64,000 nucleotides of DNA from NCBI GenBank assembly GCA_002269645.1, contig NIVC01000776.1, forward strand, positions 127,333 to 191,332, read 5' to 3'. Position numbers and translations under genes: made by a program. Shown here in pieces: positions 1 to 64,000 of the stretch. The notes under the pieces are model-generated. The model was not told the DNA's origin, did not search any database, and saw only the letters and a program-made list of their open reading frames with translations. Numbering within the stretch: position 1 is the first letter of the stretch; each line of letters begins with the position of its first letter. The stretch is from Macrostomum lignano (lineage: Eukaryota).

Positions 1-2013
1 CTCGCCCGGCAGTGCGCGACCCGACCAATGGCTGGCGCCTTGGGCTGGTGGAAGCTGCCCAGCTGCTCGATTTGGCGGAATCCCCAACTTCACGAAATCC
101 TTCTGGCATTCCACATTCGTACCGCATCCTGGATTGGGGAAGCAAGCATGAAAGAGTCGAGAGTCAACAAGTCATCTTCGTTACCGCTCTGCTACTTTGC
201 TCCCACAGAATTTGCTCCTGAGTTGTTGGCCGCAGCCCAGCAAAATTTCGATAAGCATCCCCCGAGTATTTCTTTAGGCACCACCTAAGCTCCGAGGCGG
301 AAAGTATGGTGTAAATCGAGACAAAAACTTGAAAGAGTTTGTTTCCGCTGGGGACAGGCCTATCATCACGCAAGATTGATCGCACAGGACGTTGGTCTGG
401 AAGTTTCGTTGCCAAGAACAGGGCTGTTTGGCAGCAGCAGACAAAAGTGAGAAGGTGGGGTTGGGGAGGCAGAAAGGTAGGCAATCACTGAACACATGGG
501 ACCATGCTTCATCAAGTGAGGCTGAGAAAATAGCCAGCTGTTTCATGCATGGAGTCGCAGTGTGCTCACCTCAGGCACAGGCTGCTCATTGATCTCCTGA
601 AAGCAAATTAACGCAGCTACGGCGCGCGGTGCGCGGTGCGCGGTGAAGTGTTTGCTCGATTTTCCCACCCCGTTGGACTGAGAGGCCTAGCACCTCTGTC
701 ATGACCTTGAAAATTTAAATTTGGAAGGTAGCCAATTCATTGCAGTCGCTCCTGAGATTTGATTTGGGCTTTGAGAAAAAGTGAAAAGACTTATGTAGCA
801 CACCGAATAGGTACTGCATGAGCTCAGTGAGCAAATTCTAGCTGAAGAGAACAGGCTGCTTTATTCCCATTGATGATGAACTCCTCCGTGTCCTCAGCTT
901 CCAAAGATGGACCAGGCAAAGCCTAAGAAGCTGCTACATTGCTGCAGGTGTAAATATTGAATACGTTTTCTAGAAGATGAAACCAATTGATGAGGAGACG
1001 GACTCAACACTCACTTATCAGGCTCCCTGGAAATGTAGTGCTCGAGTATTCAAACTCGAAAGAGAAAAAAAAACACAATTTGTCCCATTACCAAAATTGA
1101 CAAAGCTAGCGGGCAGACAGCGGGGCCAGGTGCACGCACCCTGTTCACATCAAAAACAGCTGGGGACCAGTGGAGCTCTGCGCCGAGTTGAAGCATTGCA
1201 CAACTCCAGCCGGACAGAGTGCATCACAAATTTCATCACAGAAGAAATTCCTAGCTACTGTTCTCGGCGGCGTCAGCTCCGACTCCTTGGCCTGCAGAAA
1301 CTCGCCGCTGCTGTCACCCGGGACAAGCTGGCTGTGCCGCTGTTGTGCGGCGACTCGAGCTGAGCAACAACATCGTTATGAATGACGTCAGGGACGACGC
1401 TATCCTTGCCTCTCCGTCTGGACATGTAAAACTACTTTAGTAATTCCGCTTGAACAATGTGTCGAGCCCTATACTGACTTAATCTGAGCTCGGCTTCTTA
1501 AATTAAATCACAAAGGTTAAGTGGATTGCACGTGAATATTAAGAAGACTTAATGATTCGATATTGACACTATATCCTTCCTGTCATTACTACTCATAGCC
1601 TACAGCATGGATATCAGTTAACGCTGTAGGAAGTTGATGGCGCTCTTTGATCAGTTGACTTTTTAGAGAAACGCAAAGCATCCAAGTTTAAATTAACATC
1701 CATGATCAGAAAAATAGATGCTTTAGTGTCTAATATACGGTCAAATTATACGTTTAATACTCGAATGCGAGTACATCTTATGCGTCCATAGCTACAATAT
1801 TTTTCGCCTTAATTGCAAAGTACATAATTATATAAGCTATAAACTGCATGATACGGTTGGAAAAATTATGATCAGCAATTAAAGTAAAAAAAATAAATCA
1901 GCAACAACTTCTTGGAAATTGATGCAAACCTCCGCAGCAACAGTATATACCAAAGCCTATTTATGCATCGTATTACTGGAAGTTACGAGTTTGTAAGCCG
2001 TAGTGATAGTATG

Positions 2014-4179
2014 CGCGGGTGCGCAGATCCAGGACTCTGAAGTCCAGGGTGCGCAGAGTCCTCAACATCCGCCCCGACTGCGTTCAATCTGATCACCGCC
2101 TGGTGGCATGCGACTTTGATCTGCACTGGCAAAAGCTCCGGCCTGCGCCATCTCACCCGCTCTGGGCCGATCTGAGAAACCCGGACACGCGGCAGGTCTT
2201 CCTACTCAAGCTGCTTGCCGCCACTCCTGCTTCAGCCAAGTCCTTCGAGTCTTTCCATCACGCTGTCGAGGATGCTGCAACGCTTCTCCCACGGAGACAG
2301 TCAAATCATCCAAAGGCCCTGTGGGACCGCGATCTCATCATCTCCCAGGCAAGGCGGCATGTGCAGAGGACTGCTGCACTCCACGGCCATGACAGCGACC
2401 AGGCCAGTGCTGCCAGGGACAAGCTGCAGCGCATCTACGCCCAGCGGACTGAAGCCTTCATCGAAGAGGCTGTGAGCGAAATCCAACACACCACTGACAA
2501 CTGCCGCCATAGTGCTGCCTGGAGGGCCATCAACCAGCTGACTGGCAGGAAGCCCAGGCCCAACACCATCGTCGGCGCTGATTCCACCGAGCACCGCAAG
2601 GCCCTGCTGGCCACCCATTACCGCGAGGTGCTCAACGCGCCCGCTCCAACTGCGCCTCTTCAGCCAATCCCAGACTTCGCTCCAGCCCAGCCAGGCCCCA
2701 TCTTTGCAGGCGAGGTTGACCGAGCACTGAGGACCATGCGAGCTGATGCCGCCGCTGGGGTGGACGCCATCCCCCCCAGGGTCCTGAAGCTGCCCGAGCT
2801 CACCCCGATCATCCCCTGCCTGCTGAACAAGCACTGCAGCCTTGGAGGCAACGAGACCGCCTCAGCTCCTCAGCAATGGCGCACCTCTCCAAGATTGTCT
2901 CCATCCCGAAGAAAGGTGCCTCCACCAGCCTGGACAACCAGCGAGGCATCGCTCTGGAATGCACAACGCCGAAGCTGCTGAACGCGATTCTGCGCAACCA
3001 CCTCCTGCCCGGCCTTAACCCGCTGCTGCTGAGCTTCCAAAGCGGCTTCCGCCCGGGCAGGTCCACCACCGAGCAGGTTGCCACCATCCGCTCTGTCATC
3101 GAGGCCTGCAAGACCCGCGAGCGCTCATCTTTGTCGACTTTCGCAAGGCGTTTGACTCGGTGTCCAGGCCTGCGATCGCTTGGCTTTTATCTCACTATGG
3201 TGCACCTGCTGCGCTGGTGAGCGCGGTGATGGACCTCTACCGCGACTCCAGGGCTTTTGTCATGTCGAGCGACGGCCCCACAGAAGAGTTCGGCACCAGC
3301 TCAGGCGTCCTTCAGGGCGACACGCTGGCTCCTCTGCTCTTCCTCGTGGTTGTGGACTACGTGCTTCGTCGGTCCCTCCGCGAGGATGACAGCTACTTGC
3401 TGGTCTCACGCCGAAGCTCCAGACACCCTGCTGTTTCGCTCCCCGCTCTGGCGTATGCTGACGACATCGCGCTGCTCTGCCGCGGTGAACGCTCGCAAGA
3501 CGGAGGCACTGCACGTGGGCACGAATACCGCCCCTGCAACTCTAACGCTGCCCAATGGAGACCGCATCGCGGTGTGAGAGGACTTCCGGTAACTCGGCGC
3601 CCTGATGATGAGCCCCGATGCGATTGTCTCCGACAGGAGGAACCAGGCCTGGCGCGCCGCGTACCTCCTCAGGAACGTTTTTAATTCAGCTGCCAGAGAC
3701 GACCTGAAGGTGCGCCTGTTACGCGCAGCCGTCGAGCCGATCCTGCTGTACGGCATGGAGGCTGTGCCGCTGTCCGAAACATGAGAGTGAGCCTTGGACG
3801 CGCGCTTTACCGATCGCTGCTGCGCTACGCGCTGGGCGTGCACTACCCGGATCGCCTGCCGACCAACGCTCTGATGGCCCGCGCTGGAACTCCGCCCCTG
3901 AGCGCTACCCTGCGCCGGCGCCGCCAGATGCTGCTGGGCCACTGCCTACGGACCCTGGGTCGGGGGTGCGCCCGACCCTCCGGCCCTGGCCATGCTGCAC
4001 CGGCCGACCGAGCAATTGCGCCGCGGCCAGACCCGCACTGCTACTAACGGACTGCCTCATCGCTGACTTGCAGGCGCTTGAGCTGACCTTTCAGCTTGCT
4101 GCTGCTGCCTGCTCCTCCCGCCTGTTCTGCGAGCGTGTGCGCGCAAGGGGCCTCCTCTCTGCGTCCTAATATATATATA
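2014..4179 (+). mobile_element. 5'-truncated, frameshifted non-LTR retrotransposon (RTE-like LINE): end of APE endonuclease plus reverse transcriptase
   Basis: ORF pieces 2019-2981, 2876-3220 and 3160-3684 give SDH (APE C-terminus), IPKKG, RGIAL, QSGFRPGRST, FVDFRKAFDSV, GVLQGDTLAPLLF and YADD. It ends in a (TA)n tail and is flanked by an exact 13-bp direct repeat TAGTGATAGTATG (2001-2013 and 4180-4192). Confidence 0.93.
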
Positions 4180-5263
4180 TAGTGATAGTATGGATGTATT
4201 TTTCAGACATCTGTCTATCTTTTTAAAGTTATTTAATGATATCAAATGTTCAGATAAAGAGTTTAGAGGCTTATTATTTAAAGCGTTTTTTATTACTTAT
4301 CAAAGTGATTTCGGAACAGAGATAATTTACTTGCTCGTATTACGAGATCAGTTCCACGGAATCACTTGATGGTGCAAACAAATTGATAAACGAAAAAACT
4401 TTTAAATGTCAGTTTTCATAGAAACACACTGGAAACATTTTTATTTTGGTGTCGGTCGGATCCTATTTCTGTATTCTATAATTTGCTACTACACTGTATA
4501 TCAATACCATTTTCAGAATTTCAGTGCATTGAATACCTTACTTATAGCAATTTCATGATTACAACTTTATACTAATAGAATTTGCTTGGAAATGTTCCTA
4601 AAAATAGCAATAAATTAGATGGGCAATCTTCTAGTTTCACCACTGTCATTTGATGGTAAATAGTTGAATTATGTACACAATAATGTATGTCTTTTGTATG
4701 CTAATAGCTACGCTATACACTGGCTCTGTGGCACAATTTTTTCAGCGGATTTCTATATGCCAGATACTTTATGCCAACAATTTTCCATGTCGATGTCCAT
4801 TGTATTGTATACCAGAATTTTGTGGCATATATCTTATATGTAAGATTTGAGAGTGTGGGTTTAGGGCCTAGGTGCAAATTTAAGCTATTCTACTTAATAG
4901 TATTTGAGATGCTAGGCCTAGCATCAGATAGCAGGCAATTGACAAAATGTTAGGTATGCACCTATCTATTAGTAGGCCTAAGGGTGCCTATAGTGTTAGC
5001 AATAGTATCTTATATACTTAGCTATAAGCATTATGACTTAACTTAGATGACATATACCTAGCTTGCTAGCTTGTTGCCAATGGTGCAATAATTTACTAGG
5101 ATATAATAGGCCAGTTTGGCAACCCAGTGCCATATTGGTAACTTGCTTATAGCCAATCTTGAAAGACAAATTAATAATAATAATAATAGGATTAATTAAT
5201 TCTATCAATTCCTAAGCAATCCTAAGCAATTCTCTTTAAATATGTTACTTTAGGCTAGCTGAA

Positions 5264-5541
5264 TTTTATTTCAAAGAAAAATTTAACATTCTACAATCTA
5301 CTATTTTATTGCTTATTGCTATATTATTTCATCTTTTAAAATGGTTATTTGAGTCCTACCCTTAGTTTGCTTGCACTTATTTTCTATTTTTTAGTTATTT
5401 TATTTTATTTCAAAGAAAAATTTAACATTCTACAATCTACTATTTTATTGCTTATTGCTATATTATTTCATCTTTTAAAATGGTTATTTGAGTCCTACCC
5501 TTAGTTTGCTTGCACTTATTTTCTATTTTTTAGTTATTTTA
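5264..5541. repeat. Near-perfect tandem duplication of a ~139-bp AT-rich segment
   Basis: TTTTATTTCAAAGAAAAATTTAAC...TTAGTTATTTT starts at 5264 and again at 5403. Confidence 0.9.
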
Positions 5542-6061
5542 TTTAGCTTATATCTTTTTTATTTTAATTGTTTTGTTATTCATTGTTTGCATTAGGCTTA
5601 GGATAATAGTAATATTTATAACTTTTTAAAGCTTGTTTTAGGCTTTTGTAACTAAGCAATTGGTTAAATTTTAATTTACTGATTTATACTTTTATTCTAG
5701 TAATTTTTTGGTTTTTATTTCCTATATATTTGTATTAATATAGATAAAATTTAATATTGTAATGAAGAATTAATTGATATATTATATTATAGTATTTAAT
5801 TCTTCATTATATAAACATATTTGTTCTAATGACTTAAAATTTATTTGATAAATAGATTAATAGAGAAATAATTCTAGCAATATTGGGTTGGCAAGATAAT
5901 AAAACATTTTATTTAAACAAAATATAAATACAAGCATAAATTTGTTTTTAGTTTCTTAACACATTAAAGTTGCACCCGGTCTTCTCTTTCTTTATATCAA
6001 TGTAGTATGCATCACTGATTAATATAGTAATGTCTGTTTTAATTAATTTCAGCCATGCTGC

Positions 6062-9000
6062 ATGCCAAACATGACAAATTTTTTCAAGCAATTTTATCTG
6101 CTGCAATGGAAAAACATTAAACTGAAGCAGAGACAATGGGTAAGAATTTCCCTACTTATTATGACCAGCTTCCTGAGTAGTGTCATGCAATATAGGACTC
6201 GCTCCACCGCAGGCGAAGACCTCCATCGAGCTGGTGATGCCGCTGGTGTTCTTCATGATCCTGGTGGCGGTGCGTCAGTCGCAGAACTTCATCAGGTCGA
6301 GCCCAGAGTGCGACTACCGGCCGACCCCACTGGCCTCCGACGGCCTCTTGGCCGCCCTGCGGTCCGCCTGTCACCTGGGCGTCTGCCAGAGCAGCGAGTC
6401 CGTCTCCAGGGACGAGACTGCAGATGGCGAATGGTGCGTCCCGTCCCGTGTCTGCGTCTTTTGTTCACACAAAATTTAGACCACATATATGCGCAGTTTT
6501 TGTTCTCATTGGCTTCGCAGTGAGCTGCCTTGGTCTGCAGGGGTTGCAAGTTCAGACTCCCAGCCTGCATGCACTGGACTGTAGGGGGGTTGCAAGCCCA
6601 GACTCCCAGCCTGCATCCACTGGACTGTAGGGGGGTTGCAAGTTCAGACTCCCAGCCTACATGCACTGGACTGTAGGGGGGTTGCAAGCCCAGACTCCCA
6701 GCCTGCATGCACTGGACTGTAGGGGGGTTGCAAGCCCAGACTCCCAGCCTGCATCCACTGGACTGTAGGGGGGTTGCAAGCCCAGACTCCCAGCCTGCAT
6801 CCACTGGACTGTAGGGGGGTTGCAAGCCCAGACTCCCAGCCTGCATCCACTGGACTGTAGGGGGGTTGCAAGCCCAGACTCCCAGCCTGCATCCACTGGA
6901 CTGTAGAGATTGCAGCCCAGACTCCCAGCCTGCATCCACTGGACTGTAGGGGGGTTGCAAGCCCAGACTCCCAGCCTGCATCCACTGGACTGTAGGGGGG
7001 TTGCAAGCCCAGACTCCCAGCCTGCATCCACTGGACTGTAGGGGGGTTGCAAGCCCAGACTCCCAGCCTGCATCCACTGGACTGTAGGGGGGTTGCAAGC
7101 CCAGACTCCCAGCCTGCATCCACTGGACTGTAGGGGGTTGCAAGCCCAGACTCCCAGCCTGCTTTAAGCTATATCTTAAGCATTCTGCACAGCCGCACTC
7201 CGAACCAATCAGAGCAGTGCCGCAATCCCCGCAGGTACGGCAACGCCAGCACTGCGCTGGCTGCTGTCAACAAGCTGATGGCGCATCGGACCACGCGTTT
7301 GGTGGCATCCGCGGCCCTGAAGGCTCTTCCCACCAACTGGACTGACCCAGATCGTGAGTTCGCTGAATGCTTGCACCTGTTAGTGCAGCGATAGTGCCTT
7401 GCTAAAGTATCTTACGCTACATATCAGCAGTCGGGGAAACTCTCAATAGAGGAAAGTGAATGCTAGTCACCGGGATGGAGCAGGAAGTTCAGCTCCCAAC
7501 CGAATCAACTGAAATCGGCCACTGATCTTTCTAGAATATTCTTGAAGCTTAACTAGATGAAATGGACAGAATCTGCAAACGTGCCTTGATGGCTCGCTCT
7601 AATCCTATATCGCTAATCCTACATCGCTAATCCTATATCGCTAATCCTATATCGCTAATCCTACATCGCTAATCCTATATCGCTAATCCTATATCGCTAA
7701 TCCTATATCGCTAATCCTATATCGCTAATCCTACATCGCTAATCCTATATCGCTAATCCTATATCGCTAATCCTATATCGCTAATCCTATATCGCTAATC
7801 CTATATAGCTAATCCTATATCGCTAATCCTATATCGCTAATCCTACATCGCTAATCCTATATCGCTAATCCTATATCGCTAATCCTACATCGCTAATCCT
7901 ATATCGCTAATCCTATATCGCTAATTCTATATCGCTAATCCTATATCGCTAATCCTACATCGCTAATCCTATGTCGCTAATCCTATATCGCTAATCCTAT
8001 ATCGCTAATCCTATGTCGCTAAATCCTATGTCGCTAATCCTATGTCGCTAATCCTATATCGCTAATCCTATATCGCTAATCCTATATCGCTAATCCGTAT
8101 GCAGTATGCTAAATAATCCGTGAATAAATTGATTTTGCAGAAGTGAAGCAGGTGCCACTGAAGAGGCTGTTCACCAGGCCGAAGGATCTGTTCAACGGAG
8201 TGAATGCTACGGACGATGAAATCCGGAAGTTGATGTCGGCCACCGTGCCTCTGCCGAAGGTGAAAATTGAGCTTATTAGAGTCTATACTTGTTTCTTTGC
8301 TATACTAGTCTGCAGAGCCTTCTAAGCCTGCAATAATGAAGTTTGTCATTTTCTGTGCAGATATTTTGATCAGTGCGAACCCTCATTGTCCATTCTTAAT
8401 GTTCATTTAATCGTGCGGTGTTGATCCATTGACATCTGCACTAGCATCTCATTAATATTGGCCAACTGGGACTTTATAGTTGGCGCCCATAGGGCAATAC
8501 CACTCCCCCTTTTGAACCAAGCGTTGCAAGCTAAGGTGCTAAAATTAGCATTGAGGCGTCAAAATGTCAAGAAAAATGTCAAGACGAGCGCCAAGGTGTC
8601 AAGATGGGCGCCAAGGTTTCAGGATGAGCGCCAAGGTGTCAGGATGAGCGCCAAGGTGTCAAGATGGGCGCCAAGGTTTCAGGATGAGCGCCAAGGTGTC
8701 AGGATGAGCGCCAATGCGTCAAGATGGGCGCCAAGGTGTCAGGATGAGCGCCAAGGTGTCAGGATGAGCGCCAAGGTGTCAGGATGAGCGCCAATGTGTC
8801 AGGATGAGCGCCAATGTGTCAGGATGAGCGTCAAGCTACACTTAGCAAAGTCTAATACTGTCTCAACAATAATTAAAAGGGGGACATTGACCCTCTTGCT
8901 GCCCCCAACCTCGGGTCCCTGCTCAAGTCTAATTAAAGGCCAGCAGGTGCTTCGGAAATTCGCTCACATCTCCGCAATCCCTCAGAAGCTGAACCTGCGC

Positions 9001-12000
9001 CTCGACTTCTTGCTCAGAAGCGCGCTTTTGGCGCAGTCCATGCCGTCAGACGCGGAGGCTCCACAGACGGTGTGCATCCTGGTTGCTAGCCAGTCTCTGT
9101 GCTCTCAGGCCCGCTTCCGTAGCAACCTGGCCCAGATGTTCAGCCCAGTTCAGCTGGTCGACCAGGTAAGTCTTCTTTCCACAGGTTCAATTAAGGTCAG
9201 TGTGTGAAGGGTTAATTGAAGGTATCAAAAAATGATTTCTTATTTACAAAAACAGCTGGCCTCATCCGACCGAGACAGCATCCCGCTGCCAATCCGTTTT
9301 TCTGATGCTGTTTCTTTGAAGCCTGTGATCAGCAAGGTGAGTTAAGTAGTATCATTCGAGTTTTCATTTCTGCGCATGGCAAACTTTTTTAAGTGTTGAA
9401 TACTTGGTAGAAGGAGTAGAAGTGCTGGATAATCTAGTGGGATCTGAAGTGAGTCAATGGGATCCCAATTGAGTCAATGGAATCTCAAGTGAGTCAATGG
9501 GAGCTCAAGGGAATCAGTGGGATGTCAAAAGAGTCAGTGGGATCTCAAGAGAGTGAGTGGGATCTCAAGAGAGTCAGTGGGATCTCAAGAAAGCGGGGTC
9601 TCAAGAGAGTCAGTGGGATCTGAAGATAGTCAGTGGGATCTCTAGTGAGTCAATGTGATCTCAAGAGAGTCAGTGGGATCTCAAGAAAGCGGGGTCTCAA
9701 GAGAGTCAGTGGGATCTGAAGATAGTCAGTGGGATCTCTAGTGAGTCAATGTGATCTCAAGTGAGTCAATGGGATCTCAAGTGAGTCAGTGGGATCCCAG
9801 GTGAGTCAGTGGGATCCCAAGTGAGTCAGCGGGGTCCCAAGTGAGTCAGTGGAATCCTAGGTGAGTCAGTGGAATCCCATGTGAGTCAGTGGGATCTCAA
9901 GTGAGTCAATGGGATCCCAAGTGAGTCAGCGGGATCCCAAGTGAGTCAGCGGGGTTTCGAGAAAGTCAGCGTGGTATCTAGAGAGTGGGTTTCAAGAGTC
10001 AGTGCCAGTGGGATCTCAAGAGAGAATCTACCAGTTCTCTCCCAGCCAAAGCAACCCACAACTCCCCATCCGATTCCCTCAGCTGGTTTCTTTAAAGGAC
10101 GCCGGCGTGCTGAACTTCTTGGACGACTTTTGGTCACGCATCGCCGCACTCGAACCCGCGACCACCGCCTCGGAGGCGACGGCCTCGCCGCCCACCGCGC
10201 TGGCCATGCTGGACCGCTTGGAGCGCCTGTCGGACGTCGCCTGCGGCCACGGCGCCAGCACCCTGCGTCAGATCACTGGCCGGCTGCGGGCCAGACTGGC
10301 CGGCCGAGCCCGCAAGCCTGACACTAAGCATGCGGGGCCGGAGGCGCGGCCGACATTGCCGCCAGTTGGCGAGGCCGACGAATCTGGCAACTCCAGCGCC
10401 GCGCGTCGCCTTGTCGATCTGGACGCTGTGGAGCTGGCGCAGCCTGAGCAGTGTGAGTGCCTTGGCTGCTTGGAGGGCCTTGCAGCTCATCTTTGTGCTT
10501 CATTCCTGGTCTGGGATGTACATGTAGATGCCTAGAGCCGGGCGCAACTGCTGGCCGACCTGGCCAATCCAGCCACCGTAAATTGTGGTGGATCAGGGGT
10601 AAGTCGCAAAAATGCCCAGCCGAAAGAATACAGACTAATTAGTACTAATTAGATGACGAGGCATTTAGCCTAAATAAACCAGTGATAGTTACTCCTGCCG
10701 TTTACCCAAAACTCTAGAGTAATTTTTGCTCTAGGGTTCTTTCACAGGTAAGTCGCATTTTTAGCCAAAAAATAAGTCGCACGGCCAGTGTAAATCAGGG
10801 GGGTTGCGCATATATGACTGGAGGGGGGGCGCCTGAACGGAAACGCGGCCTGTGACGCTGTTCTCTTTTTTTTATTTTCCCGTTCTGTGCTGGGGAAGAT
10901 AAGGATTGGGATAAGTGGGGGATTTTTTCTTGGATTTCAAGAGTGCAGAATTGCATGGCGTCTCCGCTCTCCGCCCCCAGTCTGCTTCAACGCCAGCTAC
11001 CAGTTCGCCCTGCTGGGTAGCGTCGGCAGCCTGCTGAGCAGCCTGGGCTTCGACTCGCTCTCCGTGCTGGCGTTCGGCGAGATCGCTTATTCGCCTGACA
11101 CGGAGTCGGTTCGGCGACACCTGCGGCGGGTGAGACCGGGGCGTCTGGCATGTTTTTCTGACTTTCAGCTCAATTAGGAATGTCTCCAAGTTATGTAGGA
11201 GTGCATCTTGTATAGGAGTGAATCTCTGCTTACGGAGGAGTGAATCTCAGCTTATGGAGGAGTGAATCTCAGTGTATGGGGAGGAGTGAATCTTATAGAC
11301 GAGTGAATCTCAGCTTATGGAGGAGTGAATCTTTGCTTGTGTGAGTGAATCTTAGCTTGTATAAGAGTGAATCTCAGCTTATGGAGGAGTGAATCAGAGC
11401 TTGTAAAGGAGGGAATCTTAGCTTGTATTAAAGTGAATCTTAGCTTGTATAAGAATGAATCTTAGCTTTTATAAGAGTGAATATTAGCTTATGCAGAAGT
11501 GAATCTTGTGAATCTCAGGTGACTCTCAACAGTTAAAAAATATTTTTGACCGCTAGCCGCCAGCTCCCCTCCCCGCCCCGCGCAGATCAACGAAACTCTG
11601 ACCGGCATTGCCGACGTGTCGCGCGTGGCCGAGCTCTGGCTGACCAACGAGACGGAGCGGGCCGCCCAGTTCCTGGCTAACGGGCCGCTGCTGCCCGCGC
11701 TTCAAGTGAGTTCACTTCCGGTTACTTGGATTTTGCCCTGTCTTCTCTCTACTCTCATTTATTTAGAGTAGACACCCCTGTATGCTGCTATGTTTCTCTG
11801 TTTCTCCATTTACTCTGTTCATTTTCGGTTCATTCATATATGCCTGCCCTCATTTCCATGCCTACTTTAATTTCCAGGTCTATCCTCCTTTCCAAGTACA
11901 TCGTCATTTCCATGTGTTCCCTCATTTCCATGTCTATCCTCATTTCCATGTCCATCCTCATTTCCATGTCTACCCTCATTTCCAGGTCTATCCTCATTTC

Positions 12001-15000
12001 CAGGTCTATCCTCGTTTCCATGTCTATCCTCATTTCCATGTCTATCCTCATTTCCAGGTCTATCCTCATTTCCAGGTCTATTCTCATGTCCAGGTCTATC
12101 CTACTTTCCATGTCTATCCTACTTTCCATGTCTATCCTCATTTCCATGTGTTCCCTCATTTCCAGGTCTATCCTCATTTCCAGGTCTATCCTCATTTGCA
12201 GGTCTATCCTCATTTCCAGGTCTATCCTCATTTCCATGTATATCCTCATTTCCATTTCTATCCTCATTTCCTTGTCTTTTCTCATTTCCATGTCTTCCCT
12301 CATTTCCAGTTCATTCATTCCGTGCCTTCCCCTCCGTTCCATTCGTTACCACTCTCTTCTGTCTTCAATCCCTCCTCATCCCCGCTTTCCTAATCCCCTC
12401 GCCCCCTCTCTAAACCCGAAGATTTTCCTCTCGGCCTGCCCGAGCCCGGCCTGTCAGGCGGCCGTCGCCGCTTTGTCCGCCGAAAGCGGCTCCACTGCTG
12501 CTGACGGCTCTTTTAATGACACGGAGGCAGCTGCTGCGGCCTCCAACTTCAGCACCGCGCCATGGCGCCGCGGCCTGTCGTGGGCGGACTGGGCGGCCAG
12601 GCGGCTGTACTATGCCACCGCCTGCTTCCGCCTCTCCAAGCTGCACGGGTTCGCCAACGAATCGGCGCTCAACGCCCGCGTGGAGCAGCTGTTACGCAAC
12701 TATGACGCTCCTCCGCCTTCGTCTGACGAGTCGCCGGCAGCCAGCGGTCCGGGGCCGCAGCGGGGCCCGCTGCCGCGGGCGGCTCTGCTGCCGAAGGCTG
12801 GCGGCGGCGGAGGTAGCGGCGGTAGCGGCAGCAACGGCAACGAAACAGAGGGTAAAGATGGGGAACTGTCAGAGCAGATGCCGCACCTGCTGGCCGCCCT
12901 GGTGTTCGACTCGGACTCGGACACTTTCGTCCGCTACCGGCTGCGCATGCCGGAGTACGCGGTGGACAGCACCCGGCACTACAAGGTGCTGGACCGGGTC
13001 TGGACACCCGGGCCGAGGGCGGAGTTTCCTCAGGATTTCAAGTACTTCACGTCCTTCTTTATACACCTGCAGGTGAGGAATTCGCTGTAGATTTTTCTGT
13101 ACACCTTATGCTGTACTGTACACCCTATGTTATTCTGTACACCCTATGCTGTACTGTACACCCTATGTTATTCTGTACACCCTATGCTGTACTGTACACC
13201 CTATGTTATTCTGTACACCCTATGCTGTACTGTACACCCTATGTTATTCGGTACACCCTATGCTGTACTGTACACCGTGTTATTCTGTACACCCTATGCT
13301 GTACTGTACACTCTGTTATTCTGTACACCCTATGCTGTACTGTACATCCTGTGTTATTCTGTACACCCTATGCTGTACTGTACACCCTATGTTATTGTGT
13401 ACACCCTATGCTGTACTGTACACCCTGTGTTATTCGGTACACCCTATGCTGTACTGTACACCCTGTGTTATTCTGTATACCCTATGCTGTACTGTACACC
13501 CTGTGTTATTCTGTACACCCTATGCTGTACTGTACACCCTATGTTATTGTGTACACCCTATGCTGTACTGTACACCCTGTGTTATTCGGTACACCCTATG
13601 CTGTACTGTACACCCTGTGTTATTCTGTATACCCTATGCTGTACTGTACACCCTGTGTTATTCTGTACACCCTATGCTGTACTGTACACCCTGTGTTATT
13701 CTGTACACCCTATGCTGTACTGTACACCTTTTAAAAAAATAATCCAAAGGACCAGATAGAGAACCCAGCGCATGACTGCGGGCTAGAAGAGGGGAGAGAA
13801 TAGATAAGAAAGAAGAGATTGGAGAAATGAGAGGCAAGGAAATAAAGGAGACGAGAGGAGAAACGAGAGAGGAGAGCAGAGCAGAAGTGGAGAGAGAAAA
13901 TGGAAGGGAGAGAAGAGAGCTGAGAAGAGACACAAGCTTTGAGCGGACTGGATTGCTATTGTAAAGCTTCAAAGGACCCGAGAGCCGGATAGAGAGGCTT
14001 AGCGGGCCGGAGTTTGACGAGCCCCGCCACCTTATCATCAGGTAGAGATTATCTTCATCACGAGTGTACAGGTCAGAGAAGAGTCCTAGATGAAATATTG
14101 GATGCATAGCTGTCAATCAGCCTCACCGGTTCCCCATCGCCAGGAGCTGCTAGAGCTGGCCATCGTCTCCGACCTGTCGGGCGTGGAGGTCCGCCACACC
14201 AGCCGGATGCGCCTGTTCCCCTCCGTCTGCAACTCGCAGGACAAATTCGTACGAGTCATCGAAGGCTTCTTGCCCATGATCATGACCCTGTCCTGGATCT
14301 ACAGCATCTCCCTGCTGGTGAACGCCATTGTCTACGAGCGCGAGACCCGCATGAAGGAGCTGATGCGCATCATGGGCCTGTCGGACTCCGTGCACTGGCT
14401 GTCCTGGCTCATCACCACCGTGACCGTCATGTCCATCAGTGCTGTGGGCATGACCGCCCTGCTTACAGCTGGCGGCATCGTCCGCCACTCGGACCCGCTG
14501 CTGCTGTTCATGTTCATCTTCTCCTTCATTGTCAGCAGCGTCTGCGAGGCCTTCCTCATCTCCGTGTGCTTCACCGACTCCAGCGTGGCGGCCGCATTCG
14601 CCGGCGTTGTGTACTTCGTCGGCTACGTGCCGTACTCGGCGGTGGACCGGCTGGCCGACAGCATGACTACCGGAGCCTACGCGGCCGCCTGCGCCATCCC
14701 GCAGCTGGCCTTCGGCATCGGCTGCCGCTACGTAGCCAAGTGGGAGCTCGCCGGCGTTGGCCTGCAGGCCGACAACCTGCGCTTGTCGCCGATGTCCGAC
14801 GACGCCTTTGCGTTCAGCAGCGTCCTGCTGGCCATGTGGCTGGACGCGGCCTGGCTGTTCGCCGCCGCTGCCTATCTGGAGCAGGTGTTCCCCGGGCCCT
14901 ACGGGGTGCCCCGGCCGCTGCACTTTCCATTCACTTCCGCTTTCTGGCGCGGAGAGCGGCGCAGCAAATCGGCCGCGGGCAAGACTGATGGCGTCGATGG

Positions 15001-18000
15001 CGGCGCTGCGCTGGAGGAGATCGACGCCGAGAACGACAATCCGCTGCTGAACGGCGGGGCGGCAGAGGACGGCCTGGCGGCCGACCGATTCGAAGAGGAG
15101 CCTGGCCACCTGCCAGTCGGCGTCGCGGTCCGCCGGCTCCGCAAGGTCTACGACGCCCGGCCAACGGCCGCCAGATTTTTCGGCGCCGCTGGCAGCTGCG
15201 TCGGCGGCGACGATGAGACGGACGGCGGCGGTGGCAGCGGACTGCCGGTGGCCGCTGTCGACTGCCTGACGGTGAACTTCTACCAAGGCCAGGTGACTTC
15301 GTTCCTGGGCCACAACGGAGCAGGTAGGTTTGCCCAAGCCAAAACATTTTTGCAAAGGAGAATACTTGTGATCTGTAGGGCCTCCACGACCTCTGTTATG
15401 CCTCTTCCCCGTCTGGCAGGCAAGAGCACCACCATCTCGGTGCTGACTGGACTGTACACCCCGACCTCCGGCACTGCGAGCATCTACGGCCTGGACATCC
15501 GCACCCAGATGGACTCCGTCCGTCGGTGCCTCGGCCTCTGCCCGCAGCACAACATTCTGTACGACTGCCTGACTGTGCAGGACCACATCTACTTCTATGG
15601 CATGCTGAAGGGCCTCACCAAGGCCGAGATCCGGCCTCAGGTGGACTCGTTCCTGCGCGACGTTGGCCTGCTGCAAAAGCGGCACGAGCTCAGCAAAAAT
15701 CTGTCCGGCGGAATGAAGCGGCGTCTCTCCGTTGCCATGGCGTTTGTGGGCAACTCCAAGCTGGTTGTGCTGGATGAGCCCACAGCAGGTAAGTCATTGC
15801 TCCCATGCTAACTGTCTGCTAACTGTCTGCTAACTGTCTGTGTGTCTGCTCAACGCTCCCTGTCTGCTCACTTCCTGCTCATTGCTCACTTCCTGCTCAC
15901 TGCTCACTTCCTGCTCACTGCTCACTTCCTGCTCATTGCTCACTTCCTGCTCACTGCTCACTTCCTGCTCACTGCTCACTTCCTGCTCACTGCTCACTTC
16001 CTGCTCACTGCTCACTGTCTGCTCACTTCCTGCTCACTGCTCACTTCCTGCTCACTGCTCACTGTCTGCTCACTTCCTGCTTACTGCTCACTGTCTGCTC
16101 ACTTCCTGCTCACTGCTCACTGTCTGCTCACTTCCTGCTCACTGCTCACTGTCTGCTCACTTCCTGCTCACTGCTCACTGTCTGCTCACTTCCTGCTCAC
16201 TGCTCACTGTCTGCTCACTTCCTGCTCACTTCCTGCTCACTGCTCACTTCCTGCTCACTTCCTGCTCACTGCTCACTTCCTGCTCACTTCCTGCTCACTG
16301 CTCACTTTTACTGTTCACTGTCCGAAAGAGGATGACTGTCACTGAAGCCACAGCTCACAAAATCAGAGGCGCAAATTCACAGCAGCTGTATTCCTGCCGC
16401 ACCCCGCTGACCAGGCGTGGATCCGCACGCCCGCCGCGGCATCTGGGAGGTGATTGGCAAGTTCCGCACCGGCCGCACCATCCTGCTGACCACGCACCAC
16501 ATGGACGAGGCGGACATCCTCGGCGACCGGATCTGCATCATCGATCGGGGCCGCCTGGTCTGCAGCGGCTCGCCGCTCTTCCTCAAGAAGGCCCTCGGCG
16601 ACGGCTATGCGCTGACGCTCGTCCGATCGGCTGAGGCTCCGTCCGAGGCAGCTGCCGCCGCTGACGCCGCTGCCCTGCGTCTGGTCAGGCAGGAGGTGCC
16701 GGAGGCCCGCCTGGCCGAGGCGACAACCAGCGAGATTCGCCTTCGGTTGCCCGCCAGCTCTGCGGCCGGATTTGCCGCGCTGTTCGATCGGCTGGACGCC
16801 GCCATGTCGGAGCTGGGCGTCTCCGCCTACGGCATAGAGGACTGCTCGCTGGAGGAGGTCTTCTTGAAGGTGAGCACTCAAGTAATCGTTGCGGTGCAGA
16901 CTGGGTAGTCAGTGTAGACTGGGTAGTCAGGGTAGACTGGGTAGTCAGGGTAGACTGGGTAGTCAGGGTAGACTGGGTAGTCAGGGTAGACTGGGTAGTC
17001 AGGGTAGACTGGGTAGTCAGGGTAGACTGGGTAGTCAGGGTAGACTGGATAATCAGGGTAGACTGGGTAGTCAGGGTAGACTGGGCAGTCAGGGTAGACT
17101 GGGCAGTCAGGGTAGACGATAGACTTAGCTGGCAGGTAGGCCCAACAGGGGGTCTCAAGCGTTTGCAATCCCCAATTAACTGTTTTTGCCCAGGTCACCG
17201 GCTGCACTGACGGCGAGGAAGCCGCCGAAGAAAACGGCGACGCCAAAACGCACCATGCCGGCGAGAGCGCCAAGGCTCAAAACGGAGCCGTCGTTGCTGT
17301 GGCTGAATCAGACGACGCATTCGCTGCGCGCGCCACCTCGCTTACTCAGCAGGCGCGCGCGCTAGTCTCAGCGCGCTTTCACACCTCGTCGCGAGCGGTG
17401 GCGCGCTGGCTGGCCGAGCTGCTGCTGCCCACTGGCTTCGTGCTGCTCGCTCTCGCCCTGCTGCAGATCGTTCCCCGGGACGGCCTCAACCCGCCGCTCG
17501 AGCTGGCGCCCTGGTACCTGCTGGGGACCCGGGACCCGCGGCCGCCTCCAGCCAGGACCTGCGCACCTTCGTCAGCCTGACGCAGCCCGGAGCTTCAGCC
17601 GCGCAGCCTCTGACCCGCCACCTGCGCGCCACGGAGCAGCTGGGCACCCGCTGCATGCCGCCAGGCCGCTTCAGCAACCCGCGCTTCCCCTGCAAGTGGC
17701 ACCGGGCCGGCAGCGCCTGGTCGGAGGTGCCCGCCAACTCCAGCAACACTGTCGGCCGGTGCCGCTGCCGGCCGGAGTCTGCAGGCGGCGGTCCGGACTG
17801 TCCGGCCAGGCCAGACCAGCCGAGGCGGGCGCTGATGAGCGGCGACCTGCTGGAGGACCTGAGCGGCCTGCGGGGCGGCCTGGGCGGCCTTGCCGACTAC
17901 CTTCGGGCGTCCACCATGCCCGACTACCGGCGCCGTTTCGGCGGCCTCCGCCTATTCGTGGAGAACGCCACCGCCGCTGCCGCCCGGGCCGGGGCCGTGG

Positions 18001-21000
18001 ACACCGCCTGGCGCAGTCTGCAGCTGCTTGGCGTCAAGGAGAACAACTCGAACAGGTGGGAGGTCCACTTAATGAGGTCCTCTGTAAACATTTATTGAGC
18101 TGTTTTCCCCAGTTACCTTCATGCTTCATTTTCCAACGCTAAAATGCTGAAACAATAGTAACTCAACGTACTTGAAGCCCTTGATTTTTTACGAGTACCT
18201 CCTTGGCCTCCTTGATACATTTGACCCCCTCTTGATTCCATTGACCCCTATGACCCTATGCCTTATTTGACCCTTAACTCCATTGACCCTTAACTCCATT
18301 GACCCCTAACTCCATTGACCCCTAACTCCATTGACCTCCTAACTCCATTGACCCCTAACTCCATTGACCCCTAACTCCATTGACCTCTAACTGTATTGAC
18401 CCCTATGACCCTATGGCTACTTTGACCCCTAACTCCATCGACCCCTAACTCCATTGACCCCTAACTCCATTGACCCCTAACTCCATTGACCCCTAACTCC
18501 ATTGACCCCTAACTCCATTGACCCCTAACTCCATTGACCCCTAACTCCATTGACCCCTAACTCCATTGACCTCTAACTGCATTGACCCCTATGACCCTAT
18601 GGCTACTTTGACCCCTAACTCCATCGATCCCTATGACCCTATGACTACATGTACTTTGACCCTTAACTCCTTTGGGCCCTATGACTTCATTAACCTTGTG
18701 AATTACAACAAAGCCTGTCGTGCCATTATGGCCATTGGCTTTTTCCACGTGACTCCATTGCCTTCTTGACCCCCTAGCCCCAAGATCCTATTAACTCTCT
18801 TAATCCTGCACCCCTCCCTACTGCCCAAAAAAACCAAAGCCGCCCCGCCGCCCCCATCGCAGCTTCTGGTCCCAGCTGGGCCGCCTGTCGCTGCCGCGCC
18901 CGGCCTCCGAGGCCGCCACTGCCCACCAGCACGAAGTCTGGTTTGACAACCGCGGCTACACGGCCGGGCCCGCCTACCTCAACGTGCTGCACAACGCCCT
19001 GCTGCGCTCCCTCATCCCGGCCGGCAACGCCTCCGCCTACGGCATCTCGGCCTGGACCCACCCGGTGACGAACCGGCCCAGCTGGGCCTCCAACGCCATC
19101 CAGATGAACGCCTTCGTGTCGGCCATGACTGTAGTGTCCGTGCTGTTCGCCCTGTCCTTCGTGCTGGCCAGCTTTGTCATTTTCCCCATAGCGGAGCGCC
19201 GGTCTGGGGCCAAGCACCTGCAGCTGGTGTCCGGGGTGCCGCCCGGCCTCTACTGGCTGGTGAATCACGCCTGGAACCTGGTCAACTATCTGGCACCCGC
19301 GGCCCTCCTGCTGATCATGTTCGCCGCCTTCGACAGTCAGGAGTTCGTCAGCGCTGGGTCCATCGGGCCGACCGTCACCGTGCTGCTGCTGTACGGCCTG
19401 GCCTGCGCGCCGCTGATGTACCTGGCCAGCTGGCGGCTCGGCGTGCCCAGCAAGGCATACACGCTTCTGGCCTGCGCCAACCTCGGCCTGGGCTTCGTCA
19501 CCACCATGTCCGTCACCATCGTGCGGATGATTGGCGAGCAGAACGATGTGAGAAATTGCGCTTGACTACTACTGCTAGTAGGAGCCGAAATCATTGGACA
19601 TTAATTTCTTGTGATAGTGTTTCACTGAAGCTCCATCGACGGCTTATGCTTTGGATATCCTACTTCCACTCGGATATGCCTTTTCGATAAGCCATAGAGA
19701 TTTTTTTAGATTAGAGGCAGGGACTGCGTGCACCCTGGCGCACTTCAAGCGACATTGTCACAACCGGCGAGAGGCATTAGTGCCCATTTCGCCTTGAGCA
19801 GGTACACAATCGCGCGGATACGTACGCAGTCATACGCGCAGGTCCACACTCACACAGGAGTGTACAGCGGCCCCAACTTTATATTATCGTTAGGCATGTG
19901 CACTTCACTGCGCCTTGGGGGTTGGCCCTCAAGGCCGCTAATTGCGCTAGCAGAGCCAAGCCGAGATTCCAATTTAGCTTCAAATTAATGTGACTGCACT
20001 TGGAATCGAGTCTGGGTCGCTAGACGACTGGGCTACGGCCTCCTAATCCATGGAGACTTCATAAAATCAAAGTTTTACTTTCAATTGTTCAAGGCTTTGC
20101 TTTGGGTGTTGTGGACTTGCGAATGGAGGTCAAGAGGTGTCAATGTACTTGAAACTCTCCCTCAGGACAAGCGAATGCAGCGGATCTCCGAGGTGCTGAA
20201 GTGGCTGTTCATGGCGCTGCCGCACTTCTGCCTCGGCCACGGCCTCATGGAGCTCAACATCTACTACCAGCTGTCCGTGCGCCTGCTCAGCATGGCCGGC
20301 AAGCGGGGCGTCAAGGAGTACTTCTCCAGCGGCCTGGTCTTCCACAGCAGCGCCTGGCAACCAGCTAGAAAGTAAGCGCTGAGTCAATAATTACAGTTTT
20401 AGCTGTAGTATAACTGCCATTATCGACTGCTCCGCTTCCCTCCCCGCCCACAGCTACATCATCGCCCTGGCTATTCAGAGCGTCGTGTACTTCTCAGCCG
20501 TGCTGCTCATAGAGTACAGCTCCACCCTGCTGCCTCGCGCCCTGTCCCGCTGGCGCCGCAACCCGCCTGCGGCTTCCGACACCGCCGATCTTATCGACGA
20601 CGACGTCGCCGCGGAGGAGGCACGGTGCTGTCTGAGCGGCGAAGGCGGCGGCAACCCGGACACCGCGCTGGAGCTGCGTCGCCTGGCCAAGGAGTTTCGT
20701 GGCCGCGGTGGTCGGCGAATCGCTGCTGTCCGCGGCGTCAGCCTGGCGGTTGGCCGGCGCGAGTGCTTCGGCTTCCTGGGCGTCAACGGGGCCGGCAAAA
20801 CGACCACATTCCGGATGCTGACAGGTGACCTGGCGCCCAGCAGCGGCGACGCCTTCGTCTGCGGGCGCTCGGTGGTGACGGAAGCTCGAGAGGTTTGCCA
20901 ACTCACGACATTGGGCTTGTTCTGCTGAAGGAAGGGTGGGGATAAGGGGTGGTTGCGGAGGCCATAGAAGTACTGTAGGGGGTAGAGTGAGGGTTATCGG

Positions 21001-24000
21001 AGCCCTAAAAGCACTGTAAAGAGTAGAGTGAGGGGTATCGGAGCCATTAAAGCACTGGAAGGGGTAGAGTGAGGGTATCGGAGCCCTAAAAGCACTGGAA
21101 GGGGTAGAGTGAGGGTATCGGAGCCCTAAAAGCACTGGAAGGGGTATAGTGAGGGTATAAAATCAGTTAAGGTGGTGGCTGAAGCTGCACAAGCATTGAA
21201 CAAAAATAAAAACGCTTTTCGTGTTCTCTGCAGCTTAAAGCCAAGTAAAAAACATCCCCCCATCCCAACCGGGCTTCCCGCAGGTGCACAGGCGCCTCGG
21301 CTACTGCCCGCAGTCGGACGCGGTGCAGCCGCTGCTGACCGGCCGCGAAGTGCTGCAGCTGTACGCCAGGATTCGCGGTGTGCCGGAGCACCTGGTGCCG
21401 GGCATGGCTGAGAGCATCGCCAGGCAGTGAGTGAAGCTGGGGGTTTTCTCTCGATGCGTCTGTTTAACCGTAGGACTGACTGCCTTGGAGTTAAGCAGAG
21501 TCGGCAGCGGTTAGTACGCACCCTGATAGGCGTGTGTCTAACTAAGTAAGCTGAGGTCCAGTTCACCCTGCTAGGAGCGAGGGGACCGCACATGATAGAT
21601 ACCAGTGACTGACCTTCCCAAATGAGTCCCAAATGACTGACAATGAGGTGATTTTAACTGTCAGGGTCGGAATCATGCAGCACATCGACAAGGTCACGGA
21701 GCAGTACAGCGGCGGCAACAAGCGGAAGCTCTCCTGCGGCGTCGCCTTCATCGGCGGGCCGCCGATTCTCTTCTTGGACGAGCCGACGGCCGGCATGGAT
21801 CCCAAGGCCCGGCGGTCCCTGTGGCGTTGCATCCAGGGCATGGTGGCCCGCGGCTCCTGTGTTATCCTGACCAGCCACAGCATGGAGGACTGCCAGGCCC
21901 TGTGCCACCGGCTCACCATCATGGTGAGCTTGGGCTGCAGCCTGTGACTGTCTGAGCTCTCGCTGGGATCTGTAACTCTGAGTATATGTAATCTCTCTTG
22001 TGAATCTGTAATCTATCACGGAGATCGGCAGCTCTCAGGGAGATCTGTAGCTCTCATGCGAGATCTGTAGCTATCATGAAAGATCTGTAGCTCTCATGGA
22101 AGATTTGTAGCTCTCATGGAAGATTTGTAGCTCTCATGGAAGATCTGCAGCTCTCATGGAAGATTTGTAGCTCTCATGGAAGATCTGCAGCTCTCATGGA
22201 AGATTTGTAGCTCTCATGGGAGATCTGTAGCTCTCATGGAAGATCTGTAGCTCTCATGGAAGATCTGCAGCTCTCATGGAAGATTTGTAGCTCTCATGGG
22301 AGATCTGTAGCTCTCATGGGAGATCTGTAGCTCTCATGGAAGGTCTGCAGGCTCTCATGGAAGATTTGTAGCTCTCATGGAAGATTTGTAGCTCTCATGG
22401 GAGATCTGTAGCTCTCATGGAAGATCTGTAGCTCTCATGGAAGATCTGCAGCTCTCATGGAAGATTTGTAGCTCTCATGGGAGATCTGTAGCTCTCATGG
22501 AAGATCTGTAGCTCTCATGGAAGATCTGCAGCTCTCATGGAAGATTTGTAGCTCTCATGGGAGATCTGTAGCTCTCATGGGAGATCTGTAGCTCTCATGG
22601 AAGGTCTGCAGGCTCTCATGGAAGATTTGTAGCTCTCATGGAAGATTTGTAGCTCTCATGGGAGATCTGTAGCTCTCATGGAAGATCTGTAGCTCTCATG
22701 GAAGATCTGCAGCTCTCATGGAAGATTTGTAGCTCTCATGGGAGATCTGTAGCTCTCATGGAAGATCTGTAGCTCTCACGGGAGATCTGTAGCTCTCATG
22801 GCAGATTTGTACTTCTCATGGGAGATCTGTAGCTCTCATGGAAGATCTGTAGCTATCACGGGTTACTCATTCCTGCTGTTCTAGAGAATCTGCTGTGCTG
22901 TTCTGATTTGCAATTTCGTTTGATTGGTTTTGAAATTTGATCCAGTAGAAAACTTGGCACGAAAGGTTTATCTGACACTCCTATTATCATATGCAACTCA
23001 CCATTGGAGTGGTCAAGGACCAACAACACCAATGGTGCTCCATGGCTACGAAGCGGTACAGGGGAAAGGAAGTCAAAGAAGTCAAAGGGAGTGGATGGAA
23101 TGATAATAAGACAGCGAAAAGAGAGAATTCTAAAACTAATCTTTGAGACACCTGGCTCAATTGAAAATGGATGGCTTGATGCCAGGATTAGCTAGTGCTG
23201 CAGGTAGAGCATTCCATAATTTACAGCATGTGGGAATGAAGCACCGCTTCTGTTCTAGAGAAAGCAAGCTTAAAGGAGAAGCTGTGCTGTTCGCTGTTAG
23301 AACGGAGACCAAAGTGTGACAGTTGAGCAAAAGGAAGGAGGAGCTGCTGAAGTTCACTGGAGCCTTGAGCCCGCAGAAGTCGCTATGTACACTATGTACA
23401 GCATGTCTAGAAAAGCACTGCTTTAACTGCACTAATTTGTTTTTATTAAGTGGCGCGCTCACTTTTTGATTCAAATACTGAGTCTTTAATGACTTCCACA
23501 AGCCCTAGCAAACCCCGTCTATTAAAATTCCCGATACTTCACTGGCGGTACCCGATACAGATGGCGCTCTGAAGCTCTGCGCAATTCCAAATTGCAGTGC
23601 GAATGCACTTGCATGTGTTTCAATTGCAATACACAGTAGACGGCAGGACAGCTGACTTTCACCTCGCGCTGTCACGCGCGCCACAGAAGTTGAGCAATGC
23701 AATTCGGTGATTCAATAACCTGTTAACCTGTAGAGGAATCCCGAGCATGCGAAATCAGGCATCGAGGGCAGGCTTTTATGGTAGACGTGCATTTTTGGGG
23801 GCGCCATTTTATTTAAATAGATGCAAGCGGCAGAGCTGTCAAACCTATAGATACAACAATTTGCTTTTTTCCTGCGGAGAGTGGCGCCCCTGCCCCTTCA
23901 GCTACGCCTCTGCGTGGCATCCGATGGATCACCCACGACTCTTGGGGCGCACCTACCGGTTGGTGAACTGTTGGGGCAGGTGGATCACCTACCGGTTGGT

Positions 24001-26947
24001 GAACTGTTGGGGCAGGTGGATCACCTACCGGTTAGTGAACTGTTGGGGCAGGTGGATCACCTACCGGTTGGTGAACTGTTGGGGCAGGTGGATCACCTAC
24101 CGGTTGGTGAACTGTTGGGGCAGGTGAATCACCTACCGGTTGGTGAACTGTTGGGGCAGGTGGATCACCTACCGGTTAGTGAACTGTTGGGGCAGGTGGA
24201 TCACCTACCGGTTAGTGAACTGTTGGGGCAGGTGGATCACCTACCGGTTAGTGAACTGTTGGGGCAGGTGGATCACCTGACCGGTTGTTGAACTCTGGGG
24301 GCAGGTGGATCACCTACCGGTTAGTGAACTCTGGGGGCAGGTGGATCACCTACCGGTTAGTGAACTCTGGGGGCAGGTGGATCACCTACCGGTTAGTGAA
24401 CTGTTGGGGCAGGTGGATCACCTACCGGTTGGTGAACTGTTGGGGCAGGTGGATCACCTACCGGTTGGTGAACTGTTGGGGCAGGTGGATCACCTACCGG
24501 TTAGTGAACAGTTGGGGCAGGTGGATCACCTACCGGTTAGTGAACTGTTGGGGCAGGTGGATCACCTACCGGTTGGTGAACTGTTGGGGCAGGCGGATCA
24601 CCTACCGGTTGGTGAACTGTTGGGGCAGGTGGATCACCTGACCGGTTGTTGAACTCTGGGGGCAGGCAGATCACCTACCGGTTGTTGAACTCTGGGGGCA
24701 GGCGGATCACCTACCGGTTGGTGAACTCTGGGGGCAGGCGGATCACCTACCGGTTGGTGAACTGTTGGGGCAGGCGGATCACCTACCGGTTGGTGAACTC
24801 TTGGGACAGGTGGATCACCTGACCGGTTGTTGAACTCTGGGGGCAGGCGGATCACCTACCGGTTGGTGAACTCTTGGGGCAGGTGGATCACCTACCGGTT
24901 GTTGAACTCTTGGGGCAGGCGGATCACCTACCGGTTGGTGAACTCTTGGGGCAGGTGGATCACCTACCGGTTGGTGAACTGTTGGGGCAGGCGGATCACC
25001 TACCGGTTGGTGAACTCTTGGGACAGGTGGATCACCTGACCGGTTGTTGAACTCTGGGGGCAGGCGGATCACCTACCGGTTGGTGAACTCTTGGGGCAGG
25101 TGGATCACCTACCGGTTGTTGAACTCTTGGGGCAGGCGGATCACCTACCGGTTGGTGAACTCTTGGGGCAGGTGGATCACCTACCGGTTGTTGAACTCTT
25201 GGGGCAGGCGGATCACCTACCGGTTGGTGAACTCTTGGGGCAGGTGGATCACCTACCGGTTGTTGAACTCTTGGGGCAGGCGGATCACCTACCGGTTGGT
25301 GAACTCTGGGGGCAGGCGGATCACCTACCGGTTGGTGAACTCTTGGGGCAGGTGGATCACCTGACCGGTTGTTGAACTCTGGGGGCAGGCGGATCACCTA
25401 CCGGTTGGTGAACTCTGGGGGCAGGTGGATCACCTACCGGTTGGTGAACTGTTGGGGCAGGTGGATCACCTGACCGGTTGTTGAACTCTGGGGGCAGGCG
25501 GATCACCTACCGGTTGGTGAACTGTTGGGGCAGTGGATCACCAGTGGCAGTCTGAATCAAATGCGGTTTAGCTGTTGCTGTGAATATTCTCAAATATTGA
25601 TGCGAATTCCCAACTGGGACATCCCCACCGTCCCCAGGTGAACGGCCAGCTCCGCTGCATCGGCAGTCCGCAGTATCTGAAAAGCAAATTCGGCTGCGGC
25701 TTCACCGTCTACCTTCGGGTCGCCAAGCCGGCTGCCGGCACCGCGCCGGAGCTCCGGGAGGACGCGATCGCCGACTCGCCGAAGGAGTCGGCGCTGGCCG
25801 ACACGGAGGAGCTGCAGTTGCTGGAGCCCACGGCGGCTCTGACGCCGGAGATGCAGCCGGCGCACGCCGTCTTCACTGCGGCCTTTCCCGGCGCCGAGCT
25901 GCGCTCAGCCCACGTCTGCCAGCTGCAGTACCGCCTGCCCGGCGACCGGCTCGGCTGCCGCCTTGCCGGCCTCTTCGCCGAGCTGCAGGCCATGCGGAAG
26001 GCCGGCCAAGTGCTGGACTACTCGGTGACCCAGACCAGTCTGGACCAGGTGGGCGGCTGTGACTCTGCGGATTGGGGCTGGCACCGACTCCTGATTGGGG
26101 CTAGCACCCTCTCCTGATTGGGGCTAGCACCCTCTCCTGATTGGGGCTGGCACCCTCTCCTGATTGGGGCTAGCACCCTCTCCTGATTAGGGCTAGCACC
26201 CTCTCCTGATTGGGGCTGGCACCGACTCCTGATTGGGGCTGGAACCCTCTCCTGATTGGGGCTGGCACCCTCTCCTGATTGGGGCTGGCACCGACTCCTG
26301 ATTGGGGCTAGCACCCTCTCCTGATTGGGGCTAGCACCCTCTCCTGATTAGGGCTAGCACCCTCTCCTGATTGGGGCTGGCACCCTCTCCTGATTGGGGC
26401 TGGAACCCTCTCCTGATTGGGGCTGGCACCCTCTCCTGATTGGGGCTGGCACCGACTCCTGATTGGGGCTGGCACCCTCTCCTGATTGGGGCTAGCACCC
26501 TCTCCTGATTGGGGCTGGCACCCTCTCCTGATTGGGGCTGGCACCCTCTCCTGATTGGGGCTGGCACCCTCTCCTGATTGGGGCTGGCACCGACTCCTGA
26601 TTGGGGCTAGCACCCTCTCCTGATTGGGGCTAGCAGCCTCTCATCAGGTTGCTTCTGATTCCTTAACATTTGTGGTACTGAAGCAATTAAAGGTACTTTT
26701 AATTACAATAACTGTCACACTTCCAAAAAACTCGCATCGCCCAGGTGTTCATCGATTTCGCCTCGGCGAAAACCTCAGCGGATCGCAAGGAGGCCGACGA
26801 AGCCCCTGATGGCAAAGGTAAGCGCTGCTTGATTGATATGCTCTAAACTGCCTACTCGTTAGTAGCGATACGCGTATATGATGCAATTTCTGTCAATTTT
26901 CAGGATCCCAACAGTGCAAGCGAGGCGCCAACGCTGCCAGTTGCTGA
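6062..26947 (+). CDS. Full-length ABCA-subfamily ABC transporter (ABCA1/2/4/7-like), 22 exons, ~2400 aa
   Basis: Exons: 6062-6139, 6213-6433, 7235-7353, 8141-8259, 8947-9165, 9256-9336, 10083-10452, 10981-11129, 11586-11705, 12422-13072, 14144-15323, 15420-15788, 16415-16869, 17194-18055, 18863-19547, 20166-20371, 20454-20892, 21284-21426, 21665-21923, 25638-26048, 26745-26817, 26904-26947. All are GT-AG and phases fit except for one missing base near 17545. Motifs: N-terminal [36 protein letters not shown]; NBD1 GHNGAGKST / LSGGMKRRL / VVLDEPTAG / TTHHMDEAD; VWFDNRGY; NBD2 GVNGAGKTT / YSGGNKRKL / FLDEPTAG / TSHSMEDC; C-terminal SLDQVF. The ECD1 exons (7.2-11.7 kb) are less certain. Confidence 0.93.
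6537..7162. repeat. Intronic minisatellite, 46-bp unit (GGGGGTTGCAAGCCCAGACTCCCAGCCTGCATCCACTGGACTGTAG)
   Basis: About 13 tandem copies in ABCA intron 2. Confidence 0.95.
7597..8095. repeat. Intronic minisatellite, 14-bp unit (ATCGCTAATCCTAT)
   Basis: Tandem array in ABCA intron 3. Confidence 0.95.
8570..8832. repeat. Intronic minisatellite, 20-bp unit (GCGCCAAGGTGTCAGGATGA)
   Basis: Tandem array in ABCA intron 4. Confidence 0.92.
9445..10020. repeat. Intronic minisatellite, ~20-bp unit (GTGAGTCAGTGGGATCTCAA)
   Basis: Tandem array in ABCA intron 6. Confidence 0.92.
11205..11510. repeat. Degenerate intronic minisatellite, ~22-bp unit (GAGTGAATCTCAGCTTATGGAG)
   Basis: Recurrent GAGTGAATCT in ABCA intron 8. 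Confidence 0.85.
11850..12310. repeat. Intronic minisatellite, 18-bp unit (TCCTCATTTCCAGGTCTA)
   Basis: Tandem array in ABCA intron 9; it explains the spurious ISMSIL / HFHVYP ORFs. Confidence 0.93.
13095..13728. repeat. Intronic minisatellite, 38-bp unit made of two 19-bp subunits (CCCTATGCTGTACTGTACA / CCCTATGTTATTCTGTACA)
   Basis: Tandem array in ABCA intron 10. Confidence 0.95.
13745..14026 (+). mobile_element. Decayed hAT-type MITE, same family as 60189-60723, left TIR missing
   Basis: Shares CCAGATAGAGAACC..GCATGACTGCG, a GA-rich core and GGATTGCTATTGT..AAAGGACC..GCCGGAT..GAGGCTT..GGCCGGAGTT with the 60.2-kb copy. Confidence 0.75.
15812..16310. repeat. Intronic minisatellite, 18-bp unit (TGCTCACTTCCTGCTCAC)
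   Basis: Tandem array in ABCA intron 12. Confidence 0.95.
16900..17115. repeat. Intronic minisatellite, 18-bp unit (GGGTAGACTGGGTAGTCA)
   Basis: Tandem array in ABCA intron 13. Confidence 0.95.
18225..18690. repeat. Intronic minisatellite, 16-bp unit (GACCCCTAACTCCATT)
   Basis: Tandem array in ABCA intron 14. Confidence 0.92.
19732..20042 (-). mobile_element. tRNA-derived SINE (family 2, copy 1) in ABCA intron 15
   Basis: Aligns to 40371-40570. The minus strand begins GGCCGTAGCCCAGTCG (A box) and has a B-box-like ACTCGATTCC. It carries ~150 bp extra (about 19808-19955) relative to copy 2. Confidence 0.8.
20960..21160. repeat. Intronic minisatellite, 40-bp unit (GGGGTAGAGTGAGGGTATCGGAGCCCTAAAAGCACTGGAA)
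   Basis: About 5 copies in ABCA intron 17. Confidence 0.88.
22015..22860. repeat. Intronic minisatellite, 20-bp unit (AGATCTGTAGCTCTCATGGA)
   Basis: Tandem array in ABCA intron 19. Confidence 0.95.
23150..23450 (-). mobile_element. Degenerate 3' fragment of a CR1/L2/Jockey-group LINE ORF2
   Basis: Minus-strand translation [14 protein letters not shown] resembles the SFxPxxxxLWNxLP motif at the end of these LINE ORF2s; upstream frames are broken. Confidence 0.5.
23930..25540. repeat. Intronic minisatellite, 36-bp unit (CTACCGGTTGGTGAACTGTTGGGGCAGGTGGATCAC)
   Basis: A ~1.6-kb array in ABCA intron 19; variants form higher-order blocks. Confidence 0.95.
26070..26632. repeat. Intronic minisatellite, 23-bp unit (GATTGGGGCTGGCACCCTCTCCT)
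   Basis: Tandem array in ABCA intron 20. Confidence 0.95.
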
Positions 26948-29746
26948 TTAACGCGGACTTCGAAGTTTTTTTTACCATTTGAGATTTTTCTCATTCTGAG
27001 ACAATTATTCTTTTCGAAGCAACAGTTGTACTCTAGTACCAGTTTTTTTTAAGCGTTGTCCTCTTAGAAATCAATCAGCTGCGTCATTAGCTTATCATTC
27101 TCTGTTTTTTCCTTGCCTTTTAACTGTCTCGTCCTGTATTGCTTATTTTCTGCTGATGCGTGATTAGTATTGATTATTACTACTGCAGCCGGCATGTGGC
27201 GGCCCAGCTGGATTTGATTCACTGAATTCTTCCATGGCTTGCCCTGTTAGTTTTGAATGATTTCAAACAGTTGGTTTTAGCAATAATTTGCGCATCTTGG
27301 TTTATTTTAACGCAGCTGCTGTGTCAATCATTCACATGTTATTTTGCCCCAGTTAATTATATCTGAGCACGCACCGCACTGACCATAAACAGGTATATTG
27401 CTTCAGCAGCAGAGAGCTGTCTAACATATAATTTTCCTCTTCATGTGCACCAATGCAACGGCTTTACAGAGAATCTATAAGCTACACGTGTAGTTAGCGG
27501 TCTGCAATCTCCTAACTTATGCATGCAGAGAATCAAGTGTAACTGTCTTACTATCGTTTCTCTGTCTTTCACGGTTCAATTTAATTCGCATTGAGTTTTT
27601 CGTCATTTTAACATTGTTTTATTCTCGTTTTATTTTATTTTTTTATTCGACGTGTCCCGAATTTTTTTCCTCTAAGGAAATTTGCACTTAGGGCTGGCCG
27701 CCCAGTTCAGTCCCAATATGGCCTTTTGCCCAGTGTTCAGCTTCTCATATTCGTCAATGCTGAATATTAAAACATGCTAATTGTCGCGAGTCCTGCACAG
27801 CTGTCTATCCTGTGGATCAAATTTTAATTATTTTCGTTTATTATGAACAACGTTTATCCTTGTAGAAAAATTTTAGTATATGTATCACTCTCTGATTGGT
27901 TAAATATAAACGATGTACTCGTTCAAGTATGCATTATCATACATCTTAATGTTAAAATCTCGTACCTGTTATTATTCAATACTGCTTAAACCAATGGCTT
28001 TGGCGTTTTCTAGCTTAATTTAGTCTCGTGCTGCAAGTTCAGGGCACTAAACAATATTGAAGGGGTCAATAGAGTGATTCGTATTTTTTAGTTTTTAGGT
28101 GCTCATTTTTATATAGATTGCCTGCTTAGTCTATAGCATTAAGAATTTTGCAAAGCTTGGAATAAGAAGTTGAAAAATGAATTATTTTAAACTTAATTTC
28201 TTCATATTGCTTTTAACCGGGCCTAAAAACTTGCGTCTATTACACTTCCACTATAATTGGCTTTGTTTGCAAAACTTAAATATTTGATGCATGCATGTCA
28301 CAGATACAGAAATTAACATTGCGTTTTGCGTTTAGAATCTTGAGTTTTAAAATAGCTTCCCAGAATTGATTGCGCCCTTGAGTCAGCCGATCTTCTGGCC
28401 TTTATGAGTTGAGTAGTCATCACAATTGTGTACTCGCGAATCCAAATCCGAACTCGAAATTTTGTCAAAAATTAAACAAAATTTGAAATCCTTTTTTTAA
28501 TAAGATTTCTAATTTTACCTTAATAATACTAATGATCGAAATTTTTTACTTTTTATCAAAGTATATACGAAAAATAACAGACTTCATGATTTTTTATAAA
28601 CTGGTTGGAATGGACAATTTTTTAACAACCGGTCGCTATCGGGCAAGGTACAGTTAAGTTTTAAGCCAAATATTTTACATTTCATCGGGCCTTGCAGTAG
28701 GCTTATCATATTGCAATTGAATGCACAATGTGAATTTTTGTTTTTTGATTAGTAGACGGAGGTACAATGGTTCCTTGACAGTTTTTGACAAGACCTACCT
28801 GTAGCTTTTCATTTCATTATTGTTTTTTTAGATTTCATCTTAGAGTTGCCTCTTAGAGTTTTGCATCTATCGACCATCATCAATATCATTGTCTTATGCG
28901 TAGGTGTACCGATCATACGTAGGATAGCCTATACTGTTCATAACTGCCATATTTCATAGTCAAAGGTCAAAGAAAGCACTTTCTCACATGCCTAACTCAG
29001 TAATGGAGTTGCATTTAATCATTCATAGCCCAGTGGGTGCACCAGCAGAAAAATTTGTTTGGACATCTAGAAATTTAGAGTTGCAGGTAAGCTGTAGAAT
29101 ATGTTTGGTTTGGTCCTCTAAAATGCTTATGACAGCTTTTGTCTATGAACATGCTGAATTTTTGTAATTTTAAAATATGAAAATTATAAATCAATCACTT
29201 ATTTACTATAGTATAATGGTTAAGTTCTAATTAGGCCTAATTATATTTTATTAAAAATGCTACAAATATAAAAAACTTGTTTGAATAACTAGTATTAGTA
29301 CTAACAGGCCTATATTTTTATTATTAAGAAATAATATTATTATAGAGCCATAGTCAGGAAGATAGCCTTTTTGAAAATTCTGGTGCAAGAAGGAGTTGGA
29401 TGTGCACTGTGCCAGTGCATTCCAATGCAACAGCAGGCAAGGGAAAAATCTGGCGCAATACAGTGCAAGACAAAAAAATGGCACAATTTGATGCAAGACA
29501 AAAACTTTTGATAAGACAAAAATTTCTTTGACAGAAAATTAGCATGTAATTTCTTTTTATTAACACTTTTTGTTTGCCAGTATATTGATGGCTTTTTATT
29601 TAATTTGCATTAACATTGCATTTTCTATGAAACAGATTCAAATACAAGTTTTACCAGTATTTTTCAAATGGAAAATGTACTGATTTTTGCATTTTTTCAA
29701 AAATTTGTTGTACATAACATGAGCAGAGTTTTTTGATAAGAATAAT

Positions 29747-31571
29747 GGCATTCTTTTGTTTTACAATCACCTAGCACTGTCTCTATAGGAGTCGAGACTT
29801 TTGTTATACGATTCCCCCACAGCCCTATTGGAATAAGTTTCAAGAACCCGCGGATGCACGACATGGGTGCCAAAATTGTGCCCTCAAAAGTGCAACGCGA
29901 CACCAAATTTTGTTGGCTGGAGGGCAGCAACGCGCGACGCAACACTGATGTCTGTTGACCGAATGACCGGGGGGGAGGGGGGAGGACGCCACAGCAGCCA
30001 CATTGCTATTGACAATTCTCGTTCTGCCGTTCACTCCCGACACCAAGACCATGGAGCGAGAGACGAGAGTATTCCTTTTAATTTTGCAGAAAAAGAAATG
30101 AAATTTAAAAACAATAAACAGTAAAAAAACAAAGGTACAACAGTTAGAAAAAAAGCGCATGCATTTTAACTAAAAAGTAACCTTTCTAAAAATTATATTT
30201 GAAGTATTAGTTATTTTACTGTCAAAATAAAAAAGAACAATTCAACAATTTGTTTTTATCAAACATGTTTGAAACATTTAAATACCGAGAAACAACTGTG
30301 TACATAATACAATGAAACAGTTTACGAGGTTTTGGCTGTAGATCCAGGCCGCAATGCGACACATGACGACACCAGCCGCCAAGTTGCCACACTTTTGCGT
30401 CTTGTTATGTTGTGTCGCGCGACACGACGCATGACGACACCAGGTTTCCACAGTGTCGTGCAACGCGACACACCACTTGACACCACTGTCGCGCGACGCA
30501 ACACCAGGAGAATCTAAAAATGCGACGGATGGTCGTCCGCATTTTGTCAACTTATTCCAATAGGGCCCCACAGAGGATGGAAAATTGCTCTTAAAATCAA
30601 ACTTCAAAATAGGACTACTTCTAAGTGCTCCATTTTAACACAAAATCTGGTCTTATAGAAATTAGAAGCCTGTCCTTATATTCACTTTTGTTATGCAATC
30701 ATTTAAATAGATGGTGATGGATTTATATGCAGATGATCATAAGACAAAACCAAAAGAGCTTATAGATTTTGACTTACAATCATACCAATAGTAAAATTGT
30801 ATTAGAGAGATCATATGATGAAATGGTAGGAAATTGTTGCTATAATAGATGTTTCAACCAAACAATCAATTGCAGCCTCTAATATGTCTGCGAACCAAAA
30901 GCCACCCAGCTCTTTTTACACGGCTCTTTTTGCACGCCTTTTCAGGCACCGCTGCCGCCCCATGCCCTCTTTCACTTTTGTCATACAATCACCCCTCAGT
31001 ATAACACATAAACTGGGTCCAATAAACTGGGGGATCGTATGACAAAAGTGAGGGGGGGGCGGCGCTTGCAAATCTTATAATGAATACAATTTCATTCTTG
31101 AACCCTGTAGATCATTGATGGAGATTGATGTAGCAGTTCGTATCCAAAGCTGCCATGAACTAGTGCAACTTTGCCAGGGATGTAATGTGTAATCCATTCA
31201 TTTTTGTCATATGATCCCTTTAATACAATTCTACCAATGTGGTGATCGTAATTTGAAACCTATAAGCTTTTTTGGTTTCGTCTTGCAATCATCTATGACA
31301 TATAAATTCACCAGTTAAATGATCATATGACAAAAGTGAATATAAGCTATGTGCTTTCATAACTAATGCTACGCCCACAATCCTCAAGTTGACTAAAAAG
31401 TGAATTGTAGTGATGGATTAGGTTGACTGGAAAGTGAGTTACAATGATTTTGTTCTTGGAAAATAAATGTGAAATGTTTTTTTGATAAACTAGTGTCTTT
31501 TCGACTCTTTTTTAATGGGGATTGTAAGACAAAACTTGACCTGCTCAGGGATTGTAAAACAAAAGAATGCC
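29747..31571. mobile_element. Non-autonomous foldback-like DNA element (GGCATTC-TIR family, copy A) containing a nested insertion
   Basis: TIR GGCATTCTTTTGTTTTACAATC at 29747 with its inverse ending at 31571. Flanks AGAATAAT / AGAATAGT (8-bp TSD, 7/8 match). Internal inverted arms at ~30685-30835 and ~31190-31346. Confidence 0.85.
29822..30566. mobile_element. Unclassified 745-bp TIR element nested in copy A
   Basis: Perfect 18-bp TIR GCCCTATTGGAATAAGTT; CCCACA directly repeated on both sides (29816-29821 and 30567-30572); many CGCGAC/GCGACAC subterminal motifs. Confidence 0.82.
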
Positions 31572-31701
31572 AGAATAGTTTTGGCACATAGCGCAAGCTA
31601 ACTTTTTTGATAGGATTTGTTCTAGCACATAGCACAATCAAACTTTTTTATAGGATTCATTCTGGCACAGGCGTGCTATGATCCTAACTATGGCTATAGT
31701 A

Positions 31702-32028
31702 TAGAGAGCTTGCATGCATGGCAGCTATCCACCCAGTGTTTTAATTGCATGCATGGTAGCCAGCAGACAGCCAATATAGCAAATACCAAATTGGACCCTT
31801 TTCTTCAAATCTGCACATTGTTACTCATAGAACTTATTTATTAATTTATTATTTGTTTCATCCTATGTAAAATGTAACTTCAATTTATAGCTAATTTTTG
31901 TTAATTCAGATATTAATTTCCAATAATTTAAATTGCTAATGACATACTGTATAATAAGTTAAAGATGCAGTTGTTATGCATGCAATTTAAACACTAGGTG
32001 GATAGCTGCTATGCATGCAAGCTCTCTG
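31702..32028. mobile_element. Tc1/mariner-type MITE
   Basis: ~50-bp TIR (C/T)AGAGAGCTTGCATGCAT(G/A)GCAGCTATCCACC, with TA on both flanks. Confidence 0.82.
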
Positions 32029-32220
32029 TATATACTAATACAATTTCAATTTATTCACAAAGTACTTTTCACTTAAATTTAGCTAAACTAACAACTTTAT
32101 TAAGTAATTTTTCTTACTTTTAGGAATATAAGTAAAGGTCAAATATGATCTAATAGATCCTGATCCTAAAGTAAGATCCCAAGGAAAATTGGATTCCTAA
32201 TAGAATATAGATTATGACCT

Positions 32221-33765
<1,545 letters not shown>

Positions 33766-34969
33766 GACTTCTAGACTACAATAACAGGATGTAAAACTCA
33801 AAGATCATGAATTTTTTGGAGGCCAGAATTTCCTGGAAAAAATACACTGCAAAGATAGGAAAAAATCAGTTTTTGGTCACAAAATCAGTGATTGTATTTG
33901 ATCTGGGGCAGTGAAGACTACTATTATTTTAATTTAACATGCACAACATGTTACTCTATTATATTTTCATATAGCTGTGTAGTGAAGTTTTCATTTTCAT
34001 ATTGTTTTCACTTTATTTCATAAGCCCAAATTTGCAAATACTGACCTTAAAAAACAAGAATTTAAACAGGACTTTTGATTCAAAATTAGTGATTACTTAG
34101 GCATTCTTTTGTTTTATAATACTAGCATTTTGCATTAAATTTGTTATACAATACCCAATTGAAAATAGTAAGTAAAAAATTAAAGAAATAGAAATCTTGA
34201 CAATCAAAAACCAAGTTTGTAGAACAAGGTTCTTATATTTACTTTCATTTTACAATGCCTGTAATTAGAGATATTCATTTCATAGTTTGGAATGCTCTAT
34301 ATGTAGAAAAAATGATCAAATTTTTTGGTCTATGCTGATATGCACCAAATACATTATCTTACACAGCTTCAAATTGTCAATTTTGAAATTTTGAAAAGTA
34401 AAAATTAATGATTGCATTTGTATAACTTTCATATAAAAAACAATAAACAACAAACCCTAGAAATCTGTGGTATATATGCCTTTTTCTTAACTCATTCCAG
34501 TCATTAATGATATTATATTATAAAAGTAAGGACAGAAATGTTAAGTCCAACAAGTTGAACAAAACTATTTTAGTTTCCTATCTAGACGTTGTCCCAATCA
34601 TTGTCAAAAAGATAGTCATCAGAACAAATAGGTGAAGTTGTTAGTGTATTGCAATTGTAGTTCCCAGAATATAGTTCCAATTATAGAAAGCAGCAAAGAC
34701 ATTGATGCAAAATTTAATAGTAAATGAACTATGCATTATCATATAAAAACACAAGTTGGCATTCCCTTCACTTACATTTTATAATATATTATTAAGGATA
34801 TTGTAAAACAAAACTAAATATAAGGATTGTGTTTTAGTAAGCTACAAGTAGGATTTTTGTAATTGGCTATCTGTTCCAATTCTTACTATTCTCCATTGGG
34901 TATCATATAAAAATTTGAGACAAGTAATCAATTGAATATAAGTATCATAAGGGTCATTCTACAATAAGG

Positions 34970-35162
34970 CAATGGTTCTCAACCTGTGGGTTGCAACCCC
35001 CAGTGAGGTCGCGTGACCGTTTTTGGGGGGTTGCAACACTGAGAAATGTTTGAGTATGTCATACTTAATGATGCATTATATTGATTATTAAAGGGGTCAC
35101 AAACATTAAAACATTATGTAAGTTAATAAACTTGGGTTGCCTAAAAAGGTTGAGAACCCCTG
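34970..35162. mobile_element. hAT (Charlie/MER-type) MITE, 193 bp
   Basis: Termini CAATGGTTCTCAACCT ... AGGTTGAGAACCCCTG; 8-bp flanks CAATAAGG / CAATAAAG. Confidence 0.88.
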
Positions 35163-35533
35163 CAATAAAGGTTCCATCATGTTTTTTAACTTTAAGCACT
35201 TGTAACTTTTGAACCACAAAATAAAGGTAAATATCAACATGAAGTATTATTTGAGTTGCCGATGCATTTCGTCCATTTGCATTAGGACATCGTCAGGGTC
35301 TTTTTATTGAGAAACAATTTGAACGAATATTCAGTATATATAAATAGTTGAGAGTAACAAGAGTAGTTGAATTGAGTTTTTAATTGATGGTTTAAAACTT
35401 GTACATAGTAATCAATTTTTGATACAGTATTGGTTGGGTAAAGTGCATATTTGAATTAGAATTACTAGAAATGTAATTCTAGTCAGTTATTTCTCTATAT
35501 ATCACTCAAATACCAAAGTTTAATGTTAGTAGA

Positions 35534-35773
35534 ATGAATATAGCTAAGCTATACTGCTTAGCTATTGCTATTACTGCCCATGTCTCTCTTGCAATCCAAG
35601 AAGAGCCTATTGCTATGGCTGCTACAAAAGTTAACAATCTTTTTGAAAAACTTGCTGGCTTTGCTGTGCTACCTGCTGGCTTTGCCAAGTCTTTTGCTGG
35701 CTTTGCAACACCACCTGCTAGCTTTGCTAAGTTGCCTTCTGACTTTGCTATGCTATCTGCTGGCTTGACATAA
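35534..35773 (+). CDS. Possible small secreted peptide (79 aa) with 7-aa AGFA repeats
   Basis: ATG ORF with a hydrophobic N-terminus (LYCLAIAITAHVSLA), followed by 21-nt repeats encoding LAGFAVL PAGFAKS FAGFATP PASFAKL PSDFAML. No homology recognised. Confidence 0.3.
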   Translation: MNIAKLYCLAIAITAHVSLAIQEEPIAMAATKVNNLFEKLAGFAVLPAGFAKSFAGFATPPASFAKLPSDFAMLSAGLT

Positions 35774-37329
35774 TTAAAACAAAATTGCCTTTTTTATGGC
35801 AATATATTAATTATGCAAAGACTTATGGCAATATATTAAATTTCAACAAGTATTGTAGCTTGATAAATTTGCTAAAAGAAAAAATTTAGGAACATCTTCT
35901 ATATACTGATTTCCTACTATTATAATATATGAAGTTTATGATTTATTTACTGTAGACAATAAGACTTGCTACTATACTATATTTACTTACTCATTAAAAT
36001 GAATGTTTTGGTCATTGACTTAGTAGCTTTCTAGTATTAGATAGCATTATAACAAGTTTTGAAGCATAGAAATAGTGTTACTCAGGTTTGAAGTCCCTTA
36101 GGTAATTTTTTACTTAAAATAGCTCATAGATTAATTTCTAGGAGTCAAAAAGTTAACTAATGGAACTTGAAAATTGCTATAAAATATACTTTAGAATGCT
36201 TCTATGCTTTAGAACAATTATAGTTAGTAAAAATGCTTTTTGTAATCTTCCCACTTGTCATTTAATCAATGCACCCACTTTAAGCCATAGAAAACTTGCA
36301 GATATTTTTGCAACAGGCCCATGAGAATGAGAATTGCCTGCTAAGATTTAGCTACAAGAGATTTGCCCACTGAGATTTGCCCCTAGTGCAGGATATAAAT
36401 GTTTGAATTGAAAAAAAATGTATAATACAATGGGTTTTCAAATAAACGAAGAACATGAGCAATAGCAAATGGGTTTTTCAAAGGAATGGAAAACAGTTTT
36501 TTAGTCTTACCAATTAAATACTATAATAATATTTGTTAACAAACTTCAAATTGTTATTTTCCTTGGCTATGTTCTTGAGAAAGGACCTGAATTATGAAAA
36601 GTAATTATTAGAAAAACAGAATAACAATCATGCAATGCAATTGCATTGACACACAGGGACTTGCTATAGTCTAATCTTGATATTTTCAAAACAGATGATT
36701 ACAAACAATGGGACCATAGAAATATATGATGTGAGTAGAGCCAAAGATTTCCAGATATATGGGGCGTTGTCATTTACTGCTGCCAAGGCACTGGCCAACA
36801 TTGTTATCTTGTGGCTGTCTACTAGCTAGGTGAAATTGTCTTTAGGCTCTCCACCATTGCCACCAAGACCTAGCTAAGCAACATTGGCTTTTGGCTATCC
36901 ACTGGTGCTGCTCAGACCTGGCTAGCGAATGTTGTCTTGCAACTGCCCACTGGCACCACCAAGACCTGACTAGGTGATGTTGGCTTGTCACTATCACCAC
37001 CAAGATCCAGCTAGACAATGTCTTGTGGCTGTCTTCCACTGCTGCCAAGGATTTAGCTAGACAACATCTGGCAACTGAACTACAGCCAGTTGACAATTGA
37101 GCAGCATCATGTAGGGTTATTCAGAGGGAGACCAGCTGATACACTCAACTTGCATAGAACCTTCAGAGAAGTTGTTTGTCCATTGCTTAATAGGTTATAC
37201 TGCTGCCAAATTTGGATACTTTTAAGCACATTGCATTTCCTCAATCTTGGCAGATTGCAACACCACATTTTAGTCTATTTAGACTAGCTGCACAGGTTGA
37301 AAAAAGGAATTTTGTTAAGGAATAAAGCG

Positions 37330-37930
37330 ATAGAATCCTATATATTGGGATAAAATGTCTCTGCAAAGGTCCAATTGACTATGGTAGGATTCCTGCTTAC
37401 TATTAGTCCTGTGTTAGCAGTTGTGTATGGAGAGGAATGGCTATACCAACCCTCTTAAGCCAGTAGGTCTAGATGTATGTGTGGAAGCACAAAAGCAATC
37501 TCACATAGCTTCAAATGTTTTCAAATAAGTTGTAACACACTTCATTCCATACTCCAAGCTTTTTTAGCTTTGTGAGGACAGCTTGTGTGTAGTGAAACCA
37601 ACCAACATCCATGAGCAATTGTTGGAAATGTTTCCAGCAGAGAATCTCAGCACAATCTTGTAGTCCATCACGACATTCATTGGCTTGAATGCAGGGAGCA
37701 GCAATTTTACCTTTGACCTACACTAAATGGTAGATGGCCTTTGTCTAACCTGTAAGTAGTGCAAGCAAAGAAGCAAATAAAGAAACTTTGCTTCATGATT
37801 CCGATGGTCACTAATTGAAAAAATAGGCCAGGCATAACTCAGAATGTACCATCAACAAAAATTTTGCTTACATTTTGAAGCTCAGCTAGCAGTTCAGGGT
37901 GGGAAAAAACAGAAGCCTGGCTGCTTCTTT
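37330..37930 (-). pseudogene. Decayed Mutator (MULE) transposase
   Basis: Manual minus-strand translation across stops and frameshifts: KIFVDGTF*VMPGLFFQLVTI (37851-37853 = D1), LLTG*TKAIY, VVMDYK, GWFHYTQAV (~37581-37600), YW, RTNSKQESYH (~37401-37413). Confidence 0.82.
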
Positions 37931-38803
37931 GAAAAAACTTCTTGCCATCTACTCTGCAGTTTTGAGGATGCATGTCCTTTTCATGTAGCTGTCCACCACT
38001 GCCACCAAGACCTAGCTAGGTGACATCTTGACATATCTTTATACCATATAGATTCTTAGGTCTAAATTCAAGATACCAAAAAACAGGATGCAAACGGCCT
38101 TAGTAAGAAGATAATGTTGTGTCCCGAGACGGACCAGCCAGCTACGTCTGGCGCTCTGTACGAGCAGGAAAACGCAGCCCCAGTCCTGCTGCTTGCCAAC
38201 TCTGTCGCACAAACGCGCAGGCAGTAGGCCAGCAACCAGGGTCGCAGCGAACGCACAGGCCCCGGTGACAAAGTCCTAGAGGCACTTGACCCCGAAATAA
38301 CAGGAACAGAACGATACTTACTGTGGCGCGGATACTTGGCGCGCTGGGCGTCTATGTTGAACACGATTGTTGGCACGCTTGTTTTTGGTTTATTGTCATA
38401 TACTATTTGCGGCGAAGGAGTCAGAGGAGAAGCGGTCGCATGGGGGGGGGGAGAGGACAGGAGCGCACGCCAATAAATATCTGCCAGCACAGCAGGGTAA
38501 GAGAAAAGGCGGGGTGCGCAGAGAGAGCGAGCGGGGATTGGCTGCAGCCACACAAAACGCGACTGGGGGGTAGAAAACCAGAATTACAGAAAACAGCGAC
38601 AGCCAATGAGAGAGCACGGAGGGGGAGGGATAATAATAATCAGGGGTGAGAAAGTTGCAGACATAGGCTGGACAAATAAACAACTACAATAATAGTTCAT
38701 CAATTGATTGGGTCTAGTGCAGTAGCACCAAAAATAAATAAAGTACTCTAAGAAAATAGCTCACAACAAGTTGCAAGCATGGAAGGGGTGGGGAGGGTTG
38801 GCA

Positions 38804-38805
<2 letters not shown>

Positions 38806-38851
<46 letters not shown>
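38806..38851. repeat. (GA)n microsatellite
   Basis: Pure dinucleotide run. Confidence 0.97.
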
Positions 38852-38853
<2 letters not shown>

Positions 38854-39070
38854 ACAGCAAGGGCAAATACATTGAGTTACGAATATGTATGAGTTATGAG
38901 TTACAAATATGTTTCTACAGTTTTAATAATTAATAAGTATAGTTCTGGTCTAGCTTAATTCTAGATTGTTTGAAAACAATTTTCAGATATTTTATAAAAT
39001 TATTAATGTTTGAATTAAAAAAACAATATAGATTATGGATTTAGAAATTTTCCAAAATGTCAACTTTTTA

Positions 39071-39355
39071 AAATAATAATAATTGATTACACCTGCCCTA
39101 ATAGGCAGTTGTGCAACTGACGGCTCAGCCAAGCTACTCGTATTGTGTGGTGAATCTGAAAGCTGCATACGGCTGTTCAGTCCAAAGACTGGGGGGTCGT
39201 CACACACCCTCAATTACCCCAGCTAGTGCTGGCACCCATTTTACAGCTGGGTGAACTGAAGCAATGCAGAGTCAAGTGTCTTGCTCAAGGACACAAATTG
39301 TTCCGAGTGAGTCGAGAATCGAACCCCTGACACTAACCACTAGGCTACAGTCCCC
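39071..39355 (-). mobile_element. tRNA-derived CORE-SINE
   Basis: Minus strand: GGGGACTGTAGCCTAGTGG (A box), GGTTCGATTC (B box), then TGTGTCCTTGAGCAAGACACTTGACTCTGCATTGCTTCAGTTCACCCAGCTGTAAAATGGG, which matches the MIR-type CORE; (TTA)n tail. Confidence 0.85.
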
Positions 39356-39537
39356 TTAGTGGCTTTATCTCTTTATTACTAATCCGATTGTAACAATGAG
39401 ATGACTCCTAAAGCAAAATTTAGTCTAGTCTACGAAATTTTTTCTTTTAGACTGTTTTGTACTTTGGACTTTTAATAGATCCGCAGGAGCCACTGGGTTC
39501 TTTTAATCTCACCCATTCTCACCACCTTTTTGTTTAG

Positions 39538-43125
<3,588 letters not shown>

Positions 43126-43945
43126 CTGACCCGGTTGCCATGGCAATTGGGACTGGAGCCGGATTAACTTTTGATTTTTTTTTCTTCGTATTATGAAATT
43201 GGTGCGCCGGTCAGGGTTCAGCTGTCAGGCAGTCCCTCAGGTCTGCAAGCTTAGCTAAAATGACAGAAATATTTACGTCGTTGCATATCACTAAACCAAG
43301 ACAACAGTTTTATCTTATCCTAGAACTTGCGCTACTAACAGACTAGTAGTATGTTTGGTTACTGTATGGAAATAACCGCTGTGTACACTCGCTGCTGTAC
43401 ATGTAGTTTTTCTGCTATACTGCGCGTTCAGGTAAAAACTAACAATAAAATAGCTTTTTTAAAATTAATTATCGGCAGGCAACGTCCTGGTGCTAAACTT
43501 TGACCAGTTGTTTTTCCTCAGTAGTACGGCAGCCCCAGCAAGTCATGGCTTAATCCTCCTGTCCGCCCCGCCTAATCTCGCTTTCCTGCCTGGCTTCTGT
43601 TATACCTTTGTCTCTGTTGTTGCCGCTGCTTCAGTTTCTGCAACTCAATTCCACTGTGGGCGTTGTAATACTTTTTGTTAAAATTGCTTTCACAACTTGG
43701 CACCGATTCAATAGTTCAATTTTCGTAGCATATTTATAATCTTTTCTATTAGGAAAGAATTCCCAGGCTCAATTCTGTCATAGTCCCTGTACAAAGCCTC
43801 ATTATTAATCCGCATTGCGTGATTCCCGTTTTTTACTTTCTTAGCTTCGGTTCGTTTTACAATTGTTTAGGCGCTGCCGGTTTTGTATGTTTGTTTGTTT
43901 ATTCCAACAATATGACTGAAAATTCTCCTTTTTGAGAGATGCGTT

Positions 43946-43947
<2 letters not shown>

Positions 43948-44010
<63 letters not shown>
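43948..44010. repeat. (TG)n microsatellite
   Basis: Pure dinucleotide run. Confidence 0.97.
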
Positions 44011-44014
<4 letters not shown>

Positions 44015-44348
44015 ATACTTGCCCGCCCAGCGACTCCAGTTGCTGTCCCCGCTGTTGTGCCGCTAACCATTGATCGATCTCATCAGGCATTGTTAAATAA
44101 TAAATCATGTTTTGACACGCCGCCATTGCTGATAGGCAGCCCCAGAATTTCAGGTCTCCTCTCTATCTGATCGGTAAAGCCAATTGGATTCTGCCCGGTC
44201 TTCGATCTTTTTTGACTTTATTTAAATATTTGAGAAATTCAAGTTGCATTCCGAATGCCGAACAAGATCGAATATCAACAATAAACAGCAGCAGCAATTG
44301 CACAAGTGTAATCAAGGTATTCGGACAGCAGCCGCAAATAAATGCCTG

Positions 44349-47300
44349 TCAATCATCGTCCAGCAGCAGGCTAATCAGCTGCTGAGCCCGTGGGCTGAGG
44401 TCCGAGGATATCAGCGGTTGCGGCGGCAGCGGTGCGTCCGGCAGCCAGACTTGCAGCTCCGCCGAATGCGTCGGGACTGTCGCGGAACTGGCAGCCGCGG
44501 CGAGCTGATGCGGCTGCTGATGCGGCTCCGCTGACAGGCCGAGCTCCGCTTCAACCAGCGGCTGGTCGGACGGCCTGGCCGGCAGCAGCAGTGCCTGTTC
44601 GGCCACAGTGGCTCTGCGCACCGCCTCGGCAGCCGGCGTGTGCAGCAGGCGGGCTGTCAGATCGGCGTGCGCCCGGTGCACGTGGCGGCAAAAGCCGGTC
44701 TGGCCCGCCGGCCGGCAGTCGCAGCGGTACAGGTGCGGGCACAGGCCGGCACAGGCGGCGGACGGGCAGAGTCGGAAGCAGAGCCGCTCCGGACAGACGG
44801 AGCGAACCCGACGGACCAGCTGGTTGCCGGCCACGAGGCAGGGCTGCCCGGCCAGCTGCGCCTGCAAGAGTGCGACAGCAGTGCATGTACAGCATTGCGA
44901 GCTGAATTCAGAAAGCATATTCATGGACACCCACATATTCATGGACACCCGCATATTCATGGACACCCGCATATTCATGGACACCCACATATTCATGGAC
45001 ACCCGCATATTCATGGACACCCGCATATTCATGGACACCCGCGTATTCATGGACACCCACATATTCATGGACACCCGCATATTCATGGACACCCACATAT
45101 TCATGGACAACCACATATTCATGGACACCCGCATATCCATGGACACCCACATATTCATGGACACCCGCATATTCATGGACACCCGCATATTCATGGACAC
45201 CCGCGTATTCATGGACACCCACATATTCATGGACACCTGCATATGGACACCCACATATTCATGGACACCCACATATTCATGGACACCCGCATATTCATGG
45301 ACACCTGCATATGGACACCCACATATTCATGGACACCCACATATTCATGGACACCCGCATATTCATGGACACCCACATATTCATGGACACCCACATATTC
45401 ATGGACACCCGCATATTCATGGACACCCGCTCACCTGGATCTCCCTCGGACAGAACTGATCGGCCAAATCCGGCCAGGCGGGCCCGCTGTGAATGGCCGG
45501 CGCGTCTGTCCGAAAAGCCGCCGTCACCGGGGCGGTGGCGGTGTCGCCGGCCAGGGACTCCCGGTGGCTATCGAGGTCGTCGTCCAGCTCGCAGCAGCTG
45601 CGGCGCCAGTCAGCCGCCTCAAGCACCAGCGCCAGCAGGCGGTCGGGCCGGCGCGTCCGTCCGGCGAAGTGCAGGGGTAGCAGACCGAGCAGTCCCGGGT
45701 TCGAGTGCAGCCGCATCTCCACCCAGCGAAGGCGGGCCGGCTTGGCCGCGTCCGCCCACAGCTGCGGCCAGCGGGCAAGGCGGTCGGCGCGAGCCGCCAG
45801 CTCCGGCGAGACGCGGCGGAATTTTCTGGCGAATTCTGACAGGGCGGCGGAGGCCCGGCCGAGCTGCGGCTGCACTGCCGCGGCGTGGAGCTCCAGCAGC
45901 AGCAGGGCGGCCACGTCCCACTGGTCCGGGCGGGCCTGCGGTTGAGTGACAGTGGAGTGGACTGAGGAAAATGGGGAGAACTGAGGACAATGCGGAGGAA
46001 TGAGGACGCAATGCGGTGGACTGAGGACGCAATGCGGAGGACTGAGGGCGCAATGCGGTGGACTGAGGACACGATTGGGACGACTGACACAATGGGGAGG
46101 TCTAAAAACAGGGGAGTGGACTGAAGAGACAATCAGATGGCAGACGCTCACCTGCAGGCAGCGCCGCCAGCTCCTCAGCAGCTGCAGCCGCTCGGCAAAG
46201 CAGCCGGCAGCCCTGGGGAACACGCGGGCCCCGGCAGTGGCGCCCAGCAGTCCGGGCGGCAGCAGCAGCCAGCCGGTGAAGGCGCAGCCGGAGTCGGAGC
46301 GAGGCGAATCGGCCGCTGCGGTGACGCAGCAGCGCAGCCAGTCCTCAACGCGAGTCTCGGTGACTCGGTCAGTCAGCAACCAGCCGCCTGTCTGTGGCCG
46401 CCCTGAAATGCCAAGCAGCAATCAAGCATGTACCATCTAAGCATCTTGTACAGAATGCTCAACAACACTCAATAAAGTCGATAGGGTTATTTTTCTCATT
46501 CAAAACTGCATAAAGTTGCCGACTGCCTCACCCTCAGCATCCAGCAGCAGCAGGCAGAGCACGCTGAGCTCCTCGGGGTCGGAGCTCTCGTAGACGCAGT
46601 CGATGACCAGAGCTTCGGCGCTGGAAAGACGCTGCGCCAGCAGCTGCCGCTCTGACGGCGCCTGCAGCGTCAGCGCGCAGCCGAGCGCGCCGTCAGACGG
46701 GTGAAAGCCGGCGCCAAGCCGGACGCGGTTTCTGAAGCACCAGGAGCGTCGGAACTGGCACAGCAGCAGCGGGCTGGCCGGCCCGGCCGCCAGTTCGGCC
46801 AGCAGTCGCTCCTCGACCGCCTGCCACGGCTGCTGGCCGCCCAGGGCATGGCCGCGTAGGGCCTCGCGCGTCAGGCGCCGGGCCAGCCGGGGGTCGCACA
46901 GCCGGTCGGGCTCCTCAGTAGACAGCAGCGCCGAGCGCAGCGCGCGGGCGCGCACGTCTGGCACGTGACTGGCTTCGCCAGCGCTGAAGCGGGTGCGGGC
47001 GGGCGGCCGGTGCTCCGGGTGGTGGCGGTGCAGCAGGGAGTAGCGAATCCGGTAGCCGGCCAGGCCGCCCGGCCGCCTGGAGGCGATGATGCGGGCCGGG
47101 CAGGCCAGGCGGGTCCGCCAGCCCGCGCTGCAGCTGTGCACGCAGTAGCGAACCGCGCCGGGCTCGCCGCCGCCGCCCTCCCGCCGCAGGCTGCTGACAT
47201 AGTACCGGCAGCCGACGCTGGCCTCGTGGCTGAGGCGCCAGGCTGTCAGCTCGGCGTGGCTGGCCACCTCGGCGCTGCGCCACTCGCCGCTGACGCCGGC

Positions 47301-47570
47301 CCATCCCGGCTTCTTTGCTGGGCCGGTCGGGCGGCTCCGCTTTCTGGGCGGCTGCTCGGGAGACTCCTGCCGGTGCAGCAGCGCGTGCCGCAGGCGGAGG
47401 TGCCGGCGCAGGTTAGCCAAGAGGCGGAACTGCCGGCCGCACAGCGGGCAGGGCCGGTCGCGCCGCTTCGCAGATCCGGACTCGTCGCCGTCGCCGTCGC
47501 CGTCCAGCAGAGCCTCCAGCTCGTGGCATTGCCGTTGGATTTCTTCCACTGGCGGGAACTCGATGCGCGA
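44349..47570 (-). CDS. MULE-transposase-derived zinc-finger protein (C2H2 + WRKY/GCM1-like + inactive MULE DDE + SWIM), 4 exons found, ~770 aa
   Basis: Exons 47570-46532, 46402-46152, 45935-45435 and 44861-44349 are GT-AG and join into one uninterrupted frame of 768 codons. Motifs: CPLCGRQF..LRRHLRLRH; YCVHSC...CPARI...Y..LHRHH; LVIDCVY..L.VLCLLLLDAEGRP..W; RRPDRLL; CPSAAC..LCPHLYRCDC...FCRHVH. Confidence 0.82.
44915..45430. repeat. Intronic minisatellite, 18-bp unit (ATATTCATGGACACCCGC)
   Basis: Fills intron 3 of the MULE-derived gene. Confidence 0.95.
45955..46130. repeat. Short degenerate minisatellite, ~21-bp unit (GCAATGCGGTGGACTGAGGAC)
   Basis: Fills intron 2 of the MULE-derived gene. 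Confidence 0.8.
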
Positions 47571-48782
47571 CTGCAGATGGGAAATTGTTGATAATATTAA
47601 AATTCCCTTTGCGAGATTCTACCTGTGTCGTCACCTGTGACACGCACACGCTCGAAGCTCTATTTCAACAATCAGTGTGCAACCTTTTCGGAAACATATT
47701 GTACACCACAAACCCCCTGCACCGCTTTGATATTTATGGCATTTATGCATAATAAAAAAGTAAGGAAACAAAAAGACCAAATCATCCCGAAGCAAAAGAA
47801 ATTCGTCACTGTTTTACTATTTTTTTATCTTTTCAGCGAGCAAGCGCAACAGAAACTAATTGAAAGAAAGTGAGCCAGTCAAGCAAGTCGATAAGCACTG
47901 ACTGCGGATTCCAATGCATGGGGAATGTCGGATAGGGCGGGACAGAGTTATACTCAGCTAGGTAAAATAATATATAATGCGACGGCGCGTGTAATATGAT
48001 GTATTATTAGCTGATAAATAGCAAACGGATTAACACTGACCAGATTGACCATAATAGCAAAGGAGGTGAATATAACAATGCAAAGCAGCGGAGACTCCCA
48101 CACACCAATACAGGAAAGCAGCAAGCAGAAACACTTTATAGCGGAAGACGGGCACAACAAATAAACGGACAAGCGTTCCGATGAAAAACGGTACCCCAAG
48201 GCCAGGAAGCGTCCCAGAGTCACTTGCGTCGCCCAGGTAACAACACAGGTAAAATAGGACAGAAGCGACTCTAGAGGACTCTAAAAGGACGAGAAGTCAC
48301 GGTGAAGGACGCCAAAAAAGTCGTAAAAGAGTCGCCTAAGAGCCTATTTGAGGCGTGAGTCTGGGGCGCTTCTAGAATGACTCCGGGGCCGTAGAATCGT
48401 ATCTCAGGCGTTGCTTGCTTGAGTCAGAATTGCATTTCGCATTTATAAAAACTCTTATTAGTGTACTCAAGATAGTAGTAAGCTAAGCGCTAACAAACCG
48501 ACTATTGAACAAATCTTTCGCGTGTTGGCAATGACTCCAGCGATTTTCGTAACGGTAACGTTTTCAACGGGGCGGTGGATTGGATAAGCGAATGAACAAC
48601 AGAATAGCGCATAAAACTGCATTTCAATTTCAATCACAATCATCAAAAACATCTTAAATCAAACAGATATAACGAGCCAACACGCAATGGGAACCCATCG
48701 AATTTAAATCTCAATCGATCCGGGGCGGACAGCTGCTTTAGGGACAATTTGTCTCGCAAACAGAGAGCTGCGCTCGCAACTG

Positions 48783-49777
48783 TCAAAGACGGCCCATTTG
48801 AGCGCGCAAATCCTCCAGACTCAGGCCGGAGTCCTGCACTGCGGCGGCAGGGGCGGCGGCATCAGCGGCAGCGGCGGGCACCGAGTAGGCCGTGCGGACA
48901 CCGCCGCCGGCTCCAACAGAGCGGCCGGCCGCCGCCTCGTCACCGCCCTCCTCAACCAGCTCGATGCACCAGTCGTTCTCCGAGTGGACTGCGGCCGCAG
49001 CGGCCGACGAGTCCTGCTCCGCTGAGTCAGGCGTGGCGGCGGCGGCAGCAGCGGCGTCGGCCTTGGCGGCCTCGCGCTGACGGCGCTGGCAGGCGGGCTC
49101 GGCGCAGTCGGGATTGGGCTTGAGCGACTCCACCGGGAAGAAGTCGGTCATGGCCGAGTAGCCCAGGTAGGGAGACACCCGGCCGAAGCCCAGCAGCAGC
49201 TTGAGGGTGGCTTGGACCAGCAGGCCGGCCACGATGCCCATTGTGGTGGGCAGGGACGCCGCGCAGACGCCCTCCCGCTTCAGCGTCCGCTCATCGCCGC
49301 CTTCGGCCACGACAAGCGGCGGCAGGCAGGCGAAGCAGGGCGTCCGGCCCGGCCGCATCAGCTGCACGTGGCCGCTGACGGCGTCCTCGGAGACGCCGGA
49401 CTCCAGCCAGGTGAGGCCGAGCTCGGTGCACATGGCGCTGACCGCCACGCGGGCCTCGTAGTTGTCAACGCAGGCCAGCAGCGTCTGTACGGGGCCGCCG
49501 TCGGGCAGGCCGCCTTCGGCTGCGCGAGACCGGAGCAGCTCGTAGCCTTCCATTGTTGTCACGTTGCAGGAGTGCGCCTCGATCTGATGGAGTTGAAGCG
49601 GGTCGGCGCTATCCTGCTGCAGCAGACAGACAGACAGACAGACAGACAGACAGTCAGACAGACAGTCAGTCAGTCAGACAGACAGACAGACAGACAGACA
49701 GTCAGTCAGTCAGACAGACAGTCAGTCAGTCAGTCAGACAGAGAGAGACAGACAGACAGACAGACAGAGAGACAGAC

Positions 49778-49814
<37 letters not shown>

Positions 49815-49817
49815 GTC

Positions 49818-49900
<83 letters not shown>

Positions 49901-49903
49901 CTA

Positions 49904-49960
<57 letters not shown>

Positions 49961-49973
49961 TACATACATACAT

Positions 49974-50054
<81 letters not shown>

Positions 50055-50145
50055 AAGACGGACGGACAGACAGACAGACGAACAGACAGACAGACAGACA
50101 GACAGAAAGACGGACGGACAGACAGACAGACAGACATACATACAT

Positions 50146-50178
<33 letters not shown>

Positions 50179-50209
50179 AAGATGGACAGACAGACAGACA
50201 GACATACAT

Positions 50210-50250
<41 letters not shown>

Positions 50251-50295
50251 AAGACAGCCAAGCAGACAGACAGACAGACAGAAAGACAGACAAGC

Positions 50296-50340
<45 letters not shown>

Positions 50341-50797
50341 CAGACAGGCAGGAACAACAATCCAGCCCACGCACCTGCACATCCGGATTGATGCCCAGCA
50401 GGGTCCTCTTGGCGGCCTCCACCTTGCTGAGGCCGGCCTGGTGCGGCTGGAAGAACAGGCGGTTCATGTTGGCCATCTCCACCTTGTCGTAGTCGAACAG
50501 GATGAGGCGGCCGACGCCGCAGCGGGTGAGCATCTCGGCCGTGACGGAGCCGACCCCGCCGACGCCAACAATGAGCACAGCCTGTTCGCGGATGCGCTCG
50601 TAGTTCTGCACAACGCCCATGCGCTGCAGCGCCATCAGCCGGCTGTAGGGATTCGAGTCCACGACCTCGGCGGACATTCGGTCGATTCGTTGGCGAGCGG
50701 AGGCTGGCTGGGCCTGGCGAAGTTCGGCCAGCTCGGACTCCAGCTCGGCTACTCGAGCTCGAAGCTGCTCCACATTGTTAGCATCAGTGGTTGCCAT
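48783..50797 (-). CDS. UBA5: UFM1-activating E1 enzyme UBA5, 2 exons, 407 aa
   Basis: Exons 50797-50375 and 49583-48783. Motifs: [65 protein letters not shown], catalytic Cys in [30 protein letters not shown]. Confidence 0.97.
49622..50348. repeat. (CAGA)n tetranucleotide microsatellite, ~730 bp
   Basis: Fills most of the UBA5 intron; it produces the spurious CLSV / TDRQ ORFs. Confidence 0.97.
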
Positions 50798-51812
50798 GGA
50801 AACGCGAAGTCTTGGATGGACTGGAGTGAAATACAATTTAGGTTAAGGTTTAGTAATAACAAATCGATACAGGACTGCTTGGCAAAATGCATATTCCTCA
50901 ATATTATTCAATACAAACAGTGTAGTTTTAGCAGGCATTCTCAAAAAAAATTTTTCACCTTTGCCTTATCAGACTTACACATGAATTTTCATGGGCAAGT
51001 GTTGAAATCATCTGATTGTTTCTATTGACAAGACATATGCACTCAAGTTCTCATTAGGTACAAGTGTTTAGTCTAAAAACAACACATTTAATAACAATGC
51101 CTATATTTTTAATAACAACATTGATTTTTACTCAAAGACAATTGATTTTTAATCGTTGCTTACTGACATGGCCATGATTAAACTAAAACTTGCATGGAAC
51201 TGGACCCTTTGCATTATCACTGGCTAGCTCTATGTCATCTCTTTCAAAAGTCACCCCTAGCATTTTTGTAGATGATTTTGCTGTACTTGTAGTCATAATA
51301 ATATAGGTATGGTTTTTGCTACTTGTGCCATTGTGGGATCATAAATCATTGCTTGTGAGCTTGTCTGACAGCCACCTGCAATTTAAATTAACATCTGCAT
51401 CTACTTCCATAATATCGGAAAATATTCCATCTTCCACATTTTAGCAAACATTCTGTATCCACTCCTATATTTTAGTGGATGCCATAGTTTTCCATATAAA
51501 ATTATTTTTCATTTAAATTTGCACTCATTTTAGCTGCAATATAATGGCTGGGCATCTACTTGCACCAATAACAAAAATGATCTTTGATAGCTAAAGATGT
51601 ATAACAGATTTGTGACCTTTGTGACACTTAATAATCTACAATACTTTTCTGCAATATGTTTAAACTATCAAATGATTTAAAAAAATTATTGCAAGAAACT
51701 GCATTTATATTGCTAGATTAATTTCAGAGGTTGTGCATATATGATCCAAAGCACGATGTTCATGCTACTTAAATAAATAGACTGACAAACTGCTACTAAG
51801 TGATAATATTTG

Positions 51813-53185
51813 GGCATTCTTTCATTTTACAATCTCTATTCCTAGGCACTTTTTTGTACAATCCCCATGTAAAAGACATAGTCAAAGAATAGAAACCAGA
51901 TGAAACAATATCCATGAGTCAAAGGCACTACATTAAGGGATTTTCAATTGATGTCTATTTGAAGTGGAGTTCAACCACAACAAGGCAATCAAACAAAGAC
52001 ACGACAAGATTCTTGGCAAGAGAGGGACGTATCTATATTCACTTTTGTTATATGATCATTTCAATGGAGGAAATGTATGCAAAGGGATCAGATAACAAAA
52101 CTTGGGCTTTTCATCAATTTCATAATACTATCCCCCAAGCCCAAGTCAAAAATTTGTTTGCAGGGGATTGTATATCAAAAATGAAATCAAGGTATCACAC
52201 TTAATGTTATAGATGAAGTAAAGATAGTTCATTCATTATCTAATAATTCCATGCCTAACCCTCCCTCAATTTCATTTTACGATCCCTTTATAGTACAGAC
52301 AACATTGTTTCACGCTATTGAGGATCATATAACAAAAGTAAGGAAGGTTTAAAAAAAGAAAAAGGAGGGATGCCAAAAAATCATGACTTACTTTTGTGGA
52401 ATCTCCATCAGGTAGCCTAGACAAGGGTTTAGACATGGTACACGATCCCCTGCAAACAAATTTTAAACTTGGGGCACTTGTATTACAAAATAGATGAAAA
52501 GCCCAAGTTTAATTATCCAATCCCTTTCCATACATTTCCTCTATTTGAATGATTGTATAACAATAGTGAATATAAAGACATCCCTACTCTTTTCAAGAAT
52601 TGTAGCTTACAATTAATTAGGGTAATTGTGCTTCAAATAGGGCTTATACTCCACTGATATGCAAACAAGGGTTCCTAGTCATTTTGTCATCTGCCATTTC
52701 ATCATCTGGGTGTCTGGGGTGCTCACTTTGACTATGGTCACTTCGCCATCTTAATTAACATACACTACCTAAAGAGAGTCATTTTGTCATCTACCAATCA
52801 TATTAGTTCCAACTTCAAGTGAATTATTGTGGCAATTAAATATATTTACTTGGAATCCTAATGATCCCAGTCATTTTGTCATCTCAATTAATAAAACCTG
52901 TCAATCAATCGGTTCTGCTTGCCACAGTTATTAAACAAAAAATAGTTTACACTAACTCAAATCACGCACAGATTGATTGGTTGATGACGAAGTATCCAGC
53001 ATAACTAAATATTTGGTCACTTCGTCATATTATTTTTCAAGCTACTTTGCTTCTGGTCACTTCAACATCCGATATCTGACCAGTGACGGCAAACAAGACT
53101 CCTATCTTTTACATAGGGGATTGTATAACAAAAGTGCCATGTTCTGTAGGATGAATGTAATGGGATTGTAAAACAAAAGAATGCC
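51813..53185. mobile_element. Non-autonomous foldback-like DNA element (GGCATTC-TIR family, copy B)
   Basis: TIR GGCATTCTTT(CA/TG)TTTTACAATC at both ends with a perfect 8-bp TSD AATATTTG (51805-51812 and 53186-53193). Second-level inverted arms at 51845-51885 / 53097-53138 and ~52022-52185 / ~52435-52590. Confidence 0.88.
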
Positions 53186-54879
53186 AATATTTGATATCTT
53201 AGTAGACCTATACCATGGCTATATGTCAATCTAAGGAAATAATTGTTTTAACCTATTGTATTTTTCTATCTAGGTCTATGCTAGGTATGCAGCAACAATT
53301 TAAATGTTATAAATAGTAGAAAAACGAATTATTAGTTAACTATTTACCAGCAAATGAAAAACTTATTATTTGCTTCTCTCTTAATAATCTTCTAATTTGG
53401 GTCTTTTATCTAATCTAAAGGCTAAAATTTGGTGAGCAAGATTTTCAACCCGAAATTAAATATTCAATACACTACAGTATGTGTACAAAGGAAATTAATT
53501 GAATGATTTTAAATGATGATAAATGCGCAATACTATATATAGTAGTAGAAGTATTAATTTATTATGGAATGGATTGGCGGATTGGGTAAGATTAGGATTT
53601 CCCTTTTGGGCTTTTGTCATTCTTGAATTGTGAATTTTTTGTTCAATAAAAGTAACAAAAATAATATTCAATATTAACAGTAATAATAATGAAATAATAA
53701 TATCTTACTGATATAGATAATAATAAGTGGAGCTGAGCTTAGAGCTTTAATATGGTTGCGCATGCACATGCACGCATGCAGGAGCTTTTTTGCAGAAAAA
53801 ATTAAATTAAAAAATTAAAAAATCTTAAGTAAAATTAACAAACGTTTTGTATGCTTAGTAAACATCTAAGTAACTAAGTGAAAACAACAAATGTGACATA
53901 AAATGAAAATTAGTTATTAGTTATGTTATTTATGTAGCCGTGGTTTTCTGCTCTTGAGAATGTACTGTATCCATAGATACGCGAAAATATGAAATATATA
54001 ATTTTTCTTATCTGGTCGATTTTAGACTTTTCATAGGTGTTCGCTGTATTAGTTGTTTTTCTAATACAACTTGCAGGAGTTTCAGAAATTTTTCATAGAG
54101 CTTTTTGGACTTGTATGATTCTTATGTAAATTATGGCGTCCATCATTTCCATCAGCATATTTTAGTTTCACCATCAGATAATGGACATTCGTACAGTTGC
54201 ATACAACTATATTTAGCTAAAGCTTTAACTTTGAAAGACCGTTAAATTGAAAGGATAATACTATATACGAAGCTTTGATACGAAGCAATACTATATATCG
54301 AAGCTTTTAAATCCTGAATTTTATTGTGCTTGAACTTTTGGAATAATTTGAAACATTATTTTGAGTGATGCTCAATAACACTGTTATTTTATTATCAACT
54401 GGAATATGAGCCTTTGTACCTTGATTATCTGGTATTATATTTATACTATTTAGTTAAAATATTTAATTATTATTCAGTATAATCAGTTTCACTAAGGAAA
54501 ACTAAGTAGTTGTAACAAACTGACTAGGAAAAAAGAATAATAAACTTACAAACTATTTTTGTCACATGCCTCTTATTTCTGAATACCATTATTTTGATTT
54601 CTAAAATTATTGCTGCCACTATTGATAACTGGTGATGCTGATTCCTAACTTTTCTAAGGTTTCCGCCTGATTTTCCCCTTTAGGTTCAGATTCTTATTTT
54701 CTGAAATGCACAACTCTCTCCTTTAGTGGTAGTTTTTCTGACAGAGAATAATCTCACAGAAAATTAATGTTTAGTAAGTTCATTTCTAAACGGGTGACAA
54801 AATGTGTAACAAGTCTCGATAAGTTGTCTACAATATTATATTTATTTGAGAGACAAAGAATCCTACCAACTTTCATGCA

Positions 54880-57800
54880 ATGTCCGAGGCGCAGAGTCAG
54901 AAAGGCTCGTCGAAGCCACAGACGCCCGCAACAGGGGCTGGCGACAAACAGCAGGACCTGGTGCCGCGAGAGTCCGACTTCACGGATAACAAGGCCTACC
55001 TGCTCACCGCTAGCAGCCAGAGTGGCATGAACTTGTAAGTTTTTTTACCGGGTTTCGAAATTTCTAAAGACAATTTACCAGGTAATACTCCGACTCTAAT
55101 TAACCAACAACTCCACCTGACCGAATTCAAGGTACGACCATCTCATCGTCTGCCTGAAAAAGATCCTCGAGGAGAAGCCCAGCAATGTAGTGGACATCTT
55201 CGAAGACATCAGCAAGGAGGGCAAACGGGCGAGGTTCGCCTCCAACGTGGACACGGTGCAGAACCAGTACGAGCGAACTACCGAGGTGGCCAAGGCCGAA
55301 GTGCAGCGGCATCTGTTTGAGGTGAGCACTGTAGCATACAGTTGCCTATCGGTGTACTTTCTAGCCAGGAGGAAATTAAAAAGCATTGAATTCCAAACCA
55401 ATGCATCTTCAGCCAACCCAGGGCGATGAAGATGAGGAAGAGATGGATTCGGCGCTGCCCAACCTGTGGCAGACCGCCTATCTGTTCGAGCAGGGAGGAG
55501 TCGGTAAGCGAAGGAAGCTCTCAGGAGATAAATTATGGGTTTTAGATCTTCCATAGCAACCGCTGGAGCTTTTGACAATTCAATGCTCTCCTGCAAACTC
55601 CCAAACTCAGGCCTGGACGCTGAGGAGACCTACCGCCTGTGGCTGGCTCTCAAAGAGCTGGAGAAGCAGCACAGCTTCGAGCAGCTGCGCTTCTGGGGCA
55701 AAATCCTCGGCACTGAGGGTGGCTATTACATCGCTGAGGGTCTGCTCAAGCAGGATGAGATAGACGCCATCGTCGAGGAGGAGGCGAAGGCCGCGGCAGC
55801 CACCGCCAGCAGTGCCGACGGCAGCAAGCCGGAACAAGCCGGGGCCGACTCCGCCGCTGACGCTGAAGCCGCTGGCGACGCCGACGAGGAGCCGCCGGAG
55901 GACCCGATCCCCAAGCCGGACTTCAAGACGCCGCCGGTGGTGCCACGCGAAGACGCCGGCTCCGGCGTCAACCGGTTTGTGTACTTTGTCTGCTCGGAGC
56001 CCGGCCGGCCCTGGACCCGCCTGCCCAGCGTGACCCCGGCGCAGATCCAGGCTGCCCGCAAGGTGAAGAAGTTCTTCACCGGCCGCCTTGACGCCCCTGT
56101 GGTCACCTACCCGCCGTTTCCCGGCAACGAGGCCAACTACCTGCGCGCTCAGGTCTGCCGGATCTCAGCCGGCACCATCATCTCGCCGCAGGTGAGTGCA
56201 ATGTTGTGCTAGCAAAATTTGGAACGAGTCAATGCTGTGGTCAAAGTTAAATCTCAAAGTTGTAAAACCATAAGAGAGCGTCTACTGACGAGTAGCGAGG
56301 AAAGAGAATTAAGCGATTCCCTTATAGCCAGCTGATGTAAGAAAAACTGTTGGGCACCGGGCAGTTTAATAGAACATTAACTGTTTCCCGGCGGGTCCTG
56401 GCTCAGAAGACCAGCTGACAGCGGGCTAGGAGCTCAGAAATGTTTACTTCAGGTAATCAGGCTTACCTGGTCTGGACTACCCTTCCCAAATGCTTACCCT
56501 CACCGAAACTGCAGGGCTTTTACATGTTCGACGAAGAGGAGGAAGAGGATGAGGAGGGCGGCGGCCGCGACAACTTCGTGGAGAACCCGGAGTTCGAGCC
56601 GATGCCGGTGCGGGAGCTCATCGACCCCAGCCTGTCCAGCTGGGTGCACCATGTGCAGCACGTCCTGCCGCAGGGCCGCACCCGCTGGTGGAATCCGGCG
56701 CAGAAGCGGGACGACGATTCCGTTGACGACGAGGATGAAGAGGAGAAGGAGGAGATGGACGAGCCGCAGCCGGAGGAGGGCCCACCGCTGCTGACGCCGC
56801 TGTCCGAGGACGCGGAGGTTGACGGCAACCAGCCGTGGACGGCGCGGCTCTCGTCGCAGCTGCTGCCGCAGTTCTCGGTTGCCGTCCTGTCCTCCAACCT
56901 GTGGCCGGGCGCGTACGCGGTGGCCCAAGGCAGGTGCGAGTCGCGGCGAGAGATGACTGGGGAGAAGAGAGAAAGGGGAGAATTAGGAACAGGAGAGGGG
57001 AGAATTAGGGACATGAGAGGGGAGAATTAGGGACATGAGAGGGGAGAATTAGGGACATGAGAGGGGAGGGACAGGAGAGGGGAGAATTAGGGACATGAGA
57101 GGGGAGAATTAGGGACATGAGAGGGGAGAATTAGGGACATGAGAGGGGAGGGACAGGAGAGGGGAGAATTAGGGACATGAGAGGGGAGAATTAGGGGCAT
57201 GAGAGGCGAGGGACATGAGAGGCGAGAGACAGGAGAGGGGAGAATTAGGGACATGAGAGGCTAGGGACAGGAGAGGGGAGAATTAGGGACATGAAAGGCG
57301 AGGGACAGGAGAGGGGAGAATTAGGGACATGAGACGGGAGAATTAGGGACATGAGAGGGGAGAATTAGGGACATGAGAGGCTAGGGACAGGAGAGGGGAG
57401 AATTAGGGACATGAAAGGCGAGGGACAGGAGAGGGGAGAATTAGGGACATGAGACGGGAGAATTAGGGACATGAGAGGGGAGAATAAGGGACATGAGAGG
57501 CTAGGGACAGGAGAGGGGAGAATTAGGGACATGAGAGGGGAGAATTAGGAACAGGAGAGGGGAGAATTAGGAACAGGAGAGGGGAGAATTAGGCACATGA
57601 GAGGGGAGAATTAGGGACATGAGACGGGAGAATTAGGGACATGAGAGGGGAGAATTAGGGACATGAGAGGCTAGGGACAGGAGAGGGGAGAATTAGGGAC
57701 ATGAAAGGCGAGGGACAGGAGAGGGGAGAATTAGGGACATGAGACGGGAGAATTAGGGACATGAGAGGGGAGAATAAGGGACATGAGAGGCTAGGGACAG

Positions 57801-59255
57801 GAGAGGGGAGAATTAGGGACATGAGAGGGGAGAATTAGGAACAGGAGAGGGGAGAATTAGGAACAGGAGAGGGAGAATTAGGCACATGAGAGGGGAGAAT
57901 TAGGAACAGGAGAGGGGAGAATTAGGAACAGGAGAGGGGAGAATTAGGAACAGGAGAGTGGCGAATTAGGGACAGGAGAGGGAAGAATTAGGGACAGGAG
58001 AGGGGAGAATTAGGGACAGGTGAGGGGAGAATTAGGGACAGGAGAGGGAAGAATTAGGGACAGGAGAGGGGAGAATTAGGGACAGGTGAGGGGAGAATTA
58101 GGGACAGGAGAGTGGCGAATTAGCGACAGGAGAGGGGAGAATTAGGGACAGGAGAGGGGAGAATTAGGGACAGGAGAGGGGAGAATTAGGAACAGGAGAG
58201 GGGAGAATTAGGAACAGGAGAGGGGAGAATTAGGAACAGGAGAGGGGAGAATTAGGAACAGGAGAGGGGAGAATTAGGAACAGGAGAGGGGAGAATTAGG
58301 AACATGAGAGGGGAGAATTAGGAACAGGAGAGTGGTGAATTAGGGACATGAAAGGGGAGAATTAGGAACAGGAGAGTGGTGAATTAGGGACATGAAAGGG
58401 GAGAATTAGGAACAGGAGAGGGGAGAATTAGGAACATGAGAGGGGAGAATTAGGAACAGGAGAGGGGAGAATTAGGGACAGGTGAGGGGAGAATTAGGAA
58501 CAGGAGAGGGTAGAATTAGGAACAGGAGAGGGGAGAATTAGGAACAGGAGAGGGGAGAATTAGGAACAGGAGAGGGGAGAATTAGGAACAGGAGAGGGGA
58601 GAATTAGGAACATGAGAGGGGAGAATTAGGAACATGAGAGGGGAGAATTAGGAACAGGAGAGTGGTGAATTAGGGACATGAAAGGGGAGAATTAGGAACA
58701 GGAGAGGAGAGAATTAGGAACATGAGAGGGGAGAATTAGGAACAGGAGAGGGGAGAATTAGGGACAGGTGAGGGGAGAATTAGGAACAGGAGAGGGTAGA
58801 ATTAGGAACATGAGAGGGGAGAATTAGGAACATGAGAGGCATTATTTTTGCAGCAGAACCAAGTAGCCTCTGTGACTAAATAAAAAGCGATCGCAGAAAG
58901 GGAAAATAAGAGAGAGAAGAAAGGGAGGCAGGGAAAAGGGAGAGAAGAGAAAGGAACCGGAAAGGCACAGGAGCTGAGAAGTGAGCCGGAGAAGTCGCAG
59001 CCCAGTCCCGCCCATGCCCGCAGTCTATTCGAGAACGTGTACATCGGCTGGGGCCACAAGTACGCCACCGAGAACTACAGCCCACCGCCGCCGCCGCCAG
59101 TGCTGCTGGAGTTCCCCAGCGGGCCGGAGATCACCGAGACGGAGGACCCGACGCCCGAGGAGGAGGCGGCGCTGAAGGCGGCCCTGGCCGAGGCCGAGGA
59201 GGGCGCCGAGGAGGGCGCGGGCGAGGAGGAGGAGGACGAGGAGGAGGACGACTGA
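54880..59255 (+). CDS. RSPH4A: Radial spoke head protein 4/6 homolog, 6 exons, 555 aa
   Basis: Exons 54880-55034, 55132-55321, 55413-55503, 55611-56191, 56515-56933, 59024-59255, with consistent phases. Motifs: [91 protein letters not shown] and an acidic tail. RSPH4A versus RSPH6A cannot be resolved. Confidence 0.95.
56965..58840. repeat. Purine-rich intronic minisatellite, ~20-22-bp unit (GAGAGGGGAGAATTAGG(G/A)ACA(T/G))
   Basis: A ~1.9-kb array filling the last RSPH4A intron. Confidence 0.95.
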
Positions 59256-60188
59256 GCAGGCGGCGTCCGACTGGCTGATTGCGCAACCGTGTCCTGCAAC
59301 TGCTCCCTGCTTTGTTTTCTATTTTTTGCGCGACATTTCCGTCTGTTTTTTTGTCTGTAGATTTCTGTGCTGCCGTTTGGCCTGCCGCTTCGAAGTGAAA
59401 CTTGGCGGTCAAATTTAAAATTGACTGGTTTAGACAGACTTGTTATACTAAGGTCAATATTGTATTGTTTGTTTGTAACACTATGATCTACCTTTGATGA
59501 CTTGTTTATGAAAGCTGTTACGAAAAAAATAATATTCAAAGGAATCTTTGGGAACTCGGATCGAAAGCTCCATTTTTAAAACAAAAAATACAGAGCCATG
59601 TGTTTCTGCTCAGCTACTCAGTTCAGTAGAGAATATAGAGTTTTCACAGTCTGGCCTCATTTGATGGCGGTGTGAACGAGCAACAAATTGGAAAACTTGC
59701 ATCACACTCCTCTAAACCCCAGCCCAGTCATTCTTCTCAGTATATGTCAGTTGATTGCAGTTTAAACGCTTGCGATCACTCGTAAAAGTCAGTAGTTGAT
59801 GTCGTGAAAAACTGAGATGATTGTCAAAGATTCGTTCATCATAACTGAAATTTTGTGATCACTCGAAAATTATGGCCTCATTTGATGGCGGTGTGAACGA
59901 GCAACGAACAAGCACGTTTGAGAAAACTATTTTGTGCTCTGAATTCAAAACCAGTGTACAGTCTGTATCAGAGTACAAAGGCAAGCGCTCTTGTTGATAT
60001 AACTGGTGCGAGCTAACAAAAAACCTAGCATATTAATTACACTTTTTGATCGTCTTTTTCCTGGTACTTCAATTGTCAGGGTGCTGAAGGTCGCGTATAG
60101 AACAGGATTTTCTTGGACCTTGTTTACCAGGGGTTCCAGCGGCAACCAACAGGCGCTGTTTTTTCACGCTTGCTCATTTCGCTTATGT

Positions 60189-60723
60189 TAGGGGTCGGCA
60201 AACTTTTTTACCCCAAGGGCCAGATAGAGAACCTTGAGCATGACTGCGGTTCGGAGGAAGGAGATGAGAGGGAATAAAAAAGAAAGGATATAGGAAAAGG
60301 GAGAGGTTAGGGAAGGAGCAAAGAGGAGACGATAGGAGAGAAGATGAATTAGGCTAGGAGAGTAGAAAAGAGAAGAGAGAGGGAGAGTAGGAAGAAGAGA
60401 GAAGAGGAGAGAGGAGAGGAGAGAGGAGAGGAGAGAGGAGAGGAGAGAGGAGAGGAGAGAGGAGAGGAGAGAGGAGAGAAGAGAGGAGAGGAGAGAGGAG
60501 AGGAGAGGAGAGGAGAGAGGAGAGGAGAGAGGAGAGGAGAGAGGAGAGAAGAGAGGAGAGGAGAGAGGAGAGGAGAGAGGAGAGGAGAGAGGAGAGAAGA
60601 AGAGAGGAGAAAATAGCGCTGAGAAGAGACAAACATCGAGCGGGCCGGATTGCTATTGTGCAGTTTAAAAGGACCGCGAGGGCCGGATGAAGAGGCTTTG
60701 CAGGCCGGAGTTGCCGACCCCTG
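60189..60723. mobile_element. hAT-type MITE with an internal GAGAG microsatellite
   Basis: Termini TAGGGGTCGGCAAAC ... GAGTTGCCGACCCCTG; 8-bp flanks GCTTATGT / GCTCATGT. Confidence 0.88.
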
Positions 60724-61198
60724 GCTCATGTGATGGAAAATAATAAAATAGTTAATAACCTGACTGGCGTGATGACCAATCAATTTTGAAGCGACAGTCA
60801 GACTAGACGGAGAGTTGTTAAAATAAAGAGGCTTGAGTTGAGTTTTGTGTGTTGCGCAACTTGGGGTGCTGTGTAAGAGGCAAGCGACCAATGTACAGCG
60901 TTTTAGTTGATCAACTGGCCCTTGCGTTGTTAAATTTTGTTGCTGAATTTGAAAATTTTCTTAAGTTAGTTGAGATTTAAAGTGATCACAGAAAAATTTA
61001 TAAATTTTTGTGGTCAAACGAGTCGTGTGATTTGGTCTCTCATTTGATTGCAGCGTGAATGAGCCTTAAATATTTAAAACTTATGCGAGACTTTAATAAA
61101 CATTTTCAGCCTTGCGGTCTTGTGTGCAGTTTAGCAGTCAACAGCAATGACAGCAGACGAGGCCTTCACCAGATTGGGCTCTGAACACTCATTCCCTG

Positions 61199-61747
61199 AT
61201 GGAATTTGTGTTCGGTATCTCAGAGATTGTCATGGGCTGCATTCACATGCGCAACTGCCCCGCCCAGGTTCGAATCCCCATCTACCTGCTGGTGGCTGGC
61301 ATCGTGGGAGTCTCCAGGTCGGTGGCTAACAGCGTCCGGTCGATGCAGATGCAGGAGGACAGCCGGCGGCAGCATGTGCAGGAAGTGGAGGTCTCGAGCT
61401 CGACCCCGCTGATCCAGAGGACGACGGAGACGCTGAGCTCGAGGCGGCTGTGGAAGCTGCTGACCCACCTGCTGGCGGTGTTCGCCCTGCTGTGGGTCAT
61501 CTGCGGCCTGGTGTGGACCTACGGAACGCAGCCGCAGTTCAACAACAGAACGGAGGCGAATTTCTGCCAGAAGGAGGTGTACAGCTTCGCCAAGGCTATG
61601 TCCGTAATCCGGACGATCATCCTGTGCGTTTATTTCAGCGTCACGTGCTTCTGCGTGGGTTTCCTGGCCGATTTCGGCTCGCGACGCGTCGATACTGGCG
61701 ATCGGATGCCCCTGCAGTCGCCTCCCCCCAGTTATCGGAGCGTTTAA
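61199..61747 (+). CDS. TMEM272-like multi-pass membrane protein, single exon, 182 aa
   Basis: CPAQVRIPIYLLVAG, then F.LLWVICGLVWTY..QPQF and FCQKEVYSFA, the pattern of the TMEM272 family; four hydrophobic segments; GC-rich codon usage. Confidence 0.75.
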   Translation: MEFVFGISEIVMGCIHMRNCPAQVRIPIYLLVAGIVGVSRSVANSVRSMQMQEDSRRQHVQEVEVSSSTPLIQRTTETLSSRRLWKLLTHLLAVFALLWVICGLVWTYGTQPQFNNRTEANFCQKEVYSFAKAMSVIRTIILCVYFSVTCFCVGFLADFGSRRVDTGDRMPLQSPPPSYRSV

Positions 61748-62036
61748 TTCGAGCAAACTATAAATACGAGCTATTTACACTGAGCTACATGTACATACGA
61801 TTTACGAGTCGTAACTATATTTACTCAACACGTACAACTGCGAATATTATATTTTTGCGGACAGCCTCTTCTTCGATTAAATGAATCTCTGTTTATTAAA
61901 AAACTTAAGTCCATGTTCAAGAGCTGCAGAGTACAGACCATAAAACCTTGCCTGCAGTATGACGCTGCGTTTGGCGCCTGTTTGACAGCTTCAGTGCGCC
62001 TTTTGTTTTTGTTATTGAAGCTTCTTTCCTCTGCAC

Positions 62037-62484
62037 AGGCACACTGTCATCCTACACCCTGATGCTTCAGGCACACTGTCACCCACACCCTGATGCTTCA
62101 GGCACACTGTCATCCTACACCCTGATGCTTCAGGCACACTGTCACCCCACACCCTGATGCTTCAGGCACACTGTCATCCTACACCCTGATGCTTCAGGCA
62201 CACTGTCACCCCACACCCTGATGCTTCAGGCACACTGTCATCCTACACCCTGATGCTTCAGGCACACTATCACCACACACCCTGATGCTTCAGGCACACT
62301 GTCACCCCACACCCTGATGCTTCAGGCACACTGTCACCCCACACCCTGATGCTTCAGGCACACTGTCACCCCACACCCTGATGCTTCAGGCACACTGTCA
62401 CCCCACACCCTGATGCTTCAGGCACACCGTCACCCCACACCCTGATGCTTCAGGCACACCGTCACCCCACACCCTGATGCTTCA
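62037..62484. repeat. Minisatellite, ~32-bp unit (GGCACACTGTCACCCCACACCCTGATGCTTCA)
   Basis: About 14 tandem copies downstream of the TMEM272-like gene. Confidence 0.95.
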
Positions 62485-63288
62485 TTCGGCACTTGGTGCT
62501 GGGTGAATTCTTGCAATCATAGTGGGGCTTAGTATCATTACAATTTAAAGATGCGTTTCAACTTCACAAGTATTACCAAACAATTCTCGGTTTAATCTAA
62601 CAAATACATTTTGGTAGCACAGTTTCACATTCAAATGCGAAAAAGAGTGGTAAAAGAAATCGCTTTCACTTGCAGCAGTTTCCCCGAGGCCCCTTTGTAC
62701 CAGCTGACGTCTCCGATCGCGTCACTGCTGGCCACGTCGGCAAAGCGGGGAGAGAATGGAGGGGAGCGCCACGCCACGTCTACAGCGCTCCTCGGTGTAT
62801 TGCATTTCTCTTCTTTAAGCGGGTAGGCCGCGAAGACAGTGTTGGGTTTCCTGAAAGCGGCAGTTTCAGGCCCGCTCGATGCCATGGCAAAAAAAAACGG
62901 TTTGCGTCCTGGCGCGGCAGGCCAGTCAACTTCGTCTTGCACTTGACGCAGGAAATTTTCTCCGCAACTTTCAACTTATTTTCAGACCGACTTGAACAGT
63001 CAGGGAGCCACGTGGCACGGGGGAACGCGCAGATGCCGCTCCCACGGATCACCCTAGGACTCAACAAGCCAGTCCACGTGGCAACTGCTCAACCCTAGAA
63101 GGTTCCTATCAGCGCCGCGAGTCCGCGGGCTGGGTTGCTTGCCGTGTCAAACGTGGCACAGCCCGACAGAAAAAGCATAAAAGGAAGCAGCCCGAAGCCG
63201 AGCGAGGCTCACTTCAAACCAACCAGGAGCTCAACTTTGCTCAGTCAGTTGCATTTCCTTCAACTATTTCCTGGAATCTACAGTCGCA

Positions 63289-64000
63289 ATGAAACTGCAG
63301 CTAGCCCTGTCTGTCTTCTGCTGCGCCTGCCTGTGTGGCGGCCTCGCAGGCCAGTGCGATGAATTCAAACTACACGGTCACCGAGGAGGTCTGGTTCGAG
63401 GTCCCGCGTCAAGGACATGGACGGCCCCGGCGAAGACTTCACTGGAAAGTGAGTACCCAGGTTAAATTAGAAATTCGAGAAAGAACTTCTAAATATTTAT
63501 CGCTTTCCAAATTATGGGACTTTCAGTTAGGATTCGCTGCCGTTTAGAAAAGGAGAGTTCCTCAGAAGTCTTTCCTCTCTAGAAGCTACAAAGCGTAATC
63601 ACATATTCTCGCTAAGAGAACTGGACTTCTGAGACGAATGTTTCCGTGTGATGCGTACGAGCTACTTCAGTTAGAAGTCCCTTTCACTGCAACACGCTGC
63701 TCATAAGCATAAGAATAAATAAATTTGACCTTTGCCGTGCACCCGAAGGTTCACCGTAGCCGTATTCGGCGAGGCCGCGCCGATGACCACAATGAACTTC
63801 GTGTCGCTTGCCCGGGGCTACAAGTTCCGCGGCGAGAATCTGCACTACAAGAACACGCCAGTGCACCGCGTGGTGCCCGACTTCGTCGTCCAGATGGGCG
63901 ACATCACCACCGGGGACGGCACCGGCGGCACCAGCATCTACGGTCCGCGATTCAACGACGAGCCCTTCATCCTGTCCCACCGGTCGCCCGGCTGGATCGC
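63289..64000 (+). CDS. Secretory-pathway cyclophilin-type peptidyl-prolyl isomerase (PPIB/PPIC/NinaA-like), 3' partial
   Basis: Exon 1 is 63289-63448 (signal peptide, NYTVTEEVWFEV, two apparent +1 frameshifts). Exon 2 runs from 63749 to the window end: FTVAVFGEAAPMTTMNF, HRVVPDFVVQMGDITTGDGTGGTSIYG..FNDE, SHRSPGW. Confidence 0.88.

What the first reader, a model, noticed from the sequence alone, without database searches (positions are those of the whole stretch)
44349..47570. Apparently domesticated, catalytically dead Mutator transposase gene with introns and three zinc-binding modules
Seen in sequence: four GT-AG exons join into one open frame of 768 codons with host-like GC-rich codons, two introns filled with minisatellites like those of neighbouring host genes, and no TIR or TSD nearby. 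Established knowledge: animal MULE transposases have a WRKY/GCM1-like DNA-binding domain, D[GS]T motif 1, a second Asp, a CxxH signature, a TNxxE motif and often a C-terminal SWIM finger. Here D1 survives (LVIDCVY), but the D2 region reads GWLLLPP, the CxxH position reads CFAE, and the Glu motif reads NPGLLG, while the C2H2, WRKY-like and SWIM ligands (HLYRCDC...CRHVH) are kept. Inference: an exapted DNA- or chromatin-binding protein comparable to FAR1/FHY3 or ZSWIM-type domesticates, possibly undescribed in this lineage.
Basis: partly seen in the sequence, partly recalled or inferred. Interest (0 to 1): 0.82.

Follow-up and report, generated by a model that had tools for sequence, protein, structure and literature searches.

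The report
Domesticated, inactive Mutator transposase gene
A flatworm (Macrostomum lignano) host gene derives from a Mutator-type jumping-gene enzyme, has lost its DNA-cutting residues but keeps its zinc-binding modules, is under purifying selection, and probably takes its start codon from the trans-spliced leader RNA; this kind of gene is known in other organisms.

Summary
On the minus strand of 44349-47570, four GT-AG exons join into 767 codons plus a stop. Two introns are filled with minisatellites, codon GC matches the neighbouring UBA5 gene, and no flanking inverted repeats were found. The window is Macrostomum lignano, and the gene is annotated only as a "hypothetical protein, partial".

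Pfam finds only a weak C2H2 finger. A full HMMER scan of 1.84 billion proteins links the Cys/His-rich C-terminus (E 1e-9 to 1e-3) to animal proteins. All six full-length or near-full-length ones tested carry Pfam MULE, five also ZSWIM1-3 RNaseH-like, and three an N-terminal C2H2. The alignment is collinear end to end. D1 is kept. D2 (TDED to LPPG), the CxxH histidine and the Glu motif are gone. A low-confidence AlphaFold model still hits an IS256-family transposase and WRKY domains.

Three sequence-distinct genomic copies sit in identical synteny (radial spoke, UBA5, gene, DOT1L). Their exons have no indels and pN/pS is 0.20 (P = 2e-5).

It begins at a consensus trans-splice acceptor, and the spliced leader ends in an in-frame ATG.

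Verdict: a new member of a known kind. Its function as a DNA-binding regulator is inferred, not shown.

The parts
47571..47584 (-). Candidate SL trans-splice acceptor (tttcccatctgcag|TCGCGC) immediately 5' of the open frame
   Evidence: CTGCAG fits the M. lignano trans-splice acceptor motif [T/C]TNCAG (PMC8629364). It is identical in all copies. One annotated gene model starts at the acceptor and two start 6 and 9 nt after it.
46532..47570 (-). Exon 1 (codons 1-346 plus 1 nt): C2H2 finger, WRKY-like domain, linker, start of the RNase H-like core
   Evidence: Identical to exon 1 of locus L004 (NIVC01000776.1), which carries the PAA76961 gene.
47385..47450 (-). C2H2 zinc finger, residues 41-62 (CPLCGRQFRLLANLRRHLRLRH)
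   Evidence: Pfam zf-C2H2 E 0.0015, 19.3 bits, below the 25.2-bit cut-off. PDB C2H2 fingers match. It aligns with the C2H2 finger of relatives P0017, P0039 and P0014.
47019..47282 (-). WRKY/FAR1-like beta-sheet zinc module, residues about 97-184 (ligands C147, C157, H181, H183; 'CPARI' motif)
   Evidence: HMM match to the family profile at CPARI. It scores above 1000 of 1000 shuffles. pLDDT is 60-80. Foldseek hits WRKY DNA-binding domains 7z0u and 2ayd, E 0.01-0.02, TM 0.56-0.60. A 24-residue basic loop present in relatives is deleted here.
46403..46531 (-). Intron 1 (129 nt; 82 nt in the other copies)
   Evidence: GTGAGG...TTTCAG
46152..46685 (-). Degenerate MULE RNase H-like core, residues about 296-430; spans the end of exon 1, intron 1 and exon 2
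   Evidence: Collinear with the Pfam MULE / ZSWIM1-3 RNaseH-like segment of relatives. The predicted order of secondary-structure elements is beta-beta-beta-alpha-beta-alpha-beta-alpha. Foldseek hits the ISCth4 transposase at E 2.6e-4. D2 and the CxxH histidine are replaced.
46599..46601 (-). Codon of D324, the surviving first catalytic Asp (VIDCVY)
   Evidence: Aligns with D of 'VDxTH' in relatives
45936..46151 (-). Intron 2 (216 nt here; 410 and 145 nt in the other copies), mostly a 21-bp minisatellite
45435..45935 (-). Exon 3 (codons 431-597): helical region with the degenerate Glu-motif area and the only Met (504)
   Evidence: There is no significant similarity to relatives in residues 430-560.
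44862..45434 (-). Intron 3 (573 nt here; 95 nt in the other copies), almost entirely an 18-bp x 29 minisatellite
44349..44861 (-). Exon 4 (codons 598-767 plus TGA)
44667..44795 (-). Cys8-His4 C-terminal zinc domain with a SWIM-like CxCxnCxH core, residues 620-662
   Evidence: 64 bits against the family HMM. phmmer E 1e-9 to 1e-3 against 1.84 billion proteins. All 12 Cys/His are invariant in 23 aligned sequences. AlphaFold gives pLDDT 82. No PDB fold match and no Pfam SWIM hit.
44217..44222 (-). AATAAA poly(A) signal, 126 nt after the stop codon
   Evidence: There is no AATAAA or ATTAAA in the 1212 nt between the UBA5 stop and the acceptor.
48783..49562 (-). Last UBA5 exon (context): upstream gene on the same strand, possible operon partner
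   Evidence: ThiF domain in the annotated neighbour. The stop codon lies 1212 nt upstream of the acceptor.

Best explanation
The locus is a host gene of Macrostomum lignano that descends from a Mutator-like (MULE) transposase.

Shown:
- It keeps the ancestral layout: C2H2 finger, WRKY-like zinc module, RNase H-like core, and a Cys8-His4 domain with a SWIM-like core.
- Its core has lost the second catalytic Asp, the CxxH histidine and the Glu motif.
- It has no terminal inverted repeats.
- It sits at one fixed syntenic position: radial spoke gene, UBA5, this gene, DOT1L.
- It carries three introns not present in the Amphiura relative, and it uses host-like codons.
- It evolves under purifying selection.

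Inferred from sequence and literature:
- The mRNA is made by spliced-leader trans-splicing at 47570, possibly from a UBA5-containing polycistronic precursor.
- The leader's 3'-terminal AUG supplies the initiator Met in frame (M-SRIEF...), because the body of the gene has no ATG before codon 504.

Inferred by analogy:
- The product cannot transpose DNA.
- It acts as a zinc-dependent, sequence-specific DNA- or chromatin-binding factor, as FHY3/FAR1 do.
- The C2H2 and WRKY-like modules would read DNA. The dead core and the C-terminal zinc domain would serve as an oligomerisation or partner-binding scaffold.
For: Identity and annotation: the protein is 99-100% identical to M. lignano 'hypothetical protein, partial' entries.

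MULE ancestry:
- Residues 610-672 match 24 relatives at E 1e-9 to 1e-3 among 1.84 billion proteins.
- Of the ten C-terminal hits scanned against Pfam, all six full-length or near-full-length ones carry MULE, and five of those also carry ZSWIM1-3_RNaseH-like; three have N-terminal C2H2 fingers. Nine of the 12 relatives in the family alignment match MULE.
- The alignment is collinear end to end.
- hhalign gives probability 97.8% and E 1e-12 over residues 256-671.
- Three collinear HMM domains were found, and the N-terminal and core segments each score above 1000 of 1000 shuffles.
- The predicted core has the RNase H strand/helix order.
- Foldseek's top hits are the IS256-family ISCth4 transposase (E 2.6e-4), then WRKY domains.

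Inactivity: 'TDED' reads 'LPPG' and 'CxWH' reads 'ERLQ'. No flanking inverted repeats were found.

Host-gene status:
- The three copies fetched as DNA (one identical to the window), each on a different scaffold, share the same neighbours.
- Splice sites are conserved. Exons have no indels, while intron lengths range 82-129, 145-410 and 95-573 nt.
- There are 19 synonymous and 10 non-synonymous changes, pN/pS 0.20, P = 2e-5. For codons 1-503 alone, P = 0.003.
- GC at codon positions matches that of UBA5.

Start codon:
- The only Met is at codon 504.
- The acceptor CTGCAG fits the trans-splice motif, and the leader sequence ends in ...TTGCATG (PMC8629364).
- Use of the flatworm leader AUG as initiator is documented (Cheng et al. 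2006, cited in PMC9851317).
Against: - Pfam does not detect MULE, SWIM or FAR1/WRKY in this protein, even at E 10.
- The MULE core alone gives hhalign E 0.13, and residues 430-560 show no signal.
- The full-length AlphaFold model is poor (mean pLDDT 44). It was also built on an alignment that already contains MULE relatives, so the Foldseek hit is not independent evidence.
- The selection test rests on only 29 changes between recent paralogues or haplotypes of one species.
- No orthologue from another flatworm was found in the databases.
- No RNA data were available here. Trans-splicing, the junctions and expression rest on the public annotation and on sequence motifs.
- Nothing tested here bears directly on DNA binding or function.
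Confidence: 0.75

Rival explanations
1. It is a decaying transposon relic with no function of its own. It is merely carried along in the UBA5 transcription unit, and its long open frame is a by-product of GC-rich sequence.
For: - The catalytic residues are lost and the protein is only about 20% identical to its relatives.
- No orthologue was found in other species.
- GC-rich DNA here produces many long spurious ORFs on both strands.
- The ORF lacks its own ATG.
Against: - The coding frame has zero stops, against 9 and 12 in the other sense frames.
- Exons have no indels in three copies, whereas introns and flanks carry many.
- Synonymous changes are in excess: pN/pS 0.20, P = 2e-5.
- All splice sites are conserved.
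- All 12 zinc ligands of the C-terminal domain and the other finger ligands are intact.
Confidence: 0.08
2. The frame is not a separate gene. It is a C-terminal extension of UBA5, made by cis-splicing from a donor (gca|GTGCAG) 57 nt before the end of the UBA5 stop codon to the acceptor at 47570. This would be a SETMAR-like enzyme-transposase chimera.
For: - The UniProt model P0002 (A0A1I8GZ54, 871 aa) joins UBA5 '...AAPAAA' in frame to 'SRIEF...'.
- The ORF has no ATG of its own.
- There is no canonical poly(A) signal in the 1.2-kb spacer.
Against: - The NCBI annotation of all three fetched loci keeps a complete 414-aa UBA5 with its own stop and a separate downstream gene.
- The donor GTGCA departs from the species consensus GT[G/A]AG.
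- The UBA5 part of P0002 is visibly garbled compared with the genome, which suggests an unreliable prediction.
- The leader's AUG gives an equally in-frame start.
- A minor fusion isoform cannot be excluded.
Confidence: 0.1
3. Only the last 264 codons are translated, starting from Met504. The product would be a small protein with the SWIM-like domain, and the upstream 503 codons would be untranslated leader.
For: One annotated copy (PAA64934, 264 aa, named by UniProt 'SWIM-type domain-containing protein') is modelled exactly this way. Met504 is the only ATG in frame.
Against: - Codons 1-503 are open in all copies.
- They show 11 synonymous against 7 non-synonymous changes (pN/pS 0.24, P = 0.003), and the ZnF/WRKY segment shows 5 against 1.
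- They align collinearly with the N-terminal domains of relatives.
Confidence: 0.05
4. The protein is not MULE-derived at all. It shares only a mobile Cys/His-rich domain, and a C2H2 finger, with proteins that happen to contain MULE domains.
For: Every statistically strong match is confined to residues 610-672 or to the C2H2 finger. The core alone gives E 0.13. Pfam MULE is negative.
Against: - The order and spacing of four modules are the same as in relatives of similar length: 767 aa against 772-789 aa.
- The weak matches fall at the collinear positions, with HMM 86-103 / 241-302 / 524-584 matching residues 152-169 / 301-365 / 610-672.
- Both weak matches beat all 1000 shuffles.
- The RNase H strand/helix order and the ISCth4 Foldseek hit support a MULE core.
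Confidence: 0.05

Closest known systems
Uncharacterised animal C2H2 - WRKY-like - MULE - Cys8His4 proteins (e.g. Penaeus chinensis LOC125045492 XP_047498736, Amphiura filiformis 'uncharacterized protein' P0039, Mercenaria mercenaria LOC128551563)
   Same: The order of modules and the overall length are the same. The signature C-x4-C-x3-C-x4-C-x3-C-x-H-x-Y-x-C-x-C-x6-9-C-x-H-x-H-x2-H is invariant. The 'CPARI' and 'LQTxEQ' motifs are shared. Several of these proteins have also lost a catalytic residue: D1 in the shrimp group, Glu in the brittle-star group.
   Different: Overall identity is only about 20%. The flatworm protein has lost D2 and the CxxH histidine, which the others keep. It lacks a 24-residue basic loop in the WRKY-like module and the C-terminal 'LLxHVxGTVxxLVxxCE' helix. 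It has three introns where the Amphiura gene has one exon. Pfam MULE no longer detects it.
FHY3 / FAR1 / FRS and MUSTANG (plant MULE-derived transcription factors)
   Same: These are domesticated MULE transposases with an N-terminal WRKY/FAR1-type zinc DNA-binding module, a transposase core reused as a scaffold, and a C-terminal SWIM-type finger. They have no inverted repeats and sit at fixed loci (established knowledge; PMC13306707, PMC6446971).
   Different: They represent an independent domestication in plants. Pfam FAR1, MULE and SWIM recognise them but do not recognise this protein. This protein adds a C2H2 finger and a larger Cys8-His4 domain. Its function is untested.
Vertebrate ZSWIM1 / ZSWIM3 (Pfam PF21056 ZSWIM1-3_RNaseH-like) and animal 'FHY3-like' genes (PMC10027918)
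   Same: These are animal host genes with a MULE-type RNase H-like domain and a SWIM finger. The relatives of this protein hit PF21056 at E 1e-8 to 1e-14.
   Different: This protein itself does not hit PF21056. No flatworm member is reported in PMC10027918.
Flatworm MULE transposons: Curupira, 'MULE-Phytophthora_1 subgroup Sm', Phantom (Dupeyron et al. 2019, PMC6446971)
   Same: They belong to the same superfamily and occur in the same phylum. Some carry SWIM and FLYWCH (WRKY-type) fingers.
   Different: Those are mobile elements with target-site duplications (some also with terminal inverted repeats), and presumably with intact DDE residues.
IS256-family transposase ISCth4 (PDB 6xgx, 6xgw)
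   Same: It is the best structural match of the model (E 2.6e-4, about 240 columns). By established knowledge, IS256 is the bacterial family related to eukaryotic Mutator.
   Different: It is a bacterial, active DDE enzyme. Identity is 14-16% and the model is of low confidence.

Membership tests
MULE transposase superfamily (descent from) | Match to Pfam MULE PF10551 (or PF21056) above the gathering score | tested here: not met
   No hit at E up to 10 for the whole protein or for the core alone.
MULE transposase superfamily (descent from) | Significant, collinear homology to proteins that themselves pass Pfam MULE | tested here: met
   phmmer E 1e-9 to 1e-3 to MULE-bearing proteins. hhalign probability 97.8%, E 1e-12, residues 256-671. 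Three collinear HMM domains. Shuffle tests, 0 of 1000 reach the real score. The core alone is only E 0.13.
MULE transposase superfamily (descent from) | RNase H-like fold of the catalytic core | tested here: inconclusive
   The predicted element order fits and Foldseek's top hit is the IS256-family ISCth4 transposase at E 2.6e-4. However, core pLDDT is only 50-64 and the input alignment already contained MULE proteins.
Active MULE transposase / autonomous element | Intact D, D, E triad with the CxxH signature | tested here: not met
   D324 is kept. 'TDED' reads 'LPPG', 'CxWH' reads 'ERLQ', and the Glu motif is absent.
Active MULE transposase / autonomous element | Terminal inverted repeats and target-site duplication; multiple dispersed copies | tested here: not met
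   No flanking inverted repeats. All fetched loci lie in the same synteny. No second copy in the window. A whole-genome copy count was not possible.
Domesticated (exapted) transposase gene | Purifying selection on the reading frame | tested here: met
   19 synonymous against 10 non-synonymous changes, pN/pS 0.20, P = 2e-5. Pairwise dN/dS is 0.19-0.30. No exon indels. Only recent within-species copies were compared.
Domesticated (exapted) transposase gene | Orthologues at a syntenic position in related species | not testable with these tools
   No other Macrostomum genome could be searched, and none appeared in the protein databases.
Domesticated (exapted) transposase gene | Spliced, expressed transcript | not testable with these tools
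   Indirect evidence only. NCBI models of four copies use the same junctions. Splice sites are conserved, and the introns in the other copies are not multiples of 3.
SWIM zinc finger (PF04434 / CxCxnCxH) | CxCxnCxH signature with beta-beta-alpha arrangement | tested here: met
   C644-x-C646-x8-C655-x-H657 is invariant in 23 aligned sequences. The model (pLDDT 82) places a strand before CxC and a helix from CxH onward.
SWIM zinc finger (PF04434 / CxCxnCxH) | Match to the Pfam SWIM profile or to a solved SWIM structure | tested here: not met
   No PF04434 hit in this protein or in any relative tested, at E up to 10 for this protein, four relatives' C-terminal domains and four short fragments, and at E up to 0.01 for the 12 family members. 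Foldseek against PDB returned no match. UniProt does name the 264-aa copy 'SWIM-type domain-containing protein'.
WRKY-GCM1 / FAR1 / FLYWCH-type zinc DNA-binding fold | Four-stranded sheet with C..C..HxH ligands; match to known members | tested here: inconclusive
   The ligands C147, C157, H181 and H183 align with the family. Foldseek hits WRKY domains at E 0.01-0.02 with TM 0.56-0.60. There are no Pfam FAR1, FLYWCH or WRKY hits.
C2H2 zinc finger | C-x2-C-x12-H-x3-5-H with a Pfam match | tested here: inconclusive
   The pattern is perfect at residues 41-62. Pfam gives E 0.0015 and 19.3 bits, below the 25.2-bit cut-off. It aligns with fingers of relatives, some of which pass the cut-off.
SL trans-spliced gene using the leader AUG (flatworm slORF) | Consensus trans-splice acceptor at the 5' end, with the leader's AUG in frame and required | tested here: met
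   The CTGCAG acceptor fits [T/C]TNCAG. The leader ends in ATG, and the frame continues directly. There is no other ATG before codon 504. SL-containing reads were not available, so the trans-splicing itself is not shown.

The most novel reading that the evidence does not exclude
The flatworm gene may be one branch of an old, unnamed bilaterian family of exapted MULE genes, seen here in a brittle star, penaeid shrimps, probably a bivalve, and a flatworm. The family would be defined by a unique Cys8-His4 zinc domain with no solved structural counterpart. Different lineages have lost different catalytic residues, which would mean either repeated domestication or a single ancient one. In M. lignano the gene has additionally become dependent on the spliced leader for its start codon, as the downstream member of a UBA5 operon.
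Probability: 0.3. Interest if true: 0.6.

Novelty: new member of a known kind. Interest (0 to 1): 0.45.

Why it matters
Domesticated Mutator transposases are well-studied regulators in plants (FHY3/FAR1, MUSTANG) but barely characterised in animals. This locus gives a clean animal example in a flatworm that can be manipulated genetically. It is catalytically dead, intron-bearing, syntenically fixed and under selection. It is also too diverged for standard domain libraries to see, which shows how such genes escape annotation. It appears to need the spliced leader's AUG to be translated, which makes it a convenient test case for leader-donated start codons in M. lignano. Its strongly conserved Cys8-His4 domain has no structural match and is a reasonable target for structure determination.

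Tried and rejected
- Pfam on the whole protein and on three sub-segments gave nothing beyond a weak C2H2 finger. Pfam SWIM on the C-terminal domains of this protein and its relatives also gave nothing.
- phmmer of the protein and an HMM of the family against PDB sequences returned only C2H2 fingers or noise.
- The word-indexed homologue search found only the M. lignano copies, both with the protein and with the alignment A1. The full HMMER scan was needed to reach any relative.
- hhalign of the core alone and of the N-terminus alone was not significant. I replaced it with shuffle tests.
- The full-length AlphaFold model was poor, with mean pLDDT 44.
- Foldseek of the confident C-terminal domain model found no PDB match.
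- I looked for shared intron positions with the Amphiura relative as a test of orthology. There are none, because the whole MULE part is a single exon there.
- I looked for terminal inverted repeats around the gene and around the Amphiura relative and found none.
- I searched the literature for the gene identifier and got no hits.
- I considered that the introns might be artefacts, since all three are multiples of 3 and intron 2 is open in frame. I rejected this because the other copies have introns of 82, 410/145 and 95 nt.


Full report
**1. What is in the sequence**

The feature lies on the minus strand. Translating 47700-44200 shows that all four coding blocks fall in one genomic frame. 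Joining them at GT-AG sites gives exons 47570-46532, 46402-46152, 45935-45435 and 44861-44349.

- All three donors read GTGAG and all acceptors read CAG. These are the cis-splice consensus sequences reported for this species (PMC8629364).
- The other two sense frames of the spliced sequence hold 9 and 12 stops. The open frame is therefore not a side effect of the 60-63% GC of this stretch.
- Intron 3 is almost entirely an 18-bp x 29 minisatellite, and intron 2 holds a 21-bp x 5.5 array. The window carries about 20 more arrays of the same type.
- GC at codon positions 1/2/3 is 0.76/0.57/0.86. The last UBA5 exon gives 0.75/0.56/0.85, while introns and flanks are 40-56% GC.
- No inverted repeat pair brackets the gene.

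**2. Organism and annotation**

The protein is 99% identical to the Macrostomum lignano entry 'hypothetical protein BOX15_Mlig023565g1, partial'. It also matches a UniProt model that fuses it to UBA5.

- The 90% cluster holds four NCBI entries on four scaffolds of assembly GCA_002269645.1.
- Locus L004 (NIVC01000776.1) is identical to the window in all four exons and in the lengths of the three introns, so the window comes from that scaffold.
- All three fetched loci have the same neighbours: radial spoke protein (opposite strand), ThiF/UBA5 (same strand, upstream), this gene, and DOT1 (convergent). The DOT1 exons are visible in the window at about 39.7-43.2 kb.
- The copies are therefore homeologues or haplotypes of one locus, not transposed copies.

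**3. Is it MULE-derived?**

Direct tests fail. Pfam reports only a sub-threshold C2H2 finger (E 0.0015) for the whole protein and nothing for three sub-segments. PDB sequences return only C2H2 fingers.

A full HMMER scan of 1.84 billion representatives gave two classes of hit besides the protein itself. One class is C2H2 arrays matching residues 25-71. The other is 20-odd proteins matching residues about 610-672 at E 1e-9 to 1e-3.

- Of the ten second-class hits scanned against Pfam, all six full-length or near-full-length ones carry MULE (PF10551). Five of those also carry ZSWIM1-3_RNaseH-like (PF21056), and three have N-terminal C2H2 fingers. The other four, including the 1121-aa P0013, gave no Pfam hit.
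- In the later 12-member family alignment, nine members match MULE.
- Named members are 'uncharacterized protein' entries from Penaeus, Mercenaria and Amphiura.
- A MAFFT alignment with five of them is collinear from end to end. It runs through the C2H2 finger, a 'CPARI' WRKY-like module, an 'LQTxEQ' motif, the D1 strand, the D2 strand, the CxxH helix, an invariant Trp, and a C-terminal block in which every Cys and His is invariant.
- hhalign of the protein against a 12-member family profile gives probability 97.8% and E 1e-12 over residues 256-671.
- Most of that score comes from the C-terminus. The core alone gives E 0.13 and the N-terminus alone E 0.011.

I therefore scored segments against the family HMM and compared each with 1000 composition-preserving shuffles.

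| Segment (residues) | Real score | Shuffles reaching it |
|---|---|---|
| 80-205 | 3.8 bits | 0 of 1000 |
| 300-430 | 1.5 bits | 0 of 1000 |
| 430-560 | no signal | not applicable |
| 600-680 | 64 bits | 0 of 1000 |

The three HMM domains fall at collinear positions with matching spacing: HMM 86-103, 241-302 and 524-584 against residues 152-169, 301-365 and 610-672.

An AlphaFold2 model built from a 14-sequence alignment is poor overall, with mean pLDDT 44.

- It predicts a beta-beta-beta-alpha-beta-alpha-beta-alpha order over residues 320-429, which is the RNase H order.
- Foldseek against PDB ranks the IS256-family transposase ISCth4 first (E 2.6e-4) and WRKY DNA-binding domains next (E 0.01-0.02, TM 0.56-0.60).
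- By established knowledge, IS256 is the bacterial family related to Mutator.
- The input alignment already contained MULE proteins, so this is corroboration and not an independent test.

Taken together, descent from a MULE transposase is well supported, although the protein has drifted beyond the reach of the Pfam models.

**4. Catalytic state**

These readings come from the alignment.

- D1 is retained (D324, VIDCVY).
- The D2 strand 'MTDED' reads 'LLPPG'.
- Anchored on the invariant R-S-W, the C/S-x-W-H signature aligns to E417-R-L-Q420.
- Two relatives keep the canonical 'TNxxESxH' Glu motif. This protein reads 'MRLHSN', like the brittle-star group ('TNYHSN'). That part of the alignment has no statistical support.
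- The relatives are themselves partly degenerate. The shrimp group has lost D1 ('SIVPIN') and the brittle-star group the Glu.
- With two of the three acidic residues gone and no terminal inverted repeats, the protein cannot be an active transposase.

**5. Zinc modules**

- The C2H2 finger (C41, C44, H57, H62) is canonical.
- The WRKY-like ligands (C147, C157, H181, H183) align with the family, but a 24-residue basic loop present in all relatives is deleted.
- The C-terminal block follows the signature C-x4-C-x3-C-x4-C-x3-C-x-H-x-Y-x-C-x-C-x6-9-C-x-H-x-H-x2-H. I found it in 24 relatives.
- That block contains the SWIM signature CxCxnCxH (C644, C646, C655, H657) plus five more Cys and three more His, enough for two or three zinc sites.
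- A domain-only AlphaFold model is confident (pLDDT 82, pTM 0.66). It has a strand before CxC and a helix starting at CxH.
- Foldseek finds no PDB counterpart for it. Pfam SWIM does not match this protein or any relative tested.
- UniProt labels the 264-aa copy 'SWIM-type domain-containing protein'.
- I therefore call it SWIM-like and not a verified SWIM member. There are probably more than three zinc sites in total.

**6. Is it a host gene under selection?**

I compared three distinct copies: the window (identical to L004), L001 and L003.

- Exons have no indels, and all splice sites and the 5' acceptor are conserved.
- Intron lengths differ widely: 129/82/82, 216/410/145 and 573/95/95 nt.
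- Because the other copies' introns are not multiples of three, the frame exists only after splicing.
- Exon divergence between the window and L001 is 1.0%, against 2-5% in introns and flanks.
- Pairwise Nei-Gojobori dN/dS is 0.19-0.30.
- Across the three copies there are 19 synonymous and 10 non-synonymous changes, giving pN/pS 0.20 and binomial P = 2e-5.
- The brittle-star relative encodes the whole MULE-derived part in a single exon. The three introns here are therefore likely gains made during residence as a host gene.
- Limitation: dS is only about 0.02 and all copies belong to one species. No orthologue from another flatworm was retrievable.

**7. The missing start codon**

- Upstream of exon 1 the frame closes after 16 codons without an ATG.
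- Exon 1 begins directly after 'tttcccatctgcag'. Its last six bases, CTGCAG, fit the M. lignano trans-splice acceptor motif [T/C]TNCAG.
- The M. lignano spliced leader is CGGTCTCTTACTGCGAAGACTCAATTTATTGCATG, which ends in ATG. Trans-splicing at 47570 would therefore give ATG|TCG CGC ATC, or M-S-R-I-E-F, in frame.
- Use of the flatworm leader's 3' AUG as initiator is documented for Schistosoma (Cheng et al. 2006, as cited in PMC9851317).
- Codons 1-503 are themselves under purifying selection (11 synonymous, 7 non-synonymous, P = 0.003; ZnF/WRKY segment 5 against 1). This argues against translation starting at Met504, which is how one copy is annotated.
- The NCBI models are all flagged 'partial', and their coding regions start at the acceptor or 6 to 9 nt after it.
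- The UBA5 stop lies 1212 nt upstream on the same strand with no AATAAA or ATTAAA in between, while an AATAAA follows this gene's stop by 126 nt. That is compatible with an operon, though slightly above the 1-kb repeat-adjusted threshold used in PMC8629364.
- The alternative is the cis-spliced UBA5 fusion of UniProt A0A1I8GZ54. It is in frame, but it uses a non-consensus donor (GTGCA) and comes from a visibly garbled model. I rate it as a possible minor isoform.

**8. Mechanism**

*Shown.* This is a MULE-derived, catalytically degenerate, zinc-module-bearing protein, encoded at a fixed locus and under purifying selection.

*Inferred from sequence and literature.* It is expressed by SL trans-splicing with a leader-donated AUG, possibly as the downstream gene of a UBA5 operon.

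*Inferred by analogy with FHY3/FAR1 and other exapted transposases.*
- It acts as a nuclear DNA- or chromatin-binding factor.
- Its C2H2 and WRKY-like modules read DNA.
- Its dead core and Cys8-His4 domain mediate oligomerisation or partner binding.
- A basic stretch, PRKRSRPTGPAKKPG (residues 74-88), looks like a nuclear localisation signal. This is read from the sequence and was not tested.

**9. Comparison and novelty**

- The kind is known. Examples are FHY3/FAR1/MUSTANG in plants, ZSWIM1/3 in vertebrates, and 'FHY3-like' genes scattered across animals (PMC10027918). MULE transposons with SWIM or FLYWCH fingers are known in flatworms (PMC6446971).
- This gene is a new, highly diverged member that domain libraries miss. 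No paper was found for the one gene identifier searched, Mlig023565.
- The wider family it belongs to is uncharacterised. It may represent either an old bilaterian domestication or repeated ones. That is the most novel reading the data leave open.

**10. Verdict**

- The gene is on the minus strand.
- It has no ATG of its own, and the start is probably donated by the spliced leader.
- SWIM and WRKY membership are only partly verified.
- There are more than three zinc sites.

Interest is moderate.

Noticed in passing
window 47616-47646 and 48225-48255: A 31-nt inverted repeat pair (81% complementary, 578 nt apart) sits in the spacer between the UBA5 3' end and the gene's acceptor. It could be a small non-autonomous transposon (MITE-like) insertion that lengthens the intergenic distance of a possible operon.
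   Followed up: no
window 49623-50351: A (CAGA)n microsatellite of about 184 units fills a UBA5 intron (minus-strand reading CTGT).
   Followed up: no
window 44862-45434, 45936-46151, 46403-46531 versus L001 and L003: Intron lengths differ several-fold between the copies (573 against 95; 216 against 410 and 145; 129 against 82). For introns 2 and 3 the difference lies in the minisatellite-rich sequence, while the exons have no indels.
   Followed up: yes
window 48839-48840 (UBA5 last exon): A GT (gca|GTGCAG) 57 nt before the end of the UBA5 stop codon is used by a UniProt model (A0A1I8GZ54) to fuse UBA5 in frame to the MULE-derived gene. It could be a minor read-through isoform or a prediction artefact.
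   Followed up: partly
window 56974-58839: A large 22-bp minisatellite (about 87 units, AG-rich) produces a strong GC and AT skew. It lies in the region of the radial spoke protein gene.
   Followed up: no
window 23950-25542, 22022-22858, 6540-7162, 13095-13728 and others: About 20 further minisatellite arrays with periods of 14-46 bp are scattered through the window. They appear to be a general feature of introns and intergenic DNA in this genome.
   Followed up: no
relatives P0014, P0037 and P0042 (penaeid shrimps) and P0017, P0039-P0041 (brittle star and related): Relatives in other phyla have also lost single catalytic residues. The shrimp group has lost D1 ('SIVPIN') and the brittle-star group the Glu ('TNYHSN'). 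The shrimp protein is over 90% identical between two species, and the Amphiura locus has no inverted repeats. This hints that these are domesticated genes too.
   Followed up: partly
L003 (NIVC01000387.1), last codons of the gene: In this copy the stop codon comes one codon earlier (…LLLDD* instead of …LLLDDD*).
   Followed up: no
window 43948-44011: A perfect (GT)32 microsatellite lies between the 3' ends of the convergent DOT1L gene and the MULE-derived gene.
   Followed up: no
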